A stretch of DNA of 64,000 bases. Origin: Tagaea sp. GTDB taxonomy: Bacteria; Pseudomonadota; Alphaproteobacteria; CACIAM-22H2. The notes beneath the pieces were generated by a model. The model searched no databases and was not told the origin of the DNA. It was given only the letters and a program-made list of their open reading frames with translations. Below, piece after piece: positions 1-64,000 of the stretch. Position 1 is the stretch's first letter, and each line of letters begins with the position of its first letter. The position numbers and the translations under genes are program-made. The stretch lies in the NCBI GenBank assembly GCA_965279565.1, contig OZ257249.1, positions 2,897,116 to 2,961,115 of the forward strand. The letters run 5' to 3'.

Positions 1-129
1 GAACGACGAGAATGGTGCCGAGCGACATGGTGTTGAATCCTTGGTTGGGAAGGTGGCCGCACCTGCCATTCGGGCGCGATTCGCGGTTGTATCGCGATGC
101 ATGCGGCAGCGGTCAGCCCCGGAAACTAC

Positions 130-690
130 TCAGGACCCGACAGCGGCGAGATGAACGATAGGTTCGGATGAGGAATCGCCAAGATGCGTGTCGAGGTGCG
201 CCGGACCAGTGTCTGCAAGAATCGCGCGCGCGCGGCCGATATCGGTTCCGACGCCATGCGCCATGACGACAAATCCGTCGGCCTTTACGGCAAACTCAAA
301 TTGGATCGCGCTGTCTCTCGGGATGCCGATGCCGGCGAGAGCGACACCGATTGCATTCATGCCGCCGTTATCGGTCAAACCTTCGACAGCCGACATTGCC
401 GTCGTCGCGAGATGCCCGAGCACGATGACCGGGCCGACGACGGGGACGGTGACAAACAGGCCACCTGAAAACAGGCTCCACATGCGTCCCCAGAAGACGC
501 CCCGTTCGCCCCAGAAGCGGACTTGTCCGCCCGTGTTGTAGAAGCCGACGACTTTCTCGTCCCGATCGTAGGCTTTACCGAGAACACTGAGAGATTCGAC
601 CATGAATCCGCCCGCCGTCAGGCGCCGAACGGCCATCTCGGCGGCTCCTTGATCGGCGAACACGGCGATGACCGAATCTGATTCTTGCAT
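130..690 (-). CDS. DUF1269/YflT-like general stress membrane protein
   Basis: ORF 130..774 trimmed to the internal ATG at 690 (MQESDSVIAVFADQGAAEMAVRRLTAGGF...). Gly-rich hydrophobic core typical of the DUF1269/GsiB-like family. The upstream 28 codons of the listed ORF are Arg-rich filler. Confidence 0.5.
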   Translation of the reverse strand: MQESDSVIAVFADQGAAEMAVRRLTAGGFMVESLSVLGKAYDRDEKVVGFYNTGGQVRFWGERGVFWGRMWSLFSGGLFVTVPVVGPVIVLGHLATTAMSAVEGLTDNGGMNAIGVALAGIGIPRDSAIQFEFAVKADGFVVMAHGVGTDIGRARAILADTGPAHLDTHLGDSSSEPIVHLAAVGS

Positions 691-852
691 GGCATTACCC
701 TCGAATCGTGCACGCAGACGGCGATTCCACATCGCAGTTCGCCGAACCCAAGCCACATCTAGCTGCCGAAGCACTGCCCGGGCCAGATTCGGAAACTACT
801 CATTTTCAATTCAGGTGGAGCCGACCCGGCGAATTACGACCTTGGAGCAGGC

Positions 853-3150
853 ATGCGTGATAGGGTCGCTTCCGAGTTCATTCCGCGCGATGCCCTTCGA
901 GGAGCAACAATCACAATGCGCGGAACCAAGTCGCCATCGACCGGGAAAGCACCGTCGCTGCAGCGCCGCCTGGCGAGCGACCTCCAGAACGTTCTTTACA
1001 GCACGGATGTCGCCACGATCTTTCTGGATACCCGGCTGAACATCCGCCTCTTTACGCCTGCGACAAAGTCGCTGTTTCGCGTAATTCCCGGCGATATCGG
1101 CCGCCCGCTTGCCGACCTGCAGTCGCTTGCTTCGGACGTGACGCTTCTGGCCGACGCGCACGACGTGCTGCGGGATCTGCTGCCGATCGAGCGAGAAATA
1201 CAATCCACAAGCGGCGTCTGGTTCATCCGCCGCATCCTGCCGTGTCGCGCGCAGGACGACGCGGTTGAGGGTGTCGTAATCACCTTCACCGACGTGACCG
1301 AGCGCAAGCATATTGCGCTCGCGCTGGAAGCGGCCAAGCATCAGGCCGAGCAGGCCAATGTCGCCAAGTCGCGGTTCCTTGCCGCGGCAAGCCACGACCT
1401 GCGCCAGCCGTTGCAGACGCTCGCATTGCTCCAGGGATTGCTCGCAAAGACCGTCGATGCGGCGAAGATCCAGAAGTTGGTCGTGCGGCTTGATGAGACG
1501 CTTGCCGCCATGTCGGCAATGCTCAATACGCTCCTCGACATCAACCAGATCGAGGCCGGTATCGTGAAGGCCAAGATAGTCCGGTTCCGGATCGACGATC
1601 TGCTCGACCGGGTCCGGGAGGAGTATGCCGACCAGGCGGAATCTGCGGGGTTGACGCTGAGAGTCGTCGGATGCGGGCTGTCGGTTGCCAGTGACCGGCA
1701 CCTGCTCGAGCAGATGCTTCGCAATCTCGTGTCGAACGCGCTCAAATATACCAAGCGCGGCAAGGTGCTGGTGGGCTGCCGGCGCCGGGCGGGAATGCTG
1801 AGCATCGAGGTCTGGGACACGGGCATCGGAATCCCGAAGATCGAGTTCGAGGCGATCTTCGAGGAGTATCACCAACTCGGAAATGTGGCGCGGGAACGAA
1901 GCCTTGGCCTCGGTCTCGGTCTGTCGATCGTCAAGCGCCTGAGCTCGCTTTTGAAGCATAGGGTTCGCATCGATTCAAAATTAGGTCAGGGTTCCGTCTT
2001 CGCCATCGACATCCCGGAGAAGGGCGATATGGCCCTGGGAGTGCCGGCATCGAGTGTGCGTGGGGCGGATGCCGAGGCATCGAAGAACTCGCGACACACC
2101 GGCACGATCCTTGTCGTCGAAGACGATCCCGAGGTGCGTGGACTGCTTGAACTCCTGCTTGCCGAAGAAGGGCATCGCGTCGTTACGGCATCGGATGGAG
2201 TTGTCGCGGTCGGCCTTGTCCAGAGCGGAAAGGTGCGCCCGGATATCGTCCTAGCGGACTATAATTTGCCGAACGGCCTCGATGGATTGCAGGCCGTCGC
2301 GAAGGTTCGCGAGAGCCTTCGCCGGCTCGTTCCGGTCGTCATCCTTACCGGGGACATTTCGACGGACGCGCTCCGCGAAATCGCGCGACACAACTGCGTT
2401 CTCCTCAACAAGCCGATCAAGACAAGGGAACTGGTCCAGGTCATTGAACGGCTGCTCATGGAGAATCCGCCTGGTGCCGATCTAGCGGAACTGGCGAGCG
2501 AGAGTGGTGGGGCATCGCAGCGCACGATCATTCATATCGTTGACGATGACGACGGCGTGCGTGGAGCGCTGCGAAGCGTCCTAGAGGCGGACGGGCACGC
2601 TGTCGAAGACTACGCAAGTGGCGAAGCCTTCCTTGCGGCATTCCACCCCGGGGGTGAAGGCTGCCTGCTGGTGGATGCCCATCTGCCCGGAATGAGCGGG
2701 CTTGAGCTTCTGCAGCATCTTCGCGCGGCCGGCGGCCGGTTGCCGGCGATCATGATTACGGGCGGCGGCGACGTTCCGATGGCGGTGGAGGCTATGAAGG
2801 CGGGTGCCGTCGACTTCGTCGAAAAGCCGATCAGTGCTGCCGATCTTTCCGCCAGCGTGGAACGGGCACTCGATCGGTCGAAGGATTCGAACAAGCTTGC
2901 CGCGTGGCAGGCGAGTGCCGGCGATCAGATCGCCGGCCTCAGCCGGCGCCAGCATCAGATCATGGACATGGTCCTCGCCGGCCATCCCAGCAAGAATATC
3001 GCAGTGGATCTTGGCATCAGCCAGCGCACGGTCGAGAACCATCGTGCGGCAATCATGAAGAAGACGGGGGCAGGATCGTTGCCCGCACTTGCACGGCTCG
3101 CCCTTGCCGCCTCGCAGGGCAAGGGTGAGGTACCGATGGGCCAAGGCTAG
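853..3150 (+). CDS. hybrid sensor histidine kinase: PAS - HisKA - HATPase_c - REC - REC - LuxR/FixJ-type HTH
   Basis: 765-aa ORF with GGAGCAGG SD before the ATG. PAS-like N-terminus (TDVATIFLD...VVITFTDVTERK), H-box SRFLAAASHDLRQPLQ, HATPase motifs (EVWDTGIGIP, GLGLGLSIV), receiver 1 (ILVVEDDPEV...VLADYNLPNGLDG), receiver 2 (IIHIVDDDDGVR...LLVDAHLPGMSG), and a C-terminal LuxR HTH (LSRRQHQIMDMVLAGHPSKNIAVDLGISQRTVENHR). Confidence 0.8.
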   Translation: MRDRVASEFIPRDALRGATITMRGTKSPSTGKAPSLQRRLASDLQNVLYSTDVATIFLDTRLNIRLFTPATKSLFRVIPGDIGRPLADLQSLASDVTLLADAHDVLRDLLPIEREIQSTSGVWFIRRILPCRAQDDAVEGVVITFTDVTERKHIALALEAAKHQAEQANVAKSRFLAAASHDLRQPLQTLALLQGLLAKTVDAAKIQKLVVRLDETLAAMSAMLNTLLDINQIEAGIVKAKIVRFRIDDLLDRVREEYADQAESAGLTLRVVGCGLSVASDRHLLEQMLRNLVSNALKYTKRGKVLVGCRRRAGMLSIEVWDTGIGIPKIEFEAIFEEYHQLGNVARERSLGLGLGLSIVKRLSSLLKHRVRIDSKLGQGSVFAIDIPEKGDMALGVPASSVRGADAEASKNSRHTGTILVVEDDPEVRGLLELLLAEEGHRVVTASDGVVAVGLVQSGKVRPDIVLADYNLPNGLDGLQAVAKVRESLRRLVPVVILTGDISTDALREIARHNCVLLNKPIKTRELVQVIERLLMENPPGADLAELASESGGASQRTIIHIVDDDDGVRGALRSVLEADGHAVEDYASGEAFLAAFHPGGEGCLLVDAHLPGMSGLELLQHLRAAGGRLPAIMITGGGDVPMAVEAMKAGAVDFVEKPISAADLSASVERALDRSKDSNKLAAWQASAGDQIAGLSRRQHQIMDMVLAGHPSKNIAVDLGISQRTVENHRAAIMKKTGAGSLPALARLALAASQGKGEVPMGQG

Positions 3151-3176
3151 CTGCGAATGATGGCCGCCCTAATTGC

Positions 3177-3337
3177 CCTTGGTTTCCGCTCAATTCCCTT
3201 CGTTGCCGGAAATTGTGGAAACTATCATTGAAATCATTGAATAAGCAGAAGTCTGGGGGACTGGGGGTCGCAGGTTCGAATCCTGTCGCTCCGACCATCA
3301 AAGAAGCCCGCTAAATCAATGATTTAGCGGGCTTCAC
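3177..3337 (+). repeat. repeat family copy A: conserved leader + tRNA 3'-half-like module (…GGGGGTCGCAGGTTCGAATCCTGTCGCTCCGACCA) + 13-bp-stem hairpin GCCCGCTAAATCAaTGATTTAGCGGGC
   Basis: Seen directly. Leader CCTTGGTTTCCGCTCAATTCCCTTCGTTGCCGGAAATTGTGGAAACTATCATTGAAATCATTGAATAAGCAGAAGTCTGGGGGA. T-arm is a 5-bp stem GCAGG/CCTGT with one G-U pair and loop TTCGAAT. Then a 7-nt acceptor strand CGCTCCG, discriminator A, CCA. Lies between the convergent HK and kdpE genes. Confidence 0.8.
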
Positions 3338-3350
3338 GGTTTCGGGATTG

Positions 3351-3520
3351 CCTCTGGTTTCCACGTAGTTTCCATCCGGTTTCCTTTGCTGCCGAAAAGG
3401 AGGGAAACTGACGTTGAAATATTTGAATAAGCAGCAGTCCAAAGGACGGGGATCTTAGGTTCGAATCCTGTCGCGCCGACCGTCAAAAAAGCCCACTGCC
3501 GGGCAACCGGCGCGGGCTTT
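3351..3520 (+). repeat. repeat family copy B, tandem to A and more diverged: leader + GGATCTTAGGTTCGAATCCTGTCGCGCCGACCG + hairpin GCCCACTGCCGGgcaaCCGGCGCGGGC-TTT
   Basis: Same architecture and strand as copy A with an internal insertion in the leader (TTTCCATCCGGTTTCC). Ends 5 nt before the kdpE stop. Confidence 0.7.
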
Positions 3521-3525
3521 GTCGT

Positions 3526-4221
3526 TCAGGTGCCCAATATGAATCTATAGCCCACACCGGGTTCGGTCAGAATGAAGCGTGGCGCGGCAGGGTCGTCTCC
3601 AAGCTTCTCGCGAAGCTGCCGTACATAGACCCGCAGGTACTGCGTATCGGCGACGTGCGCCGGCCCCCAAACGCGCTCGAGGACCATGCGGTGTGTCAGG
3701 ACCTTGCCGCCCGCCTGAGCAAGCAGCTTCAGCAGATCATACTCCTTGGGCGTAAGCTTGATCTCCGCGCCGGCTAGGCGGACGCGGCGCTGCACCAGAT
3801 CGATTTCGAGATCACCGCTGCGGATGATCGGCTCGGCGCCGGATTCTTGGAGTCGGTGCCGGAGGGCTGTGCGCAGGCGCGCGAGAAGTTCCGGCATGCC
3901 GAAGGGCTTGGTGACGTAGTCGTCTGCGCCCTCATCGAGTGCGGCAACCTTCTCGTCTTCACCGGCGCGCACCGACAGCACGATCACCGGTACGGCGGAG
4001 AACTCGCGGATGCGCGTCAACGCCGTGTGCCCGTCCTCGTCCGGCAGGCCGAGATCGAGGAGTACGGCGTCCGGCTTCTCGCGTGCGACGGCAGCAACGC
4101 CTTCGCGGGCGGTCGCGGCCTCGATCACGGTGTCGCCCTCGGCCTCCAGCGCCACGCGTAGCAGTTTGCGCAACTGCGGCTCGTCGTCGATGACCAGGAC
4201 GCGGCGCTTGGATGAGTTCAT
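3526..4221 (-). CDS. kdpE: KdpE, OmpR-family response regulator of the kdp operon
   Basis: MNSSKRRVLVIDDEPQLRKLL...winged-helix C-terminus (LTPKEYDLLKLLAQ...GYRF). The ATGA overlap with the kdpD stop indicates translational coupling. Confidence 0.9.
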   Translation of the reverse strand: MNSSKRRVLVIDDEPQLRKLLRVALEAEGDTVIEAATAREGVAAVAREKPDAVLLDLGLPDEDGHTALTRIREFSAVPVIVLSVRAGEDEKVAALDEGADDYVTKPFGMPELLARLRTALRHRLQESGAEPIIRSGDLEIDLVQRRVRLAGAEIKLTPKEYDLLKLLAQAGGKVLTHRMVLERVWGPAHVADTQYLRVYVRQLREKLGDDPAAPRFILTEPGVGYRFILGT

Positions 4222-6941
4222 CTCGGCTCCGGCCGGGCTTCGTCGGGCTGCGGATCGACCGGCAGGTCGACGATCGCGCGCGTACCGTAGCCGTCGAAGA
4301 TCGGGCTTTCCAGCCGGACCGTCCCGCCGTGCGCCTCGACGAGGCCACGGCAGATCGCAAGCCCCAATCCGGTTCCGGCGATCTGCCGGTCGCCCCAGCG
4401 CCCGTCCTCCCCGCCACGCACGCGATAGAACTTGTCGAAGACGCGCTCGAGATCGGCGGCAGGCACGCCTCGGCCGCGGTCCTCGATGGCGATTCGCAGC
4501 CGCGAGCCGGTTACGGAAGTCGCGACGGAGATTGACGTACCGTCCGGTGAGTATTTGGTCGCATTGTCGAGAAGATTGTAAAGAGCCTGACCGAGCAGTG
4601 TCGGATCGACACGCAGCAGCGGCAAGTTCGGGCTGGCGGATACCGTCACTTCGCGTGCGGGAAGTCGTTTGCGCAGTCGGGCCACGGCGGTACCGACAAG
4701 TTCGCGCACATCCGTCCAGTCGCGCCGAAGTGCAAGGGCACCACCTTCCAGACGCGTCATATCGAGCAGGTTGCCGACGAATCGCGCGAGGCGGTCGGAT
4801 TCCTCGTGGATCGCGTCGAGGAGCTGCCGCCGAGAATGTTCGTCGAGGCTGCTGCCGGTCCGCAGCGTGGAAATGGCCCCGGTGATCGTTGAAAGCGGTG
4901 TGCCGAGATCGTGGCTGATCGAGGAAAGCAGTGCGGCTCGCAGCTTCTCGGATTCGGCGAGCACCTTAGCTTCGCGCATTTCTGCGTCGAGTCGCATGCG
5001 GCCAATTGCGATTGCGGCCTGGTCGGCGAGCGCGTCGAGCAGCCGGCGCGCGTCGGGATCGAGCGACTTGTCCTTCGGCGGTCGGATCCCGAGTACTCCG
5101 ACCGGGCCGGCGGCCGTGCGCATCGGCACATAGAGCCGTTCTGCCGACGGCAGCGTGCCGGAGCCGAGGCCCGCCGCTTCGCCTTTGTCGCGGGCCCAAT
5201 GGGCGGCCGCCCAGTCGCCGGCGGGCAGGTCGTCCTCGGGTGGATAGCCGCCTCGCACGACAAGCCGTTCGTCCTGCGCGAGAAGTACGACGGTGCCTAC
5301 GCCCAGCATCGTCGCAACCTGGTGGGCGACAATCCAGATGAGATCGTCCAGTGCGGCGGCGGCAGCAAGTTTACGCGCAAAGTCGTAGAGGGCCGCGGTC
5401 GTCCGGAAGCGCCGACGTGCGTCTGTCGCCTGCTCGCGAACGCGGCTCGCCTGACTCGACAGCAGGACGGCGACGACGACGAAGATCGCCAGCGCCAGGA
5501 TGTCGCGCGGGTCACCGATCGTCAGCGTCAGGTAGGGCTCGACGAAGAAGAAGTCGAATACCAGTGTGGCCAGCAGCGAGGCATAGAGCGATGGCGACAG
5601 GCCGAAGCGCACTGCCGTGTAGATGATCGACGTGAGCAGCAGGATCGGCTCGACGTTCGGCGTGTCGAACTGCAGGCGAAGGAGCCAGCACAGCCCGGCC
5701 GCGGCGAAAACGGCACCGGTCGCCTCGATGAATGGTTGTGGCCCTCGGGCCGCGCGTGCAGCAAGCCGGACACGCAATGCGGCGGTGAGCCGTTCGCGCA
5801 CCGACGGGCCATCCGACGGCACGATATGCACCCCGATGGCATCGTTTGCGCGGATCAGCTCGTGCACGAGAGACCGTCCGAACCATTCGCGCCAGCGCGG
5901 TCGCCGGGTCTTGCCGATGATGATCTGGGTAATGTTCTGGCTGCGCGCGAGATCGAGGATTTCGACGACGACGTCGGACGTGGGGATCACGCGCGCCTCG
6001 CCGCCAAGCCGGTCTGCAAGCTTCAGCGCATCGGCAATGCGCGTCTTTGCGGCCTCGTCGAGGCTGGCGTGGTGCGGGGTCTCGAAATTCACCGCCATCC
6101 ACTTGGCACCGATCTGGTCCGCCAACCGCCGCGCTGCGCGAACGATAGGGGCGGGATCTGGATAAGCCGATATGCAGGCGAGGATGCGCTCGCCCGCCGG
6201 CCACGGCCCCGGAATCGCCTGGCGCAGCATCAGCCCGACCATCTGGTCGTCGACGCGCTCGGCGGTGCGGCGAAGTGCCAGTTCGCGTAAGGCGGTCAGG
6301 TTGCCGGGTCGGAAGAAATGCTCGGCTGCCCGTTCGGCATTGGTGCCCTTGTAGATCTTGCCTTCCTTGAGGCGCTTGATCAGGTCATCCGGCGTGAGAT
6401 CGACGAGTTCGATCGCGTCGGCGCGCTCGAGTACGGAATCCGGCAGCGTCTCCTGCACCCGCACGCCAGTGATTTTCGCGACGATGTCGTTGAGGCTTTC
6501 GAGGTGCTGGACATTCAGCGTCGTCCAGATATCGATGCCGGCGGCAAGCAATTCCTCGACGTCTTGATGGCGCTTGGGGTGACGCGATCCCGGCGCGTTC
6601 GTATGAGCGAGTTCGTCGACGAGCAGCAGGCCCGGCCGGCGGGAGAGGGCGGCGTCGATATCGAATTCTTCGATTTCGTGCCCGCGATGCGCGAGTCTGC
6701 GACGGGCCAGGACCTCGAATCCGTCGAGCTTGCCAGCGGTGGCGTCACGACCATGCGTTTCGATGATGCCGGCGACGACATCGATCCCCTCGGCTTTGCG
6801 CGCCTGTGCTGCTTCAAGCATCGCATAGGTCTTGCCCACGCCGGGGGCTGCACCCAGGAACACCTTCAGGCGGCCGGCCCCTTCGGACTTGGCGACCGCC
6901 AGCAGCGCATTCGGATCCGGGCGGTCGTCGGCGTTGGTCAT
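4218..6941 (-). CDS. kdpD: KdpD sensor histidine kinase (KdpD N-terminal domain, Usp, TM, GAF-like, HisKA/HATPase)
   Basis: 907 aa with a Walker-like N-terminal KdpD domain (FLGAAPGVGKTYAML), H-box ISHDLGTPLS and HATPase motifs (GTGLGLAICRGLVEAHGG). Confidence 0.9.
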   Translation of the reverse strand: MTNADDRPDPNALLAVAKSEGAGRLKVFLGAAPGVGKTYAMLEAAQARKAEGIDVVAGIIETHGRDATAGKLDGFEVLARRRLAHRGHEIEEFDIDAALSRRPGLLLVDELAHTNAPGSRHPKRHQDVEELLAAGIDIWTTLNVQHLESLNDIVAKITGVRVQETLPDSVLERADAIELVDLTPDDLIKRLKEGKIYKGTNAERAAEHFFRPGNLTALRELALRRTAERVDDQMVGLMLRQAIPGPWPAGERILACISAYPDPAPIVRAARRLADQIGAKWMAVNFETPHHASLDEAAKTRIADALKLADRLGGEARVIPTSDVVVEILDLARSQNITQIIIGKTRRPRWREWFGRSLVHELIRANDAIGVHIVPSDGPSVRERLTAALRVRLAARAARGPQPFIEATGAVFAAAGLCWLLRLQFDTPNVEPILLLTSIIYTAVRFGLSPSLYASLLATLVFDFFFVEPYLTLTIGDPRDILALAIFVVVAVLLSSQASRVREQATDARRRFRTTAALYDFARKLAAAAALDDLIWIVAHQVATMLGVGTVVLLAQDERLVVRGGYPPEDDLPAGDWAAAHWARDKGEAAGLGSGTLPSAERLYVPMRTAAGPVGVLGIRPPKDKSLDPDARRLLDALADQAAIAIGRMRLDAEMREAKVLAESEKLRAALLSSISHDLGTPLSTITGAISTLRTGSSLDEHSRRQLLDAIHEESDRLARFVGNLLDMTRLEGGALALRRDWTDVRELVGTAVARLRKRLPAREVTVSASPNLPLLRVDPTLLGQALYNLLDNATKYSPDGTSISVATSVTGSRLRIAIEDRGRGVPAADLERVFDKFYRVRGGEDGRWGDRQIAGTGLGLAICRGLVEAHGGTVRLESPIFDGYGTRAIVDLPVDPQPDEARPEPR

Positions 6942-6953
6942 ACGGACTTTCGG

Positions 6954-7514
6954 CTAGGGCCGCAGTGCATCGAGGGCGAGATTGAGGCCGAGAACATCGA
7001 CCCGTGGCTGGCCCAGTATGCCGAGTTCGCGGCCGTGCGTGAACTGCGCCAAAAGATTCCGGACCCGGTCCTCCGGGACCCCGCGTGCGGCGGCAACCCG
7101 CGCCACCTGGCGCTCGGCATTTGCGGGCGAGATATGCGGGTCGAGGCCGGATGCGGATGCCAGCACGGCATCCGCGGGGATCGGCTTCGGCCCCCCAAGC
7201 GTTTCGACGTCGCTCTTCACGCGCTCGACAAGCTTGGCCGACGTTGGCCCGAGATTGGCACCGCCAGAAGAGGTCGCGTCATATCCGGCGCTGCCGGCGG
7301 CGGAGGGCCGACCGTGGAAATATCGGTCGCTGGCGAAACTCTGGCCGATCAGCGCCGATCCGACGACACGGCCGTCGCGTTCGATCAGCGAGCCGTTGGC
7401 GGCATGGCTGAACGCGATCTGGCCGATTCCGGTGACTAGCAGCGGATAAAGCACGCCGCAAATCACCGAAAACACGATCAGCAGAACGAAGGCGGGGCGG
7501 ATATGGACGTACAT
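6954..7514 (-). CDS. kdpC: KdpC, K+-transporting ATPase subunit C
   Basis: Real protein starts at the internal ATG (MYVHIRPAFVLLIVFSVICGVLYPLLVTGIGQ...), 186 aa. The listed 357-aa ORF carries an Arg-rich spurious N-terminal extension that overlaps kdpB. Confidence 0.85.
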   Translation of the reverse strand: MYVHIRPAFVLLIVFSVICGVLYPLLVTGIGQIAFSHAANGSLIERDGRVVGSALIGQSFASDRYFHGRPSAAGSAGYDATSSGGANLGPTSAKLVERVKSDVETLGGPKPIPADAVLASASGLDPHISPANAERQVARVAAARGVPEDRVRNLLAQFTHGRELGILGQPRVDVLGLNLALDALRP

Positions 7515-7522
7515 GGCTAACC

Positions 7523-9562
7523 TCACGCGAGCCCGAGGGCGGAAACGAGAATGTCGACGGCCTTGATGCCAACGAACGGAACGAGGATGCCGCCCAGCCC
7601 GTAGACGAGCAGGTGACGGCGCAGAAGTTCGCCGGCCGGCATCGGGCGATAGGCGATGCCCTTCAGCGCCAGCGGGATCAGCGCCACGATGATCAGGGCA
7701 TTGAAGATCACTGCCGACAGGATGGCGCTTTGCGGCGTGGCCAACCCCATGACATTGAGTGCGCCGAGCTGCGGGTAGGCGGCGACAAACAGGGCCGGGA
7801 TGATCGCGAAGTATTTCGCGACGTCGTTGGCGATCGAGAACGTCGTCAGCGCGCCGCGCGTCATGAGGAGCTGCTTGCCGATGCCGACGACCTCGATCAG
7901 CTTGGTCGGGTTCGAATCGAGATCGACCATGTTGCCGGCCTCGCGCGCAGCCTGCGTGCCGGTCTGCATGGCAAGCCCGACATCGGCCTGGGCAAGGGCA
8001 GGCGCGTCGTTCGTACCGTCGCCGCACATCGCCACCAGCCGGCCCTTGGCTTGTTCGGCGCGGATGAAGGCGAGCTTGTCTTCGGGCGTCGCCTCTGCGA
8101 TGAAATCGTCTACGCCAGCCTCGGCGGCGATGGCCGCGGCTGTCAGCTTGTTGTCGCCAGTGACCATCACCGTGCGCACGCCCATCCGGCGAAGCTCGGC
8201 AAAGCGCTCGCGGATCCCGGCTTTGACGATGTCCTTCAGGTAGATGATGCCGAGGAGACGGGTACCTGTGGTACCGGTCTCTGCGACAGCCAGCGGCGTG
8301 CCGCCGCTGCGCGCGATGCGTTCGACTTGTTCAGCCACCGCCGTCGGCAGCGGGACGCCCGCGAACCGCACGATTGAATCGACGGCCCCCTTGCGGATAC
8401 GTCGCCCCGGCAGGTCGACACCGGAAATCCTGGTCTGCGCAGTGAAAGGGACGAACACGGCCGCAGGGTCGCCGGCGGGGGCCGCTCCAAGCCGTTCCTG
8501 GGCGAGACGGACGATCGAGCGTCCTTCGGGCGTCTCGTCGGCGAGCGAAGCGAGGAGGGCCGCCTCGGCGAGTTCCCGCTCCGATACGCCCAGTGCGGGC
8601 GCGAAAGCCGTCGCCATGCGATCGCCCAGCGTGATCGTCCCGGTCTTGTCGAGCAGCAGCACATCGACGTCGCCGGCCGCTTCGACCGCGCGGCCCGACG
8701 TCGCCAGCACGTTGAACTTCACCAGCCGGTCCATGCCAGCTATCCCAATCGCCGAGAGCAGACCGCCGATGGTGGTAGGGATCAACGTCACGAACAGCGC
8801 GACCAGAACCGTCAACGACAGGGCAACTCCGGCGTAGGCCGCGAATGCTGGCAGGGTCGCGACGACCACAACGAAGATCAACGACATCCCGGCGAGAAGA
8901 ATGTTCAGCGCGATCTCGTTGGGCGTCTTCTGCCGAGAGGCACCCTCGACGAGGGCAATCATCCGGTCGAGGAAGCTCGATCCCTGTGCTGCCGTGATCT
9001 TGATCCTGATCCAGTCCGACAGGACGACCGTGCCGCCGGTGACGGCCGACCGGTCGCCTCCCGACTCTCGGATGACCGGGGCGGATTCGCCGGTGATGGC
9101 GCTTTCATTGACCGACGCGATGCCTTCGACGACGGAGCCGTCGCCCGGGATCGTGTCGCCCGCCTCGACCATGACGACGTCGCCAACCTCTAGCTCGGTC
9201 GCGGACACCTTCTCGTATATGTCGCCGGGGCCGTAGACGATCCGCTTGGCCCAGGTCTCGGTCTTCACCTTGCGCAGCGCGTCGGCCTGCGCCTTGCCGC
9301 GCCCTTCGGCGACGGCTTCGGCGAAATTGGCGAACAGGACGGTGAACCAAAGCCATGCCGCGATCTGGCCAGAGAATCCCGCCGAGTGATCGCCGGCGAG
9401 ATCCCGGACGAAGGTGAGGGTTGCGACGCCAGCAACCACGGCGGTTACGAAGATGACCGGATTGCGGACGAGGCCGCGCGGATCGAGCTTGGCGAAGGCC
9501 GCACGGGCGGCCGGCAGCAGGATCGCGGGGTCGAAAAGCGAGATTTCCTTGGCGCGTGCCAT
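7523..9562 (-). CDS. kdpB: KdpB, P-type ATPase catalytic subunit
   Basis: 679 aa with phosphorylation motif DKTGTIT, plus TGDN and [10 protein letters not shown] motifs. Confidence 0.95.
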
Positions 9563-9586
9563 GGTCGTTGTTCCTTTTCTGCGCGA

Positions 9587-11296
9587 TCAGAAGGTCTGGC
9601 CGGCGAGCATCGCGAAATGCTCGACGATCGGACCGAGAGCGAGGGCCGGGAAGAAGCTGAGGCCACCGACGACTAGGATTGTGCCGGCAAGCAGCACGAC
9701 GAACAGCGGGCCATCAGTCGGGAAGGTGCCATCGGAGGCAGGCACGCGCTTCTTGGCAGCAAGCGCGCCAGCGAGTGCGAGCACCGGCACGATGATTGCG
9801 AAGCGTCCGACCAGCATCGCGATCCCGAGCGTGGTGTCCCAGAACGGCACGCTGGCGGTGAGCCCGGCAAAGGCCGAGCCGTTGTTGCCTACGGCCGACG
9901 TGTAGGCATAGAGCGCCTCGGAAAAGCCGTGCGGACCGTCGTTGTTGAGCCCGCCGAGAGCGCCCGGCCAGAGCAGGGCAAGGGCCGTGAACGCCAGGAT
10001 GAAGACCGGTGGCACAAGTACGACGAGGCTGGCAAGCTTGACCTCGCGCGCCTCGATCTTCTTGCCGAGATACTCGGGCGTACGCCCGACCATCAGGCCG
10101 GCAACGAACACTGCGATCACTGCATAGACCAACATGCCGTACAACCCCGAGCCCACGCCGCCGAACACGATCTCGCCAAGCTGGATCATGAACATCGGCA
10201 CGAGGCCACCGAGCGGCGTGAAGCTGTCATGCATTGCATTGACTGAGCCGTTGGAGGCGGCAGTGGTGACTACGGCCCAGATAGCCGACCAGGCAATGCC
10301 GAAGCGGGCTTCCTTGCCTTCCATGTTGCCGTCGGCAGGGTCGAGGCCAAGTGCGATCAGGATCGGGTTGCCGGCAGCCTCCGCGGCGTAGCAGGCGGCA
10401 AGCCCTACAAGCAGCAGCACAGTCATAGTTGCGAGCAGGACGGTTCCCTGGCGCGATGCGCCGACCATCCGGGCGAACGTCACGGTGAGTGCGGCGGGGA
10501 TAGCCAGAATCGCCCATAACGAAAGCAGGTTCGTCCATCCGTTCGGATTTTCGAATGGGTGGGCGGAGTTGGCATTGAAGAAGCCACCGCCGTTGGTGCC
10601 GAGCTGCTTGATCGCAATCTGCGAGGCGACAGGGCCTAGCGCGATCGACTGCGAGGCGCCTTCGAGCGTTGTCGCCTCGACATTGGCCGAAAAGCTCTGT
10701 GGAATGCCGAGTGCGACGAAAGAGATCGCCAGAGCAAGTGACAATGGCAGCAAGACATAGAGGGTTCCGCGTGTCAGGTCCGCCCAGAAATTTCCCACCC
10801 CGCGTGATTCAATGCGCGCAAAGCCGCGCGTCAAAGCCAGTGCCAACGCGATGCCCGTCGCCGCAGATACGAAGTTCTGCGTCGCGAGACCGAACATCTG
10901 CGACAGATGGCTCATCGTCGATTCGCCGCCATAAGACTGCCAATTCGTGTTGGTGACGAAGCTGACCGCCGTATTGAATGCCAAATGCGGGTCGAGCGCG
11001 GCAAGGTCGTTCGGGTTGAGCGGCAAAACGCCCTGCAGGCGAAGCAGCCCATAGAGTAGAACGAAACCGGCTGCATTGAAGGCGAGCATCGCACCGACAT
11101 AGCCGAGCCATCCCTGGTCGCGAGTCGCGTCGATGCCGGCGAACCGGTAGAGATCCACCTCGATGCGTCCGAGGAGCGGGGACAAGAACGTCCGCTCGCC
11201 GGCGAAAACGCGCGCCATATAGACGCCGAGAGGGACAGCACTGGCGAGAACCAGGCCGACGACAAGCAAGATCTGTAGCCATCCCATCGGGGTCAT
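9587..11296 (-). CDS. kdpA: KdpA, K+-translocating subunit
   Basis: 569 aa polytopic membrane protein ([31 protein letters not shown]...). Canonical position between kdpF and kdpB. Confidence 0.95.
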
Positions 11297-11324
11297 GGCG
11301 GGTACTCCGGTTCTCTCGTGTGTT

Positions 11325-11411
11325 TCAGAATTTTTCGGGCGCCAGCAGGGCGACCGCGAGATAGGCGAAAAGGGCGATTGCGACGGCGCTGCCCAGGATC
11401 AGTTCGAACAT
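11325..11411 (-). CDS. kdpF: KdpF, small hydrophobic subunit (28 aa: [28 protein letters not shown])
   Basis: Not in the ORF track. Found by reading the minus strand immediately upstream of kdpA. A single TM peptide ending 29 nt before the kdpA start. Confidence 0.7.
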
Positions 11412-11421
11412 CGGGGCGCCC

Positions 11422-11505
11422 TCACAGCCGCGTGCAGGCGCGCGCGAACAGTGCCATCGCGGCGAACAGTCCACTTCCGAGTACCAAATAGAGAAGGTCT
11501 TCCAT
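11422..11505 (-). CDS. candidate 27-aa hydrophobic leader or small membrane peptide upstream of kdpF (MEDLLYLVLGSGLFAAMALFARACTRL)
   Basis: Not in the ORF track. Strong SD (GGAGGCGGAC-ATG). Stop lies 10 nt before the kdpF ATG. Confidence 0.35.
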   Translation of the reverse strand: MEDLLYLVLGSGLFAAMALFARACTRL

Positions 11506-11610
11506 GTCCGCCTCCAGCGTTGAGGTCGGGACTATGGATCCGGCTGGCGTAGAGGTTCGATGCGGAACTCGGGATCGAGGCGTAAGGATTCTATAAGGGC
11601 AGTTCGTTTT

Positions 11611-11772
11611 CCTTGGTTTCCGCTCATTTCCCTTCGTTGCCGAAAATTATGGAAACCGTCGTTGAAATCATTGAATAAATAGAAGTTTGGGAGACTGGGG
11701 GTCGCAGGTTCGAATCCTGTCGCTCCGGCCATCAAAGAAGCCCGCCGATCGGAACGCCGGTCGGCGGGCTTC
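11611..11772 (+). repeat. repeat family copy C: leader + GGGGGTCGCAGGTTCGAATCCTGTCGCTCCGGCCA + hairpin GCCCGCCGATCGGaacgCCGGTCGGCGGGC
   Basis: Roughly 90% identical to copy A over about 135 nt by eye. Sits between the kdp promoter region and the stop of the threonine-aldolase-family gene. Confidence 0.8.
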
Positions 11773-11792
11773 GAAGTCTTCGATGAAAATCT

Positions 11793-12839
11793 TCAAACGA
11801 TATTCGAGTCTAACTCGACGAGCGTCCTGGCGACATCCGCGGGTGATTTTCCAAGAAGCGTAGGGTTCGCGCGTATCAGAACACGATCTCCATCGACGTC
11901 CCCAAGCACTATGCCGGATTCCCGGGCTTTCACCTTGAAGGTCGCGACGCCGGACTTCGGTTTCAGCCAGACGCAGTTTGTCGGGGCATCTCCCACGGGG
12001 ATCAATGTCGGGCCATCTGTCATCGAGAGCGACTGCGCGAACGCATCGCGCCATTCGAGGCTGCGTTTCCAGTCCGGTTCGAGCCGGTCGATTTCCGCCA
12101 GCACGACGGCGGCGATCGGCCAGAGTTGGGGCAGCGCGCCCCCGTGGCGGCGGCGATCATGTTCGACTCCGTCGAGCAGCTCGATCGGTCCCGCGAGGAC
12201 GGCGCCGAAGGGCAGACCGAACATTTTCCAAAGCGACAGGTAGATCGTGTCGTAGTCGGCGGAAAATTCTGCCATCGACCTGCTGGCTGCCGCTGCGGCG
12301 ATCGGAAGGCGTGCGCCGTCCAAATGCAGGCCGATCCCGAGCTGGTGCGCCGCCGCGATCGTGTCGGCGAGGAGATCGGCCGGGAATGCCTCGTTCCGGC
12401 GGCGACGGACAGGCGTTTCGATGCATATCGCGCCCAGCGACTGGGCGACCTTGCCGGTTCGGGCGCTCGCGGCGGCATCGCGCACCGCCCGGCCCGAGAA
12501 GCCCGCCCCGGTGGGCGTCGCCGCGACAACGGTCAAGCCCTTAACGGCCGCAAGCGAATCGCCCGTGTCGTTCATTACGTGGCTGTCGGGATGCACAAGA
12601 ACGCGGCGTGCACGCGGTCCGCATAGCCGGTCGAGTGCGATCATGTTCGCGAGTGTCCCGGTCGGAAAGAGGACGGCGCGCGCCTTGCCGAGGAGTTTTG
12701 CGAGCGCGGCTTCGCATTCGCGCACGAGCGGCCCCTCGCCGTAGCTGTCGGGTGCCGCAACGCGGTCGAGTGCCGCCGCCAGCCGCTGCGCGAAGCTCGT
12801 ATCGGCATAGGCGCCGTCGACGTCGAGATGGATTGCCAT
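11793..12839 (-). CDS. threonine aldolase / beta-eliminating lyase family PLP-dependent enzyme
   Basis: Real start is the internal ATG (MAIHLDVDGAYADTSF...), 348 aa, with PTGTLANMIALD and SLWKMFGLPFGAV motifs. The listed 958-aa ORF upstream of this is Arg-rich out-of-frame noise. Confidence 0.75.
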   Translation of the reverse strand: MAIHLDVDGAYADTSFAQRLAAALDRVAAPDSYGEGPLVRECEAALAKLLGKARAVLFPTGTLANMIALDRLCGPRARRVLVHPDSHVMNDTGDSLAAVKGLTVVAATPTGAGFSGRAVRDAAASARTGKVAQSLGAICIETPVRRRRNEAFPADLLADTIAAAHQLGIGLHLDGARLPIAAAAASRSMAEFSADYDTIYLSLWKMFGLPFGAVLAGPIELLDGVEHDRRRHGGALPQLWPIAAVVLAEIDRLEPDWKRSLEWRDAFAQSLSMTDGPTLIPVGDAPTNCVWLKPKSGVATFKVKARESGIVLGDVDGDRVLIRANPTLLGKSPADVARTLVELDSNIV

Positions 12840-12850
12840 TCGCTGCTCCC

Positions 12851-14362
12851 TCAGAGGCCCGGCCGCTTTCCGAAGGCCATTGCTGCGGCTTCCGCCGAAA
12901 GCCGCTTGCGATCCGGCTTGTTGGTTGCCGCCAGCGGAATCTCGTCCCTGAACGAGACGAAACGGGGGTGAGCGAAGGCCGGCCCGTTTGCGAGGGCGAA
13001 TCCCTTCACGTCGGCCTCCGTCGCCGCCGTGCCGGGTGTGCGGACCACGAAGGCGAAGGGAAGGGTCCCCTTTACGTCGTCGGGCACCGGCACCACGCAA
13101 GCCTGATGGATTCCGGGCATTCGTTCGAGCAGACGTTCGACTTCGCCTGGCCAGACATTCTCCCCGCCGACGACGAACATGTCGTCCGCGCGTCCGACGA
13201 AATAGAAGAAACCGTTCGCGTCGCGCCGGAAGATGTCGCCCGACCTGTACCAGCCATCCTTCAGGACCTCCGCGGCTTTCGCAGGCAGATTCTTGTAGCC
13301 TTCCATCATCATCGGGTTGTGCATGTAGAGCACGCCCTCGTCGGGTCCGGGGCCCTCGCGCAGTTCGACCTGGCTGCCCGGAACCGGATAGCCGCAGGCC
13401 AGCGGCGGGCGCGGGATGCCGGCGGGATGGATGCCGAAGGGGGCCGGCCCCGCTTCCGTCGTGCCGTAGCTGTTGTTGATCAGCGCCTTGGAGAAGATTG
13501 ACTGGACCTTGTCGATCAGGGCCTGCGTGAGCGGCGCTGAGCCCATCGTGACGTTGGTAACCGAAGAAAAATCTAGACCGCCGATGAGGTCGCGCTCGCG
13601 CGCGACGAGCGCCAGCATCGTCGGCACCGAGGTCAGCCATGTCACCGCGAACCGCTCGATCGCCCGGGCGTAGAGTTTGGCGTCGAACGCAGGCAGCAGG
13701 ACGATGCTCGAGCCGGCAGCAAGGGCACCCTTGATGCTGATCGTTGCGTTCATGTGGAACATCGGCGCGCCGACGACATAGCGGTGGTGCGAACGGTCGC
13801 CGTAGAGCTTCGCCGAGGTCTCCAGCGACCAGCGTTGCGAATCGTGCGACAGGAGCACGCCTTTGGGCATGCCGGTCGATCCCGACGTGTAGAGGATCAT
13901 CGCAAGTTCGCGCGGATCGGGCTCGACCGTATCGAAGGGGCCGGGATCGCGGAGTGTGGCATAACCCCCGTCGTCGAAACCGAAGCCGGGCAGCCCGGCC
14001 GGCCGCAGCGCGGCACGGTCGCGGTCGTAGAAGACCGCACGCAGGCCGGAGTCGGAAACGATATGGTCGACCGTCTCGCGCGCGAGCTTGAACGAGATCG
14101 GGACCGCGACCATGCCCGCACGCATGATGCCGAAATAGGCGTAGAGCAGTTCGAGCCGGTTCAGCGACATAATCCCGATGGCATCTCCGCGCACGAACCC
14201 CTGTGCCAGGAGTCCGCGCGCCACGGCATCGCACTCGCGATCGAAAGCCGCATAGGTCGCCTCGCGCGGCGCGTTCCAGTCGGCAAGCTCGATCAGCGCG
14301 ATCTTGTCGGGGGAGACGGAGGCGTCGAAGCAGCGGCCGAGATTGCGGGATGGGATTGGCAT
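12851..14362 (-). CDS. AMP-dependent synthetase/ligase (acyl-CoA synthetase family)
   Basis: 503 aa from the internal ATG (MPIPSRNLGRCFD...). AMP-binding motif LYTSGSTGMPKGV and the C-terminal lid region are present. Confidence 0.8.
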   Translation of the reverse strand: MPIPSRNLGRCFDASVSPDKIALIELADWNAPREATYAAFDRECDAVARGLLAQGFVRGDAIGIMSLNRLELLYAYFGIMRAGMVAVPISFKLARETVDHIVSDSGLRAVFYDRDRAALRPAGLPGFGFDDGGYATLRDPGPFDTVEPDPRELAMILYTSGSTGMPKGVLLSHDSQRWSLETSAKLYGDRSHHRYVVGAPMFHMNATISIKGALAAGSSIVLLPAFDAKLYARAIERFAVTWLTSVPTMLALVARERDLIGGLDFSSVTNVTMGSAPLTQALIDKVQSIFSKALINNSYGTTEAGPAPFGIHPAGIPRPPLACGYPVPGSQVELREGPGPDEGVLYMHNPMMMEGYKNLPAKAAEVLKDGWYRSGDIFRRDANGFFYFVGRADDMFVVGGENVWPGEVERLLERMPGIHQACVVPVPDDVKGTLPFAFVVRTPGTAATEADVKGFALANGPAFAHPRFVSFRDEIPLAATNKPDRKRLSAEAAAMAFGKRPGL

Positions 14363-14373
14363 CGTGTTCTCCG

Positions 14374-15849
14374 TTATGTGGCAGCGGCCATGCGACCGGC
14401 GATCCGCCCGCCGACGAAACTTTCGGCGATGTTGCCACCCGACATGTAGAGGTGGCCGAACACGCTGCCCAGTTCGCCCGCGACATAGAGATGCGGGACC
14501 GGGCTGCCGAACGCGTCGAGGACCCGTTGCTGGGGGTCGTGGGCAAGCCCGCCTTGCGTGTTCGAGACGATCGGCCAGACGGCAGCCGCCGAGAAGGGCG
14601 GCGTCGCGATCGGCACCATGCTGCCCGGCGGGCGGCCATAGGCGTCGTCCCGGCCGTCGGCACATGCATCGTTCCATGCGGCGACCGTCCGTTCGAGTAC
14701 GGCCGGATCGATGTCGAATTTGGCAGCGATTTCCGAAAGCGTGTCGGCCTGTGTCAGGATGCGGGCATCGAAATCCCGCGGCGTGTTGTCGCGATACCTG
14801 GCGGCCACGCCGGCGTCGTTCCAGGTCGGCGCGCTCAGCGGATAGCGTTCGCGGCCCTTGGCATCGACCAGCATCAGGGACGGAACGCGCGGGAAGCGCT
14901 GGCAGACCGGGTCGAAATGCTCGAGCGCGCGATGCCCGGTATCCTGCATGTAGGGATCGTACTCGTTCATGAAGCGCCGCCCGTCGCGGTCGACGAGGAT
15001 CCAAGTCATCGCGATGTCTTCGCGCAATCCGTCCGCCGGGTTCCAGTCGGGCAGACGCTTGACGCGCACGCCGAACGGATAGGCTGGGTCGGGATGGCGG
15101 AAGCCGTACGATCCGTGGAAGTGCCACATATGCCAGAGCTGCGCGCCGGCGGCCTGCCCCATGCGGATGCCGTCGCCGGTGTTGAACGCGACGGCCGCCG
15201 ACAGGACGGGCTTCAGCACCCAGTGCTGGAGCTGCAACGCCGGGTCGGCTTCGAAGCCACCGCATGCGAGGATCACGCGGCGTGTCGGGATCGATGTCCC
15301 GCCGGCGACGATGCCAGCGGCGGCACCACCGGCCAGTACAAGCCGCTGGGCGGGCGTGCCGAGCCATACCTCGATGCCGCGCCGTTCGACGTTGCGGCGC
15401 ACGACTTCGAAAATGCGTGCACCGGCCGGCGATCCGCGGACGTCCGGGTAGCTCCGGGCGGGATCGAAGCCGGGGAAATCCTCGACATAGGCAAACCCGA
15501 ATGTCCGGTAGCCGGGCAACGGATAATTCGCCGGCGAGGGGCGCACGTCGAGCTTGGCACCGACCGATTCGCACAGGGTGCGCGCGAAGTCGGCAAGCCC
15601 GGCCATGCCATTCGCCAGCTCGGCGAGGACGGCTTCCGGCGTGGTCCCGGCGTTGGTTGCGACGAGGTAGGCAAGTGCTTCGTCCGCGTTTTCGGCAATG
15701 CGCAGGCCGCCGGCCGAGCACACCGAGATGCCGCCGGGAACATTGCCTTTCTCGACGATCAGCACGCGCGCACCGGCATCGTGCGCGGCGATCGCCGCCA
15801 CGCCGCCGGCAAAGCCGTAGCCGACGACGATGACGTCGTATCCGGTCAA
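14374..15849 (-). CDS. FAD-dependent oxidoreductase (FAD_binding_2 / KstD- or fumarate-reductase-flavoprotein-like)
   Basis: N-terminal dinucleotide-binding motif YDVIVVGYGFAGGVAAIAAHDAGARVLIVEK. No in-frame ATG upstream, so the start is inferred as a TTG that overlaps the upstream stop (TTGA). Confidence 0.65.
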   Translation of the reverse strand: MTGYDVIVVGYGFAGGVAAIAAHDAGARVLIVEKGNVPGGISVCSAGGLRIAENADEALAYLVATNAGTTPEAVLAELANGMAGLADFARTLCESVGAKLDVRPSPANYPLPGYRTFGFAYVEDFPGFDPARSYPDVRGSPAGARIFEVVRRNVERRGIEVWLGTPAQRLVLAGGAAAGIVAGGTSIPTRRVILACGGFEADPALQLQHWVLKPVLSAAVAFNTGDGIRMGQAAGAQLWHMWHFHGSYGFRHPDPAYPFGVRVKRLPDWNPADGLREDIAMTWILVDRDGRRFMNEYDPYMQDTGHRALEHFDPVCQRFPRVPSLMLVDAKGRERYPLSAPTWNDAGVAARYRDNTPRDFDARILTQADTLSEIAAKFDIDPAVLERTVAAWNDACADGRDDAYGRPPGSMVPIATPPFSAAAVWPIVSNTQGGLAHDPQQRVLDAFGSPVPHLYVAGELGSVFGHLYMSGGNIAESFVGGRIAGRMAAAT

Positions 15850-16601
15850 GTTCCCAGCGTCCGCAGGCCGGCGACGAGCTCGCCGACCATGGTCGCCAGC
15901 ACGGTCCGTCCCTTTTCGGCGGTCGCCGCGCGCGGATCGCCGCGCACGCCCGAAACACTGTAGTCGGGGCCCGCGGCGGGATCGTCGCGGAAAATCGACG
16001 GTACGTAGAAGACCGTGTTGGGCTCGCTCAGCATGTTGCCGTAGTCTTCGATCGCCCGGTCGAGATGCACGCGCTCGGGCGCGATCGCCATGACCACCGA
16101 CGTTTCCATCTCGTCGGCATGCCCGCCCAGCTTCTGGCGCATCAGCCCGCGATTGGCGCTCCCGAGCGCACGAATATTGGCCACGGGAATGCGCACGCCT
16201 TTTTTCTCGAGAGTCTCGCGCACGACGACGGTGACCGGCCCCTCGGTCGACACGCCGGTGTTGACGATGGCGATGCGCCGCGCCTTGTGCCGAATCAGGC
16301 CGTCGACGATGTCGTGCAGCACGGCGGCAAAAGTTTCCGGGCGCAGATGCTGGCTGCCAGGGTAGCCGACGAAGGCGGGGTAGTAGCCGAAATCGACGAC
16401 GGGTGCCACCAGTACGGGAAGCTCTTTTGCGACACCGTCGCACAGCGCCCGGGCGACGAGATAGTCGGTCTGCATGGGCAGATGCGGCCCATGCTCCTTC
16501 GCCCGCGCGCCGATGGGGATCAGGACGGTCGCGTGCTCGATCCGGGCGGCGACTTCCGGCCAGGTCAGGTCTTCGATCCAGGCACCGGGCGTGACGGTCA
16601 T
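15846..16601 (-). CDS. creatininase-family amidohydrolase
   Basis: 251 aa from the internal ATG (MTVTPGAWIEDLTWPEVAARIEHATVLIPIGARAKEHGPHLPMQTDY...). GGAG SD present. ATGA overlap with the upstream hydrolase gene. Confidence 0.8.
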   Translation of the reverse strand: MTVTPGAWIEDLTWPEVAARIEHATVLIPIGARAKEHGPHLPMQTDYLVARALCDGVAKELPVLVAPVVDFGYYPAFVGYPGSQHLRPETFAAVLHDIVDGLIRHKARRIAIVNTGVSTEGPVTVVVRETLEKKGVRIPVANIRALGSANRGLMRQKLGGHADEMETSVVMAIAPERVHLDRAIEDYGNMLSEPNTVFYVPSIFRDDPAAGPDYSVSGVRGDPRAATAEKGRTVLATMVGELVAGLRTLGT

Positions 16602-17689
16602 AGGTAAAGCTCCAGGAAGCGGCGGATGTCGGGTGCCCAGATATGCTGGGCGGTGCTTTCGAACAGATGGCCTTCCCAGGGCAGGAAGCCGTAAGGCGGG
16701 TAGATCTTCGACCAGACGACGCGCCCGTTGCCGGCAAGCGATGCCGCCAGCTCCTTGGTCGGACGGATGCTGTAGTCGTTTTCGGCCTGGATCAGGAAGA
16801 GCGGCATCGTCACGCGAGATGCGGCACCAAGCATCAGTTCGCGCAGCTTCGGCGTGTTGTCCCAGTTCATCGCGGCACCGGCGAAGTCGATCGCACAGGT
16901 GAAGCGGTCGGTCTTCGAGGCGGCGAGGAGTGTGTTGGTCCCGCCGAACGACGAGCCCATCACACCGATGTGATCGGCGCGGATCTCCGGCATGGCGGCG
17001 ACGCAGTCGAGTGCGGCCAGCACGTCGGAACTTTCGCGATCGAGGCGGGTGGAGACCTGCTGGTCGTATTCGGGCGTGCCGAACGGGGCGCTCGCCTCCT
17101 CGCGCCAGGCGGGGCCGGGCGAATTCCCGTAGCCGCGCCGGTGCGGCAGGAACGACGCGATTCCCCACGACATCAGCAGGGCCGCACCTTCAGGCCGGCT
17201 CACGTCGAGCGAGCCCTGCTGGATGCCGCTGCCATGGTTGCGGATCAGGCAGGGGAACGGGCCGCTACCGGGCGGAAGGTAGAGATAGCCCGCAAGCTCG
17301 CGCCCGTCGGACGTGAATTTCACCTCGCGCGGCACGATGGGCAGGCCGTGCAGTTCGACCGGCCGGATGCCGCTTGCGAGTGGTGCATCGTCCTCGACGA
17401 CGACCACGCGGTCGAACGCGTCGATGTTCGCGCCCATTTCCTTACGAACCACCTCGAACGCCGGGCTTGCCGCGCGCGCTGCCAGATCGGCGGCATGGCT
17501 GGCCCTGTCCGGGAAATCGCATTCCCAAGTCACGTCCGGCACGCGACCGGTGCTGCCTTCGGCGCGCACGAAGACGCGACCGGAACGCAGGCCGATGGAA
17601 AGGCGCACTGCGCAGGCCCGCCGGCGGGTCGCAAGGACGGCTTCGGCCCGTCCGGGTTTGGCGAAGTAGTGCGTGCGTTCGATCAGCAT
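16598..17689 (-). CDS. two-domain alpha/beta hydrolase (dienelactone-hydrolase-like C-terminus, nucleophile motif GVMGSSFGG) with a small N-terminal ABM/Dabb-like domain
   Basis: Start trimmed to MLIERTHYFAKPG. DLH-type motifs LPPGSGPFPCLIRNHGSG and GSSFGG. Confidence 0.65.
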   Translation of the reverse strand: MLIERTHYFAKPGRAEAVLATRRRACAVRLSIGLRSGRVFVRAEGSTGRVPDVTWECDFPDRASHAADLAARAASPAFEVVRKEMGANIDAFDRVVVVEDDAPLASGIRPVELHGLPIVPREVKFTSDGRELAGYLYLPPGSGPFPCLIRNHGSGIQQGSLDVSRPEGAALLMSWGIASFLPHRRGYGNSPGPAWREEASAPFGTPEYDQQVSTRLDRESSDVLAALDCVAAMPEIRADHIGVMGSSFGGTNTLLAASKTDRFTCAIDFAGAAMNWDNTPKLRELMLGAASRVTMPLFLIQAENDYSIRPTKELAASLAGNGRVVWSKIYPPYGFLPWEGHLFESTAQHIWAPDIRRFLELYL

Positions 17690-17699
17690 CGGGTTTCCG

Positions 17700-18634
17700 T
17701 CAGTTCGGGAAATGGCAGCGGACGAGATGGCTGGCACGGCGCTCGACGAGGACGGTATCCTCGATGCGGCAGCGCGCCTGCGCCTTGGGGCAGCGCGGAT
17801 GGAAATGGCATCCGGTCGGCCGGTCCCGCGCGCTCGGAATCTCGCCGGCAAGCGGCGGCGGTGCAATGGAATCCGCCGTCGGCTCGGGGACGGCCGCGAT
17901 CAGCGCCTGGGTATAGGGGTGGGCGGGCCGCTCGAAGATGTCGGCTTCGCTGCCAAGTTCGACGATGCGGCCCAGATACATCACGGCGACCCGGTCGCCG
18001 ACATGCCGGACGGCGCCGAGGTTGTGCGAGATGAACAGCATGCTGAGTCCGAACTGTGCGCGCAGGTCGCGCAGCAGGTTCAGGACCTGGGCCTGGACGG
18101 ACACGTCGAGCGCCGACGTCGCCTCGTCGCAGACGACGATGCGCGGATTGGAGGCGAGAGCGCGCGCGATCGCGATGCGTTGGCGTTGTCCGCCCGAGAA
18201 GGCATGGGGATAGCGTTCGCCCGCATCCGCCGGCATGCCGACGATCGACAGCATCTCGTCCACGCGCCCGGCGCGCGCGCCGGCGTCGACGCCGGCGGCG
18301 CGCATCGGTTCGGCGACGATGTCGCGCACGCGCATGCGGGGATTGAGCGAGGAAACGGGATCCTGGAACACCGCTTGGATCTGGCGACGCAGCGGCCGCA
18401 TACGGGATTCGTCGAGATCCGTCACGTCCTGCCCCGCGATCTCGATGCGGCCGGCGGTGGCTGGCAGGAGCTTGAGGATCATGCGGGCAAGCGTGCTCTT
18501 GCCGCAGCCGGACTCGCCGACCACGCCGAGGGTCTCTCCCTCGGCCAGTGAAAAGCTGACGTCCTCGACGGCGACAAGCGGCCGCACGCCGCTGCCGAAC
18601 GTGCGGCCGAGGCCACTAACCTTCAGCACGTCGC

Positions 18635-18638
<4 letters not shown>
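17700..18638 (-). CDS. peptide/nickel ABC transporter ATP-binding protein (DppF/OppF-like)
   Basis: GTG start overlapping the upstream stop (GTGA). Walker A GESGCGKST, signature FSGGQRQR, and a C-terminal oligopeptide-ABC domain. Confidence 0.85.
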
Positions 18639-19630
<992 letters not shown>

Positions 19631-20503
19631 CTAGCGCCCCTGCAGCTTGGGATCGAGCGCGTCGCGCAGCCCGTCGCCCAGCAGGTTGAACCCGATGATC
19701 GTCGTGCCGAGGGCCAGGCTGCCGAACAAGGCGAGGTAGGGGTCCGTGCGCAGGGCGGGCAGGCCGTCGCGGATCATGCCGCCCCAGCTTGCCTGCGGCT
19801 CCTGGATGCCGAGGCCGAGGAAGGAGAGCGTCGCCTCCGCCATGATGATGAAGCCCACGCCGACCGACGCGCGCACCAGCAGCGGTGCCGCGATGTTCGG
19901 CAGGAGGTGGCGCCAGAAGATCATCGCCGTCGAGGTGCCCGCGACGATGGCGGCATCGATATAGAGCTCCTCGCGGATCACCAGCACGAACGAACGCGTC
20001 AGGCGCGTGATGCCGGGCCACCAGACGAGTGCCAGGGAGACGACGACGGTGAGCGGGCCAGCCCCCATGACGGAAGCGACGAGGATCGCGATGACGACTT
20101 CCGGGAAGGCGAGCATGATGTCGACGATGCGCATCAGGATCGAGTCCGTGCGCCCGCCGACATAGCCCGCGAGCATCCCCAGGGTCGTTCCCACGGCGAG
20201 CGTTATCGCGAGCACCGCGCTTGCGACGAGCAGCGATGTCTGCGCACCGGCGATCAGGCGGCTGAGAATGTCGCGTCCCAGCTTGTCCGTTCCCAGGAGA
20301 TTGGGGCTGCCGGGCACGGCCCACGTGTTGAACAGGTCGGTCTCTTCCGGCGAATGCGGTGTCAGCAGCGGGGCCAGCAGGGCGACCGCGACGACGAACG
20401 CGACGATGGTGCCGCCGATGACCACGTTTCGCTGGCGGGCGAGCCGGCGTGTCAACCGGCGCCAGTCGAGGCCCGGGGCAGGTGCCATGGCGGTCGAACT
20501 CAT
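19631..20503 (-). CDS. peptide ABC transporter permease (DppC-like)
   Basis: 290 aa polytopic protein with a BPD_transp_1 EAA-like loop (AGYVGGRTDSILMRIVDIMLAFP). Confidence 0.85.
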   Translation of the reverse strand: MSSTAMAPAPGLDWRRLTRRLARQRNVVIGGTIVAFVVAVALLAPLLTPHSPEETDLFNTWAVPGSPNLLGTDKLGRDILSRLIAGAQTSLLVASAVLAITLAVGTTLGMLAGYVGGRTDSILMRIVDIMLAFPEVVIAILVASVMGAGPLTVVVSLALVWWPGITRLTRSFVLVIREELYIDAAIVAGTSTAMIFWRHLLPNIAAPLLVRASVGVGFIIMAEATLSFLGLGIQEPQASWGGMIRDGLPALRTDPYLALFGSLALGTTIIGFNLLGDGLRDALDPKLQGR

Positions 20504-21438
20504 GCCTGGACCATGCGCTGGCGGATGCGCGGATCGATGATCGCATAGGCGACGTCGACCAGCAGGTTGATCAGCACGAAGAAAGCGGTGAACAGCATGA
20601 CGATGGCCATCGCGACCGGATAGTCGCGCGCGAACACCGAATCGATGGCCATCCGGCCCAGCCCCGGAATGTTGAAGATCGTCTCGACGACGAACGTGCC
20701 GCTGATGAGCCCGCCGAAAATGATGCCCATCGAGGTGAGCAGCGGAACCATTATGTTGCGCAGCGCATGGCGCAGGATCACGACCGGCTCGCTCAGGCCC
20801 TTCGCCCGGGCCGTGCGGATGTAATCCTGCCCGAGCACTTCCAGCATGAAGGTGCGGGTGAGGCGGGCGATATAGGCCGCACTCGGAATCGTCAGGATCA
20901 GAACCGGCAGCACGGCCTGGTCGAGACGGCCCCAGCCGGCGACCGGCAGCACGCCGAGCTTGATCGAGAACGCATAGACGAGAAACGTCGCGACGGCGAA
21001 ATTCGGGACCGACAGGCCGGCGACGAGGATCAGGATGATCGCTGTGTCGGTCGCCGTGTTGCGCCGGATCGCCGCAATCACGCCAGCAAGCGTGCCGATC
21101 GAGGCGCCGAGGCCGAGTGCGGCGAGCGCGAGCAGTGGGCTGATCTTCAACCCGTCCTGCAGCACCTCGACGACGGGAATACGGACATATCGGTAGGACA
21201 TGCCGAAATCACCGGTCAGGACGCCGCCGACATAAACGGCGAACTGCTCCCACATCGGCCGGTCGAGGCCGTATTCGGCACGCAGCCGGGCGGCCATTTC
21301 CTCGTTCGAGGAGTGGTCGCCCAGCATAACCATTACGGGATCGCCTGGCAGCGCATAGGTGGCAAGAAAGGTCGCGATGAGCACCACCGCAAGCACCGGC
21401 ACGATCATCACCAGCCGCCAGACGACGAACCGCAGCAT
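20500..21438 (-). CDS. peptide ABC transporter permease (DppB-like)
   Basis: 312 aa. ATGA overlap with the downstream permease gene. Confidence 0.85.
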   Translation of the reverse strand: MLRFVVWRLVMIVPVLAVVLIATFLATYALPGDPVMVMLGDHSSNEEMAARLRAEYGLDRPMWEQFAVYVGGVLTGDFGMSYRYVRIPVVEVLQDGLKISPLLALAALGLGASIGTLAGVIAAIRRNTATDTAIILILVAGLSVPNFAVATFLVYAFSIKLGVLPVAGWGRLDQAVLPVLILTIPSAAYIARLTRTFMLEVLGQDYIRTARAKGLSEPVVILRHALRNIMVPLLTSMGIIFGGLISGTFVVETIFNIPGLGRMAIDSVFARDYPVAMAIVMLFTAFFVLINLLVDVAYAIIDPRIRQRMVQA

Positions 21439-21453
21439 GTGTGGGTTACGCCT

Positions 21454-22998
21454 TTACTTGATCTCCGTCGCTATGAAGCGGTCAAATCCGAAAGGCGTGA
21501 CGGACGCGTTAGTCACGTTGGGCTTGATGAGCGCTACGTTCGCCGGCATGGGAAGGGGGGCCGCTCCTATGTCTTCGATATAGACCATCTCGGCCTGCCG
21601 GTAGAGCGCGAAGCGCTTCGTGTTGTCGACGGTGCCGACGGCTTCGTCGATAAGCGCATCGAACTTGGCATTGCTCCAGCGTCCCCGGTTATACGGGCTC
21701 TTCGAGTGCCACATCTGCTGGAGATAGTACATCGCGTCCGGATAGCCCGACGTCCAGCCCCAGGGGAAGAACGCGATCTCGCCGGCGTTCATCCCGCGGA
21801 TGAAGGTGGCGCGCTCCGCCACGTTGACGTTGACCTGCATGCCCAGCGTGCGGTTCAGCTCGTTGGCATAGTAGGTGAGCTCGTCCTTGAAGACGGCCGT
21901 GCAGGTGATGTCGATCGGCGGCAGGCCCCGGCCGCCCGGATATCCTGCCTCGGCAAGCAGCTTCTTGGCGCCTTCCGGATCGTATTTCGGCTTGGGCAGG
22001 TCGGCGAAATAGCCGGCCACGCCCGGCGTCGTGACGCCATGGAGCTGGAAGGCGGCGTTGTCGTAGAAGCCGCGGATCATCGCGTCGCGGTTGATCGCCA
22101 TCGAGATCGCCTCGCGCACGCGCTTGTCCTTGAACGGCGCGTAGACGTTGGCGTTCATGCCGAGATAGCGCGACTGCGCGCGCGGCACGACATGGCGCTC
22201 CTTCTGCTTGCTGGCGTCGCGCATCACGCGGCGCAACGTGTTCTCCTGCACGTCGAGAAAGTCCAGCTCGCCGGCTTCGTACTGCGACAGGGCCGTGTCG
22301 CCGCTGGGGATGACGAGGAAGCGGATCCCGTCGATCTTGGGCGAACCGGCCCAGTACGCCTTGTTCGCCTCGATCTCGACATGCACGCCGCGGCGCCATT
22401 CCTTGAACTTGTAGGGGCCGGTGCCGGCCGAGACACTGCGGACCCAGTCCACGCCTTTTTCAGCGACGATACCGGAATCCATGAACCAGATCGGATAGAT
22501 CGGGAACAGCACGTCGGGCTTCGTGAAGCGCACTTCGATCGTGTGGTCGTCGACGATCTTGATGCCGGAAAGCTCCTTGGTCGTCCCGGCCTTGACGGCG
22601 GCGACCCCCACGATGTTGGCGACGTAGCCCGCACCCAGGCCCGCCTTGGTGTCGGGGGCGGCGAGCTGCTCCATCGTGTACTTCACGTCCTTGGCCGTGA
22701 AGGTCCGGCCGCTATGGAACTTGACGTTCTTGCGCAGATTGAATCGGAACCCGTGCTCGCCCGGCAGCGCGGTCCAGGATTCGGCCAGCACGTTGATGAT
22801 CTTGCCGTCCGGCGTGTAGTCCGTGAAACCTTCATAGACGTTGCGGATGACGCGGCCGGCGATGATCTCGGAATAGGTGATCGGATCCATCATTGCCGGA
22901 TCGCCGGTGACGTTGATCCGGAGCGTCTTCGCGTCGACCGGGGTCGCCAGGGCCAGGGCCGCCAGCATGACGGCAAACGCGCTGCTGATGTACTTCAT
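21454..22998 (-). CDS. ABC transporter substrate-binding protein, family 5 (peptide/opine/nickel type)
   Basis: 514 aa with a signal peptide (MKYISSAFAVMLAALALATPVDA) and SBP_bac_5 architecture. Confidence 0.85.
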   Translation of the reverse strand: MKYISSAFAVMLAALALATPVDAKTLRINVTGDPAMMDPITYSEIIAGRVIRNVYEGFTDYTPDGKIINVLAESWTALPGEHGFRFNLRKNVKFHSGRTFTAKDVKYTMEQLAAPDTKAGLGAGYVANIVGVAAVKAGTTKELSGIKIVDDHTIEVRFTKPDVLFPIYPIWFMDSGIVAEKGVDWVRSVSAGTGPYKFKEWRRGVHVEIEANKAYWAGSPKIDGIRFLVIPSGDTALSQYEAGELDFLDVQENTLRRVMRDASKQKERHVVPRAQSRYLGMNANVYAPFKDKRVREAISMAINRDAMIRGFYDNAAFQLHGVTTPGVAGYFADLPKPKYDPEGAKKLLAEAGYPGGRGLPPIDITCTAVFKDELTYYANELNRTLGMQVNVNVAERATFIRGMNAGEIAFFPWGWTSGYPDAMYYLQQMWHSKSPYNRGRWSNAKFDALIDEAVGTVDNTKRFALYRQAEMVYIEDIGAAPLPMPANVALIKPNVTNASVTPFGFDRFIATEIK

Positions 22999-23095
22999 CG
23001 CCGTTCTCCTTGCGCGTCCGGCACGGAGGCGCCGGAAACTCGTTGATCACAAATACTGCGTCCTATTGTGCGGTGCGTCAACGAGCTCCTGAAGG

Positions 23096-24109
23096 TTACG
23101 GCGCCACGATCACCTTGCCGAAAACGCCCCGTTCGTCGAGGAGCCGCATCGCCTCGCCGGCGCGCTCCAGAGGGAAGCGCTCGGGATGGAGGACGGGCTT
23201 CAAGCTCCCGTCCTTGACCATCGCCAGGAGGGCAAGCACGTCGGCACGGGCCCAGCCGTTCGAGCCGACGATGTTGAGCTCGAATGTCCAGATGAAGCGG
23301 ATATCCTCGGGCGGGTCGTAGCCGGCCGTGGCGCCGCACGTCAGCATGCGGCCGTCGCGACGCAGCACGCGCAGCGCCTTGGTCCATGTGTCGCCGCCGG
23401 TGAAATTGACGACCACGTCGATGCCGCCTTCGTCGCGCCGCGACGTCCGCGCGCGGCCGAACAGCCGGTGGCATTCGGCCACCCAATCCGTCGTCGCATA
23501 GTTGATCCCGACATCGGCACCCAGGGCACGCAGGTGTTCGAGCTTCGTCTCGCTGGACGTGCACGCGACCACGCGAGCGCCGGCGCGGCGGGCCAGTTGC
23601 ACGCAGCAGGTTCCCACGCCGCCCGAAGCGCCGAGGATCAGGATGGTCTCGCCGGCGCGCAGTTTTCCGCGCTCCAGCACCATGCGATGCGCGGTGCCAT
23701 AGGCCGTGGGCAGCGCTGCCGCTTCGGCATAGCCGATCGCCGGATCGAGTGGGACGCACATGTGCGCCGGGACGCGGACGAGTTCGGCAAGGCCGCCATC
23801 GAAAGTCTCGCCCATGAAGCCGCGCTCGGCGCGGTTGATCGGATCGATCAGGACCCTGTCGCCGGGTCGGAAGTCCGTGACCGCACTGCCGACCGCTTCG
23901 ATGTCGCCGGCCGCGTCGATTCCCATGATGAGCGGGAACGGGATCTTGATCCCGGGCATGCCCTTTCGCGTGAAGACGTCGTGGTAATTGAGCGCGCAGG
24001 CGCGCACGCGCACGATCACGTCGCCGGGACCGGGCTGCGGATCGCGGTAGCCCGCCTCGAATGTCAGCTTCTCGAGGCCGCCATGTTCGCGGATGACGAC
24101 GGCGCGCAT
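23096..24109 (-). CDS. MDR-family zinc-type alcohol dehydrogenase / quinone oxidoreductase
   Basis: 337 aa with GroES-like N-terminus, Rossmann motif LILGASGGVGTCCVQLA, and catalytic/structural Cys and His residues. Confidence 0.8.
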   Translation of the reverse strand: MRAVVIREHGGLEKLTFEAGYRDPQPGPGDVIVRVRACALNYHDVFTRKGMPGIKIPFPLIMGIDAAGDIEAVGSAVTDFRPGDRVLIDPINRAERGFMGETFDGGLAELVRVPAHMCVPLDPAIGYAEAAALPTAYGTAHRMVLERGKLRAGETILILGASGGVGTCCVQLARRAGARVVACTSSETKLEHLRALGADVGINYATTDWVAECHRLFGRARTSRRDEGGIDVVVNFTGGDTWTKALRVLRRDGRMLTCGATAGYDPPEDIRFIWTFELNIVGSNGWARADVLALLAMVKDGSLKPVLHPERFPLERAGEAMRLLDERGVFGKVIVAP

Positions 24110-24122
24110 CGGCTCTCCTTAT

Positions 24123-24758
24123 CTACGGACCAGTGAGAACCAGCTTGCCACGCGGCGTCTCCAGTTCGGCAAGGAAACCTGGGGTGAGCGCCCGCTCGAC
24201 GCGGACCGGAACACTCAGGGCGCCATAGATCGCCTCGAGCCGTTCGCGGTCGGGATGGAGGGCGACGAAATTCAGCAGCCGGAGGCCACGCGGTGTCGAG
24301 CCGGATGGATGGGGGGAGTTGCCCCAGTCGATCGCGAACGGGACCGAGTCGCCGAAAGACTCGTCGCCGAAATAGAGGATCGACCAGTCGAGCCGCACGC
24401 CGTCGGCCCGCGTTCGGCCCATCGAGACCGGTCCGCGGATCGGGATGCCGGCCGATTGCGCCGCAAGGCGTATCGCCGCGAGATCGTCGCTGCGCACGGA
24501 GAAAGCGGTCAGTCCGGGGCGCGGCTGGGCCGCGATGCGTGCGCCGCGCGTTCCGGCGAGATCCTGCGCCGGATCCGGCGCGATGATCTCGAAATATAGG
24601 CCGTCACCGAGCGACAGCAGGCTGTTGCGTGTGCCGAAGCCCGCATGCACGCCGCCGCGCGCCGGCTTCACGCCGGACAGCACCGTGAAAAGTCGCTCGC
24701 CGGCTTCGAGATCGGGTGCGCCCCAGAGAATGTGATCGAGTTCCACCTTCACCCGCAC
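24123..24758 (-). CDS. VOC (glyoxalase/bleomycin-resistance/dioxygenase) superfamily protein
   Basis: 211 aa with paired beta-alpha-beta-beta-beta module pattern (LDHILWGAPDLEAGERLF...). Weak family-level call. Confidence 0.55.
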   Translation of the reverse strand: MRVKVELDHILWGAPDLEAGERLFTVLSGVKPARGGVHAGFGTRNSLLSLGDGLYFEIIAPDPAQDLAGTRGARIAAQPRPGLTAFSVRSDDLAAIRLAAQSAGIPIRGPVSMGRTRADGVRLDWSILYFGDESFGDSVPFAIDWGNSPHPSGSTPRGLRLLNFVALHPDRERLEAIYGALSVPVRVERALTPGFLAELETPRGKLVLTGP

Positions 24759-24764
24759 TTTCCT

Positions 24765-25190
24765 TCAGGTCTTGCTGAGATAGACGCCGCGTCCGCTCGC
24801 GACAAGCGCCCCGGCCTCGTCGTGGATGCGGGCCTCGGCTGTGCATAGTGTGCGCCCGAGTTTGAGAATACAGGACTTTGCCAGAAGCGGGCCAGGCATG
24901 GCCGGCCGATGGAAGTCGACGCGCATGTCGACCGTGGGCAGGCCATGGCCGAGACGAGCCGCTATCGCATAGTCGCCGGCGATGTCGACGAGCGCGCCGA
25001 GAATGCCGCCATGCGTATACCCGATCCCGGCGACAGAAACGAATTCGGGCCGCCAAGGCATCAGTAACTCGACTCCTTCCTTTGACAAGGCGTGAAGGCG
25101 CACACCAAGCCATTGGTGAAACGGAGATCGGCGCACCATTTCGTCCAGCGCCCCGAATGTGATCGAGGTATTGTCGGCCGAGGCGGTCAT
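24765..25190 (-). CDS. PaaI/YbgC-type hotdog-fold thioesterase
   Basis: 141 aa with the HGG motif region (GIGYTHGGILGALVDIAGDYA), typical of PaaI-family thioesterases. Confidence 0.75.
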   Translation of the reverse strand: MTASADNTSITFGALDEMVRRSPFHQWLGVRLHALSKEGVELLMPWRPEFVSVAGIGYTHGGILGALVDIAGDYAIAARLGHGLPTVDMRVDFHRPAMPGPLLAKSCILKLGRTLCTAEARIHDEAGALVASGRGVYLSKT

Positions 25191-25625
25191 TCCAGTCGCA
25201 AGGCCATTCTGGCGCTACCTGTCCGCTGACATTCAGGTGGATGGAGGGAGAGAGCTTCCCCCCGTTCCGGGTGGGATTCAATAACTTAAGCGCTTCGGTG
25301 CCTCCGTCGTCGACCTAACCGACACGCCCCCCGCGACGCCGCTGATCGGGCGAGGCCCGCACGTCAATCTCCATCACAATCTCGTGCACGCCGTTCAGGG
25401 CGGCGATGTCGATCTTACGGCGTCGATGGTGGAATGCTCGTGACGGCCGACATTCACGAACTGATCGCCCGTATACATTCGATCGTGCCGGGGCTTCTGT
25501 CGCGCCGCGCATCCTATCTGGCGTCGGACGACAGGATACCGTCGGTATGCACATCGGTATGTACAACGGTGGCTTGACCTTCTTGCTGGCATTTCGATGG
25601 CACGGCTCTCGGAGTGTATTCATTC

Positions 25626-25760
25626 CCCTTGGTTTCCACTCCTTTCCCTTCGTTGCCGGAAATTGTGGAAACCGCCATTGAAATCATTGAACTTCTGGAA
25701 ACCGGGGGCGACTGGGGGTTGCAGGTTCGAATCCTGACGCTCAGACCGTCAAAGAAGTCC
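25626..25760 (+). repeat. repeat family copy D: leader + GGGGGTTGCAGGTTCGAATCCTGACGCTCAGACCG
   Basis: Leader about 85-90% identical to copies A and C by eye (CCTTGGTTTCCACTCCTTTCCCTTCGTTGCCGGAAATTGTGGAAACCGCCATTGAAATCATTGAA...). Followed 30 nt later by a distinct tRNA 3'-end fragment. Confidence 0.75.
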
Positions 25761-25791
25761 GCCGCCGGGTGACCGTTCGGTGAGCATTGCC

Positions 25792-25820
25792 GTAGGTTCG
25801 AGCCCTACGGCGCCCACCAT
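25792..25820 (+). other. tRNA 3'-end fragment with intact CCA (GTAGGTTCGAGCCCTAC-GGCGCCC-A-CCA), different from the repeat-family tRNA module
   Basis: Perfect 5-bp T-stem and 7-nt loop, 7-nt acceptor strand, discriminator and CCA. No D-arm or anticodon arm upstream, so not a full tRNA. Typical of an att-site scar. Confidence 0.5.
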
Positions 25821-25826
25821 CGCTTT

Positions 25827-26666
25827 TCAAGCCGCCGCGACCGGCACAATGCGGCCATAGACCTCCGGCATCGCCGAAATGTCGTCCAGAGCCAGCCCGT
25901 CGACCGTCTCGAGACGTGTCCGGAATGCGCCGCCGGGATCGAGCTCGAGCGTCACGTAGCCGACGAGTTTCGTTCCGAACCGCTCCTGGTGCCCGTCACC
26001 GACGATGAATGCCGTCGACGGCGCCCAGACATGAACCGTCTCGCCGTCTTCGAATCGTCGGTACTGATGCATGTGGCCGCTCGCAATTAGCGTGGGGTGC
26101 TTCGCGCCGAACGCCTCCCAAAGGCGCGTCCGTGCGACGTTCCCGACTCGCCAGTAGGTGCCATCCGGATCGACGATCGCACCGAGGCGAAGCGGCTTGT
26201 GCGCGAAAAGCGCGATATGGCGATCGCCTGCCTCCCGCACCGCGGCGGACAGGAACTCGAACTGCGCCTCCGTATCGGGCCCTGCGGCCCCGGCCAGCAG
26301 CGTGTTGATTCCGATCAACCGCCAGCCCGGCACGTCGCGCACGAAGCGGTCGTCGCCGAAATGGGCGCGATAGCGCGCCAGGCGTGTCGCGTCGAGCGGC
26401 TGCTTGCGGGCGACCGACGGATCGTCGCCGACATCGTGGTTTCCCGGAACGGCGAGCCAGTCGAGCCCGATCCCGGAATGCAGGTCGCGGGCGAAGGCGA
26501 GATCCTCGGCGCTGTCGGCGCCATCCAGCGAGATGTCGCCGGTGTTGATCACGAGATCGGGTTCATCCCTGCGGAGCTTTGCGGCGATTGCCCTGAAATT
26601 TCCGACGAAATGCGGCTTCGAGGGCGAAAGGTGCGTATCGGATATCTGAGCGATCCGGAACGTCAT
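25827..26666 (-). CDS. metallophosphoesterase (calcineurin-like phosphoesterase)
   Basis: MTFRIAQISDTHLS...GDISLDG...GNHD motifs. Start chosen at the ATG preceded by a GGAGAA SD. Confidence 0.8.
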   Translation of the reverse strand: MTFRIAQISDTHLSPSKPHFVGNFRAIAAKLRRDEPDLVINTGDISLDGADSAEDLAFARDLHSGIGLDWLAVPGNHDVGDDPSVARKQPLDATRLARYRAHFGDDRFVRDVPGWRLIGINTLLAGAAGPDTEAQFEFLSAAVREAGDRHIALFAHKPLRLGAIVDPDGTYWRVGNVARTRLWEAFGAKHPTLIASGHMHQYRRFEDGETVHVWAPSTAFIVGDGHQERFGTKLVGYVTLELDPGGAFRTRLETVDGLALDDISAMPEVYGRIVPVAAA

Positions 26667-26727
26667 GGGGTTCTCCATCGGCGATAGGGCGCCGCACGGA
26701 ACGATCCGTGCGGCGCCGCATTGGAAC

Positions 26728-28023
26728 TCAACCGCGCGGGACGAGCTTGCGCACTTCGGTCGCCATGTCGGCCAGGACCTGCTCGGGCGTCGCCCGCTGT
26801 TCGGCTATGCGGGCGAGGTTGTCCACCATCACGTTGGTGACGCGCACCGAGTTGGCGCCCGGGAACGCGTACCAGGGGACCATCAGGTGGACCTGCTTCG
26901 TCGCCGCCTGGAACAGCGGGTTCTCGCGGTAGAAGGCACCCAGATACTTCGGATCGTCGATCGCGATCTGGTTGCACGGCACGTAACCGGTGTTGATCGC
27001 CATCAGCGTCGTGCCCTCGGCCGAGGTCGCGAACTTGACGAACTCCCAAGCCGCGCGCTGCTTGGCCGGATCCTTCGTCACGATCATGGCGCCGGCCCCG
27101 CCGGTCGGCAGGCGGCCCTTCTGCGGATCGATGACCGGCATCGTCGTGGTCTGCAGCACGAAGTTCTTGCCGACCGATTCGGAAATGCCGCGCACCTGTG
27201 CGGTCGTGCGGAACATCATGCCGAGCTTGCCGGCTGCGAACGCCTGCAGGTCGGCCGTGCCCGCGTAGTTGGGCATGCCGCCTTCCTTGACCATCCGGTC
27301 GAGCAGACGCAACGCGGCGAGGCCCTCGGGGCCGTTGAACGCCACATCGGTCTCCTGATCGTTCAGCATGCGCCCGCCATGGCCGTAGAGCAGGGCCGAG
27401 AACATCCAGTCGTCGCCGGGCCAGCGGAAGAACATACCTTCCGTGCCGTCACCCAGCGCCCGGATGCGTTTCGATGCGGCGATGGCGTCATCCCAGTTGT
27501 TCGGGAAGCGCGCCGGATCGAGGTTCGCCCGCTTGAACAGATCGACATTGTAGTAGGAGATCGGGTTGGAGGTCGCGAAGGCGAGGCCCGCCTGCATTCT
27601 CCCGTGGAAGCCGAGACCGAGCAGGGCCGGCGAATAGCCGAGCTTCGCCGGATCGCCCTCCTGCGCCAGCAGCGGGCGCAGGTCGACCGCGATGCCGCGC
27701 TCGGCGAACAGCCGCAGGCGGTTGAGGCCCTGGAACGACACGTCGGGGAGGTTCTGCGTGGCAGCCCCGCGCAGCAGCAGCTGGGCGCCGTCCTCGTAGG
27801 TCGGCGACGGGTTGGCATAGGTCGCCTGGATGTTCGGGAAGCGCTTCGCGAATGCCTCCATCACGGCGTCCTTCGCCGGCTTGAAGATCGCGGGCATCGA
27901 ATAGTGGACGCTGATCGCGACGGGGGCCTGCGCGCGTACGGCCGGGGCAAACAGGGCGGTGGTGGTAGCACCGGCCACGACGGCCAGCGCCGAACGTCGG
28001 GACAGGTTTCTTTCGATTTTCAT
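26728..28023 (-). CDS. sugar ABC transporter substrate-binding protein (family 1)
   Basis: 431 aa with signal peptide MKIERNLSRRSALAVVAGATTTALFAPAVRA and SBP_bac_1 features. Confidence 0.85.
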   Translation of the reverse strand: MKIERNLSRRSALAVVAGATTTALFAPAVRAQAPVAISVHYSMPAIFKPAKDAVMEAFAKRFPNIQATYANPSPTYEDGAQLLLRGAATQNLPDVSFQGLNRLRLFAERGIAVDLRPLLAQEGDPAKLGYSPALLGLGFHGRMQAGLAFATSNPISYYNVDLFKRANLDPARFPNNWDDAIAASKRIRALGDGTEGMFFRWPGDDWMFSALLYGHGGRMLNDQETDVAFNGPEGLAALRLLDRMVKEGGMPNYAGTADLQAFAAGKLGMMFRTTAQVRGISESVGKNFVLQTTTMPVIDPQKGRLPTGGAGAMIVTKDPAKQRAAWEFVKFATSAEGTTLMAINTGYVPCNQIAIDDPKYLGAFYRENPLFQAATKQVHLMVPWYAFPGANSVRVTNVMVDNLARIAEQRATPEQVLADMATEVRKLVPRG

Positions 28024-28054
28024 GTGTATCTCCTTCTCGGTTGGAAACGGGGCC

Positions 28055-28891
28055 TCATCCCTTGAAGCCGGTCATCGTGATGCCTTCGATGAAGCGCCGC
28101 TGGGCGAACAGGAACGCCAGCACCAGCGGTGCGGTGACGAGCGTGGCGGCGGCCATCAGCGCGCCATAATCGTCACCCGCCTCTTCGGCGCGGAAATAGA
28201 GGACACCGAGTGCAGGCGTGTAGAGGTCGCCTTTCGTGACGACGATCAGCGGCCAGAACAGGTCGTTCCAGTGTGCGACGATCGAGAAGATCGCGAAGGC
28301 CGTCGCGGCAGGCCACGCGTTCGGTACCGCGACGCGCCAGACGATCGACGCTTCGCCCATGCCGTCGATCCGTGCCGCGTTCACGAGATCGTCGGGCAGC
28401 GCCTTGAAGAACTGCCGGAACAGGAAGATCGCGAAGACGGAGATCGTGAACGGTGCCGCGAGCGCGGAGTAGGTATTCAGCATTCCCGTGCCGGCGAGCG
28501 CGATGTAGATCGGAATAGCCGGCACGTGCGTCGGGATCAGCAACCCGAGGATGACGAAGGCGAACAGGGTCTCCCGTCCGCGAAAGTGCAGCTTGGCGAG
28601 CGCGTAGCCCGCGGGAAGCGCGAAGGCGAGCTGGAAGGCAAGAATCAGCGCGCAGACGATCAGGCCGTTGATGATGTAGCGGCCGACGGGTACCTCGGCG
28701 AGGACGCGGCCGTAGTTCTCTGCCGCGTACCAGACTTGGGGCCAGAGTGAAAGCGTGGCGCTGAAGACTTCCGACCGCGGCTTGACCGACACCGCGAGCA
28801 TCCACACATATGGCATCAGGAACAGGAGGGCGAGCGTGCCCAGCAGGGCGAGCCGGGGCAGGTCCGCGCGCAGACTGGTGCGGTCAGCCAT
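28055..28891 (-). CDS. sugar ABC transporter permease (MalG-like)
   Basis: 278 aa with an EAA loop (AARIDGMGEASIVWRVAVP). Confidence 0.85.
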   Translation of the reverse strand: MADRTSLRADLPRLALLGTLALLFLMPYVWMLAVSVKPRSEVFSATLSLWPQVWYAAENYGRVLAEVPVGRYIINGLIVCALILAFQLAFALPAGYALAKLHFRGRETLFAFVILGLLIPTHVPAIPIYIALAGTGMLNTYSALAAPFTISVFAIFLFRQFFKALPDDLVNAARIDGMGEASIVWRVAVPNAWPAATAFAIFSIVAHWNDLFWPLIVVTKGDLYTPALGVLYFRAEEAGDDYGALMAAATLVTAPLVLAFLFAQRRFIEGITMTGFKG

Positions 28892-29804
28892 AATGCACCC
28901 GCCTTTCGATGAGGCGCTGCTGGACCAGCATCAGCGCGAGCACGACCGCAAGGAACACGACCGTCATCGCCGACGCGTAGCCCATGCGCAGGAACGTGAA
29001 GCCCTCCTGATAGATCGTGTAGACGATCAGTTCCGACGCCTTCGTCGGTCCGCCCTGCGTCAGGGTGGCAACCGTATCGAAGGTGCGGATGGCGCGGACC
29101 GTCGTGATGAGCACGACGAACAACATCGTCGGCCCGAGCAGCGGCCAGGTCACGAGCCGGAAGCGCTCCCAGACCGAACGAACCCCGTCCATCTCGCTCG
29201 CGGCGTAGAGTTCGCGCGGAATGGCGGTGAGGCCCGCGAGAATGAGCACGAGATTGAACCCGGCGTTCTCCCAGATCGAGATCAGGCCGAGCGAGATGAG
29301 CACCCAGTCGCTGCTTCCCAGCCAGTTCGGGCCCGCGATCCCGAAGCTCCGCAGGACGGCATTCACCGGACCGATCGTGGGGTGCAGCAGGTACTGCCAT
29401 GCCGTCGCCATGGCGACGACGAGCGAGACGACGGGCAGGAAGAATGCGGCGCGGAAGATAGCGCGTCCTCGGGCGTTCGCCTCGATGAGCAACGCAAGAA
29501 GCAGCCCTGCCGCGATCGAGGCCGGTGTCACGATCGCGACGAAGGTCGCCGTGTTCCGTATGGATGTCGCGAAGCCGCGGTCATGCAATAGTTCGGCGAA
29601 ATTCTCCAACCCGACATAGCGTAGCGACGGAAGGCCGAACTCGTAGTCGGTAAGCGCCAGCAGGCAGACGGCCAGAGTCGGCACGAGAAGGAAGCCCGCG
29701 AATGCGAGGATCGCCGGGCCGCACAGCAGCCAACCTGCGATCGCCTCGCCGGTCATCGCCATGCGCCGGCGGCCTGTCCGCCCGACGGCGGCGGCGTCAG
29801 CCAC
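28884..29804 (-). CDS. sugar ABC transporter permease (MalF-like)
   Basis: 306 aa with an EAA loop (ASEMDGVRSVWERFRLVTWP). Start may be an internal ATG. Confidence 0.8.
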   Translation of the reverse strand: MADAAAVGRTGRRRMAMTGEAIAGWLLCGPAILAFAGFLLVPTLAVCLLALTDYEFGLPSLRYVGLENFAELLHDRGFATSIRNTATFVAIVTPASIAAGLLLALLIEANARGRAIFRAAFFLPVVSLVVAMATAWQYLLHPTIGPVNAVLRSFGIAGPNWLGSSDWVLISLGLISIWENAGFNLVLILAGLTAIPRELYAASEMDGVRSVWERFRLVTWPLLGPTMLFVVLITTVRAIRTFDTVATLTQGGPTKASELIVYTIYQEGFTFLRMGYASAMTVVFLAVVLALMLVQQRLIERRVHYG

Positions 29805-30948
29805 TGACTAGCTCCGCGACGCCGCGATGGACGCGGCGGCAGGGAACGCGCCTTCCGTCCGGCCCGAAGAGGAGGGCGCGCGCGGGATCGAAACCGAGTC
29901 GTATCGGCTCGCCGGTCCGGACGTCGAGATCGGTACGGCCTTCGAGGCGCGCGATCGCGGCGGTACCCGTCGCATCGTGGCGGACATGCACGAGAACGGA
30001 GTCCCCGAGGAACTCGACATGCTCGAGCCGCGCCTTGAAACCGCCGCGTGCGAGGACCTGCAGGTCCTCGGGGCGTATCGCGAGTGTCACGGGGCCGGCG
30101 GCAGGTGCGACGAGATCCGTCGGCTCCGAGCCCAACCGGACCAGCCCGTCCGGCCCGGCCTGGGCGGGCAGTGCGTTGATGCTCGGCGAGCCGACGAAGG
30201 CGGCGACGCGCAGGTCGACCGGATCGAGATAGACCTGCTCCGGGCGGCCGATCTGGAGGATCTCGCCACTCATCATCACGGCGACCCGGTCGGCCATCGT
30301 CATCGCCTCCGTCTGGTCATGCGTGACATAGATGGTCGCCGCGCCGACGCGGCGATGGATGTCGACGATCTCCTTGCGCGTCTGGACACGCAGGGACGCG
30401 TCGAGATTCGACAGCGGCTCGTCCAGCAGGAACGCCTTGGGGTGGCGGACGATCGCGCGCCCCAGCGCCACGCGCTGACGCTGGCCGCCGGAGAGTTGGC
30501 CCGGCTTGCGGTCGAGCAGGGGGCCGATCGCGAGCAGATCGGCCGTCCGACGGATTTCGGCGTCGATCTCGGCCAGCCGGGCCCTCGTGCCGGAAAGCAT
30601 CCGCCCGACGAACGGCAGCCTCTGGAACGCGTCGAGGCGGCGCATGACCAGCGGAACCGCCATGTTCTGGCGGGCGGTCAGGTGCGGATAGAGGGCATAG
30701 GACTGGAAAACCATCGCGACATCGCGTTCGGCCGCCCGTCGTTCGGTCACGTCTATGCCGTCGATCCGAACCGCACCGGAATCCGGCGTTTCGAGTCCGG
30801 CCACGATGCGCATGAGGGTCGTCTTGCCGCAGCCCGATGGCCCCACGAGGGCGACGAACTCGCCTTCATCGACCTCGAGCGAGACCCCTCCGAGCGCCAC
30901 GAAGTCACCGAAGCGTTTGACGATGTTCTGGACACTGACCCCGGCCAT
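29797..30948 (-). CDS. sugar ABC transporter ATP-binding protein (MalK/UgpC-like)
   Basis: Walker A GPSGCGKTT, signature LSGGQRQRVALGRA, and a C-terminal TOBE-like domain. Confidence 0.85.
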   Translation of the reverse strand: MAGVSVQNIVKRFGDFVALGGVSLEVDEGEFVALVGPSGCGKTTLMRIVAGLETPDSGAVRIDGIDVTERRAAERDVAMVFQSYALYPHLTARQNMAVPLVMRRLDAFQRLPFVGRMLSGTRARLAEIDAEIRRTADLLAIGPLLDRKPGQLSGGQRQRVALGRAIVRHPKAFLLDEPLSNLDASLRVQTRKEIVDIHRRVGAATIYVTHDQTEAMTMADRVAVMMSGEILQIGRPEQVYLDPVDLRVAAFVGSPSINALPAQAGPDGLVRLGSEPTDLVAPAAGPVTLAIRPEDLQVLARGGFKARLEHVEFLGDSVLVHVRHDATGTAAIARLEGRTDLDVRTGEPIRLGFDPARALLFGPDGRRVPCRRVHRGVAELVSG

Positions 30949-31091
30949 ATCGCTCCTCCGACATTACCGGGCGGACTCTGTCGGCAAGCGGTGACGGAAA
31001 TGCTTTGGTCGAATGAAGATGCCGTTTCAGTCCGATGTGGTTCACGTGACGGCGGGTTGCGTCCGGCGGCGCGTCCGCGCAAAGTCCCGGC

Positions 31092-31805
31092 ATGGCGGAT
31101 ATGGATTCATTGGCCGGAAGCGGGCTTTTCGCGGTCGTTCCCACTCTCGACGCGGCGGCAAGTCTGGAGGCGACGCTTGCCGTAATCCGGACGGCGGAAA
31201 TTCCGATGCTCGTCGTAGATAGCGGATCCGTCGATGCGACGGTCGAAGTCGCGCGCCGGGCGAATGCACGCGTCCTCGCCGCGCCGAGCGGCCGCGGCAA
31301 TCAACTCGCCGCCGGAGCGGCAGCGGCCCTCGAGCAAGGCGGTCGATGGCTCCTGTTTGTCCACGCGGATACACGCCTTCCAGACGGCTGGATTGCCACG
31401 ATCCGCAAGTTCATCGACGCGAACGCGACAGCAAATCGAGCCGGCTATTTCTGCCTCGCCTTCGACGACGCCGGTCCACAAGCGGCGCGAGTTGCTCGGC
31501 TTGCGAACTGGCGGTCGCGTACGTTCGGCCTGCCATACGGGGATCAGACGCTGCTTGTGCCGGCGGAACTCTATCGGGCGGTCGGGGGATACCGGCCGAT
31601 CCCGCTTATGGAAGACGTCGACCTCGTCCGGCGGATCGGGCGCGCGCGTCTCGTCGAAATGGATGGTACCGCGACGACATCGGCAGACCGCTACCGGCGC
31701 GGAGGCTGGTGGCTCCGGCCGGTCCGAAACCTGATCTGCCTCGCGCTCTGGATGGCCGGCGTACCGCCCGAACGGCTGGTCGGCTTCTACCGGGGAAGAC
31801 GATGA
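31092..31805 (+). CDS. family-2 glycosyltransferase resembling 'rSAM/selenodomain-associated transferase 2' (TIGR04283-like)
   Basis: 237 aa with a GT-A fold (VVPTLDAAASLEATL...VVDSGSVDATV...DxD-like MEDVDLVRR). ATGA overlap with the next gene. Confidence 0.65.
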   Translation: MADMDSLAGSGLFAVVPTLDAAASLEATLAVIRTAEIPMLVVDSGSVDATVEVARRANARVLAAPSGRGNQLAAGAAAALEQGGRWLLFVHADTRLPDGWIATIRKFIDANATANRAGYFCLAFDDAGPQAARVARLANWRSRTFGLPYGDQTLLVPAELYRAVGGYRPIPLMEDVDLVRRIGRARLVEMDGTATTSADRYRRGGWWLRPVRNLICLALWMAGVPPERLVGFYRGRR

Positions 31806-32395
31806 GGCCCACTCTCGTGATTTTCGCAAGATTCCCGGCTCTTGGCCGCGTCAAGACCCGTCTCGCCGCCGGCATCGGCGACACCGCCGCGCTCGCCTTC
31901 CATCGGACGACGCTGGAGCGCACATGCCGGATGGCCACGCGCCTGCCGTGGCGCGTCGAACTCCATGTGACGCCAAACGCCACGTCGCGCTTCCCACGCC
32001 TCTGGCCACGTGTCGGGCGCACACGTCCGATCGCGCAGGGGAGCGGCGATCTTGGCGCGAGGATGGTCCGCGCGTTTGCCCGCCGTTGCGGACCGACGCT
32101 TCTGGTCGGCTGCGACATTCCTGAGATGACAGTCGGCCACCTGCGCTCTGCTGCATTGCTGCTGGGAGCAAGCGACGCGGTCTTCGGGCCGGCCAAGGAC
32201 GGAGGTTTCTGGCTCGCCGGCTTCCGCAACGGTCGGCTGGCCCGCAGGGCATTCGCAGGCGTACGCTGGTCGAGTCCGCATGCTCTGGCCGACTGCCTTG
32301 CCAATCTTCGGGGCCGGCGCATGGCCTTTGCCCATGTTCTGGACGACATCGACGATCGAAGCGATCTTCTGGCGTGGCGGAGGCGTACGGCATGA
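31802..32395 (+). CDS. DUF2064 protein resembling 'rSAM/selenodomain-associated transferase 1' (TIGR04282-like)
   Basis: Real start at the internal ATG (MRPTLVIFARFPALGRVKTRLAAGIG...GCDIPEMT...GPAKDGGFWLAGF), which are hallmark DUF2064 motifs. The listed ORF 31346.. carries an Arg-rich spurious N-terminus. Confidence 0.65.
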   Translation: MRPTLVIFARFPALGRVKTRLAAGIGDTAALAFHRTTLERTCRMATRLPWRVELHVTPNATSRFPRLWPRVGRTRPIAQGSGDLGARMVRAFARRCGPTLLVGCDIPEMTVGHLRSAALLLGASDAVFGPAKDGGFWLAGFRNGRLARRAFAGVRWSSPHALADCLANLRGRRMAFAHVLDDIDDRSDLLAWRRRTA

Positions 32396-32450
32396 AACCA
32401 TTTTTTCTGCGTGCGCGAACCAGATACGGGGTTTGGCGGAAGGTGGAGAC

Positions 32451-33392
32451 ATGCGGTCAGGGGAGATAGGGAAGCCAACGATGAAGTTCGTCGATCCGCA
32501 ATTCACGCTTTCCGGACAGAGTCGAGCGAAGGTGCGGCTGAAAGCGCTGCGCACGCTCTGGCTCAATACCGGTACGCTCTGCAACATCGCTTGCGCCAAC
32601 TGCTACATCGAGTCTTCGCCGCGCAACGACCGCCTTTCCTACTTGCAGCGCGACGAAGCGGCTCGCTTCGTCACCGAAGGCGTGGCGCTTTCCCCCGAAC
32701 TTGCCGAAATCGGATTCACCGGCGGCGAGCCATTCATGAATCCCGACATCATCGGAATGCTTGCCGACGCCCTCGACGCGGGCCTGCGCGTGCTCGTGCT
32801 GACCAACGCAATGAAGCCGATGTGGAACCGGCGCGAAGCTCTCGGCGCGCTGCTGCGCGACCATCCGGATCGGCTTATGCTGCGCGTCTCGCTCGACCAC
32901 TACACGCGCGAACAGCACGAGCAGGTGCGCGGTGCCGACACGTGGGAACCCGCGATCGAAGGGCTGAAATGGCTGGCCTCTGCCGGTGTCGCGCTTGCGG
33001 TCGCCGCGCGAAAGATCGGACCGGAAGGCGAGCCGGCGCTGCGTGCCGGCTTTGCGCGACTCTTCGAAGCGCAAGTCATCCCGGTCGATGCTGCGGATCG
33101 CCAGCGCCTCGTCCTCTTTCCCGAAATGGACGCGAACGCTGACGTGCCGGAGATCAGCGACGCTTGCTGGGGCATACTCGGAAAATCTCCCGACGACGTC
33201 ATGTGTTCGAGCGCAAGGATGGTCGTGCGCCGCAGGGGATCGAGCCGGGCAAGCGTCGTCGCCTGCACGCTGCTGCCCTATGACGAGGCATTCGATCTTG
33301 GGCCGACGCTTGCCGATTCCACGGGGCCGGTCCCGCTCAATCACCGCCACTGCGCCAAGTTCTGTGTTCTCGGCGGAGCTGCCTGCAGCTAG
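32451..33392 (+). CDS. radical SAM protein with a C-terminal Cys-rich domain (rSAM/Cys-rich 'selenodomain' family-like)
   Basis: CNIACANCY (CxxxCxxC) radical-SAM motif near the N-terminus. The C-terminal region is Cys-rich (CWGILG...MCSS...VVACTLLPYDE...HRHCAKFCVLGGAACS). Start at the ATG with an AGGTGGAG SD. Confidence 0.7.
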   Translation: MRSGEIGKPTMKFVDPQFTLSGQSRAKVRLKALRTLWLNTGTLCNIACANCYIESSPRNDRLSYLQRDEAARFVTEGVALSPELAEIGFTGGEPFMNPDIIGMLADALDAGLRVLVLTNAMKPMWNRREALGALLRDHPDRLMLRVSLDHYTREQHEQVRGADTWEPAIEGLKWLASAGVALAVAARKIGPEGEPALRAGFARLFEAQVIPVDAADRQRLVLFPEMDANADVPEISDACWGILGKSPDDVMCSSARMVVRRRGSSRASVVACTLLPYDEAFDLGPTLADSTGPVPLNHRHCAKFCVLGGAACS

Positions 33393-33468
33393 GCGGTGCG
33401 CCAGGAAGTTCTCCAAAACGTAACAATGCAATCACGCCCGGCTCACAGAATCAGCCTACGCAGGCGTA

Positions 33469-34755
33469 TTGCCCAAGTTTACGGAAAAGAGAACGCACGT
33501 GTTTGCAGATCGAATCGAATCCGGGTCCGCCACGCTGCGGAACATCAATGCGGCGGTGAACCGGAGCGCTGTGCTGTCGAAAGTCGGTCTTCAGGAACGG
33601 CTCTTCTCGCTCCTGTTTTCCGGGCTGGTCTATTCCCAGATATGGGAAGATCCGGCGATCGATCTCGAAGCCTTGAATCTTGGTCCCAACGACCGGGTCA
33701 TCGCGATTGCATCGGGCGGATGCAATGCACTCAGCTATCTCTCCGCGGCTCCCGCAAGAATCACGGCTGTCGATCTAAATTTCCATCACGTCGCGCTCAA
33801 CCGCCTGAAGATTTCGGCAATCCGGTATCTCCCGGACCATGACGAACTTTTCCGATTTCTCGGGAAGGCCGATTCGCCCGAGAATCTGGAGCTCTACGCC
33901 AGCCATCTGCGTGGCCGTCTCGATCCGGACTCGCGCGCATACTGGGACGGGCGCGACATCCTAGGGCGCCGCCGGATCGGGATGTTCGCCAGAAATGTCT
34001 ACCGCAAGGGCCTTCTCGGCAGATTCATCGGCGCCGGGCATGCGATCGCGCGGCTTCACGGATGCGATCCGTCCCGATTGCTGACCGCGAGATCCTTGCG
34101 CGAACAGCGCGAGTTTTTCGAGGCGGAGATCCAGCCAATCCTGCGTTCGCGCGTCGTCCGGTTTCTGGCCGACCAGCCATTCTCGCTCTACGGACTCGGG
34201 ATACCACCAGCTCAGTATGCGGCATTGCTCTCGTCGGCATCCGAAGGGATGAAGATGGCGGATGTTCTGGAGCAGCGCCTACGGCGATTGGCCTGCGCCT
34301 TTCCGGTCGCCGACAACTACTTTGCTTGGCAAGCCTTCGGACGGCGCTATCCGGACGGAGTGGACCGGACCGTGCCGCCATATCTCGCGCGCGCCAACTA
34401 CGCCCGGATCCAGTCGACGATCGAGCGGATCGAAATTCGCCACGGCAATCTGATTGACGAACTTGAGCGCGCCGAGAATGCGTCGTTAGACGCCTATGTT
34501 CTGCTTGATGCGCAGGACTGGATGACGAATGCCGTCCTGAACCGGCTCTGGACCGCGATTCATCGGACCGCGAGGCTGGGTGCGCGCGTCATTTTCCGAA
34601 CCGCCGCCGAGCCGTCCTTGCTCCCTGGGCGCGTCGATCCAAGGATCCTCGGAAAATGGCGCTACGATGCCGAGCGCTGCCGCGACTGGACCAACAGGGA
34701 CCGTTCGGCGATCTATGGCGGCTTCCATCTCTACCGTCTCGACGAAGCCGCATGA
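33469..34755 (+). CDS. btaA: BtaA-like DUF3419 protein (S-adenosylmethionine:diacylglycerol 3-amino-3-carboxypropyl transferase family)
   Basis: About 420 aa, DUF3419/BtaA-like (LFSGLVYSQIWEDPAIDLEAL...). Start ambiguous: TTG at 33469 per the ORF track, or GTG at about 33499. ATGA overlap with btaB. Confidence 0.65.
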   Translation: MPKFTEKRTHVFADRIESGSATLRNINAAVNRSAVLSKVGLQERLFSLLFSGLVYSQIWEDPAIDLEALNLGPNDRVIAIASGGCNALSYLSAAPARITAVDLNFHHVALNRLKISAIRYLPDHDELFRFLGKADSPENLELYASHLRGRLDPDSRAYWDGRDILGRRRIGMFARNVYRKGLLGRFIGAGHAIARLHGCDPSRLLTARSLREQREFFEAEIQPILRSRVVRFLADQPFSLYGLGIPPAQYAALLSSASEGMKMADVLEQRLRRLACAFPVADNYFAWQAFGRRYPDGVDRTVPPYLARANYARIQSTIERIEIRHGNLIDELERAENASLDAYVLLDAQDWMTNAVLNRLWTAIHRTARLGARVIFRTAAEPSLLPGRVDPRILGKWRYDAERCRDWTNRDRSAIYGGFHLYRLDEAA

Positions 34756-35420
34756 ATCCGATACTCGCGACCTCGAATGGCGACGCGATGGACCGCATCT
34801 ATCGCTGGCAGGTGCCAATCTACGATCTGACCCGTAAATACTATCTGGTGGGGCGGGATCGGTTGATCGGCGAACTCGACCCGCCGCCGGATGGCTCGAT
34901 TCTCGAAATCGGCTGCGGCACCGGCCGGAATCTGCTTTCCGTTTCGAGGATGTACCAGCGCGTAGAGCTTTTCGGGATCGATGTCAGTGCCGTGATGCTC
35001 GAAACCGCCCGTTCTTCTGCCCGCATGTCGAAGTACGGTGCGCGCATCGCGTTCGCGCAGGCCGATGCCGGCACGTTCGAACCGATGGCCCTGTTCGGGC
35101 GCCGGAGCTTCGACCGGATATTCATCTCCTATGCGCTTTCGATGATTCCAGATTGGCGGGCTGCGCTCGATCGGGCCATGGCGGCACTGCAACCGGATGG
35201 ACGGCTCCTGATCGTCGACTTCGGCGAAATGGAGCGGCTGCCCGGGCCGCTGCGATGCGGTTTCGGGAGATGGCTTGCCGCCTTTGCGGTCAAGCCGCGG
35301 GTGGATCTCGCACGGGTACTCGCGGTCAAGGCGGCCAGAGACGGCCTTGTGTCTCGTACGGAATCGCTTCTCGGCGGCTATGCCATCTATGCCACCGTGC
35401 GGCAAATGCCGAACGACTGA
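34752..35420 (+). CDS. btaB: BtaB-like class I SAM-dependent methyltransferase
   Basis: 222 aa from the internal ATG (MNPILATSNGDAMDRIYRWQVPIYDLTRKYY...) with SAM motif I ILEIGCGTGRN. Gene order btaA-btaB matches the DGTS betaine-lipid pathway. Confidence 0.65.
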   Translation: MNPILATSNGDAMDRIYRWQVPIYDLTRKYYLVGRDRLIGELDPPPDGSILEIGCGTGRNLLSVSRMYQRVELFGIDVSAVMLETARSSARMSKYGARIAFAQADAGTFEPMALFGRRSFDRIFISYALSMIPDWRAALDRAMAALQPDGRLLIVDFGEMERLPGPLRCGFGRWLAAFAVKPRVDLARVLAVKAARDGLVSRTESLLGGYAIYATVRQMPND

Positions 35421-35424
35421 GCAT

Positions 35425-35665
35425 CGATGTTCCTTGATTGCCTTTGGGGCGCTGGCGAGTAGCCACAAAGGCATTCGACGGCTTCGAATCCTGCACCCTT
35501 CCCCGTCGACTTCCAAATCTCGCTTGGGGCTCAATGAGGCTATTTGGGGTGGCGATGACGGAAAGCCGTTGTGGAAGGGATGGGCTCGCCATCCGATGGA
35601 GCTTCAATGCTCTTGGTTTCCACTCGCTTCCCTTAAATGCCTAAAATCGTCGAATTTCCGCCGCA
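35425..35665 (+). repeat. degenerate remnants of the repeat family: a leader-like start GTTCCTTGATTGCC with T-arm-like CGACGGCTTCGAATCCTGCACCC (35476-35498), and a 5'-only leader copy E (about 35610-35665: CTCTTGGTTTCCACTCGCTTCCCTTAAATGCC...)
   Basis: Shares the TTGGTTTCCACTC...TTCCCTT leader start with copies A-D, but the tRNA-like module is missing or decayed. Sits between btaB and the SDR genes. Confidence 0.45.
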
Positions 35666-35679
35666 GATGGCGGGGAATT

Positions 35680-36435
35680 TCAAGTGATGCAAAGTCCGCC
35701 GTCGATCCGCACGATCTCGCCGTTGACATAGGCCGACGCGTCGGAGGCGAGGAACAGGATCGTGCGCGCGACGTCGTCCGGAGTTCCCTCGCGGCGCAGC
35801 GGCACGCGCGCCGACGTCTTGGCGCGCGCGGCCTTGTTGTTGCGCCGCGTCTGGAGCGGCGTGTCGATCAGGCCGGGGGCCACGGCGTTGACGCGGATGC
35901 CGTCGGGCCCGACTTCCTTGGCGAGCGAGCGCACGAACGAAGCGACCGCGGCCTTCGCCGCCGCATAGGCCGAAGCGCCGTGGCCGCCGCCGTCGAACGC
36001 GGCCATCGAGCTCATCGCGACGATGGTGCCTTTGCGGCCCGCCATCGCGCGGATCGCGGCGCGGCAGGTGAGGAACACCGAGATCAGGTTCGTGTCGAAC
36101 GTACTGTACCAGTGGGCGAGGTCCGCGTCGGCCACGCGCACGCGGCCGAGCAGATCGCCCGCGTTCGCGACGACGATGTCGGGCGTACCGAGGCGGCGTA
36201 CGACGGTCGCGAACAGGCGCTTCGTGTCGGCCTCGCGCGTCAGGTCGGCGCGGACCGCCAGGCAGCTCTGCCCGGCGCGTTTGGCCGTGCGCTCGATCCG
36301 GGCGGCATTCGCCGCACTGGTGCGGAACGTGAAGGCGACGCGCGCACCGGCAGCAAGGAACGCGCGCACGGTGGCTTCGCCGATGCCCGACGCACCGCCG
36401 GTGACGACAACGACCTTGTCGCGCAGGCCATCCAT
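35680..36435 (-). CDS. SDR-family oxidoreductase
   Basis: 251 aa from the internal ATG (MDGLRDKVVVVTGGASGIGEA...). Catalytic YxxxK (YAAAKAAV), NAG motif. Confidence 0.8.
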   Translation of the reverse strand: MDGLRDKVVVVTGGASGIGEATVRAFLAAGARVAFTFRTSAANAARIERTAKRAGQSCLAVRADLTREADTKRLFATVVRRLGTPDIVVANAGDLLGRVRVADADLAHWYSTFDTNLISVFLTCRAAIRAMAGRKGTIVAMSSMAAFDGGGHGASAYAAAKAAVASFVRSLAKEVGPDGIRVNAVAPGLIDTPLQTRRNNKAARAKTSARVPLRREGTPDDVARTILFLASDASAYVNGEIVRIDGGLCIT

Positions 36436-36440
36436 CGCCG

Positions 36441-37220
36441 CTAGCGCCCGCCCGTCACGTCGACGAAGGCCGCGGTCGCGAAAGCGGCCTTGTCCGACAG
36501 CAGGAACAGCGCGAAATCCGCGATCTCGTCGGGGCGGCCGGGGCGGTTGAGCGGGATCATCTTCGCCATGTTGGCGTAGTGGTCGGCCCCGTCGACGTCG
36601 TGCGCCGGCGTCATGATCGTCGCCGGGCGGATGACGTTGACGCGGATTCCTTCGGGTGCCACCTCGACCGCGACGTTGAGGCTGAAGCCGTCGACCGCCG
36701 CCTTCGCCGCGGCGTAGAGCACGAGCCCGCCCACGCCGTTCTTGCGGCTGGTCGGGCCGCCGCGGCGCGCGCAGTCCGACGAGATGTTGACGATGGCACC
36801 ACCCTTGCCGCCGCGCTTCGTGGACATGCGCTTGATCGCCTCGCGCGTGCACATGATCGTCGAATAGAGATTGAGCGCCGTCACGGCCTCGATCTGCGCG
36901 AGGCTCGCGTCCTCGGTGCGGCAGCCATCGGGGCCGAGCGATATCTTCCCGCCGCCGGCATTGTTGACGAGCGCGGTGACCGGGCCCAGCTCGCGGTCGA
37001 TCGTCGCGAACATGGCGACGACTTCGTTTTCCCTCGTCACGTCGGCCTTGATCGCGACCGCCTTGCCGCCGCCCGCGCGGATATCGGCGACGACCTTGTC
37101 GGCCTCCATCGGCGACTGGTTGTAATTCACCGCGACGCGGTAGCCTTCGCTGCCGGCCTTGCGGCAGATGGCGGCCCCGATGCCGCGGCTGCCGGCCGTC
37201 ACCAGAATGACGCGATCCAT
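36441..37220 (-). CDS. SDR-family oxidoreductase (tandem to the previous)
   Basis: Start at MDRVILVTAGSRGIGAAI with a GGGAGG SD. Catalytic YAAAKAAV motif. Confidence 0.8.
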   Translation of the reverse strand: MDRVILVTAGSRGIGAAICRKAGSEGYRVAVNYNQSPMEADKVVADIRAGGGKAVAIKADVTRENEVVAMFATIDRELGPVTALVNNAGGGKISLGPDGCRTEDASLAQIEAVTALNLYSTIMCTREAIKRMSTKRGGKGGAIVNISSDCARRGGPTSRKNGVGGLVLYAAAKAAVDGFSLNVAVEVAPEGIRVNVIRPATIMTPAHDVDGADHYANMAKMIPLNRPGRPDEIADFALFLLSDKAAFATAAFVDVTGGR

Positions 37221-37326
37221 GCGCTTTACCTCCCGAACTGGAGCCTTTCCCGGCTTGACGCATTGCCCGGGCGGACTTAGCATCCCTTAGAATAGGTCAG
37301 ACCTATTTAGTCAAGTTATCTGTCCA

Positions 37327-38124
37327 TTGCGCAGCGAGGTCCAGTTGGCGGTCAAGCCCCTCAAGAAGCTCGAACGCGGCGAGGCGACGGGTGGCGAAAC
37401 GGCCGGCAAGGGCGGCTCGCGGCCGTTCTTCGTGGCCCAGATCGGCCAGCGCAAGCGTCTCTACGAAGAGATCGCGGCGCGCATCGAACAGCATCTGCGC
37501 AGCGAGAATTTCCAGCCCGGCGATCGCCTGCCGCCCGAGCGCGAGCTTGCCCAGCAGCTCGGCGTCAGCCGCCCGTCGCTGCGCGAGGCGATGATCGCGC
37601 TCGAGACCGCAGGTCTGATCGAAGTGCTGGTCGGCAGCGGCACGTTCGTGCGCGCCCTCGCCCCCGAAGGCTTCAAGTTGCCGTGGGCGCGCGCCGGCGA
37701 TCCGGGCCCGGGCGTGCGCGAACAGTTCGAGGCACGCAAGCTGATCGAGCCGGAACTGGCCTTCCTCGCCGCCGAGTTCGTCACGCCCGAGGAAATCGAG
37801 ATCCTGCACAAGGCCGTCTATGCGGCGGCCGCGAAATTCGCGCAGGGCGAGCTCGCCGAGGCGGAGGACTACACGTATCACGTGACGCTCGCGGAAGCCT
37901 CGCGCAACACCGTGCTCGCGATGCTGATCCGCCACCTGTGGGACCTGCGCCAGGGCGAGATGTGGTTCAAGCTGCGCGCGCGCGTCGTGCTGCCCGAACA
38001 CCGCATGGAAGTGATCGCCGACCGGCGCGAGATCGTCGAGGCGCTGCGCCGGCGCGACGGCGCCACCGCGAAGGCCGTGATGGTGCGCTACCTGCAGCGG
38101 GCCGAGCGCCGATTCTTCGATTAA
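37327..38124 (+). CDS. GntR-family transcriptional regulator with FadR-like C-terminal (FCD) domain
   Basis: wHTH region RLYEEIAARIEQHLRSENFQPGDRLPPERELAQQLGVSRPSLREAM plus an FCD-type all-helical C-terminal domain. Exact start uncertain. Confidence 0.8.
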   Translation: MRSEVQLAVKPLKKLERGEATGGETAGKGGSRPFFVAQIGQRKRLYEEIAARIEQHLRSENFQPGDRLPPERELAQQLGVSRPSLREAMIALETAGLIEVLVGSGTFVRALAPEGFKLPWARAGDPGPGVREQFEARKLIEPELAFLAAEFVTPEEIEILHKAVYAAAAKFAQGELAEAEDYTYHVTLAEASRNTVLAMLIRHLWDLRQGEMWFKLRARVVLPEHRMEVIADRREIVEALRRRDGATAKAVMVRYLQRAERRFFD

Positions 38125-38242
38125 TGGCCTGACCTATCAGCTTGTCGATCTGCCTGTTTGCTGGGCGAAGTTTCGTGGATAGCTCATAATATACAAGTAA
38201 TTTCAGTTATTTGATTGAATTCAATCTCCGGCATTGCGTCGC

Positions 38243-38282
38243 TTGACTCTCCAGTAGTGAAAAAATAGATTGGTCTTACCAA
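38243..38282 (+). promoter_or_regulatory. candidate sigma70-type promoter (TTGACT-N17-TAGATT) overlapped by a GntR-type palindrome TTGGTCTTACCAA
   Basis: Seen in the AT-rich intergenic region about 80-110 nt upstream of the binding-protein gene. TGGT-N3-ACCA matches the general GntR/FadR operator pattern. A second perfect palindrome GATTGAATTCAATC lies at 38213-38226. Confidence 0.35.
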
Positions 38283-38358
38283 CAGATGACCGGATCGTCG
38301 GCCGTCCGGTTCAACGCGATCCTGCCGGCAAAGGCGGGACGCCAGGGAGGAAATCGCG

Positions 38359-39657
38359 ATGAAGTCCGCATCCGTGCAGGCGAGCCTGCTGTCCTTCGGC
38401 CTCTGCGCCGCCCTCGGCGTTTCGGCCGCGAACGCGCAGACCACCGTCACGATGTGGAGTTTCCTCGATCCGGCGAAGACCAGCGGGCGCGAAGTGGCGC
38501 TGCGCACGATGATCGAGAATTTCGAGAAGGCGAACCCCGGCGTGAAGGTCCGCGTCGAGCCGCAGATCTTCTCAGAGCTGATGACGAAGTTCCTCGCCGC
38601 CAACAACACCGGCACGGCCCCCGACCTGATCCTCGTCAACACCGAGAACATGGGCGCCTTCGCCAAGTCGGGTGCGGGCGCCGACCTCAACGCGCTGTTC
38701 ATCGACAAGTGGCCGCGCGGCCAGCAGGAGGATTTCTTCGTGCGCGCCGGCTGGGATGCCGGGCTCGTCGGCGGCAAGCGATATGCCGTGCCGCTGTTCC
38801 ACGCGACGACCAGCATCTTCTATCGCAAGGACCTGCTCGCCGCGGCCGGCATCGATCCCAAGTCGATCAAGACGTGGGACCAGCTTGCCGACGCCGCGAA
38901 GAAGCTGACGGGTGCCAGGGACGCCGGCGGGCGCGTCGACGTGTGGGGCTTCGGCACGCCGCTGTCGACCGAACGCACCGGCGGCACCACCGCCTTCTCC
39001 GCGATGATGTTCGCGGGCGAGGGGATGTGGAAGGACTGCAAGCCGCTCTACGCGTCGCCCACGGGCCTGCGTGCGCTTCAGTGGCACACCGACCTGATTG
39101 CCAAGGCGGGTGCCATGCCGCGCGAGACGATCGCCAACCATGTCGACGACGTCGTCGACCAGTTCACCGCCGGGCGCTACGCGATGGCCGTGATGCCGTT
39201 CGCCCGCTTCGAGAACGTGCGCGCGCAGGCCAAGTGGGACGGCCAGCAGCTCGCCATCCTGCCCTGGCCGAACTGGACGGCCGACAAGGTCGGGCCGCAG
39301 CAGGTCCAGGGCTGGTACGCCGGCATCTGGAGCAAGTCGCGCCGCCTGCCGGAAGCCGCGAAATTCCTCGAGCACATGATCAATCCGGAATCCGTGCGCC
39401 TCTGGTCGGAAGTGGGCGGGCAGGTGCCCACGCGCTTCTCGGTCTGGCAGCAGCCGCAGTTCCGCGACGCCAAGTTCGCCTTCATGGAGACGGTCGTCGA
39501 CGCGTGGAAGGCGTGGAGCTTCCAGATCCCGACCGAGTGCACGACCACGCAGTTCGATGCCGACCTCAACCGTGCGGTCCAGCGCGTGCTCGTCGGCGGC
39601 ATCGCGCCGGCGGCCGCCATGCAGGAAGCCGAGCGCGCCTTCCTCGGCCGCCAGTAG
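38359..39657 (+). CDS. sugar ABC transporter substrate-binding protein (family 1)
   Basis: 432 aa with signal peptide MKSASVQASLLSFGLCAALGVSAANA. Paralog of the binding protein at 45387..46676. Confidence 0.85.
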   Translation: MKSASVQASLLSFGLCAALGVSAANAQTTVTMWSFLDPAKTSGREVALRTMIENFEKANPGVKVRVEPQIFSELMTKFLAANNTGTAPDLILVNTENMGAFAKSGAGADLNALFIDKWPRGQQEDFFVRAGWDAGLVGGKRYAVPLFHATTSIFYRKDLLAAAGIDPKSIKTWDQLADAAKKLTGARDAGGRVDVWGFGTPLSTERTGGTTAFSAMMFAGEGMWKDCKPLYASPTGLRALQWHTDLIAKAGAMPRETIANHVDDVVDQFTAGRYAMAVMPFARFENVRAQAKWDGQQLAILPWPNWTADKVGPQQVQGWYAGIWSKSRRLPEAAKFLEHMINPESVRLWSEVGGQVPTRFSVWQQPQFRDAKFAFMETVVDAWKAWSFQIPTECTTTQFDADLNRAVQRVLVGGIAPAAAMQEAERAFLGRQ

Positions 39658-39680
39658 CAACAGCGGAAGATCGGACGAAC

Positions 39681-40559
39681 ATGATGGCCGCCGCACGACG
39701 CTTTGACGCCCAGCCCTACGCATTCGTGGCGCCGCTGCTCGTGCTGGAGATCCTGTTCGTCGCGGTCCCGCTCGTGCTCGGCTTCTACTACAGCCTCCAC
39801 CGCGCGGACTATTTCCAGGTCACCCAGTTCCGCGGCCTTGGCAACTACGAGCGGATGCTCGATTCGCCGATGGTGCTGAACTCGCTGATGGTGACCGGCA
39901 TCTTCTCGATCTTCGCGCTGTTCTTCACCTTCATCCTCGGCTTCGCGCTCGCGCTCTATCTCGAGCGCGACACGCGCTTCAACATGTTCCTGCGCGCGGT
40001 CGTGCTGATCCCCTACATCATCGCGATGCTGGTCGGCTCGATGCTGCTCAAGTGGATCTTCGGGCAGGATTCCGGGATCCTCAACTTTGCGCTCGGTCCG
40101 ATGGGGCTGGGCCAGACGACGATCCTTGCCGATCCCAACGCCGCGATGGGCGCTCTCGTGTTCAACGCGGTGTGGCGGGATTCGGCTTTCGCGATGATCC
40201 TGCTGCTCGCCGGCCTCAAGGGCATCGACCCGCAGCTCTACGCCGCCGCGCGCGTCGACGGGGCGGGGGCGATCATGCGCTTCCGCACGCTGACGCTGCC
40301 GCTGATGCGCACGCCGATCCTGATCACGACGATCCGGCTGGCGATCCATTTCGTCAACGTGCTGACCTTCGCGCTGATCCTGACCGGCGGCGGGCCCAAC
40401 GAGGCGACGCAGACGCTGGGCCTGACGATGTACCGGATCGGTTTCGTCGATTTCCGCATCGGCCAGGCCAGCGCCATGGCGTTCATGGTGTTCCTGTTCA
40501 ACCTGGTGCTGATCTTCATCCTGCTGCGGCTGTTCAAGGAAAAGCAGGGGGTTCCATGA
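39681..40559 (+). CDS. sugar ABC transporter permease
   Basis: Real start is the internal ATG (MMAAARRFDAQPYAFVAPLLVLEILFVAVPLVLGFYYSL...). The listed 757-aa ORF is a read-through artifact. Confidence 0.85.
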   Translation: MMAAARRFDAQPYAFVAPLLVLEILFVAVPLVLGFYYSLHRADYFQVTQFRGLGNYERMLDSPMVLNSLMVTGIFSIFALFFTFILGFALALYLERDTRFNMFLRAVVLIPYIIAMLVGSMLLKWIFGQDSGILNFALGPMGLGQTTILADPNAAMGALVFNAVWRDSAFAMILLLAGLKGIDPQLYAAARVDGAGAIMRFRTLTLPLMRTPILITTIRLAIHFVNVLTFALILTGGGPNEATQTLGLTMYRIGFVDFRIGQASAMAFMVFLFNLVLIFILLRLFKEKQGVP

Positions 40560-41392
40560 CCTGGCGCAAGCGCGTCCTGCACCGCCGCCTTGCCAACGCC
40601 GCGATCGGCTTCGCGATCTGCGCGGTGGCGCTGTTCCCGATCCTGTGGGGCCTGTCGACGTCGCTGAAGCCCGCCAACCGGATCCTCGAATATCCGCCCG
40701 AGCTGATTCCGTCGACACCGACGCTCGAGCACTATTTCTACCTGTTCGAGACCGGCATCACGCGCCCGATCGTCAACAGCCTGATCGTGTCGTTCTTCTC
40801 GGTCGCGTTCAGCCTGCTGTTCGGCACGCTCGCGGGTTACGCGCTCGCCCGCTACGACTTCCGCGGCCGGGGCGGCGTCATGATGGCGATCGTCGCGGTG
40901 ATGAGCATCCCGCTGCCCTCGCTGACCGTGCCGACCTTCATCCTGCTCGCCCTCATCGGCCTCAACGACACGCTCGTCGGCCTCACGATCCTCTACACCG
41001 CCTACCAGCTTCCGATCACGGTCTGGATCCTCTACGGCTATTTCCGCACGCTGCCGCGCGAACTGGAATCCGCCGCGATGATCGACGGCTATTCGCGCCT
41101 GCAGGTGTTGCGCAAGATCGTCGTGCCGCTGTCGGGCCCCGGCCTGATCGCCTCGGGCCTGTTCGTGCTGACCTTCGCGTGGAACGACTTCGTCGTCGCG
41201 GTGGCGATGGTCTCGTCGGCCGAGACGCGCACGCTGCCGCTCGCGATCTACAACTATCTCGGATTCTTCGGGCGCGAATGGGGGCCACTGACGGCCTCGG
41301 CCATGGTCGCGACGATCCCGGTGATCGTCGTGTTCCTCGCGTTCCAGCGCTACTTCCTGTCCGGCATGACCGGCGGAAGCGTGAAGGGCTAG
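40556..41392 (+). CDS. sugar ABC transporter permease
   Basis: Start at MTWRKRVLHRRLANAAIGF. ATGA overlap with the upstream permease. EAA loop AAMIDGYSRLQVLRKIVVP. Confidence 0.85.
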   Translation: MTWRKRVLHRRLANAAIGFAICAVALFPILWGLSTSLKPANRILEYPPELIPSTPTLEHYFYLFETGITRPIVNSLIVSFFSVAFSLLFGTLAGYALARYDFRGRGGVMMAIVAVMSIPLPSLTVPTFILLALIGLNDTLVGLTILYTAYQLPITVWILYGYFRTLPRELESAAMIDGYSRLQVLRKIVVPLSGPGLIASGLFVLTFAWNDFVVAVAMVSSAETRTLPLAIYNYLGFFGREWGPLTASAMVATIPVIVVFLAFQRYFLSGMTGGSVKG

Positions 41393-41414
41393 CTCGGATG
41401 GGAATTCAACGCGC

Positions 41415-42518
41415 ATGACCAACGTGACTTTCAGCGGCGTGACGAAGCGCTTCGGCACCGTCGTGGCCCTCGAAAGCCTCGACCTCAAGATCGAGGCGGG
41501 CGAGTTCGTCTCGCTGCTCGGGCCGTCGGGCTCGGGCAAGACGACGTCGCTCAACCTGCTGGCGGGCCTGCTGCCGATCGACGACGGCGAGATCCGCATC
41601 GGCGACAAGGTCGTCAACGACCTGCCGCCGGACAAGCGCGACATCGCGATGGTGTTCCAGAACTACGCGCTCTATCCGCACATGACGGTGTTCGAGAACA
41701 TCGCCTTCCCGCTGCGCGCACGTCAGCGCCGCGTGGGCGAGGCCGAAATCGTCCAGCGCGTCGACCGCGTGGCGGGCGCCATGGGCATTGGCGACCTGCT
41801 CGCCCGCTATCCCAAGGAGCTTTCCGGCGGGCAGCAGCAGCGCGTGGCGCTGGGACGCGCGATGGTGCGCGATCCCAAGGTCTTCCTGCTCGACGAGCCG
41901 CTGTCGAACCTCGACGCGCGCCTGCGCATCCGCATGCGCCACGACATCAAGGCGCTGCACCAGTCGATCAAGTCGACGATCGTCTACGTCACGCACGACC
42001 AGGCCGAGGCGATGAGCATGTCCTCGCGCATCGCGGTCTTCAACAAGGGGCGGCTGCAGCAGTACGGCACGCCGCGCCAGATCTATGCCGAGCCGGTCAA
42101 CCAGTTCGTCGCGAACTTCGTGGGCGAACGCGAGACGACCTTCATCGACGGCACGCTCGTCGAGCGCGGCGGCGTGCCCACGTTCGAGGCCGGCGGGGCG
42201 GCGATCCCGATCGCGGGCGCGCAGACGCGCTTCCCGTCGGCGATGGGCCGGCCGGTACGCCTGGGCGTGCGCGCCGAAAGCGTGCGACTGGCCGAAGGCG
42301 GATCGCGCGGCGCCCTGCCCGCGACGGTGACGCTCAGCGAACTCTCCGGTCCCGACCAGATCCTCTATGTGCGCACGGCGGCCGGCATCGAGCTGTGCTG
42401 CCGGACCGATCCGGCGACGATCGCGCGGCCGGGCGACACGGTGCCGATCGAGTTCGTCGCGAGCCTGCTGCACGCGTTCGATCCGGCGACGGGCGAGACC
42501 CTCGCCAAAGCTTCCTGA
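41415..42518 (+). CDS. sugar ABC transporter ATP-binding protein (MalK/UgpC-like)
   Basis: Walker A GPSGSGKTT, signature LSGGQQQRVALGRA, and a TOBE-like C-terminus. Confidence 0.9.
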   Translation: MTNVTFSGVTKRFGTVVALESLDLKIEAGEFVSLLGPSGSGKTTSLNLLAGLLPIDDGEIRIGDKVVNDLPPDKRDIAMVFQNYALYPHMTVFENIAFPLRARQRRVGEAEIVQRVDRVAGAMGIGDLLARYPKELSGGQQQRVALGRAMVRDPKVFLLDEPLSNLDARLRIRMRHDIKALHQSIKSTIVYVTHDQAEAMSMSSRIAVFNKGRLQQYGTPRQIYAEPVNQFVANFVGERETTFIDGTLVERGGVPTFEAGGAAIPIAGAQTRFPSAMGRPVRLGVRAESVRLAEGGSRGALPATVTLSELSGPDQILYVRTAAGIELCCRTDPATIARPGDTVPIEFVASLLHAFDPATGETLAKAS

Positions 42519-42540
42519 AGACGGGGCGGAACCTTTCCAG

Positions 42541-43944
42541 ATGGCACAGACACTCAACCGGATCGAATTCGACGTCGTGGTGCTGGGCGGCGGTGCCGCG
42601 GGCGTGGCGAGCGCCATCGCGGCGGCGCGCAACGGGGCGCGCACGGTGCTGATCGATGCCGGGCCGATGATCGGCGGCGAGATGGTCAGCGGCATCCCGA
42701 TCGACGGGTGCCTCTCCAGCCGCGGCGAATGGGTCGTCGGCGGCGTGATCCGCGACATCTTCGCCGAGTGCGAGCGCCTGGGCGGCTATATCGGCCCGGT
42801 CAACGACTATCGCTCGCTCAACGTCGTCGCCATCGATCCCGAGATCATGAAGATCGCGATCATGAACGAGGTGCGCAAGGTGGGCGTCACGCTGCTCCTC
42901 TACACGTTCGGCGAGGATGTCGTCGTGAACAAGGGCCGCGTCGAGGGCATCGTCGTCCTCAACAAGAACCAGCGCACGCTCGTCACCGGCAAGGTCTTCG
43001 TCGACTGTTCGGGCGACGGCGACATCGCGGTCGCGGCGGGCGCGCCCTTCGAACTCGGCGACGCGTCGGCGGGCGATCTCCAGCCGATCTCGATGGTGTT
43101 CCGCATGGTCGGGATCGAGACCGAGCCGCTGCTGCGCTTCGTGCGCGACAATCCCGAGAATTGCGGCCTTGGCGAGTATCCGGGCCTCAACATGACGCGC
43201 CAGCAATGCGCCGACGCGCTCTACAAGCAGGGTCTCGCCAAGGTCTTCCTCGTCTCCGAGGGGCCCTTGATGCGCCAGGCGATCGCGGCGGGCGATCTCT
43301 ACAAATCCTCGATGATCGCGGTCACGCCGGTGTCGCTCGCGCGCAAGGAAGTCAGCCTCAACACGACGCGCATCGGCAACATCGACGCGACGAAGACCGA
43401 GCAGCTGAGCCGCGCACTGCCCGACCTGCTCGACCAGGTGTGGAACTGCACCGCCTTCATGAAAAAATACGTGCCCGGCTTCGAGAACGCGCATTTCTCG
43501 GGCCTCGCCCCGCGCATCGGAATCCGCGAGACGCGCCGCATCATGTGCGACTACGTGCTGTCCGACGACGACGTCTATCAGGCGCGCAAGAAGGATGACG
43601 GGATCGCCAAGGGTGCGCACGAGGTCGACGTCCACGGCAGCGGCACCAAGCACCTGCGCGAGGCGGTCAAGGACGGGGGGTCCTACGACATTCCCTACGC
43701 CACGCTCGTCGCGCGCACGCTTGCCAACGTGTTCGTCGCCGGGCGCTGCATGTCGGCGACGCGCGTGGCGCACAGTTCGGCGCGCGTGATGGGTACGTGC
43801 ATGGCGATGGGCCAGGCGGCCGGTACGGCCGGTGCGATGTGCGCCAGCGCCAACGCATGGAGCGGCGACATCCGCGACGTGCGTGTGCCGCAGCTTCGCG
43901 ACGTGCTGCGCGCGCAGGGGGCGGTGCTCGATGGAACCTACTAG
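42541..43944 (+). CDS. FAD-dependent oxidoreductase (FAD_oxidored-type, about 465 aa)
   Basis: Start at MAQTLNRIEFDVVVLGGGAAGVASAIAAARNGARTVLIDAG, a dinucleotide-binding motif. Confidence 0.75.
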   Translation: MAQTLNRIEFDVVVLGGGAAGVASAIAAARNGARTVLIDAGPMIGGEMVSGIPIDGCLSSRGEWVVGGVIRDIFAECERLGGYIGPVNDYRSLNVVAIDPEIMKIAIMNEVRKVGVTLLLYTFGEDVVVNKGRVEGIVVLNKNQRTLVTGKVFVDCSGDGDIAVAAGAPFELGDASAGDLQPISMVFRMVGIETEPLLRFVRDNPENCGLGEYPGLNMTRQQCADALYKQGLAKVFLVSEGPLMRQAIAAGDLYKSSMIAVTPVSLARKEVSLNTTRIGNIDATKTEQLSRALPDLLDQVWNCTAFMKKYVPGFENAHFSGLAPRIGIRETRRIMCDYVLSDDDVYQARKKDDGIAKGAHEVDVHGSGTKHLREAVKDGGSYDIPYATLVARTLANVFVAGRCMSATRVAHSSARVMGTCMAMGQAAGTAGAMCASANAWSGDIRDVRVPQLRDVLRAQGAVLDGTY

Positions 43945-43960
43945 GTCCGGGAACTAGGCG

Positions 43961-45352
43961 ATGGCGCGCGCCATCCGTTCGCTGCACTACGACGTCGCCG
44001 TGATCGGCGGCGGCAGTGCCGGCGTGGCGGCGGCGGTCGCTTCCGCGCGCAACGGCGCGCGGACGGTCCTTGTCGATGCCGGCCCGATGGCGGGTGGCGA
44101 ACTGGTCAGCGGTCTGCCGCTCAACGCCGTGCTGAACGCGCGCGGCGAATGGGTCGCGGGCGGCATCTGCCGCGAGCTGGTCGAGGCGTGCCGCGCGATG
44201 GGCGGGCTCGTCGAGCCCTATTTCGACTGGCGCTCGCTGTGGCTCGTCTGCGTCGATCCGGAGATCATGAAGATCGCGGTCGCGCGCCTGCTGCGTGATG
44301 CCGGCGTCGACCTGCTGCTCTACAGCTTCGCCGAGGACGTCGTCGTCGAGGACGGCCGCGTCACCGGCGTGTTCGTGCTCAACAAGAACGGCCGCAACCT
44401 GGTCGAGGCCGACCTGTTCGTCGACTGCTCGGGCGACGGCGACATCGCGGCGATGGCGGGTGCCCCGTGGGAGAAGGGCGGCGAGAAGGGCGAACTGCAG
44501 CCCGTCACGCTGATCTTCCGCATGATGGGCGTGGAGACCGAGCCGCTGCTCGATTTCGTGCGCAAGCATCCCGAGAACGTGGGATTGGGCGAATGCCTGC
44601 TCGAGCCGCGCTCGAAATCCGACTGCGCGGAAGAGCTCTACCGGCAGGGCGTGCCGTCGGTGTTCTTCGACGGCAAGGCGCCGTTCGTGGCGCGCGCGAT
44701 CGAACGGGGCGAGCTGCATCCGTGCGGCATCCTCGCGGTCTGCCCGCTTTCCACCCAGCGGCGCGAGGTCAGCCTCAACACCACGCGCATCGCCAATCTC
44801 GACGCGACGCGCACCGACGTGCTGAGCCAGGCCCTGCCGCAGCTCCTCGACCAGGTCTGGACCTGCGCGAGCTTCCTGACGAAGCGCGTGCCTGGCTTCG
44901 AGAAGGCCGCCTTCAGCGGGATCGCGCCGCGCATCGGCATCCGCGAGACGCGGCGTATCCTCGGCGAATACGTGCTGACCGGGGCCGACGTGCTCGCCGG
45001 GCGCAAGCGCGCCGACGGCATCTGCAAGGGCGCGCACGAACTGGACGTGCACGGGGCCGGCAGCGCGCATCGCCGCGAGATGATCGCCGAAGGCGGCTCC
45101 TACGACGTGCCGTTCGGCTGCCTGCTGCCCAAGCGCACGGCGAACATGCTCGTCGCGGGGCGCTGCCTGTCGGCGACGCGCGAGGCGCACGGGTCGGCGC
45201 GCGTGATGGGCACATGCATGGGCATGGGGCAGGCGGCGGGAACCGCCGCGGCCCTGTGCGCGGCGGATGGAACATCCCTGCGGCAGCTATCGGTGCCCGC
45301 TTTGCGCGAGCGCCTGGCTTCGCAGGGGGCGATTCTCGAAGGAACACACTAG
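43961..45352 (+). CDS. FAD-dependent oxidoreductase, tandem paralog of the previous
   Basis: MARAIRSLHYDVAVIGGGSAGVAAAVASARNGARTVLVDAG. Collinear similarity to the 42541 gene across the whole length, roughly 50-60% identity by eye. Confidence 0.75.
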   Translation: MARAIRSLHYDVAVIGGGSAGVAAAVASARNGARTVLVDAGPMAGGELVSGLPLNAVLNARGEWVAGGICRELVEACRAMGGLVEPYFDWRSLWLVCVDPEIMKIAVARLLRDAGVDLLLYSFAEDVVVEDGRVTGVFVLNKNGRNLVEADLFVDCSGDGDIAAMAGAPWEKGGEKGELQPVTLIFRMMGVETEPLLDFVRKHPENVGLGECLLEPRSKSDCAEELYRQGVPSVFFDGKAPFVARAIERGELHPCGILAVCPLSTQRREVSLNTTRIANLDATRTDVLSQALPQLLDQVWTCASFLTKRVPGFEKAAFSGIAPRIGIRETRRILGEYVLTGADVLAGRKRADGICKGAHELDVHGAGSAHRREMIAEGGSYDVPFGCLLPKRTANMLVAGRCLSATREAHGSARVMGTCMGMGQAAGTAAALCAADGTSLRQLSVPALRERLASQGAILEGTH

Positions 45353-45386
45353 GCGGATCAACCGTCATAACGAAGGAGAGGGAACG

Positions 45387-46676
45387 ATGGGACATTTCAG
45401 GAGCCTTACGGGCACGGCGCTGCTGGCGCTGGCAACGATCGGAAGCGGGGCCGCTTCCGCGCAGACGACCGTCACGATGTGGACGTTCCTCGATCCGCTG
45501 CGCACGTCGCCGCGCGAGATCGCGCTCAAGCAGATGATCGAGGGCTTCGAGAAGGCCAACCCGTCGATCAAGATCAAGGTCGAGCCGCAGGACTTCGCGC
45601 AGATGCCGCCGCGCTTCTTCCTCGGCCACGGTACGGGCCAGAATCCCGACATCGTGTGGATCGACGCCAAGAATCTCGGCGGCCTGATCCAGTCGGGTGC
45701 GGCGACCGACCTGCAGCAGACGCTCGTCTCGAAATGGCCGGCCGGCCAGCGCGAGGATTTCTTCGTGGGTGCGGGCTGGGATGCGGCCAAGCAGGGCAAC
45801 AAGCTGCACGCCCTGCCGCTGTTCCACGGTGCGAGCGTGATCTACTACCGCAAGGACCTGCTGCGCGAGGCCGGCATCGATCCGGCGACGCTGAAGAGCT
45901 GGGATGCCATCGCCGAGGCGGCCAAGAAGCTGACCAAGACGAAGGACGGCCGCGTCGACGTGTGGGGCTTCGGCATGCCGCTCGCCCCCACCAAGACGGA
46001 GAGCACGCCGCTGCTGATCGGCATGATCGACGCCGGCGGGCAGATCTTCAACGGCTGCAAGGCGAACTTCGCCACGCCGGCCGGCGTGCGCGGGCTCAAC
46101 TTCACCGCCTCGCTGATCACCCAGCACAAGGTCACGCCGCAGGAAGCGCTGGCCCAGCACGTGGACGACATCACCGACCAGTTCACGGCCGGTCGCTACG
46201 CGATGGCGATCACCGCGAACCTGCGCTTCAGCGCCGTGGCGCGCGCCGCGGCGTTCGGCGGCTCGAACATCGGCGTCCTGCCGTGGCCGACCTGGACGGG
46301 TCAGGGCACGGGGCCCATGCCGGTCTCCGGCTGGTGGGTCGCGATGTGGAACAAGTCGCCGCGCCAGGCCGAAGCCGGGAAGTTTGTCGAGTACATGACC
46401 GGGGCCGAGGGCGTGAAGCTCTGGTCGACGGTCGGCGGACAGGTCCCGACGCGCAAGTCCGTCCTCGCCGAACCCGTCTTCAAGGAGCCGCAGAACGAGT
46501 GGATCCAGACGATGGTCGCGGCGTGGTCGGCCCGCAGCTGGATCGAGCCCACCGAGTGCAACACCCGCACGATGCAGGCCGCCCTCAACGAGGCCGTGCA
46601 CCGCGTGGTGCTGCAGAACGCCAACCCGATGGACGCGCTCAGGGAAGCCGAGCGCAAGTTCAACGACGCCCAGTAA
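45387..46676 (+). CDS. second sugar ABC substrate-binding protein (paralog of 38359)
   Basis: Start MGHFRSLTGTALLALATIGSGAASA with an AAGGAGAG SD. Shares blocks with the first binding protein (QTTVTMW.FLDP, GWDA, GQVPTR, PTECNT). Confidence 0.85.
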   Translation: MGHFRSLTGTALLALATIGSGAASAQTTVTMWTFLDPLRTSPREIALKQMIEGFEKANPSIKIKVEPQDFAQMPPRFFLGHGTGQNPDIVWIDAKNLGGLIQSGAATDLQQTLVSKWPAGQREDFFVGAGWDAAKQGNKLHALPLFHGASVIYYRKDLLREAGIDPATLKSWDAIAEAAKKLTKTKDGRVDVWGFGMPLAPTKTESTPLLIGMIDAGGQIFNGCKANFATPAGVRGLNFTASLITQHKVTPQEALAQHVDDITDQFTAGRYAMAITANLRFSAVARAAAFGGSNIGVLPWPTWTGQGTGPMPVSGWWVAMWNKSPRQAEAGKFVEYMTGAEGVKLWSTVGGQVPTRKSVLAEPVFKEPQNEWIQTMVAAWSARSWIEPTECNTRTMQAALNEAVHRVVLQNANPMDALREAERKFNDAQ

Positions 46677-46742
46677 CGACGACAAGCGGCGGGGCGGCCG
46701 TCGGGCCGCCCCGGTCCGCATCAACCCGAGAGGAACGAGAAC

Positions 46743-47501
46743 GTGGACACCAAGCTTGCCGACAAGACCGTCTTCATCACCGGCGCCGGTGCCGGCATCG
46801 GGCAGTCGATCGCGAAGCATTTCGCGATCGAGAAGACGAACGTCTACGTCACCGACATCAGTGGTGCTGCGGCCGAGCAGACCGCCAAGGAAATCTGCGA
46901 TGCCGGCGGCCGTGCGACCGCCATGGCGCTCGACGTGACGAAGCGCGCGGACGTGTTCGCCGCGATCGGCAAGGTCGTGGATGCGACGGGCGGCGTCGAC
47001 GTGCTCGTCAACAATGCCGGCGTGGTGGCGCTGGCGAAGATCGAAGAGATCACCGAATCGGAGTTCGACCGCATCTATGCGGTCAACGTGAAGGGCAAGC
47101 TTTTCTGCATGCAGGCGGCGGTGCCCGCCATGAAGAAGCGCAAGTGGGGTCGGATCATCAACACCTGCTCGATCTCGGGCAAGACGGGCGGCAAGCTGCC
47201 CTACGCGCACTACACCTCGTCGAAGGCCGCTGTGTGGACCATGACGATGGCCGCCGCGCACGAGTTCGCGCCGTTCGGCATCAACGTCAACGGGATCGCG
47301 CCCGGCTCGGTCATCGGAACGGCCTTCTCGAAGGGCTTCGATCTCAACAACGATCCGGAAGTCCTGAAGGCGACGATCCCGCTGGCGCGCCGCGGCGTGC
47401 CGGACGACATCGCACCTGCCGTGGTCTTCCTTGCCTCTGACGGGGCCCGCTACATCACCGGCGAGCTCATCGACGTCAATGGCGGACTGCACATGGATTG
47501 A
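46743..47501 (+). CDS. SDR-family oxidoreductase
   Basis: GTG start. TGAGAGIG glycine motif, NNAG, YxxxK (YTSSKAAV). Confidence 0.85.
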   Translation: MDTKLADKTVFITGAGAGIGQSIAKHFAIEKTNVYVTDISGAAAEQTAKEICDAGGRATAMALDVTKRADVFAAIGKVVDATGGVDVLVNNAGVVALAKIEEITESEFDRIYAVNVKGKLFCMQAAVPAMKKRKWGRIINTCSISGKTGGKLPYAHYTSSKAAVWTMTMAAAHEFAPFGINVNGIAPGSVIGTAFSKGFDLNNDPEVLKATIPLARRGVPDDIAPAVVFLASDGARYITGELIDVNGGLHMD

Positions 47502-47511
47502 GGGCACGAAC

Positions 47512-48726
47512 GTGGCATCCCTGAAAATCGAAGCGATCGAATGCATCCCGGTCACGGTGCCGATCGAGGCGCCGATCCTGACCTGCTACGGCTCGCTCGC
47601 GGCCTATCCGCGCGTGCTGGTCAAGATCGTCGCCGAGAACGGCCTCGTCGGCTACGGCGAGACGGCGGCCCGCTACAAGCCGGAGACGTTCCGGATGTTC
47701 GAGTCGATCTTCAAGGGATCGAATCCCTGGGAGTCGACGCGGCTGATCAGCCGGATCAAGCACTGGAACTACTATCCCTGGCAGAAGCCCGAGCCGCTGA
47801 TGGCCGGGCTCGAGCTTGCGTGCCTCGACCTGGTTGGCAAGTCGATCGGCGAACCGCTGCACCGCATCCTCGGCGGCAAGATCCACAAGGAGGTGCCCGT
47901 CGCCTCCTACCTGTTCTATCGCCACGCCAACGCGGCCGGGCAGGGCAAGATCCATACGGTCGACGAGGTCGTGGCCTTCGCCAAGGCGCAGGTCGCGCAG
48001 TACGGGTTCGGCGCGCTGAAGCTCAAGGGCGGCTATTTCTCGCCGGAAACGGATCGCGACGCGCTTGTCGCACTTCGCGACACGTTCGGGCGCGACATGC
48101 GCCTGCGCCTCGATCCGCAGGGCTGCTGGACGCCGGTCACGGCCGTGCGCATCGGCCGTCAGCTCGACGCGATCGACCTCGAATACTACGAGGATCCGTG
48201 CTGGAACGCCGCCGGGATGGCGCGCGTCAAGAAGTCGGTCACCACGCCGCTGGCGACCAACATGTGCGTGACGCAGTTCGAGGAGTTCCATCCCGCGACG
48301 TCGATCGGGGCGGTCGACGTCGTGCTCAGCGATCTCTGGTACTGGGGCGGAGCGCGCGCGACGATGGCGGTCGACCGGATGTGCCATGCCAGCGGCATCG
48401 ATCTCGGCATGCATTCCAGCGCCGAGCTGGGCGTGGGCTGGGCCGCGATGATCCATGTCGCGAGCGCCATGCCGCACCTGAAGCTCGCCATCGACTGCAT
48501 GAACCTGCATCTCGTCGACGACATCATCGTCGGCGGCAAGCTCGTGCCGAAGAACGGCACGATCGCGCCGCCCGACGGCCCGGGGCTGGGCGTGGAGATC
48601 GACGAGGTGAAGCTGAAGAAGTACGCGGAACTCGCGCGTTCGGGCTCGGCGAGCGACCGCTTCCTCGATCCGACGCTGGCCGATAGTGCAAGGCCGGGCT
48701 GGCATCCGCACAGCCCGACCTGGTGA
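47512..48726 (+). CDS. enolase-superfamily enzyme (mandelate racemase/muconate lactonizing family; glucarate-dehydratase-like)
   Basis: Start at the GTG after the SDR stop, with a GAGGG SD (MASLKIEAIECIPVTVP...). MR_MLE N- and C-domains with conserved acid/base and metal-ligand positions (KLKGG, LDPQG, EDP). Confidence 0.75.
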   Translation: MASLKIEAIECIPVTVPIEAPILTCYGSLAAYPRVLVKIVAENGLVGYGETAARYKPETFRMFESIFKGSNPWESTRLISRIKHWNYYPWQKPEPLMAGLELACLDLVGKSIGEPLHRILGGKIHKEVPVASYLFYRHANAAGQGKIHTVDEVVAFAKAQVAQYGFGALKLKGGYFSPETDRDALVALRDTFGRDMRLRLDPQGCWTPVTAVRIGRQLDAIDLEYYEDPCWNAAGMARVKKSVTTPLATNMCVTQFEEFHPATSIGAVDVVLSDLWYWGGARATMAVDRMCHASGIDLGMHSSAELGVGWAAMIHVASAMPHLKLAIDCMNLHLVDDIIVGGKLVPKNGTIAPPDGPGLGVEIDEVKLKKYAELARSGSASDRFLDPTLADSARPGWHPHSPTW

Positions 48727-48743
48727 GACAAGCAGGGGACAGG

Positions 48744-49412
48744 ATGATCGATCTCGACAAGCACGACTGGCCGTCGATCGCGGCGCGCTTCAAGCGGCTC
48801 TACACGCCGGCGGTCTGCGACGTGCTCGACGACTACGAGCTGCGCCACCAGTACGTCCACCATGGCATCCGGCCGCTCGACCGCACGCTGATGCTGGCAG
48901 GCCCCGCCTTCACGATCGTCGGCATGTCGAACTCGACGCGCGACAAGTCCAAGCGCATGGGGCCGCGCGTCATCGACAGCTTCGTGCCGCATGTCGTGGC
49001 CTGCTACGACACGATGGGCAACGAGGACACCGGCGTGTGGGGCGAGCTGTGGAGCGTGGGTGCCGCCAAGCGCGGCTGCGTGGGTGCCGTCGTCGATGGC
49101 GGCATTCGCGACACGGCCTATATCCGGCGCGCGGGCTTCCCGATGTACCATCGCCACACCGCACCGGGCGACGCGGTCGGCCGTTTCAACATCGTCGATT
49201 TCAACTGCCCGGTGTCGATCGGCGGCGTGCGCGTCAATCCGGGCGACTACGTCTTCGGCGACGAGGACGGCATCATGATCATCCCGCGCGCGATCACGAT
49301 CGAGGTGCTGGAGAGGGCGGAAACCGTCTGCGCGCGCGAGAACCGCATCCGCGACGCGATCGACGGGAACACCTCGCTCGCCGATCTCTACACGAAGTTC
49401 GGCCAGTTCTGA
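48744..49412 (+). CDS. RraA-like protein (4-hydroxy-4-methyl-2-oxoglutarate aldolase / RraA family)
   Basis: Start at the internal ATG (MIDLDKHDW...) with an AGGGGACAGG SD. RraA-like fold motifs GAVVDGGIRD and IIPR. Confidence 0.75.
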   Translation: MIDLDKHDWPSIAARFKRLYTPAVCDVLDDYELRHQYVHHGIRPLDRTLMLAGPAFTIVGMSNSTRDKSKRMGPRVIDSFVPHVVACYDTMGNEDTGVWGELWSVGAAKRGCVGAVVDGGIRDTAYIRRAGFPMYHRHTAPGDAVGRFNIVDFNCPVSIGGVRVNPGDYVFGDEDGIMIIPRAITIEVLERAETVCARENRIRDAIDGNTSLADLYTKFGQF

Positions 49413-49422
49413 GCGCCGCCGC

Positions 49423-50298
49423 ATGGCCGCCCCGAAGCGCCGAATCCTGCTGACGGGATCGCTCGGCCATCTCGGCGCGGCCGTCGCGCGTGAGCTTGCC
49501 GGGGCCGGACACGAGCTGACCTGCATCGACCGGCGCCCGCCCGACGGAAACCCGCCGGGCGCCTTCGTGCGCGACGACCTGTCGGATGTCGGGCGGCTCG
49601 CGGGCCTGATGAACGGGATGGACGCCGTCGTCCATTGCGCCGCGATCGCCAGGCTGCACGCGGCCCCCGAGGAAACGGTCTTCGCGACGAACGTCACGAC
49701 GACCGCGAACATGCTGCTTGCGGCCGAACGCGCCGGGATCGGCCGTTTCGTCTATGCGTCGAGCCAGTCGGCCCTGGGTTTCGCCTATGCGCCGCGCATC
49801 GTGCCTCCCGACCGGCTGCCGGTCGACGAGACGCATCCCTGCCGGCCGGTCGAAGGCTACGGGCTGAGCAAACGCGTGGGCGAACAGCTTTGCGAGATGG
49901 TGTCCGCGCGGTCGGCCATGACGAGCGTGGCGCTGCGCTTCCCGGTCATCTGGTCGCACGAACGTTTCGAGGCGCACACGCGCAAGCGACTCGACGATCC
50001 GGTCCAGGCAGCTAAGAGCCAATGGGCCTATGTCGACCTGCGCGACGCCGCCACTGCGTGCCGGCTTGTGTCAGAGGTAACGCTCACCCATCCTCATCGC
50101 GTATACAACATTGGCGCAAGCCGGCCATTCGAGCTTACTGATGCGGCCGTAATTCTAAGAGTTTCCTATGGCGAAGTTGATGGATTGTCGGATGTTTTAG
50201 CATCGGGTGATGCGTTGTTCGATACCACCCGGGCTAGGTTCGAACTAGGGTTCCAGGCGCAATGGTGCTGGAACAGAATGCGGGTCGAGCATGTCTAA
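49423..50298 (+). CDS. NAD-dependent epimerase/dehydratase family protein
   Basis: ILLTGSLGHLGAAVARELAGAGHEL Rossmann motif. The last ~70 codons (from about 50090) are markedly lower in GC than the rest of the gene. Confidence 0.75.
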   Translation: MAAPKRRILLTGSLGHLGAAVARELAGAGHELTCIDRRPPDGNPPGAFVRDDLSDVGRLAGLMNGMDAVVHCAAIARLHAAPEETVFATNVTTTANMLLAAERAGIGRFVYASSQSALGFAYAPRIVPPDRLPVDETHPCRPVEGYGLSKRVGEQLCEMVSARSAMTSVALRFPVIWSHERFEAHTRKRLDDPVQAAKSQWAYVDLRDAATACRLVSEVTLTHPHRVYNIGASRPFELTDAAVILRVSYGEVDGLSDVLASGDALFDTTRARFELGFQAQWCWNRMRVEHV

Positions 50299-50367
50299 CT
50301 GTTCGCACTTCATTGTCGGCCAAGTTGCTGAGGAGGTCGGGGACCAGAATGCCAATTTTCGTAACCT

Positions 50368-50490
50368 CGGTTCCTTGATTTCCACTCAGTTCGTTCAAAT
50401 GCGAGAAACGGTAGAAATGCCGTTGAAATCACTGAATAATTATCAGTTTTGAGGGCTGGGGGCGTAGATTCGGATCCTGTCGCTCCGACC
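50368..50490 (+). repeat. repeat family copy F (most diverged, AT-rich): GGTTCCTTGATTTCCACTC...CGTTGAAATCACTGAATAATTATCAG...GGCTGGGGGCGTAGATTCGGATCCTGTCGCTCCGACCA
   Basis: Same modular order as copies A-D and the same acceptor-like end CGCTCCGACCA, but a degraded T-arm and no clear downstream hairpin. Confidence 0.6.
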
Positions 50491-50852
50491 AAACAAACAG
50501 GCCAGCCGGTCACAGGATCGACTGGCGTTGTTCGTTCTGCCTTGCGCTACTGCGGGGTCGGCTCATCCCGCACGATCAAGTTCATCGATCGCGACGCGCA
50601 AGCTCGGCATTGCGTCCCTGCGCGAGCCAGTCGGAGACGGGCCGGTTGTGGTGATCGATGCGCGCCATTCGATCTGGAGCCGCATCTTCGTGAACATGCT
50701 GTAGCCCGTCAGGGCAAGGAACGCCGTCGCCAGTGCGGCGAAAGGGCCGAAACCTTTTTTCTCTGACCTGCATGCACAGAACTCGTTGATCAGAGATCTG
50801 ATCGACGGGCTTTTCGAGAAAATTGCATTGCCGTACTCAAAATTCGGAAGGC

Positions 50853-52328
50853 TCACGGCTTCCGTGATCTCCATTCCCGCCAGAACGGCCAGACGAAACA
50901 TGCGGCCGCGACAAGTAGCAGGCCAAGCGATCCCGGGCGGGTCACGAGTGGCCACATCGAGCCGTCGGATATCATGAGTGCCGACCGAAGTTTCGCTTCC
51001 GCCATCGGTGCCAGGACGAAGCCGATCACGAACGGGGCAAGTGGGAAGCGTGCGAATTCCATCGCCAATCCGACCAGTCCGAACAGAAGCATGATCCAGA
51101 CGTCGGAGACCTGCCCATCGACGGCGAACGCTCCGACAATGCAGAACACGACAACGGTCGGGAACAGAATCGCGCGAGGTACGAGCATTAGCCTGGCGAA
51201 GAGAAGCACGCCTGCCGTCATCAGCACGTACATCGCGACATGCGCGACAAGGTGCGTCGCCATGATCGTGTTGACGATTTCGGGATTCGTCGAGAACAGC
51301 AGCGGGCCGGGCCGCAGGTTGTGCATGACGAGGGCCGCCAGCAGGATCGCGTCGGCGATCCCGCCGGGAATTCCCAGTGCTAGGAGCGGGATAAGCGAGC
51401 CGCCGGTCGTCGCGTTGTTGGCGCTCTCCGCCGCGACGATCGCCTCCTCGCTGCCCGTGCCGAACGCCTCCGGGGTCTTCGACACGTTCTTCGCGACCGT
51501 GTAGGCGACGATCGACGACACTGCCGAGCCTACGCCTGGGTGGATCCCGATCCACACGCCGATCAGCGAAGAACGCAGCATGTTCCAGCCATGCACGACA
51601 TAATCGCTGAGCCGGAGAAAGACGCCACGCATCGACGCGCGGACATGATCGTTGCCTTGTTCGATGTGCATCGTGTCGGCGACGAGCTGCGACATCGCGA
51701 ACAGGCCGATGACGACGGGCAAAAGCTGGAATCCGTTGGTCAGCGCTTCGACGCCGAATGTCAGACGTACGATGCCGGAAGTCTGGTCTACGCCCGGCAT
51801 CGCGACGAGGACGCCGAGCAATGCCGAAATCATACCTTTGAGGAACGAACCGCGGCTGAGGGAGGAAACGAGCACGAGCGCGGTGAGCACGAGTGCGAAA
51901 TTCTCCCAAGGCCCCAGCAATACGGCGAGATCGGCCACAGGGCGCGTCAGCAACACAAGGAAGAGCCAGCCCACGAATCCGCCGACGATCGAACCGGCAT
52001 TTCCGAGGCCCAGTGCCCGCCCGGGAAATCCCTTTTTGGCGAGCGGATAGCCGTCGAGCGTCGTCATCACCGCATTCGGCTCGCCGGGGATGCGCATCAG
52101 TGTCGCAGTGACAAGACCACCCGAGATACCGCCCACGAACATCGAGATCAACAGCACGATCGCATTGGTCGGCGACATCGAGTAGGTGAACGGCAGCGTG
52201 AGCGCCATCAACATGCCAGCCGTGATACCCGGCATGACGCCGACGGCGATGCCGATCGTCACGCCCGTCATCATGATGAGGAAGGGGAGGGGCGTTGCTA
52301 GATTGAAGAAAGCGTCCGCAAGCGTCAT
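50853..52328 (-). CDS. tctA: TctA-family tripartite tricarboxylate transporter large permease
   Basis: 491 aa from the internal ATG (MTLADAFFNLATPLPFLIMMTGVTIGIAVGVMPGITAG...). The listed 658-aa ORF has an Arg-rich spurious N-terminus. Confidence 0.9.
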   Translation of the reverse strand: MTLADAFFNLATPLPFLIMMTGVTIGIAVGVMPGITAGMLMALTLPFTYSMSPTNAIVLLISMFVGGISGGLVTATLMRIPGEPNAVMTTLDGYPLAKKGFPGRALGLGNAGSIVGGFVGWLFLVLLTRPVADLAVLLGPWENFALVLTALVLVSSLSRGSFLKGMISALLGVLVAMPGVDQTSGIVRLTFGVEALTNGFQLLPVVIGLFAMSQLVADTMHIEQGNDHVRASMRGVFLRLSDYVVHGWNMLRSSLIGVWIGIHPGVGSAVSSIVAYTVAKNVSKTPEAFGTGSEEAIVAAESANNATTGGSLIPLLALGIPGGIADAILLAALVMHNLRPGPLLFSTNPEIVNTIMATHLVAHVAMYVLMTAGVLLFARLMLVPRAILFPTVVVFCIVGAFAVDGQVSDVWIMLLFGLVGLAMEFARFPLAPFVIGFVLAPMAEAKLRSALMISDGSMWPLVTRPGSLGLLLVAAACFVWPFWREWRSRKP

Positions 52329-52837
52329 GGCAGGGCCACCAGCAGGATCTTGCGGAAGACGTGCTCGATCGCCGCTGTCGCAGTCAGAGCCACGCCGATA
52401 ACCCAATAGATGAGCGGCCGGCGCATGCGTGCCATCGCAAGTCCGAGGATTGCAAGGAACACGAATGTCGACAGGAAGAAGGGGACGTTGAGCCAGATCG
52501 CGGCGACATAGGCGGCTGTTGCCGCGAATGCAAATGCCGCAAGCCCGGGGCGCAGCGGATAACCGGCATCTCCGGCCGAAGCATCCAGCCCGCCAATCAG
52601 CGACTGCGTCGCCTGACCGATATGCAGCCCCAGCAGTGCTCGCACGAGAAGTGCGAAGCCCAACGCGAGCAGGGCAAGCGCCGCCGCCATCGGAACGGCG
52701 CCGGGACCGAGCGGATCGTAGACCGCAGGCGGCTCGCGCCAGCCGGCGACGAAGGCGACGCCGCCGACGACGATTACGACCGACGCGGCGAGCGCATCGT
52801 TCCGGTGTTCGCCCTCGGGCGGCTTCCAACTTGCCAA
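52325..52837 (-). CDS. tctB: TctB-family small permease
   Basis: 170 aa with 4-5 TM segments. ATGA overlap with tctA. Confidence 0.7.
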   Translation of the reverse strand: MASWKPPEGEHRNDALAASVVIVVGGVAFVAGWREPPAVYDPLGPGAVPMAAALALLALGFALLVRALLGLHIGQATQSLIGGLDASAGDAGYPLRPGLAAFAFAATAAYVAAIWLNVPFFLSTFVFLAILGLAMARMRRPLIYWVIGVALTATAAIEHVFRKILLVALP

Positions 52838-52847
52838 GCGCCGTGCC

Positions 52848-53798
52848 CTAACGTGCCGGTGCTGCGGTCTTGGCGACAGGCTCGATCATCTTGAAAACGT
52901 CATCGAGCCGCTTGGCGAAGGCAGGCCCGCGCATGAACTGCCCGGTCTGCGCCTGTTTCTGGAAGAACTCCTTCATGTCGGGCGAGCCGTTCGCCTTCTC
53001 CAGCGCATCGGCCATGCCTTCGATCGCCTCGCGAGAAGTTCCCTTGGGGGCGAACCAGAAATTCTCGGCACAGTAGTCGAATCCAAGGCCGAGTTCGCGT
53101 GCGGTCGGGATTCCCGGTTCGAGCGAAAGCCGCTCAGGCCCCGAATAGGCGAGTGCGCGAATGCCGTTCGCCTTGTAGGTCTGGTACTCCGAGCTCGACA
53201 GGACGGTGACCTGCGTGTGCCCGCCCATGATCGCCGCGAAATTCTCGCCGCCACCGCCGATCTGCGCGTAGCGGAACTTGGCGCCGGGGAACCCCTGTTC
53301 CATGAACAGCGCCATCATGTGGTTGAGCGCACCGATATTCACGCCGGCGACGATCGTGTTGGGCTGTGCCTTCGTCGCGTCCAGTAGGTCCTTGAGGGTC
53401 GTGAACTTCGAATCGCCCCGGACGATCGGGTGGAAGCAGAAGCCACCGGTCAGCGCGACGGGTTCGAAATTGCGATAGGAGACGCCGCGCGCGGGATCGA
53501 CGACTTCTCCCGACAGAAGGGCGAGATGGATGGCAAGAAACGTGTGGCCGTCGGGCTGGGCCGTCATGACCTGGCGCGCGCCGACCGAGAAGTGACCGCC
53601 CACATTCTGGATCGCGACTGGCTGGGAGACGATCTTGCGCTCGTCCAGCACCTTCTGGAGCGTGCGGGCGAGGATGTCGGTCGTGCCACCGGGCCCGAAC
53701 GGCACGACGATGCGGATGGGCTTTTCCGGCCAAGCCGCCATCGCAGGCACGACGGATGCAAAAACGGCGACGATCGCGGCGGCGATTCGGAGCAGCAT
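52848..53798 (-). CDS. tctC: TctC/Bug-family periplasmic binding protein
   Basis: Start trimmed to MLLRIAAAIVAVFASVVPAMA (signal peptide). Bug-family motifs KPIRIVVPFGPGGTTD. Confidence 0.85.
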   Translation of the reverse strand: MLLRIAAAIVAVFASVVPAMAAWPEKPIRIVVPFGPGGTTDILARTLQKVLDERKIVSQPVAIQNVGGHFSVGARQVMTAQPDGHTFLAIHLALLSGEVVDPARGVSYRNFEPVALTGGFCFHPIVRGDSKFTTLKDLLDATKAQPNTIVAGVNIGALNHMMALFMEQGFPGAKFRYAQIGGGGENFAAIMGGHTQVTVLSSSEYQTYKANGIRALAYSGPERLSLEPGIPTARELGLGFDYCAENFWFAPKGTSREAIEGMADALEKANGSPDMKEFFQKQAQTGQFMRGPAFAKRLDDVFKMIEPVAKTAAPAR

Positions 53799-53854
53799 CG
53801 GACTTCCTCCCCTTGTGACTTTGATTGCGAGTATTGGATTTTGGCGGCAGGCGG

Positions 53855-55264
53855 TCAAGCAAGCCTCGATACGCGGCCGATCGCATCAAGCTTGGCGTCG
53901 GCGAGATATCCGTACCTGTTGACCCAGATCCGGCCTCCGGATGCGTTCCAGGCGACCCGGCAGCGCTCCTCGAAATCGGCGACCGGCCCGTACCCGTGTG
54001 CCAGCGCATAGACGGGAACGCGGCCGGCCGCGCGGCGTGCCGTTTCAATCTTCGCTGCTTGCGCCCTTTCTCCGACTGGATGCGCTTCGTCGGGTTCGGG
54101 GTATCGCCAGTCTTCCAGCCGTGCCGGTCCTGGGCCGTCCCCTATTCCGAAGAGCCGTGCGATGCCGCGACCCAGATTGGGATTGCCTGCCAGAGAAGGG
54201 TTCGCAGCGGCGATCGTGTCGGCCCAGGCGCGCACCATCATCGGCCAGTGCATGGTGTAGAGCTTGACAGACACGCCATTACACATGCCGTCGAGCGACC
54301 CGAAGTCAAACCCGCTAAGTTGTGTCCATGGCGGCGGAAATGAATTTGGCACAAGCTTGATGTGGCCGGCACCGGCATCGTCGAGCGCGTCGCGGAAGGT
54401 CCGGATGATCTCGCCGGACAGCACCGACTTGAATCGTAGCCATGCCGCCAGCGCCGGCGTGCCGCCGAAGAGTGCTTCAACCGACGTCCGCCCCGCGGCC
54501 CAGTCGGCGAGATACTTGGGTACGAGACCGCCCAGAAGGCGCGCGCGCAGGTCCGCCGCGGCGGCTCGCATGACGGGGAAGTCGAAATCGAGCCTCTGCG
54601 CAGCCGCTTCAGCGTGCGAGCCGAAATCGAAGAAGGCGCCCTCGAGTGAGTAGGGGGGGTACTCCGGCCAGTCGACGCGCAATCCATCGATTTCGGGATA
54701 GGCGCGTACGAGATCCCGGACAAGTGCGCGCGCATAGGCGCGAACATGCGGGCTTGCGAGCGAGGCATTGTTGTCGACGCGGACAGTCGGCGACGTGCCG
54801 TCCGGCAGGCGTGGTCGGTCGTCCTCTTCCGGGCCGCCGAACTGCACGCGGTAACCGGGCGGGATGGCCGCCTGTATCTGGAGATAGACCTCGAGGCCGC
54901 GTGCCTTTGCGGCCCGGATGCTGTCCGCAATGACGCGTCCCTGTGAGATCGTGAGTTCATCGGCGACCGCAGGGCGATATCGCAAGCCGTCGTAGAGCGT
55001 TGCGTCCGGCACGAAGCTTGGCGACGTTCGCACGAATAGTTCGCGGCGACCCCAGAGAGGGCGGTCCAAAAGACGGACCTTGCCTGCACCGGCATCGGCG
55101 GGCGGCTCGCGCGATCCTGTTCCGTCTTGTGCAGGTGCCATGACGTAGGGCGACGTCGCGATCGCGGTAATGTCGGCTCGATTCACAAGATTGTCGAGTG
55201 CCGCTTCGACCCCCTCGTTCTGGAAGAACTCCGGAAAGATCGTGATTCCGACGAATCTCGTCAT
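53855..55264 (-). CDS. conserved hypothetical protein (469 aa, possibly TIM-barrel hydrolase-like)
   Basis: Start at MTRFVGITIFPEFFQ with an AAGGAG SD. No confident family assignment by eye. ATGA overlap with the sulfatase gene. Confidence 0.45.
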   Translation of the reverse strand: MTRFVGITIFPEFFQNEGVEAALDNLVNRADITAIATSPYVMAPAQDGTGSREPPADAGAGKVRLLDRPLWGRRELFVRTSPSFVPDATLYDGLRYRPAVADELTISQGRVIADSIRAAKARGLEVYLQIQAAIPPGYRVQFGGPEEDDRPRLPDGTSPTVRVDNNASLASPHVRAYARALVRDLVRAYPEIDGLRVDWPEYPPYSLEGAFFDFGSHAEAAAQRLDFDFPVMRAAAADLRARLLGGLVPKYLADWAAGRTSVEALFGGTPALAAWLRFKSVLSGEIIRTFRDALDDAGAGHIKLVPNSFPPPWTQLSGFDFGSLDGMCNGVSVKLYTMHWPMMVRAWADTIAAANPSLAGNPNLGRGIARLFGIGDGPGPARLEDWRYPEPDEAHPVGERAQAAKIETARRAAGRVPVYALAHGYGPVADFEERCRVAWNASGGRIWVNRYGYLADAKLDAIGRVSRLA

Positions 55265-56748
55265 GCCTGCTCCTTGTCCAACCTGTTCTGTTCGGGGCGC
55301 AGGTCCCAGCGGTGCTGGTCGATCGGCCTGATGCCGCGCGCCCACGCGCCGATGACGTCCTTGTCAGCACGGCGCGCGCGCATGCGCGCGTCGATGGCGA
55401 GGGGATCCCAGTCGGCAAGCAGGCGCCGTTCGAGATCCTCTCGGATACCTCTATGTGTCGCGCTATCGGCCAGATCCGTCATCTCGTCGGGATCGGATGT
55501 CAGGTCGAATAGTTGCGGTCGGTGGCCGTAGTAGTAGACGAGCTTCCAGCCGTCTTTCCGGATCATGCGCTGGCGCACAGCATCACCACCAGTCCAGGCA
55601 GGAATCGAGTCCGTGCAATACTCCGAATAGGTCTCGTCGAGCCATGTCGCTTCCGGATCGCGCGCCACGTCGAGAAAGCTCCGGCCCTGTCCGTTCGGAA
55701 GCGGTTTGCAACCCGTCGCGGCGAGTATCGTCGCGGTTGCGTCGATCAGATTGACCACGTGCCGCCGTCGCTGGCCCACTGGAAGACCGTCTGGCCAGCG
55801 AAGAATGAGCGGAACTTTTACAGACTCCTCGTAGAATGTGTGCTTCCACCACAATCCGCGCTCGCCCAATTGGTCTCCGTGGTCGGAGCTGTAGACGACA
55901 AGTGTGTCGTCGGCGAGACCAAGCTGCTCGAGCCGATCGAGGATCCGGCCGATCAGCAGATCGAGACGCGTCACGAGGCCGTAGTAGGCGGTACGGGCGC
56001 GCAGTTCGTTCGCCGGATCGGCATCGACGATGCCACGGTCTTTGCGCCACCAGGCCAGCCAGGGATGCTCGTTTGGCGGTACGGGCAGGCGTGCCGGCGG
56101 AACCTTGCCTTCGTAGGGGAGGTAGTCTTCCCGCCAGGCAACGTACGGTGGATGCGGCAGGATGAAGCCGACGCTCAGGCAGAATGGGGTGTCGTCTCCG
56201 TTTCGTCGACGGACGCCGATCGCATCGAGTTCGTCTAGTGCCGCAGCCGTCGCGTCTATGTCCTTCAGTTGATAGGCGCTTTGCCCGATACCGGAAGCGG
56301 TCAGGCTCTCGCGAAACGGATCGTTGGCGTTCTCGAGAACGCCCATTCCGTGACGCGCCACGCCGGCCCAGTTCGGGCTATGGTCGCCGACCGTGCGCTC
56401 GGCAAATCCATGCATCTGGTCCGGCCCCATCGCGTGCAGGCGGCCGACCAGGAAGGGTCTATAGCCACCGGCCCCCATCGCGTGCGGCCATGTCGCCCTG
56501 TCCGAGGCGAGGAAATCATCGTTTGTCCAGCAGTCCTGCGCCGAAGGATAGCGCGCGGTCAACATCGACATGCGGCTGGGCACGCAGATCGGCGACGGGC
56601 AGTAGGCGTTGTCAAACGTCACGCCACCCGCCGCGAGGCGGTCGAGGGCGGGCGTGCGTGCGACCGGATCTCCGTAGCAGCCTGCAACAGATCTGGCGTG
56701 CTGATCCGAAAACAGGAAGAGCAGATTCGGGCGTTTCGCTGATATCAT
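55261..56748 (-). CDS. sulfatase (formylglycine-dependent arylsulfatase family)
   Basis: 495 aa with sulfatase signature C-V-P-S-R (CPSPICVPSRMSMLTARYP), LLFLFSDQH, and GKW-type C-terminal motifs. Confidence 0.85.
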   Translation of the reverse strand: MISAKRPNLLFLFSDQHARSVAGCYGDPVARTPALDRLAAGGVTFDNAYCPSPICVPSRMSMLTARYPSAQDCWTNDDFLASDRATWPHAMGAGGYRPFLVGRLHAMGPDQMHGFAERTVGDHSPNWAGVARHGMGVLENANDPFRESLTASGIGQSAYQLKDIDATAAALDELDAIGVRRRNGDDTPFCLSVGFILPHPPYVAWREDYLPYEGKVPPARLPVPPNEHPWLAWWRKDRGIVDADPANELRARTAYYGLVTRLDLLIGRILDRLEQLGLADDTLVVYSSDHGDQLGERGLWWKHTFYEESVKVPLILRWPDGLPVGQRRRHVVNLIDATATILAATGCKPLPNGQGRSFLDVARDPEATWLDETYSEYCTDSIPAWTGGDAVRQRMIRKDGWKLVYYYGHRPQLFDLTSDPDEMTDLADSATHRGIREDLERRLLADWDPLAIDARMRARRADKDVIGAWARGIRPIDQHRWDLRPEQNRLDKEQA

Positions 56749-57863
56749 CGACGGACGGCCGATCCGAGAGAAGTCAGATACGAAATGTTGAGCGAGATAC
56801 CGAGGCCGGCGGAATTCGGGATCTTCCCTTTTCCCGATCGTGGTTTCGACAGGCTGCCAGCTACCATCGCGAAGAACGCCGGACTTTCATCATACTGGTG
56901 CTCGAGGATCGTGAAGCCCGGTAGTCCTGCGCAAAGATGCAGACTCGCGACATGCGAGACGGGTCCGGTTGGATTGTGTGGCGCGACCTGCACGCCTCTT
57001 CGGGCGGCGTAGGCGGCGATCCTGCGAAACTCGGAAAGCCCTCCGGCGTACTTAACGTCGGGCATCAGGACGTCGTAGAGATTGCTGTCGACATAGGGCC
57101 GGAAGCTCTCGAGACCGGTTCCCGTCTCGCATCCGGCCAGCAACGCGCCGGCGGAATTCGCATGCGCCTTCAGTCTGCTCAATGCGGAATAGGACGCTGG
57201 GATCTCCGGAATCGGGCATTCGAACCAATCGAGGCCGAACGCCGCAAGCGCGTCGATTGCCCGGCGCGCGCCGGCTTCGTCGAACCGCCAGTGACAATCG
57301 ACGTAGAGCTTCCGAGACGGTCCGATCTCGTCGCGTACGGCTCTTGCACGCGCGACGCCTGCAGCGATCTCCGGCGGACTGCCGGGAATCACCTCGTCGA
57401 ACGGGGCGATCTTGATCGTATCGTATCCGTCCGAGACGGCCTTTCGGGCGCTCGCCGCGAAGGATCCGGGACTTCGATCGACCGTTCTCCGATTGATGTT
57501 CGCATAGATCGCGGCCTCGGTCCGTTCGGCGTTGCCGAGCAACGCGTGGAGTGGAGTATCTGCACGTCGCGCGGCTATATCCCAAAGCGCCTGGTCGATC
57601 GCGCTGACGATAGCCGCACCATGTCGGTCGCTATGCGAAATGCCGGCGGCAGCAAGCGGATAGTCGACGGGAAATGCGGGGTGGCCGATCATGGCGCTGC
57701 CGATCCGCGCGGCGGCCAGTGACAGCTCCGATTCCTGACCGGCGAGCGTGGCTTCGCCCCATCCTTCGATTCCGTCGCTATCGGCTACGCGCAGGAATAC
57801 CCAGATTGTCTTCGGACTGATGGTGGCGGCGAACGCGTCAACGTTCCGGATCGACGCGCTCAT
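56745..57863 (-). CDS. enolase-superfamily enzyme (mandelate racemase / galactonate-dehydratase-like)
   Basis: 372 aa from the internal ATG (MSASIRNVDAF...) with a GAGGAA SD. MR_MLE motifs (KIAPFD, DCHWRF, ECP). ATGA overlap with the sulfatase start. Confidence 0.8.
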   Translation of the reverse strand: MSASIRNVDAFAATISPKTIWVFLRVADSDGIEGWGEATLAGQESELSLAAARIGSAMIGHPAFPVDYPLAAAGISHSDRHGAAIVSAIDQALWDIAARRADTPLHALLGNAERTEAAIYANINRRTVDRSPGSFAASARKAVSDGYDTIKIAPFDEVIPGSPPEIAAGVARARAVRDEIGPSRKLYVDCHWRFDEAGARRAIDALAAFGLDWFECPIPEIPASYSALSRLKAHANSAGALLAGCETGTGLESFRPYVDSNLYDVLMPDVKYAGGLSEFRRIAAYAARRGVQVAPHNPTGPVSHVASLHLCAGLPGFTILEHQYDESPAFFAMVAGSLSKPRSGKGKIPNSAGLGISLNISYLTSLGSAVRR

Positions 57864-58013
57864 TCGTGGTTCCTCGTCGTGGATGGGCCGATGTTCCACC
57901 AGATCGCATCGGCTCTCGTTCGAAAACAATGGCACACGACGCCCGGTGCGAGTCAATAATCGTCCTGACGCGATGCGCGCCGGTCCGCGACGTCGACGTC
58001 GCGGGAGGACGGC

Positions 58014-59186
58014 ATGGTGATTCCTGGATCGACGACGTTCATGGGGTTTCTTCGGGCAGACGGTTCTGTCGGTACGCGCAACCATGTCCTCGTCGTTTCG
58101 ATACTCGGACTTACGAACCGGATTGCCGACCGGATCGCACAATGCGTACCAGGCACGCTTCCGGTGACGACTCCTTACGGACGAGGACACTACGGTGCCG
58201 ACAAGACCCTCCATCGTGATCAGTTGATCGGCCTGTGCCTCAACCCGAACGTTGCCGGCGTGCTGGTTGTTGGTGCGGACAGGAAGATGGTCGACGACAT
58301 CGCTGCGGCTGCTGCCCGCGGTGGGCGGCCTGTCCGGAGCGTCGCGCTCGACGACACGCATGAGGATGCGCTCGATACGACGGCTCGCGGCATCCGGGCC
58401 GCAGGGGAACTCGTCCACGCCGCATCGCGGATGCGACGTTCGGAGCGACCGGCTTCTGCCCTGTTTCTTGGCGTCGAATGCGGCCACTCCGACGCGACGT
58501 CAGGCATCGTCGCGAATCCGGTCGCGGGCAACTGCGTGGACAGGATCGTCGATGCCGGCGGCACGGCCGTCGTCGGCGAAACCGTCGAATGGCTCGGGGC
58601 TGAACACATCGTCGCCAAGCGCGCCGCGAATGTCGCAGTTGGAGATGCGATCATCGCAGCGGTGCTGCGCCGGGAAACCGAAATATCGGCAGGTGGTCAT
58701 GACCTGACCGGCAACAACCCGGGTGCGGAGAACATTCGCGGCGGCCTGTCCTCGATCGAGGAAAAGTCGCTCGGTGCAATCGCGAAGACCGGCACCAAGC
58801 CAATCCAAGGCGTCCTTCAGGTTGCCGAACGGCCGACCCGGAACGGTCTCCATCTGATGGACGGGCCAAGCTTTTCCCCGGAATCTCTGACCGGGTTCGC
58901 CGCGTCCGGCGCGCAGCTCATGCTGTTCACGACCGGGGCAGGGAACAGTTTCTGCAATTCTATCGCCCCGACAGTGAAGCTGTCTGGGCGGCCCGATACA
59001 GTTGTGCGGCTAAAGGATCAGATAGATTTCGACGCCAGTCCAGTCTTCGAGGGTCGCGAGGATATCGCGACCGCGGGTGGCCGGCTTTTCCAGCTGGTAT
59101 TGGAGATCGCTTCCGGTGCCGCGACCTGGGGCGAAGTCCACGGCGAGGGTGCCGAAGCGATCTATCGCGCGAACGGTTCGATGTAG
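58014..59186 (+). CDS. UxaA-family (altronate/galactarate dehydratase) C-terminal catalytic-domain protein
   Basis: 390 aa with UxaA-type Cys/His-rich motifs (VECGHSDATSGIVANPVAGNCVDRIV, FTTGAGNSF). Confidence 0.7.
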   Translation: MVIPGSTTFMGFLRADGSVGTRNHVLVVSILGLTNRIADRIAQCVPGTLPVTTPYGRGHYGADKTLHRDQLIGLCLNPNVAGVLVVGADRKMVDDIAAAAARGGRPVRSVALDDTHEDALDTTARGIRAAGELVHAASRMRRSERPASALFLGVECGHSDATSGIVANPVAGNCVDRIVDAGGTAVVGETVEWLGAEHIVAKRAANVAVGDAIIAAVLRRETEISAGGHDLTGNNPGAENIRGGLSSIEEKSLGAIAKTGTKPIQGVLQVAERPTRNGLHLMDGPSFSPESLTGFAASGAQLMLFTTGAGNSFCNSIAPTVKLSGRPDTVVRLKDQIDFDASPVFEGREDIATAGGRLFQLVLEIASGAATWGEVHGEGAEAIYRANGSM

Positions 59187-59191
59187 GGGAA

Positions 59192-59518
59192 ATGAACGGA
59201 ATGGCCGGTCGATCAAGTTGGAACGCCATAGCTGTCGATCCGCGCGATAACGTCGCTATTCTGCTGCGCGATGTTGCCGCCGGCGACGAGGTTCAAATTC
59301 GTAGTGGTACGGCAAACGAACGGTTGGTCGCGGTGGAAGCCGTACCGCTCGGTCACAAGATTGCGCGCCGTGCGATCAGGAATGGGGAGCATGTGCTAAA
59401 GTACGGCGATGTCATTGCCAATGCGCGGATGGAGATTTCCGTCGGGCAGCATGTGCACGTGCACAATGTCGTCAGCAATCGTGCAAAAGTTCGACAACCT
59501 GATCACACCAAACCGTGA
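59192..59518 (+). CDS. SAF-domain protein (UxaA N-terminal-domain-like small subunit)
   Basis: 108 aa (AIAVDPRDNVAILLRDVAAGDEV...LGHKIARRAIRNGEHVLKYGDVIANA), typical of the SAF domain preceding UxaA dehydratases. Here it is encoded after the catalytic domain. Confidence 0.65.
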   Translation: MNGMAGRSSWNAIAVDPRDNVAILLRDVAAGDEVQIRSGTANERLVAVEAVPLGHKIARRAIRNGEHVLKYGDVIANARMEISVGQHVHVHNVVSNRAKVRQPDHTKP

Positions 59519-60492
59519 TGGTCAGCTGATTTTCCGGACGGCCGCATGGCCTTCAACGCCGTCGAACTCCGGGGCGCCGGGAAACGTTCCGCACAGACCT
59601 TGCGAAGTTCGCCAAGTAGTCGTCTGCAGGCCGGCGATAGCACACCGCTCCGGCGCAGCGTGAGGCCAACCGGTCGGTCCCAGTCGAGCCAGCCGATACC
59701 CGCCGGCACCACTCCGGCACACTCGCGGCCCGGCTCCATGGTGACCGAGGGCAGGAAGCCGAGGCAGTCGGTTTCAAGGATCATCGCCCGCATGAATGCG
59801 AGCGCATTCGTCTCGACTGCAAGGCGCGGTGCTGTCAGGCCGTGCGAATTCAGTGCGATCTCGAGATGCTGTCGAGTCACGATGGTGGTGGCAGGCAGCA
59901 CCCAGCGATAACGTTCGATCTCCTTTTTCGGCGGATTTCGAAGTTCGAGTAGCGGATGCCCTGGACGGCAGGCGACGACGACGCGGTCGACGAACAGGGT
60001 TTCCTGCACGAGATCGGATTCGTCAGGCTGTTCGACCAGATTGGAAATCACGACATCGATTTCGCCGGCGCGCAGCCATTCGAACAGCCGGTCATGCAGG
60101 CCGCCGATTACCGTGAGCTTCAGGTCGTTGCGCCCCTTCAGCAGGCGTGCGGTGGCGATCGGTAGAACGCTGGCGATGACACTGGGAGCCGAACCGATGA
60201 CGATGCGGCCTTCGCGGCCTTCGCGGATCGCTCCAACGGCGCGCTCTGCTTCGCTGACCTCGACCGCAATTGTGCGAGCGTGCTGTGCGAACTCGCGCCC
60301 GAACTCGGTCGCGAGAACACCGCGCGGCGTTCGTTCGAACAGCTTTACGCCCAGATAAGCTTCGAGACGGCGCAGACTCTTGCTGAGAGCGGGCTGCGAG
60401 ATGCCTAGCGACTTGGCGGCGCGGACGAGACTGCGGTGTTCGACAAGGGCGACCACGTGACGGAGCTGCTGGAGTTGCATAGGTATATCCAA
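59503..60492 (-). CDS. LysR-family transcriptional regulator
   Basis: N-terminal HTH LQQLRHVVALVEHRSLVRAAKSLGISQPALSKSLRRLE plus a LysR substrate-binding domain. Start may be the Met at codon 5. Confidence 0.85.
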   Translation of the reverse strand: MDIPMQLQQLRHVVALVEHRSLVRAAKSLGISQPALSKSLRRLEAYLGVKLFERTPRGVLATEFGREFAQHARTIAVEVSEAERAVGAIREGREGRIVIGSAPSVIASVLPIATARLLKGRNDLKLTVIGGLHDRLFEWLRAGEIDVVISNLVEQPDESDLVQETLFVDRVVVACRPGHPLLELRNPPKKEIERYRWVLPATTIVTRQHLEIALNSHGLTAPRLAVETNALAFMRAMILETDCLGFLPSVTMEPGRECAGVVPAGIGWLDWDRPVGLTLRRSGVLSPACRRLLGELRKVCAERFPAPRSSTALKAMRPSGKSADHHGLV

Positions 60493-60646
60493 GTGTTATG
60501 GATTGGAGACCAGATGGTAGTTGTTCCATTCTCGTGGAAGTGTCAAGTTTTTGGACATTCCGGACCGCAGCGGCATAACGCGCGGCCGGCGGAGGAGGTG
60601 CGAGTTTGTTCATCCAATCCTACCAGAGCGTTGGAATTTCCACTCC

Positions 60647-61147
60647 GTGAGCGAGCCGGAGGAATCCCCTCGGATTGCGAAGTCTGATGCCGCCTTCGCC
60701 GTGTCGATGATCGCCGTCGCTTTGCTGACGATGTGGGGCCTGCGCAACCAGCCCAAAGCGCCCTACGATCCCGTCGGTGCGGCTGCGATCCCTTTCTGGA
60801 CGGCGACGGTCGTCCTGGCACTGGCCGTCGTGCTTCTTGCGCGTGTGCTAATGCGTCATTCGACGCGCGGGAACTCGATCCAACTCTTCACGTCGTCCGA
60901 CGCCATCGACGACAGCTACGCAGTTTCTTTCAGGCTTTCATTCTACGCGGCAGGACTTTCAGTTCTCTATGCCGTGACGATCCCGCTGCTTGGATTCATG
61001 ACAGCATCGGTTACCTACATGATCCTTGCCGGCTGGGTACTCGGTGATCGGACGCCGCGCGCACTTGCGACCGTGACGGTAATCGCGATCGCGGGTGGCG
61101 TGGGACTCGATCTTGGGTTTCGCGCGCTTCTCATCGATCTTCCATAG
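60647..61147 (+). CDS. tctB: TctB-family small permease (start uncertain: GTG 60647 or ATG 60707)
   Basis: Hydrophobic, about 150 aa (MIAVALLTMWGLRNQ...), immediately upstream of a tctA paralog. The N-terminal part of the listed ORF is unlikely to be coding. Confidence 0.5.
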   Translation: MSEPEESPRIAKSDAAFAVSMIAVALLTMWGLRNQPKAPYDPVGAAAIPFWTATVVLALAVVLLARVLMRHSTRGNSIQLFTSSDAIDDSYAVSFRLSFYAAGLSVLYAVTIPLLGFMTASVTYMILAGWVLGDRTPRALATVTVIAIAGGVGLDLGFRALLIDLP

Positions 61148-61156
61148 AGGCGCGCG

Positions 61157-62647
61157 ATGGATCTGCTTCAGGGCTTCCTTCACTTGCTCACGCCCGGGCC
61201 GCTTTCCCTGCTAATGATCGGCACGCTTCTCGGCATCGTCGTCGGCGCATTGCCGGGTCTTACGGGTGGCGCGCTGCTTGCGTTGTCGCTGCCATTTACC
61301 TACCGGATGAGCAGCGTCGATGGCGTCATCCTGATGACATCGATGTATGTTGGGGGGATTTCCGGCGGCCTCATCACGGCGACACTGATGCGGATTCCTG
61401 GCGAACCGGCGTCCGTCGTCACGACGCTCGACGGGTTTCCGATGGCGCGCGGCGGCCGTCCAGGACGGGCTCTCGGACTTGGCATATCGGCGTCCTTGAT
61501 CGGAGGCGCGCTGTCTTGGATTGCCTTGGTCACGTTGTCACCGATGATGGCGCGTCTGGCCCTTGTTTTCGGCCCGTTCGAGAACTTCGCGCTCGTGCTG
61601 ATGGCGTTGGTGCTCATCGCGGCACTTAGTCAGGGATCAGTCATCAAGGGTTTGCTCTCTGGCCTGTTCGGAATGCTCGTTTCTTTCCCGGGTATCGACG
61701 AGACGTCGGGACAGAAGCGGCTTACATTCGGATTCGAGAGCCTCGACGCGGGCTTCAGCAGCCTTGCCGTGATTCTCGGGATTTTCGCGATCAGTCAGGT
61801 GCTCGCGGACGCCATGCATGCTCGCCAGCGATTCGAACGCCTGGATCCCAGCATCAAGGGGATATTTCTATCGCCGGCCGACTATGCTCGGCAGGCATGG
61901 AACATCGTCCGATCCGCTGTAATCGGCATTTGGATTGGGATTCTACCCGGTGTCGGAGCAAGCATCAGTTCGATTGTCGCCTATTCGACGGCGAAGAATA
62001 TGTCGAAGACTCCGGAAAAGTTCGGAACAGGTTTCGAGGACGGCATCGTCGCATCCGAAACAGCGAACAACGCGAACACGGGCGGCGCGCTGATTCCGAT
62101 GATCACTCTCGGTATTCCCGGCAGCCCTGCCGCATCGATTCTGCTGGCAGGACTGCTAATGCACAATATCCAGCCCGGTCCGACTCTCTTCACAAACTCG
62201 CCGGACGTCGTCAATGCGTTGATGGCAACCCATCTTGCTGCCCATGTCGTGATGTTCATCATGATGGTTGCCGGTTGCATGATGATCGCGCGGTTGATGT
62301 ACGTGCAGCGGGCCTACATCCTGCCGATTATCCTCGTCCTGTGTGTGATTGGCGGGCTCGCCGAGAACGGCCGAATGTTCGACGTCTGGACGATGATCGG
62401 TTTCGGTCTCGTCGGCTTCGCGCTTGAAATGGTCGGCGCCCCGCTCGGACCATTCGTCATAGGTCTGATTCTGGCGCCGCTTGCGGAAGGACAGCTGCGG
62501 GCCGGACTGATGGCCTCGAACGGTTCGCTCCAGCCACTATTCGAGCGGCCGATCACCCTTTTCTTCCTGATCGTCTCCGCGCTCATGTTCATCTGGCCGA
62601 TCTGGCGCGACTGGTACCGCAAGCGGCGAATCGTCGCCGCGGCTTGA
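61157..62647 (+). CDS. tctA: TctA-family large permease (second paralog)
   Basis: 496 aa. Collinear with the 50853..52328 TctA (shared blocks GGISGGL.TATLMRIPGEP, NNA.TGG.LIP...LGIPG). Confidence 0.9.
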   Translation: MDLLQGFLHLLTPGPLSLLMIGTLLGIVVGALPGLTGGALLALSLPFTYRMSSVDGVILMTSMYVGGISGGLITATLMRIPGEPASVVTTLDGFPMARGGRPGRALGLGISASLIGGALSWIALVTLSPMMARLALVFGPFENFALVLMALVLIAALSQGSVIKGLLSGLFGMLVSFPGIDETSGQKRLTFGFESLDAGFSSLAVILGIFAISQVLADAMHARQRFERLDPSIKGIFLSPADYARQAWNIVRSAVIGIWIGILPGVGASISSIVAYSTAKNMSKTPEKFGTGFEDGIVASETANNANTGGALIPMITLGIPGSPAASILLAGLLMHNIQPGPTLFTNSPDVVNALMATHLAAHVVMFIMMVAGCMMIARLMYVQRAYILPIILVLCVIGGLAENGRMFDVWTMIGFGLVGFALEMVGAPLGPFVIGLILAPLAEGQLRAGLMASNGSLQPLFERPITLFFLIVSALMFIWPIWRDWYRKRRIVAAA

Positions 62648-62670
62648 ATCCCGTACACGGAGGACATCCC

Positions 62671-63615
62671 ATGCGTCGCAGAGAGTTCGTCGCCGGCACT
62701 TTAGCCGCAACATTGGCCACACCAGTGCTTGCGCAATCCTATCCGGATAAGCCGATCCGCATTGTCGTTCCGAACCCGCCAGGCGGCAGCGCAGACTATA
62801 TCGCGCGCTTTTTCCAGTCGCCGCTGCAGCGTGTGCTCGGACAGCCTTTGGCTGTTGCGAACGTGGTCGGGGCCGGTACCGCCGTCGGCAACCGGCAGGT
62901 GCGAGATTCGGCGCCCGACGGGCACACCGTTCTGGCTGTTCATCAGGCGCTGCTAACGGCGGCAACTCTGAAGGTGATGGACTTTGGCCCCGAAGCGTTT
63001 GCGCAGGTGGCACAGGTTGCCACCGAGTACGTCGCCGTCATCGTCAATCGCAAGGCACCCTATCAGGATCTGCCGTCGTTTCTTGCAGCAGCAAAGAGTG
63101 GCGAACTGAAGGCGGGCGTCCAGATCGGTGCCATCAATCACTTCCTTTTCCTGTCGTTGGGCGACGCGACGGGTGTCAAGTTCCGCTACGTCAATACCGG
63201 CGGCGGCGGCCCAACGCGCACGGCACTGGCTGGCGGCCATGTCGACTGCGCATTCTTGACGGTGAACGAAGCGAAGCCGCTGGTCGACTCCGGCGACCTC
63301 ACGATCGCTGGCATCTTTGCACCCCAGCGTCTCCCGAGTTGGCCGAATCTCAAGACGGCGCGCGAGCAGGGAACCAACCTGCTGCTCAACCTGAATTACT
63401 GGTGGTGGATGCCCAAGGCAACGCCCCGCGACCGGGTCGACCGCTTTGCCGAAGCGCTGCGTGCGTCGATGTCCGACAGCGAGGTTGTCCAGAAATTTGC
63501 CGAGTTCAACATGAGCCCGGCCTTCCTGAAGGGGCCGGAACTGGAAGCCGAGATTGCCCGGCAATACGAGGGAATGAAGAAGCTCGCTGAGCGCAACAAC
63601 GTCACGGCGGGTTGA
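62671..63615 (+). CDS. tctC: TctC/Bug-family periplasmic binding protein (second paralog)
   Basis: Start at MRRREFVAGTLAATLATPVLA with an ACGGAGGA SD. KPIRIVVPNPPGGSAD motif. Confidence 0.85.
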   Translation: MRRREFVAGTLAATLATPVLAQSYPDKPIRIVVPNPPGGSADYIARFFQSPLQRVLGQPLAVANVVGAGTAVGNRQVRDSAPDGHTVLAVHQALLTAATLKVMDFGPEAFAQVAQVATEYVAVIVNRKAPYQDLPSFLAAAKSGELKAGVQIGAINHFLFLSLGDATGVKFRYVNTGGGGPTRTALAGGHVDCAFLTVNEAKPLVDSGDLTIAGIFAPQRLPSWPNLKTAREQGTNLLLNLNYWWWMPKATPRDRVDRFAEALRASMSDSEVVQKFAEFNMSPAFLKGPELEAEIARQYEGMKKLAERNNVTAG

Positions 63616-63644
63616 CGGGAAAAGAAAAGAGCAGGGAGAATCAA

Positions 63645-64000
63645 ATGACAGACAAAGGTCCTGGCCGCCGCGATGTCTTCGCCGGTGCGGCCGCACTGGG
63701 AGCGCTCGGGACGATTTCCTGGGTTCCCCAGACACGTGCCCAGACGCCGAAGGCGGCGCCGTTCACGATCGTCATCAATAACTCGCCGTGGTTCGACGGC
63801 TTCCGTGGAGCCGTCGAGGCTTACGAGAAGGAGTCGGGCAACAAGGTAAATCTCGACGTCAATCCGTTTGGAGGCAGCCTCGAGAAGCAACGGGCGTCAG
63901 TGCGCGCGCGCGATGGCCTGTTCGATCTCCTGATCATGAACGGCCTTTATTATCAGGAGATGTACCATGGTGGTTTCCTGACACCGATCAACGACATCGA
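63645..64000 (+). CDS. ABC substrate-binding protein, 5' partial (runs off the window end)
   Basis: MTDKGPGRRDVFAGAAALGALGTISWVPQTRA (Tat/Sec-like signal) with a GGGAGAA SD. Truncated by the window end. Confidence 0.6.
   Translation, partial: MTDKGPGRRDVFAGAAALGALGTISWVPQTRAQTPKAAPFTIVINNSPWFDGFRGAVEAYEKESGNKVNLDVNPFGGSLEKQRASVRARDGLFDLLIMNGLYYQEMYHGGFLTPINDI

Follow-up and report, generated by a model that had tools for sequence, protein, structure and literature searches.

Several non-phosphorylative pathways, among them the Weimberg and Dahms routes, the LRA1-4 rhamnose route and the Udh-GudD-KdgD uronate route, share an oxidative logic wherein an NAD-dependent dehydrogenase yields an acid sugar, an enolase-superfamily dehydratase converts it to a 2-keto-3-deoxy acid, and the next step falls to a lyase or a decarboxylating dehydratase. 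The same logic can be read in a gene cluster located within a 64,000-nucleotide stretch of Tagaea sp. DNA (hereafter, the window), one short-chain dehydrogenase (SDR) of which exceeds the cut-off of an NCBIfam glucose-1-dehydrogenase subfamily. The cluster differs from these routes, however, in that its last step uses an RraA-fold protein in place of an HpcH/DHDPS aldolase or KdgD, that two flavoproteins precede the route, and that none of its components is of equivalog level. It also lacks a lactonase, a kinase and an aldehyde dehydrogenase, which leaves the route as drawn below incomplete. A single translocator served by two paralogous receptors, which widen its substrate range, is familiar from AlgQ1/AlgQ2 with AlgM1M2SS and from HisJ/ArgT with HisQMP, whereas the two binding proteins of the cluster, SBP1 and SBP2, are far more diverged (50% identity) and are each found alone with the same importer type elsewhere. 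The two-subunit opine oxidases or flavin opine dehydrogenases (OoxAB/NoxAB; PDB 7FGP) are likewise flavoenzymes encoded beside an importer, in their case for the one-step conversion of an imported conjugate.

At the level of single enzymes, the barrel of the cluster's enolase-family enzyme belongs to the same subgroup as that of D-glucarate dehydratase (GlucD/GudD), and KxK, LDPxG, YEDP, TNM and D...H motifs can be recognized in it by eye; nevertheless, its N-terminal capping domain does not align, its best NCBIfam match (TIGR03247, glucarate dehydratase) has a score of 140 bits, far short of the 829-bit cut-off, and its nearest solved structures are structural-genomics proteins without assigned function (3VC5, 2OQH, and 4DYE). 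The cluster's RraA-like protein and FlDet of Flavobacterium sp. UMI-01, a 2-keto-3-deoxyglucarate dehydratase/decarboxylase that documents RraA-family chemistry on keto-deoxy acids (PMC8563752), share a fold family, a similar size (222 vs 237 aa), a DGG(I/F)RD motif and a context of acid-sugar catabolism, but they are only 26% identical, and FlDet adjoins an alpha-ketoglutarate-semialdehyde dehydrogenase that has no counterpart here. The HMG/CHA aldolase (LigK/ProA, PDB 3NOJ), a class II pyruvate aldolase of the RraA fold, aligns in its Arg-Asp motif region (DAGVRD with DGGIRD), and its cleavage of 4-hydroxy-2-keto acids would suit the dehydratase product; yet it serves aromatic catabolism as opposed to the carbohydrate context of the cluster, and the RraA-like protein reaches only 80 bits against the NF006731 cut-off of 179. 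Equidistant from FlDet and HMG/CHA aldolase, the RraA-like protein could be either a class II pyruvate aldolase or a FlDet-type keto-deoxy-aldarate dehydratase/decarboxylase.

Gene content and control of the Tagaea locus

Checks of open reading frames and of Pfam/NCBIfam domains recovered all 12 genes listed in the original prediction, intact and on the plus strand, including one importer (two permeases and one ATPase) with two binding proteins and two tandem FAD oxidoreductase-type genes ahead of the second of these. The divergent SDR at 36441-37220, omitted from that list, is judged to be an additional member because its orthologues (63-65% identical) are found in Chelatococcus and Acuticoccus, inside the related enolase/RraA clusters; with the SDR at 46743-47501 it shares only 30% identity. 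The features are as follows.

36441-37220, minus strand: divergent classical SDR (adh_short_C2/adh_short; about 259 aa from Met22 of a 280-aa ORF)
37291-37307: perfect 17-bp palindrome AATAGGTCAGACCTATT upstream of gntR, candidate GntR operator (GGT-N3-ACC core)
37327-38124, plus strand: GntR-family regulator with FCD effector domain (PF00392 and PF07729)
38270-38282: palindrome TTGGTCTTACCAA, candidate GntR operator, adjoining the -10 of the sbp1 promoter-like site
38359-39657, plus strand: SBP1, periplasmic CUT1-type solute-binding protein (SBP_bac_1/SBP_bac_8; signal peptide)
39681-40559, plus strand: ABC permease 1 (BPD_transp_1)
40556-41392, plus strand: ABC permease 2 (BPD_transp_1)
41415-42518, plus strand: ABC ATPase of MalK/UgpC type (ABC_tran and TOBE_2)
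42541-43944, plus strand: FAD-A (FAD1), cytoplasmic flavoprotein (PF12831, 332 bits)
43961-45352, plus strand: FAD-B (FAD2), cytoplasmic flavoprotein and FAD-A paralogue (PF12831, 363 bits)
45387-46676, plus strand: SBP2, second periplasmic CUT1-type binding protein (SBP_bac_1)
46743-47501, plus strand: classical SDR, aldose-1-dehydrogenase-like (adh_short_C2)
47512-48726, plus strand: enolase-superfamily enzyme with GlucD-like barrel, candidate acid-sugar dehydratase (MR_MLE_C)
48744-49412, plus strand: RraA-like protein (PF03737)
49423-50298, plus strand: extended SDR of the NAD-dependent epimerase/dehydratase family (PF01370)

From sbp1 to the last gene, consecutive genes are at most 66 bases apart and overlap by at most 4 bases, and the scan of this interval found no terminator-like site in plus orientation; the lone match within it (43596-43609) is weak (5 pairs, 3 G-C) and on the minus strand. 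A plus-strand terminator-like site follows the cluster at 50505-50526. The scanned region as a whole holds 4 such sites, where chance predicts 7.5. The cluster has a firm downstream limit, as the adjoining genes beyond 50298 encode a convergent TctABC transporter. No protein of the cluster, the GntR regulator included, reaches an NCBIfam equivalog cut-off in profile comparisons, and a specific activity is thus established for none of them.

Control by the GntR regulator, whose start may lie at 37327, 37345 or 37432, is plausible, as had been proposed, given that both promoter regions contain a FadR-type GGT-N3-ACC palindrome and that like sites occur in other genera. AATAGGTCAGACCTATT lies directly downstream of a promoter-like site (37255-37283). 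The TTGGTCTTACCAA-type pattern has its single match in the window here, with 0.41 matches expected by chance and at least one match in 35 of 100 shuffles; the palindrome is identical in another Tagaea genome, and TGGTCnnACCA-like sites are found upstream of related modules at six other loci.

The distal genes fit the oxidise-dehydrate-cleave reading originally given to them, both in their families and in the operon context of a Sinorhizobium meliloti homologue of the enolase-family enzyme (35% identity), which lies with lactonase, glucose 1-dehydrogenase and epimerase genes. Closer orthologues of this enzyme occur in Chelatococcus (85%), Acuticoccus (70%), and Brevundimonas (63%). The SDR at 46743-47501 scores 227.6 bits against the cut-off of 215 for NF005559 ("glucose 1-dehydrogenase" subfamily), and the best solved relative of the extended SDR is the functionally unassigned Agrobacterium SDR 4ID9, with uronate dehydrogenase 3RFT more distant (E=2e-12); judged by its relatives, the extended SDR is probably a dehydrogenase. 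The earlier labels "RraA-like aldolase" and "NAD epimerase" hold as family assignments, not as established activities.

Distribution of the two modules

The interval 36441-50298 is best explained, with a probability of roughly 0.55, as one GntR-repressed catabolic unit joined from two modules whose CUT1 importer and regulator are orthologous between them. The first (module 1) would comprise the importer and the tandem flavoproteins, and module 2 an oxidative, non-phosphorylative acid-sugar route made up of the two classical SDRs, the extended SDR, the GlucD-like dehydratase and the RraA-like lyase. What had been taken for a single cluster is, by comparison of gene neighborhoods (the counts being based on a crude gene caller of our own), a mosaic of two separately conserved modules. 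Module 1 stands alone, in the order GntR-permease-permease-ATPase-FAD-FAD-SBP2, at five loci and on one JGI contig, and the importer with the flavoprotein pair is the sole module in Prosthecomicrobium, Alsobacter, and others. In Chelatococcus and Acuticoccus, module 2 (SDR-enolase-RraA-extended SDR-SDR) is present with no flavoprotein genes. Two loci without flavoproteins, L087 and L088, encode orthologues of the SDR (69-74% identity), enolase-family enzyme, RraA-like protein, extended SDR and upstream SDR together with orthologues of both permeases, the ATPase and SBP2 (63-69%) and of GntR (50-51%), and a third (L089) combines GntR, enolase, RraA and extended SDR genes with UxuA and MFS genes; at all three, the extended SDR gene follows the RraA gene. 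As each module is found alone, they may act on different molecules.

The foremost alternative is that two unrelated operons became adjacent by chance, the importer and flavoproteins serving one nutrient and the acid-sugar pathway another. That either module is found without the other favors this view, which is nonetheless unlikely: both module types carry the same orthologous importer and adjoin GntR orthologues (47-66% identity), the gaps are short with no plus-strand terminator-like site ahead of the cluster end, and module 2 encloses module 1, with one of its SDR genes beyond the opposite end. Moreover, flavoprotein, dehydratase and RraA genes co-localize independently at six loci in other lineages, where the dehydratases are non-orthologous (enolase-type or IlvD/EDD-type) and the transporters differ.

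The flavoprotein pair and its possible chemistry

FAD-A and FAD-B are 58% identical over their full length, a paralogy far beyond chance. FAD-A belongs to clade A of the flavoprotein tree, clade B genes are without exception immediately preceded by a clade A gene, and the two clades mirror each other's internal branching; the pair is, on this phylogeny, an old and co-inherited tandem. The AF2 model of FAD-B has a pLDDT of 90.5, and no close relative of FAD-B was found among solved structures. Genes neighboring the wider clade encode CUT1, Opp-type, TctC or TRAP transporters, GntR/FCD or IclR regulators, aldehyde dehydrogenases and GMC enzymes, with sulfatases in some phyla, a setting that suggests a link to carboxylates or carbohydrates. 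In Devosia, a hydantoinase-type gene is found close to the homologue. Homologues also occur in metagenome-assembled genomes assigned to Clostridia, Sphaerochaeta, and Victivallis; these are mostly anaerobic groups, which argues against an obligate oxidase.

Alternatively, the flavoproteins might strip an acidic non-sugar substituent (a pyruvate ketal or lactyl ether) or cleave a glycosidic bond by oxidizing the adjacent carbon, the freed sugar or uronate passing to module 2. An operon of regulator, ABC importer and FAD-dependent oxidoreductase adjoins the PL8 lyase that frees pyruvylated mannose in xanthan-utilization loci of Paenarthrobacter and Microbacterium (PMC12772297; bioRxiv 10.64898/2026.04.20.719765). 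Consistent with such chemistry, no glycosidase is present in any cluster examined, homologues adjoin sulfatase genes in Opitutales (L021) and Clostridia (L033) and BNR-repeat genes in L021 and Verrucomicrobia (L032), and the family has many invariant Arg residues and a conserved GAHExDVHG motif. The proposal is still rather improbable, being our own inference as to chemistry: the homologues found include no Microbacterium or Paenarthrobacter match that would tie the xanthan-locus enzyme to this clade, and a different protein was proposed for depyruvylation (PMC12772297; bioRxiv 10.64898/2026.04.20.719765).

An opine- or Amadori-type pathway, wherein the flavoproteins oxidize the C-N bond of a mannityl-opine-like sugar-amino-acid conjugate and the freed aldose enters module 2, is improbable. 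The clade is linked to CUT1 and Opp-type importers, the two types that Agrobacterium uses for mannityl opines; minimal units of transporter, flavoprotein and regulator suggest a single step yielding central metabolites, and the hydantoinase-type neighbor in Devosia would agree. Against this, PLSDB holds no close plasmid homologue (best, 39% identity) and none on a Ti/Ri-type record, no plasmid sequence matches SBP2 at E<=1e-40, the opine and Amadori oxidases known so far are DAO-family enzymes, whereas PF01266 covers only the first ~35 Rossmann residues of the present flavoproteins, and the mostly anaerobic hosts fit poorly.

Read as recent, parallel duplications giving two matched pairs of binding protein and oxidase, each for one of two related sugar acids, the original prediction is very doubtful and is already contradicted by the trees. 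Both pairs share one operon and are clearly paralogous (E=4e-151 for SBP1 and SBP2, again far beyond chance), but 50% and 58% identity is low for recent duplication, and each copy is more similar to its counterparts in other genera (61-79%). SBP1 and SBP2 fall into distinct clades, and their orthologues occur at six and eight loci, respectively; by the trees, both pairs are old paralogues. Likewise, flavoprotein number does not track binding-protein number, given that the FAD-A/FAD-B tandem accompanies SBP2 alone in at least five genomes whereas SBP1-type modules (three loci) carry a single flavoprotein. Least credible is that the cluster is a Ugp-like system handling glycerol-3-phosphate or glycerophosphodiesters, in which the flavoproteins would stand in for the usual glycerol-3-phosphate dehydrogenase, for although the best NCBIfam matches are UgpC for the ATPase (373 bits; cut-off, 432) and UgpB for SBP1 (E=8e-12), with weak N-terminal GlpB matches, all lie far under their cut-offs, the GlpB matches are confined to the dinucleotide-binding fold, and the dehydratase, RraA-like protein, SDR genes and TctC/TRAP-linked homologues would go unexplained.

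Under the two-module reading, the substrates are most likely two related carbohydrate-derived solutes that undergo flavin-dependent first steps before a non-phosphorylative oxidise-dehydrate-cleave route. SBP1 (signal peptide end, ANA/QTTVT) and SBP2 would pass these solutes, which are probably acids or yield acids, to a single translocator; an acidic ligand sits uneasily with the neutral sugars or oligosaccharides usually bound by CUT1 binding proteins and with the names of the nearest solved relatives (maltose- or trehalose-type, plus one sulfoquinovosyl-glycerol binder). The flavoproteins would then perform the first committed conversions in the cytoplasm, where FAD-A may be enough for the SBP1-type ligand and FAD-B may work only with FAD-A, sequentially or as a heteromer, on the SBP2-type ligand. 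Oxidation by the NAD-dependent SDRs would turn the released sugar into an aldonate or aldarate, the enolase-family enzyme would dehydrate this to a 2-keto-3-deoxy acid, and the RraA-like enzyme would either cleave the latter to pyruvate and an aldehyde or dehydrate and decarboxylate it to alpha-ketoglutarate semialdehyde. The funnelling of two related substrates into one route is a possible working model that co-occurrence alone suggests. The cluster is, in summary, a real and fairly ordinary bacterial uptake and breakdown operon made of two modules that are separate in other bacteria, and its sole unusual part is a conserved flavoprotein pair from a large family without a characterized member.

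Layout and candidate control sites of the cluster

At 65% G+C, the window carries many spurious ORFs, amid which the true genes are distinct. The gene content originally predicted for the cluster proved real, the families being matched by family search and all of the genes in that prediction lying on the plus strand; an upstream, divergent short-chain dehydrogenase/reductase (SDR) gene is also a member of the unit.

Genes of the unit at 36441-50298 (plus-strand genes assigned by family search)
36441-37220, divergent, upstream SDR
37327 or 37432 to 38124, plus, GntR/FCD regulator
38359-39657, plus, binding protein SBP1
39681-40559, plus, permease
40556-41392, plus, permease
41415-42518, plus, MalK/UgpC-type ATPase
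42541-43944, plus, PF12831 flavoprotein FAD1 (FAD-A)
43961-45352, plus, PF12831 flavoprotein FAD2 (FAD-B)
45387-46676, plus, binding protein SBP2
46743-47501, plus, classical SDR
47512-48726, plus, enolase-superfamily protein
48744-49412, plus, RraA-like protein
49423-50298, plus, extended SDR, epimerase/dehydratase family

From sbp1 onward, neighboring genes overlap by up to 4 bases or stand at most 66 bases apart; no plus-strand terminator-like site lies within the cluster, the first occurring 3' of it at 50505, and the sole internal match is a weak one on the minus strand (43596-43609). The importer is of the CUT1 type, with an SBP_bac_1 receptor, two BPD_transp_1 permeases, and a MalK-like ATPase bearing a TOBE domain. 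Both binding proteins have signal peptides and share the mature N-terminus QTTVTMW, while neither FAD-A nor FAD-B has a signal peptide.

The regulator belongs to the FadR subfamily of the GntR family (PF00392, 85 bits; PF07729 FCD, 70 bits). A perfect 17-bp palindrome, AATAGGTCAGACCTATT (37291-37307), lies together with a promoter-like site upstream of gntR, and a second promoter-like site (38243-38271) abuts TTGGTCTTACCAA (38270-38282) upstream of sbp1; both are candidate operators. Taken by itself, the number of motif matches in the window does not reach significance (0.41 expected by chance); nevertheless, near-identical TGGTCnnACCA sites recur just 5' of orthologous modules in Geminicoccus, Ancylobacter, Devosia, Chelativorans, and Acuticoccus, which lends the candidate operators more weight and makes GntR control of the cluster through them reasonable to infer. 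A further perfect palindrome, GATTGAATTCAATC (38213-38226), precedes the promoter-like site within the AT-rich spacer between gntR and sbp1 and may serve a different regulator.

The window as a whole is unusually rich in solute importers. Directly downstream of the cluster, a convergent minus-strand unit (50853-56748) encodes TctA (50853-52829), a probable TctB, TctC (52848-53858), an ORF that matches no Pfam family, and an SGSH_C-domain sulfatase (55261-56748); another TctA (61157-62647) and TctC (62644-63615) pair follows on the plus strand (61157-63615). On the minus strand, a third CUT1-type operon (25827-30948) holds genes for an ATPase (29797-30948), two permeases, a calcineurin-like metallophosphoesterase (25827-26678), and a binding protein (26728-28023) that shares only 23% identity with SBP2, and an Opp-type operon (18635-24758) pairs its SBP_bac_5 receptor (21454-22998) and ATPase (18635-19630) with a Zn-dependent dehydrogenase (23096-24109) and a glyoxalase-like protein (24123-24758). 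Kdp potassium uptake is encoded at 3526-11296, also on the minus strand (KdpA, 9587-11296; KdpB, 7523-9562; sensor kinase KdpD, 4218-6941; response regulator KdpE, 3526-4221), and a hybrid PAS histidine kinase/LuxR-type protein lies at 853-3150. Lastly, genes for a radical-SAM protein (32280-33392), a DUF3419 protein (33469-34755), and a SAM methyltransferase (34656-35420) stand together on the plus strand (32280-35420), the latter two resembling the BtaA/BtaB pair of betaine-lipid (DGTS) synthesis.

An orphan clade of flavoproteins

FAD-A and FAD-B match PF12831 over their full length (331.8 and 362.7 bits against a cut-off of 27; profile positions 1-416) and carry the GxGxxG dinucleotide-binding motif at the N-terminus, with the fold of a two-domain flavoprotein. 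Beyond the Rossmann motif, structure and NCBIfam searches linked them to no protein with a solved structure or a name, and the PF12831/FAD_oxidored literature yielded flavoproteome lists only, with no characterised member. The clade is large, numbering 1,710 clusters at 50% identity (E<=1e-30).

A flavoprotein profile search gathered 79 genome loci from many phyla, plus several metagenome contigs, and in these loci clade members almost always stand beside a transporter and a regulator. Four transporter types are represented, namely CUT1 ABC importers (~20), TctC receptors (~19), Opp-type ABC importers (~9), and TRAP systems (~6), with GntR/FCD (~27) or IclR (~8) regulators; these counts, cross-checked against tblastn and precomputed annotations, are approximate because our crude gene callers missed some membrane proteins and sometimes merged genes. 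Other neighbors include enolase or IlvD dehydratases, aldehyde dehydrogenases, GMC oxidoreductases, and Zn-dehydrogenases, as well as BNR-repeat genes in two Verrucomicrobia loci and a sulfatase in one Opitutales and one Clostridia locus, the last of these recalling the sulfatase near the Tagaea cluster.

Taken with the many invariant arginines of the flavoprotein alignment, these transporter and regulator types point to carboxylate-bearing, carbohydrate-related substrates, and minimal units such as TctC-FAD-GntR suggest that a single flavoprotein step may yield ordinary metabolites. Homologues also occur in metagenome-assembled genomes (MAGs) assigned to Clostridia, Sphaerochaeta, and Victivallis, groups that are mostly anaerobic, which argues against an obligate oxidase.

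The most ambitious reading, which we consider unlikely, is that the clade (about 1,700 clusters at 50% identity, E<=1e-30) forms a large class of transporter-coupled catabolic flavoenzymes whose chemistry would be new for flavoproteins, such as the oxidative stripping of acidic ether or ketal substituents (pyruvyl, lactyl) from sugars or the breaking of glycosidic bonds with the help of flavin, with the A/B pair acting as an obligate two-enzyme or heteromeric system. Flavin-dependent pyruvyl/lactyl removal or glycoside cleavage would be an attractive lead, drawn by analogy from xanthan loci (PMC12772297; bioRxiv 10.64898/2026.04.20.719765); however, the oxidoreductases of those loci (XutN, PAI8) could not be placed in the FAD-A/FAD-B clade, and, as a search with an actinobacterial homologue as query gave no Microbacterium or Paenarthrobacter match among the best 120, the xanthan connection stays a lead.

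Two modules around a common importer and regulator

Comparison with other genomes divides the cluster into two modules, the first consisting of the importer and the FAD-A/FAD-B pair and the second of the SDRs, the enolase-family protein, the RraA-like protein, and the extended SDR. Where the order GntR-permease-permease-ATPase-FAD-A-FAD-B-SBP2 recurs, the stretch examined contains no orthologue of the distal genes seen in the window, and the genes downstream differ from case to case (an acyltransferase, a GMC oxidoreductase, or an amidohydrolase); Prosthecomicrobium hirschii is one carrier of Module 1 only. Module 2 has its own relatives, with enolase-family orthologues in Chelatococcus asaccharovorans (85% identity), Acuticoccus kandeliae (70%), and Brevundimonas (63%). 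The Chelatococcus and Acuticoccus loci run from GntR (50-51%), an Opp-type ABC importer, an SDR (69-74%), and the enolase gene through RraA (75-81%), the extended SDR (45-56%), and an orthologue of the window's upstream SDR (63-65%) to perm1, perm2, the ATPase, and SBP2 (63-69%), and contain no flavoprotein; the Brevundimonas locus has the order MFS-GntR-enolase-RraA-extended SDR beside UxuA, an SDR, a second MFS gene, and a TonB-dependent receptor. An orthologous importer and regulator thus accompany either module.

This common equipment weakens the notion that two unrelated operons came to lie side by side by chance, as does the nesting of Module 1 between the two SDRs of Module 2 in the window. 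Members of the flavoprotein clade moreover co-localise with an acid-sugar dehydratase, of the enolase or the IlvD/EDD type, and an RraA-like gene at six further loci (L005, L009, L019, L020, L028, L080) with differing importer types, a recurrence that likewise argues against chance juxtaposition.

At L005 (= L027, Devosia ginsengisoli), L028, and L080, a single flavoprotein of clade C, described below, and an orthologous GntR adjoin an Opp-type importer, with the enolase-family and RraA-like genes embedded in the transporter operon; an HTH-domain citrate-synthase-like protein and a fused hydantoinase A/B are encoded nearby in D. ginsengisoli.

The Module 2 enzymes belong to recognisable families. 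The classical SDR passes NF005559, the NCBIfam glucose-1-dehydrogenase subfamily model (227.6 bits against a cut-off of 215), a broad model for which a passing score is no proof of substrate. The enolase-superfamily protein has the MR_MLE C-terminal barrel (PF13378, 186 bits), of GlucD type, in which the motifs KLK, LDPQG, YEDP, TNM, SD, and MHS can be read; by the GlucD literature, these supply the metal ligands and the acid/base residues. It falls far below the D-glucarate dehydratase equivalog (TIGR03247, 139.8 bits against 828.7), matching in the barrel domain only, and the sole proteins that its capping domain resembles are unassigned ones from structural genomics; literature on the PDB codes of its nearest solved relatives gave nothing useful. 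A 35% homologue lies on S. meliloti pSymB within a lactonase/glucose-1-dehydrogenase/AGE-epimerase operon. The extended SDR retains TGxxGxxG and YxxxK motifs, and its match to uronate dehydrogenase (Udh) covers only the N-terminal 160 residues (E=2e-12).

The RraA-like protein (PF03737, 115.9 bits; conserved G-x-R-D motif) admits two readings. Its DGGIRD segment aligns with DAGVRD of the HMG/CHA aldolase 3NOJ, whose Arg-Asp motif is thereby kept, although its scores fall short of the HMG/CHA aldolase equivalogs (NF006731, 79.9 bits against 179; TIGR02798, 69.6 against 304.5). The segment also aligns with DGGFRD of FlDet, a Flavobacterium RraA-family 2-keto-3-deoxyglucarate dehydratase/decarboxylase that yields alpha-ketoglutarate semialdehyde (PMC8563752), to which the protein is 26% identical (E=2e-13) and from which it is as distant as from the aldolase. 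The dehydratase-RraA-aldehyde dehydrogenase order of the related locus L020 fits a FlDet-type enzyme; since neither the cluster nor the window ORFs scanned yielded an aldehyde dehydrogenase, an aldolase fits slightly better here. GudL, an aldolase considered for comparison, is DapA-like rather than RraA-like and was dismissed as irrelevant. Under either reading, the sequences make Module 2 an oxidative, non-phosphorylative route for acid sugars.

Descent of the paralogues and a working model

The closest genome match, a Tagaea MAG of the Rhodospirillales (L007), conserves the gene order at 97% identity. An exact search with the window's FAD-B sequence matched no recorded contig. FAD1 and FAD2 share 58% identity over their whole length, and SBP1 and SBP2 share 50%. 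In a neighbor-joining tree, FAD1 (clade A) and FAD2 (clade B) fall apart, the two clades branching alike as (L013,(L012,(L010,L003))) and (L009,(window,L007),(L086,L001)), and every clade B gene lies directly 3' of a clade A gene, without exception; matching branching and constant adjacency together indicate that the pair had one ancient origin and was thereafter passed on as a tandem. Clade C, a sister clade of stand-alone flavoproteins, is paired with the more divergent clade D in some marine and verrucomicrobial loci. Apparent fusions of FAD-A-like with FAD-B-like sequence, or of FAD-B with SBP2 (P0005, P0010, P0055), look like frameshifted read-throughs of neighboring genes, P0005 and P0055 ending in junk sequence and P0010 joining two partial copies; P0005 and P0010 were thus set aside as evidence for a heteromer. 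SBP1 and SBP2 also fall into two clades, both represented by orthologues in other genera: SBP2-type modules carry FAD-A and FAD-B (L001, L003, L010, L013, L086), SBP1-type modules carry a single clade A or C flavoprotein (L015, L019, L026) or one of each (L014), and, among the loci examined, both binding proteins occur together only in the window, the Tagaea MAG, and an Elioraea MAG (L009).

In the working model, two receptors would hand two related carbohydrate-derived solutes to a single translocator for uptake; FAD-A alone would serve the SBP1-type ligand, FAD-A and FAD-B together would work on the SBP2-type ligand, and Module 2 would oxidise, dehydrate, and then split the flavoprotein product. 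We assign this scheme a probability of roughly 0.55, with much higher confidence in the architecture. Catabolism of opine or Amadori conjugates finds neither plasmid nor DAO-type support, plasmid searches giving only distant matches to FAD-B (<=39% identity) and none to SBP2. A Ugp-like glycerol-3-phosphate importer (UgpBAEC) fits poorly as well, with UgpB and UgpC scoring far short of the NCBIfam equivalog cut-offs (44.5 bits against 411 and 373.5 against 432, respectively). Matched, recent tandem duplications of binding proteins and oxidoreductases, one reading of the pairing originally predicted, are contradicted by the trees, which show old, separate clades, and by the unequal partnerships of SBP2 modules with FAD-A and FAD-B and of SBP1 modules mostly with one flavoprotein.

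With known families throughout and a familiar plan, the cluster is not categorically new, being one more of the GntR-controlled ABC-importer/acid-sugar operons common in alphaproteobacterial genomes. Judged by sequence, none of its components is assignable to a characterised equivalog, and its conserved flavoprotein pair is without a known relative. The cluster is a clear example of how catabolic operons are put together from modules around a common importer and regulator. Its main value is as an entry to a large orphan flavoprotein family, one made tractable by a pair of paralogous enzymes, two binding proteins for ligand fishing, and downstream steps that narrow the range of possible products.

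Follow-up and report, generated by a model that had tools for sequence, protein, structure and literature searches.

Within a 64 kb stretch of Tagaea sp. DNA (hereafter the window, meaning the whole of the DNA analysed), a sulfatase gene lies with two kinds of sugar-acid dehydratase, a 469-aa protein, two sets of tripartite tricarboxylate transporter (TTT, Tct) genes and a LysR regulator. Gene identities in the window were based on ORF calls and on Pfam and NCBIfam profile matches, and by these means every gene named in an earlier note on this DNA was recovered in place (Table 1).

Table 1 Genes and features of the cluster, with positions in the window.
Feature	Position	Strand	Profile matches and remarks
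TctA 1	50853-52328	-	PF01970, 446 bits; 491 aa, large membrane subunit
TctB 1	52325-52837	-	PF07331; small membrane subunit
TctC 1	52848-53798	-	PF03401; 316 aa, signal peptide
469-aa protein	53855-55264	-	no Pfam/NCBIfam match; unnamed family
Sulfatase	55261-56748	-	PF00884 + PF16347; 495 aa
Enolase-superfamily enzyme	56745-57863	-	PF02746 + PF13378; first operon gene, 372 aa
UxaA large part	58014-59186	+	PF04295 + PF20629; 390 aa, catalytic
UxaA SAF part	59192-59518	+	PF08666; 108 aa
LysR	59503-60480	-	PF00126 + PF03466; 325 aa
Palindrome ATCCA-N7-TGGAT	60487-60503		lysR/tctB2 spacer; candidate LysR box
TctB 2	60521-61147	+	PF07331, residues 59-204
TctA 2	61157-62647	+	PF01970, 449 bits
TctC 2	62671-63615	+	PF03401, 104 bits; Tat-like signal RRREF

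The minus-strand genes are transcribed in the order enolase, sulfatase, 469-aa protein, tctC, tctB and tctA. The earlier note correctly placed these genes on one strand but put the Tct genes at the head of the series; since the order begins with the enolase gene, tctCBA comes last. Direct reading of the sequence bore out both reported ATGA overlaps, at 56745 and 55261: the TGA stop of the enolase gene overlaps the ATG of the sulfatase gene (cgtcgATGAtatc at 56748-56745), and the sulfatase stop overlaps the start of the 469-aa gene in the same manner (caggcATGAcgag at 55264-55261). The likeliest start of the first tctC is the ATG at 53798, which stands behind a GGGGAGGAAG ribosome-binding site and 56 nt past the stop codon of the 469-aa gene, and tctB and tctA of this set overlap by 4 nt. 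A terminator-like hairpin with a T-run (50864-50845) lies directly 3′ of the tctA 1 stop, although such sites occur in the region only in chance-level numbers. A spacer of 150 bp separates the enolase operon from the divergent UxaA large gene, and GC3 of the cluster is below that of the neighbouring genes. A second, separate sugar-acid cluster lies directly upstream in the window. The 64 kb window yielded no homologue of the formylglycine-generating enzyme (FGE), and no FGE, kinase or aldolase gene was found within the cluster itself.

Enzymes encoded by the cluster

The sulfatase gene product is, as judged from its domains and motifs, a Cys-type (formylglycine) S1 sulfatase. It matched PF00884 with 145 bits, carries an intact maturation motif of the C/S-x-P-x-R type (C55-V-P-S-R) together with the metal motifs S14-D-Q-H and S288-D-H-G-D, and has no signal peptide. 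Full-length similarity among solved structures was confined to choline-O-sulfatases (6fny, E 4e-53); BetC (6fny) shares with it the fold and the catalytic motif and is itself cytoplasmic, with a small-molecule substrate. The BetC equivalog (TIGR03417), the best NCBIfam match, was rejected at 273 bits against a cutoff of 433, and the PehA phosphoric/sulfuric ester hydrolase model also scored on the protein. The window sulfatase also differs from BetC in its neighbourhood, which lacks bet genes and encodes sugar-acid dehydratases and a TIM-barrel protein.

The first gene of the operon encodes a protein assigned from its sequence as a galactonate-dehydratase-like acid-sugar dehydratase of the mandelate racemase/muconate lactonizing enzyme family. 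Like the D-galactonate dehydratase DgoD, it has both Pfam domains, capping and barrel, and the residues D-x-H, E, E, D and H in the expected order, providing three metal ligands and the His/Asp-His acid-base residues of the DgoD-like subgroup. These residues (D189-x-H191, E215, E246, D269 and H296), which we take to correspond to the catalytic and metal residues of DgoD, are kept in at least 92% of 13 orthologues. The best NCBIfam match, the D-galactonate dehydratase equivalog (NF010624), was rejected at 151 bits against a cutoff of 311, and the closest solved structures (2qq6, 3dip and 4jn7) are all without assigned function.

The divergent dehydratase of the UxaA/GarD family is distributed over two polypeptides, which together carry the SAF, second and C-terminal GD_AH catalytic domains, as do GarD/UxaA (6u7l) and the annotated two-subunit 'altronate dehydratase'. 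In the NCBIfam comparison, the large part aligned to positions 105-493 of TIGR03248 (175 bits) and the SAF part to positions 3-78 (37.5 bits), an arrangement permuted with respect to the single-chain enzyme. The galactarate dehydratase GarD equivalog represented by this model was rejected, since neither score reached the cutoff of 731 and the protein is split. The earlier note had suggested looking for the permuted arrangement in homologous clusters, and there it recurs: the large gene precedes the SAF gene in 8/8 loci of the subfamily, making this order a fixed trait of the subfamily. Unlike GarD/UxaA, the window enzyme is thus split, its SAF gene following the catalytic gene, and in relatives a dehydrogenase gene sometimes stands between the two. 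GarD 6u7l was the only PDB relative of the large part, which is 30-41% identical to any annotated relative found; JGI names its homologues 'altronate dehydratase large subunit'. Elsewhere, UxaL homologues neighbour MR_MLE, SDR, lactonase, transporter and sulfatase genes.

The 469-aa protein matched no Pfam model at E up to 0.01, no NCBIfam model and no PDB profile at E up to 10. It belongs to a family with more than 1500 homologues that retains approximately 100 invariant positions across phyla, many of them charged residues. Structure prediction confidently gave a glycoside-hydrolase-like (beta/alpha)8 TIM barrel, a fold of the GH42 / GH153 / GHL type, with PgaB (GH153), Cwp19 (GHL10) and GH42 as the nearest solved structures. 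Membership of GH42, GH153 or GHL by sequence was rejected on the lack of a Pfam match, and a single remote relative (P0351) reached the GH42 threshold. The protein differs from the barrels of the PgaB/BpsB C-terminal domain (GH153), Cwp19 and GH42/GH164 in the absence of a sequence-level match, in a large helical insert (residues 208-296), in its cytoplasmic location, in its partnership with a sulfatase and TTT transporters, and in a catalytic pair that is not identifiable. An invariant D198-W-P-E201 follows the strand at 194-198. The strand at 331-335, read from the alignment and the fold prediction without coordinates, offers K334, H339 and W340 but no carboxylate, and no obvious second catalytic carboxylate was seen in this way on the clan GH-A nucleophile strand.

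Two tripartite transporters and a LysR regulator

Both Tct sets contain all three components of a tripartite tricarboxylate transporter (PF01970, PF07331 and PF03401), as in the TctCBA citrate transporter and other TTT systems, and both TctC proteins carry signal peptides. The substrates known for TTT systems are carboxylates, not sugars. The window differs from TctCBA in that the second set is arranged in the order B-A-C and in that TctC 1 orthologues travel with the 469-aa gene, which they follow in approximately 13 alphaproteobacterial loci. The true start of TctB 2 is probably internal, near 60650.

The regulator has the HTH_1 and substrate domains of the LysR type, is divergent from the second Tct operon, and has PcaQ as its best NCBIfam match, below cutoff. 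The spacer between lysR and tctB2 contains a perfect palindrome of the T-N11-A type, ATCCA-N7-TGGAT, which is the sole exact match in the 64 kb window and a candidate LysR box; no LysR-type palindrome was found in front of the enzyme operon. Furthermore, the placement of lysR beside tctBAC2 is kept in three loci (L004, L005 and L101). The second Tct operon, divergent from lysR, is the most likely target of the regulator, with control of the enzyme operon possible; the earlier description of the whole cluster as lying under a LysR regulator reflects position only.

Recurrence of the gene set in related loci

Comparison with a set of 160 related loci established that the cluster is real and recurrent in many bacteria. 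Among 16 loci seeded by close sulfatase orthologues, an enolase-superfamily gene was present in 14, the 469-aa gene in 12, TctA/TctC in 11, and the UxaL and SAF pair in 4, which makes the UxaA pair an accessory part of the cluster. The coupling of a sulfatase to an acid-sugar dehydratase, pointed out in the earlier note, and their pairing with Tct transporters recur in many independent loci, where the enolase adjoining the sulfatase mostly belongs to a subfamily other than that of the window. No orthologous cluster characterised for a non-sulfated substrate was found.

The 469-aa protein, which had been treated as a bystander, is the most faithful non-dehydratase partner of the sulfatase. With 185,579 species represented by one genome each, its family gave matches in only 351 stretches, yet the gene stands beside 12 of the 16 sulfatase orthologues, an association that therefore exceeds chance. 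Conversely, in 52 loci seeded by the 469-aa gene with at least 4 kb on each side, a sulfatase lay within 4 kb in 19 and was adjacent in 12, and Tct genes were present in 12-13. In Acidobacteriota and Planctomycetota, the 469-aa gene stands mostly alone, without conserved neighbours. Three Tagaea relatives (L004, L006 and L007) have the 469-aa gene (78-86% identical protein) and tctCBA without an adjacent sulfatase, and L101 keeps lysR, enolase, sulfatase and tctCBA with the 469-aa and UxaA genes absent; parts of the cluster can thus work independently.

Larger arrays were also observed. In L065, 13 genes on one strand comprise uxaL, a hydroxyacid dehydrogenase, SAF, an aldo-keto reductase, a sugar ABC transporter, an SGL lactonase, a sulfatase, the 469-aa gene and tctCBA; the SGL lactonase and dehydrogenase are likewise present in L084 and L085. 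The marine loci L161 and L163 (12-13-gene arrays) hold tctCBA, two sulfatases, a LarA-family isomerase (NCBIfam group 22, 438 bits against a cutoff of 400), LarC, LarB, two enolase-type genes, SAF and UxaL, and a relative of the 469-aa protein. FGE is co-encoded in L161 and in six further loci (L041, L126, L128, L130, L140 and L144). The genes added in relatives include FGE, a gluconolactonase-type lactonase, an aldo-keto reductase, a hydroxyacid dehydrogenase, a LarA-family 2-hydroxyacid epimerase and sugar ABC transporters, and some related loci encode ABC transporters with NMT1/SsuA-like binding proteins.

A candidate route for small sulfated carbohydrates

We tentatively favour, with confidence a little short of even, the reading that one instance of a widespread catabolic gene set lies here, directed at a small carbohydrate that is anionic and sulfated; candidates are sulfated sugars, sulfated sugar acids and their short glycosides. 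As family membership suggests, the periplasmic TctC would bind the compound and TctBA would import it. The sulfatase, cytoplasmic by its lack of a signal peptide, would then remove the sulfate ester, in keeping with its family, CxPxR and metal motifs, and the 469-aa protein may cleave the same molecule at a glycosidic or comparable bond, as its barrel fold and co-location hint. The galactonate-dehydratase-like enolase, the two-subunit UxaA enzyme or both would convert the resulting aldonic or uronic acid into a 2-keto-3-deoxy acid, judging from their families and catalytic residues. Completion of the route would fall to enzymes of other genes, which may be those of the adjoining SDR / RraA-like aldolase cluster. 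Weighing against this reading are the carboxylate, non-sugar substrates of known TTT systems, the lack of FGE, kinase and aldolase genes in the cluster, the isolated 469-aa genes of Acidobacteriota and Planctomycetota, the separate occurrence of parts in L004, L006, L007 and L101, the differing enolase subfamily beside the sulfatase in most loci and, less clearly, the second catalytic carboxylate not seen in the 469-aa protein. The earlier proposal of sulfated carboxylic sugar catabolism agrees with the FGE, lactonase, epimerase and dehydrogenase of relatives, so that a sulfated-sugar reading is plausible; the assignment to the uronate/aldonate class, however, is not established.

An alternative, which we regard as unlikely, is that the region is a mosaic of independent modules brought together by cassette shuffling in a sugar-acid island, with the sulfatase, with or without the 469-aa protein, serving sulfur scavenging or acting on an unrelated ester, and the enolase and UxaA enzymes dehydrating ordinary non-sulfated, Tct-imported sugar acids such as galactarate, altronate or galactonate analogues. 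The modules do occur apart, as in L004, which lacks the sulfatase, enolase and UxaA block, and in L101; the sulfatase-adjacent enolase subfamily differs between loci, a second sugar-acid cluster lies directly upstream, and the lower GC3 suggests acquired cassettes. Against this, stop-start overlaps join the enolase, sulfatase and 469-aa genes, an enolase-superfamily gene accompanies 14/16 of the close sulfatase orthologues, and the same families re-associate in distant lineages in other orders and subfamilies (L065, L161 and L163), a signature of functional rather than accidental linkage. We consider it highly improbable that the 'sulfatase' is instead either an alkyl sulfatase of the choline-O-sulfate type or an alkaline phosphatase superfamily member that hydrolyses phosphonate/phosphate esters promiscuously, accompanied by a non-hydrolytic binding or accessory 469-aa protein. 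The choline sulfatases found as its only full-length solved relatives, its best NCBIfam match, the PehA score and the lack of an assignment for catalytic residues in the 469-aa protein all point in that direction, but the choline-sulfatase score is far under the equivalog cutoff, no betaine or choline genes are near, sugar-acid enzymes and transporters are neighbours in all loci, and the invariant, often charged positions of the 469-aa family are typical of an enzyme.

An organosulfonate (C-S) route is very unlikely in our estimation. In such a route, the enolase would resemble the sulfogalactonate dehydratase SfcF, the split UxaA would resemble the SuyAB sulfo-lyase that releases sulfite, Tct would import sulfolactate or a sulfosugar acid in the manner of SlcHFG, and LysR would correspond to SuyR. 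That SuyAB is a two-subunit UxaA-family enzyme and that sulfolactate has a known TTT system both favour this route, as do the NMT1/SsuA-like binding-protein ABC transporters of related loci. The suyA-suyB genes, however, run small then large, the reverse of the window order. A precedent for the enzyme combination exists in sulfofucose breakdown by Paracoccus wurundjeri, where an MR_MLE dehydratase (PF13378/PF02746), an SGL lactonase, an SDR dehydrogenase and the two-subunit SuyAB work together (PMC12421959). Nevertheless, a translationally coupled sulfatase would serve no purpose where a C-S bond is to be cleaved, relatives encode FGE as well, and neither the window nor the annotated related loci contain a sulfite exporter, SlcC/ComC or an HpcH-type aldolase. 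The gene context of SuyAB, drawn in part from PMC12421959, was rejected for the window on its large-then-small order and its lack of SlcC/ComC and a sulfite exporter. In addition, the JGI name of the homologues refers to altronate dehydratase, not to a sulfo-lyase, and no plasmid homologue is annotated as sulfo-lyase.

Returning to the favoured sulfated-carbohydrate reading, we also entertain a more specific version, which is speculative and rather doubtful. Here, the 469-aa protein would found a new GH-like family and work in tandem with the BetC-like cytoplasmic sulfatase on a TTT-imported small sulfated glycoside or sugar acid. The enolase, the split UxaA or both would have sulfated 2-hydroxy acids as substrates, with sulfate possibly eliminated in the way that SuyAB eliminates sulfite, and marine relatives would add a nickel-pincer (LarA group 22) epimerase step; taken together, these steps would parallel the sulfosugar pathways for sulfate esters.

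Much of the organic sulfur of soils and waters is present as sulfate esters, and what is understood of how these are degraded comes mainly from polysaccharide utilisation loci, whose sulfatases are secreted. A TTT-fed cytoplasmic route for small sulfated sugars in Alphaproteobacteria would, if true, represent a different mode of use. It would also provide a first ligand class for two of the many orphan TctC proteins, a function for a protein family of more than 1500 members that no database names, and a context for an uncharacterised LarA group. With six to eight enzymes, the cluster is compact enough to be tested, and some of the related carriers are in culture.

Among the closest parallels is the sulfofucose Entner-Doudoroff pathway with SuyAB of Paracoccus wurundjeri, which is likewise alphaproteobacterial and likewise combines a galactonate-dehydratase-type enolase with a two-subunit UxaA-family enzyme on a sulfur-bearing sugar acid, alongside an SGL lactonase and a dehydrogenase as in L065, L084 and L085 (PMC12421959). 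An ABC importer, an HpcH aldolase and SlcC/ComC belong to that pathway but are missing from the window cluster, and whereas the pathway cleaves a C-S bond without a sulfatase, the window cluster has a sulfatase (PMC12421959).

Gene content, context and regulation of the cluster

All genes named in the earlier note, which had placed a sulfatase and two sugar-acid dehydratases between two Tct tripartite transporters (TTTs), were recovered at 50853-63615 by ORF listing and translation followed by Pfam and NCBIfam scans. Direct reading of the sequence likewise bore out the two ATGA stop/start overlaps that it had described, between the enolase and sulfatase genes and between the sulfatase gene and that of a 469-aa protein. 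The minus-strand genes are transcribed in the order enolase, sulfatase, 469-aa, tctC, tctB and tctA; tctC, preceded by a strong ribosome-binding site, lies 56 nt past the 469-aa stop codon, tctB shares 4 nt with tctA, and tctA is followed by a hairpin and T-run, although sites of this type occur at chance frequency in the region. Given these overlaps, short gaps and the hairpin, the minus-strand genes therefore form a six-gene operon with the transporter genes at its end. A 150-bp spacer separates it from uxaL, the plus-strand gene for the catalytic part of the split UxaA/GarD-type dehydratase.

Features of the cluster and its flanks
Feature	Position	Strand	Remarks
Glucarate-dehydratase-like enolase enzyme (upstream cluster)	47431-48726		431 aa
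RraA-like aldolase (upstream cluster)	48723-49412		
NAD epimerase/dehydratase-family protein (upstream cluster)	49423-50298		
TctA	50853-52328	-	
TctB	52325-52837	-	
TctC	52848-53798	-	signal peptide
469-aa protein	53855-55264	-	no Pfam or NCBIfam match
Sulfatase	55261-56748	-	495 aa; PF00884 and PF16347; motif C55-V-P-S-R; no signal peptide
Enolase-superfamily protein	56745-57863	-	372 aa; PF02746 and PF13378
UxaA/GarD-type dehydratase, catalytic part (UxaL)	58014-59186	+	aligns to galactarate dehydratase model positions 105-493
UxaA/GarD-type dehydratase, SAF part	59192-59518	+	aligns to galactarate dehydratase model positions 3-78
LysR	59503-60480	-	
tctB, tctA, tctC (second set, tctBAC2)	60521-63615	+	
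ABC-type sugar-binding protein (start only)	63612-63998		PF01547

Directly upstream, 37327-50298 holds a second sugar-acid-type catabolic cluster, which comprises a GntR/FCD regulator, two ABC sugar-binding proteins, two PF12831 FAD oxidoreductases and an SDR in addition to the tabulated enzymes. Three frames initially listed there (47541-48686, 48686-49453 and 44913-47555) were shadow ORFs without a Pfam match and were replaced by GC3-based calling. The GC3 of most genes in the cluster under study is 0.68-0.80, whereas that of most genes at 36-49 kb is 0.85-0.93, and a 555-bp low-GC spacer (50299-50852; GC about 0.56) lies between the cluster and the upstream genes. This compositional difference suggests that the cluster may have been acquired as a cassette. 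At the opposite end, a further gene begins at the stop codon of the second tctC and extends beyond the window, so the catabolic region continues past it.

The proposal that the cluster is under a LysR regulator was not supported beyond the position of the gene. An exact ATCCA-N7-TGGAT LysR-type palindrome, ATCCAAGTGTTATGGAT (60487-60503), is located beside the lysR start codon in the spacer between lysR and the second tctB and has no other exact occurrence in the window, providing a candidate LysR box at the second transporter; no second copy was found in the enolase/uxaL spacer, before the enzyme operon. Relaxed matches to the box were at chance level in the window (25 observed, 19 expected). 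LysR also adjoins tctBAC2 in three related loci (L004, L005 and L101), and this conserved adjacency, together with the palindrome, makes control of the second transporter by LysR the economical reading. Separately, the enolase/uxaL spacer contains a 20-nt perfect palindrome, CCGCGACGTC/GACGTCGCGG (57985-58004), which ends 10 nt before the start codon of uxaL and extends into its ribosome-binding region. This palindrome may bind a regulator or form a hairpin that blocks translation. Promoter and terminator scans of the region remained at chance level, and Rfam gave no match.

Recurrence of the arrangement and its variants

The 469-aa family matched 351 stretches in the genomes of 185,579 species, and 80 loci, one genome per species, were selected with it as the seed and their ORFs labelled with the proteins of the window. 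In the 52 loci that extend 4 kb or more to either side, a sulfatase lay within 4 kb of the 469-aa gene in 19, being adjacent in 12, and Tct genes were present in 12-13. The string of sulfatase, 469-aa gene and tctCBA is found repeatedly in Alphaproteobacteria, and the sulfatases in it are orthologous (630-1030 bits). Among the 469-aa-seeded loci, only L005, from a Rhodospirillales metagenome-assembled genome (MAG), is fully syntenic with the window. The closest relatives are Tagaea MAGs, which makes a Tagaea-like member of the Rhodospirillales the probable source of the window. Independent seeding with the sulfatase yielded 80 metagenome loci, 16 of which carried close orthologues with enough flanking DNA to be counted; these contained an enolase-superfamily gene (14/16), the 469-aa gene (12/16), TctA and TctC (11/16) and the split UxaA pair (4/16). 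Because the 469-aa family is so rare, this co-location cannot be accidental. The earlier interpretation is supported in part: the recurrence gives good support to a functional link between the cytoplasmic sulfatase, the acid-sugar dehydratases and the TTT transporters, whereas the substrate, the regulation and the role of the 469-aa protein are inferred.

The composition of related loci varies. On a single strand, L065 carries uxaL, a hydroxyacid dehydrogenase, SAF, an aldo-keto reductase, a CUT1-type sugar ABC transporter, an SGL lactonase, sulfatase, 469-aa gene and tctCBA. Three further loci (L110, L118 and L096) combine tctCBA with a divergent 469-aa gene and enolase, followed by GntR, sulfatase and an NMT1/SsuA-type ABC transporter; further on, L110 encodes an aldo-keto reductase, an amidohydrolase-type lactonase and another enolase. 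UxaL homologues elsewhere lie in similar arrays with MR_MLE, SDR, a LacI regulator and transporters, with a sulfatase at the edge. In L004, a Tagaea locus whose 469-aa protein is 86% identical, lysR, the 469-aa gene and tctCBA stand in direct succession, with sulfatase, enolase and UxaA absent between them. About 7 kb from that 469-aa gene, a DUF4432 protein and a distant sulfatase (245 bits) are encoded (L004:1319-2809 and L004:3-1322). An adjacent sulfatase is likewise missing from L006 and L007, L101 resembles the window without the 469-aa and UxaA genes, and the enolase adjoining the sulfatase belongs to one of two subfamilies depending on the locus. Most 469-aa genes of Acidobacteriota and Planctomycetota are solitary, without conserved neighbours; de novo clustering of the neighbours in these phyla revealed no conserved partner other than sulfatases, a result polluted by shadow ORFs in high-GC DNA. 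These variant loci (L004, L006, L007 and L101), the lone 469-aa genes and the enolase switching are evidence against strict interdependence.

As the catalytic and SAF parts align to the later and earlier portions of the galactarate dehydratase model, respectively, the gene order, catalytic part before SAF, is permuted relative to the single-chain enzyme. The earlier note's permuted arrangement recurs in homologous clusters: within the UxaL subfamily of the window (at least 439 bits), the large gene came first in all eight loci with a same-strand SAF gene, sometimes with a dehydrogenase gene between the two. The permuted order is thus a stable trait of this subfamily and no local rearrangement. 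In the more distant subfamily of the marine loci, the small gene came first (7/7).

The 469-aa family and the marine loci

More than 1500 homologues of the 469-aa protein were retrieved, all annotated as hypothetical and none with a Pfam domain, and 52-60% identity is maintained across Alphaproteobacteria, Acidobacteriota (Bryobacterales), Planctomycetota and one Saprospiraceae genome. About 100 positions are invariant in an alignment of 36 sequences, D198-W-P-E201 and numerous basic residues among them; conserved basic residues include R52, R64, R68, R139, K279, K334, R434 and R450. The AlphaFold2 model, which is a confident one (pLDDT 91, pTM 0.91), shows a (beta/alpha)8 barrel interrupted by a helical insert. 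The family profile hit 626 clusters among 1.8 billion representative proteins and matched nothing in all PDB sequences at E up to 10; of ten remote members examined, one passed the GH42 Pfam threshold, and others gave weak GHL6, GHL10, GH129 and DUF4015 matches. From the predicted barrel and these remote matches, we conclude that the protein is probably a glycoside-hydrolase-like barrel of an unnamed family. No exact copy was found in the contig index, and tblastn against 72,556 plasmids (PLSDB) returned no match. Almost all genome records carrying the family are MAGs, Alsobacter sp. R-9 being the only carrier not labelled as such among the named protein-search matches.

Two marine loci, L161 and L163, present tctCBA, a second sulfatase and a LarA-family protein, then a BetC-like sulfatase, enolase, SAF, UxaL, LarC and LarB, and at the array end a second enolase gene orthologous to that of the window; a relative of the 469-aa protein comes last in L163, and the L161 sequence stops before that point. 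The L161 operon, related to that of the window, also contains a formylglycine-generating enzyme (FGE) gene (L161:13597-14460; PF03781, 222 bits), with FGE homologues in L041, L126, L128, L130, L140 and L144. Within the 64-kb window, neither FGE nor LarA, LarB or LarC was found.

The LarA-family protein (L161:5688-7007, L163:5691-6992 and L134:643-1941; also in L117, L125, L129, L133 and L166) is 433-439 aa long and flanked by two sulfatases; it is without a Pfam match but passes the NCBIfam equivalog for the nickel pincer cofactor-dependent isomerase, group 22 (438 bits; cutoff 400), with LarC and LarB in the same operon. LarA enzymes racemise or epimerise 2-hydroxy acids (PMC11770544), and this chemistry points to hydroxy-acid (sugar-acid) intermediates. 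The LarA superfamily paper mentions neither sulfatases nor group 22, which appears to be uncharacterised and is tied here to sulfatases. Homologues of the group 22 protein are also carried by Halovulum sp. GXIMD14794, Oceaniglobus trochenteri and Rhodobacteraceae bacterium 2CG4.

Comparison with characterised enzymes and pathways

Judged by sequence, none of the cluster enzymes appears to be orthologous to a characterised enzyme. Full-length alignment of the sulfatase was obtained only with choline-O-sulfatases (6fny, E 4e-53), and its score against the choline-sulfatase equivalog was 273 bits (cutoff 433). The enolase enzyme best matched galactonate dehydratase (151 bits; cutoff 311), and no function has been assigned to the solved structures nearest to it. 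It and 12 orthologues keep D189-x-H191, E215, E246, D269 and H296, which we take to be the metal ligands and acid/base residues typical of the galactonate dehydratase subgroup. For the large UxaA part, GarD was the sole PDB relative, identity to annotated plasmid proteins was 30-41% (highest 41.5%), and the JGI label for homologues is 'altronate dehydratase large subunit'. The sulfo-lyase SuyAB is an UxaA-family enzyme; no sulfo-lyase annotation was present among the plasmid homologues of UxaL. Taken together, the gene content is that of a probable cluster for the oxidative catabolism of sugar acids, in which a cytoplasmic sulfatase is accompanied by an unnamed GH-like protein.

Literature searches identified no paper describing an association of these families. 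A SAR11 TTT paper proved unrelated, and the ulvan 'oligosaccharide dehydratase' P29_PDnc resembles PL37 and is related to neither UxaA nor MR_MLE. The closest characterised analogue found is the sulfofucose Entner-Doudoroff pathway of Paracoccus wurundjeri, in which a dehydrogenase, an SGL lactonase, an MR_MLE sulfogalactonate dehydratase (SfcF, MDP0926277) and an aldolase are coupled to the two-subunit SuyAB (PMC12421959). The enzyme families shared with this route would also accommodate a cluster that handles an organosulfonate, which we consider a minor alternative. However, the present gene set adds sulfatases, with FGE in relatives, and lacks the aldolase, SlcC/ComC and the sulfite exporter, and its subunit gene order is opposite to that of SuyAB, as the latter is generally known. 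These differences argue for a sulfate ester rather than a sulfonate as the more likely substrate, which would best explain the gene set.
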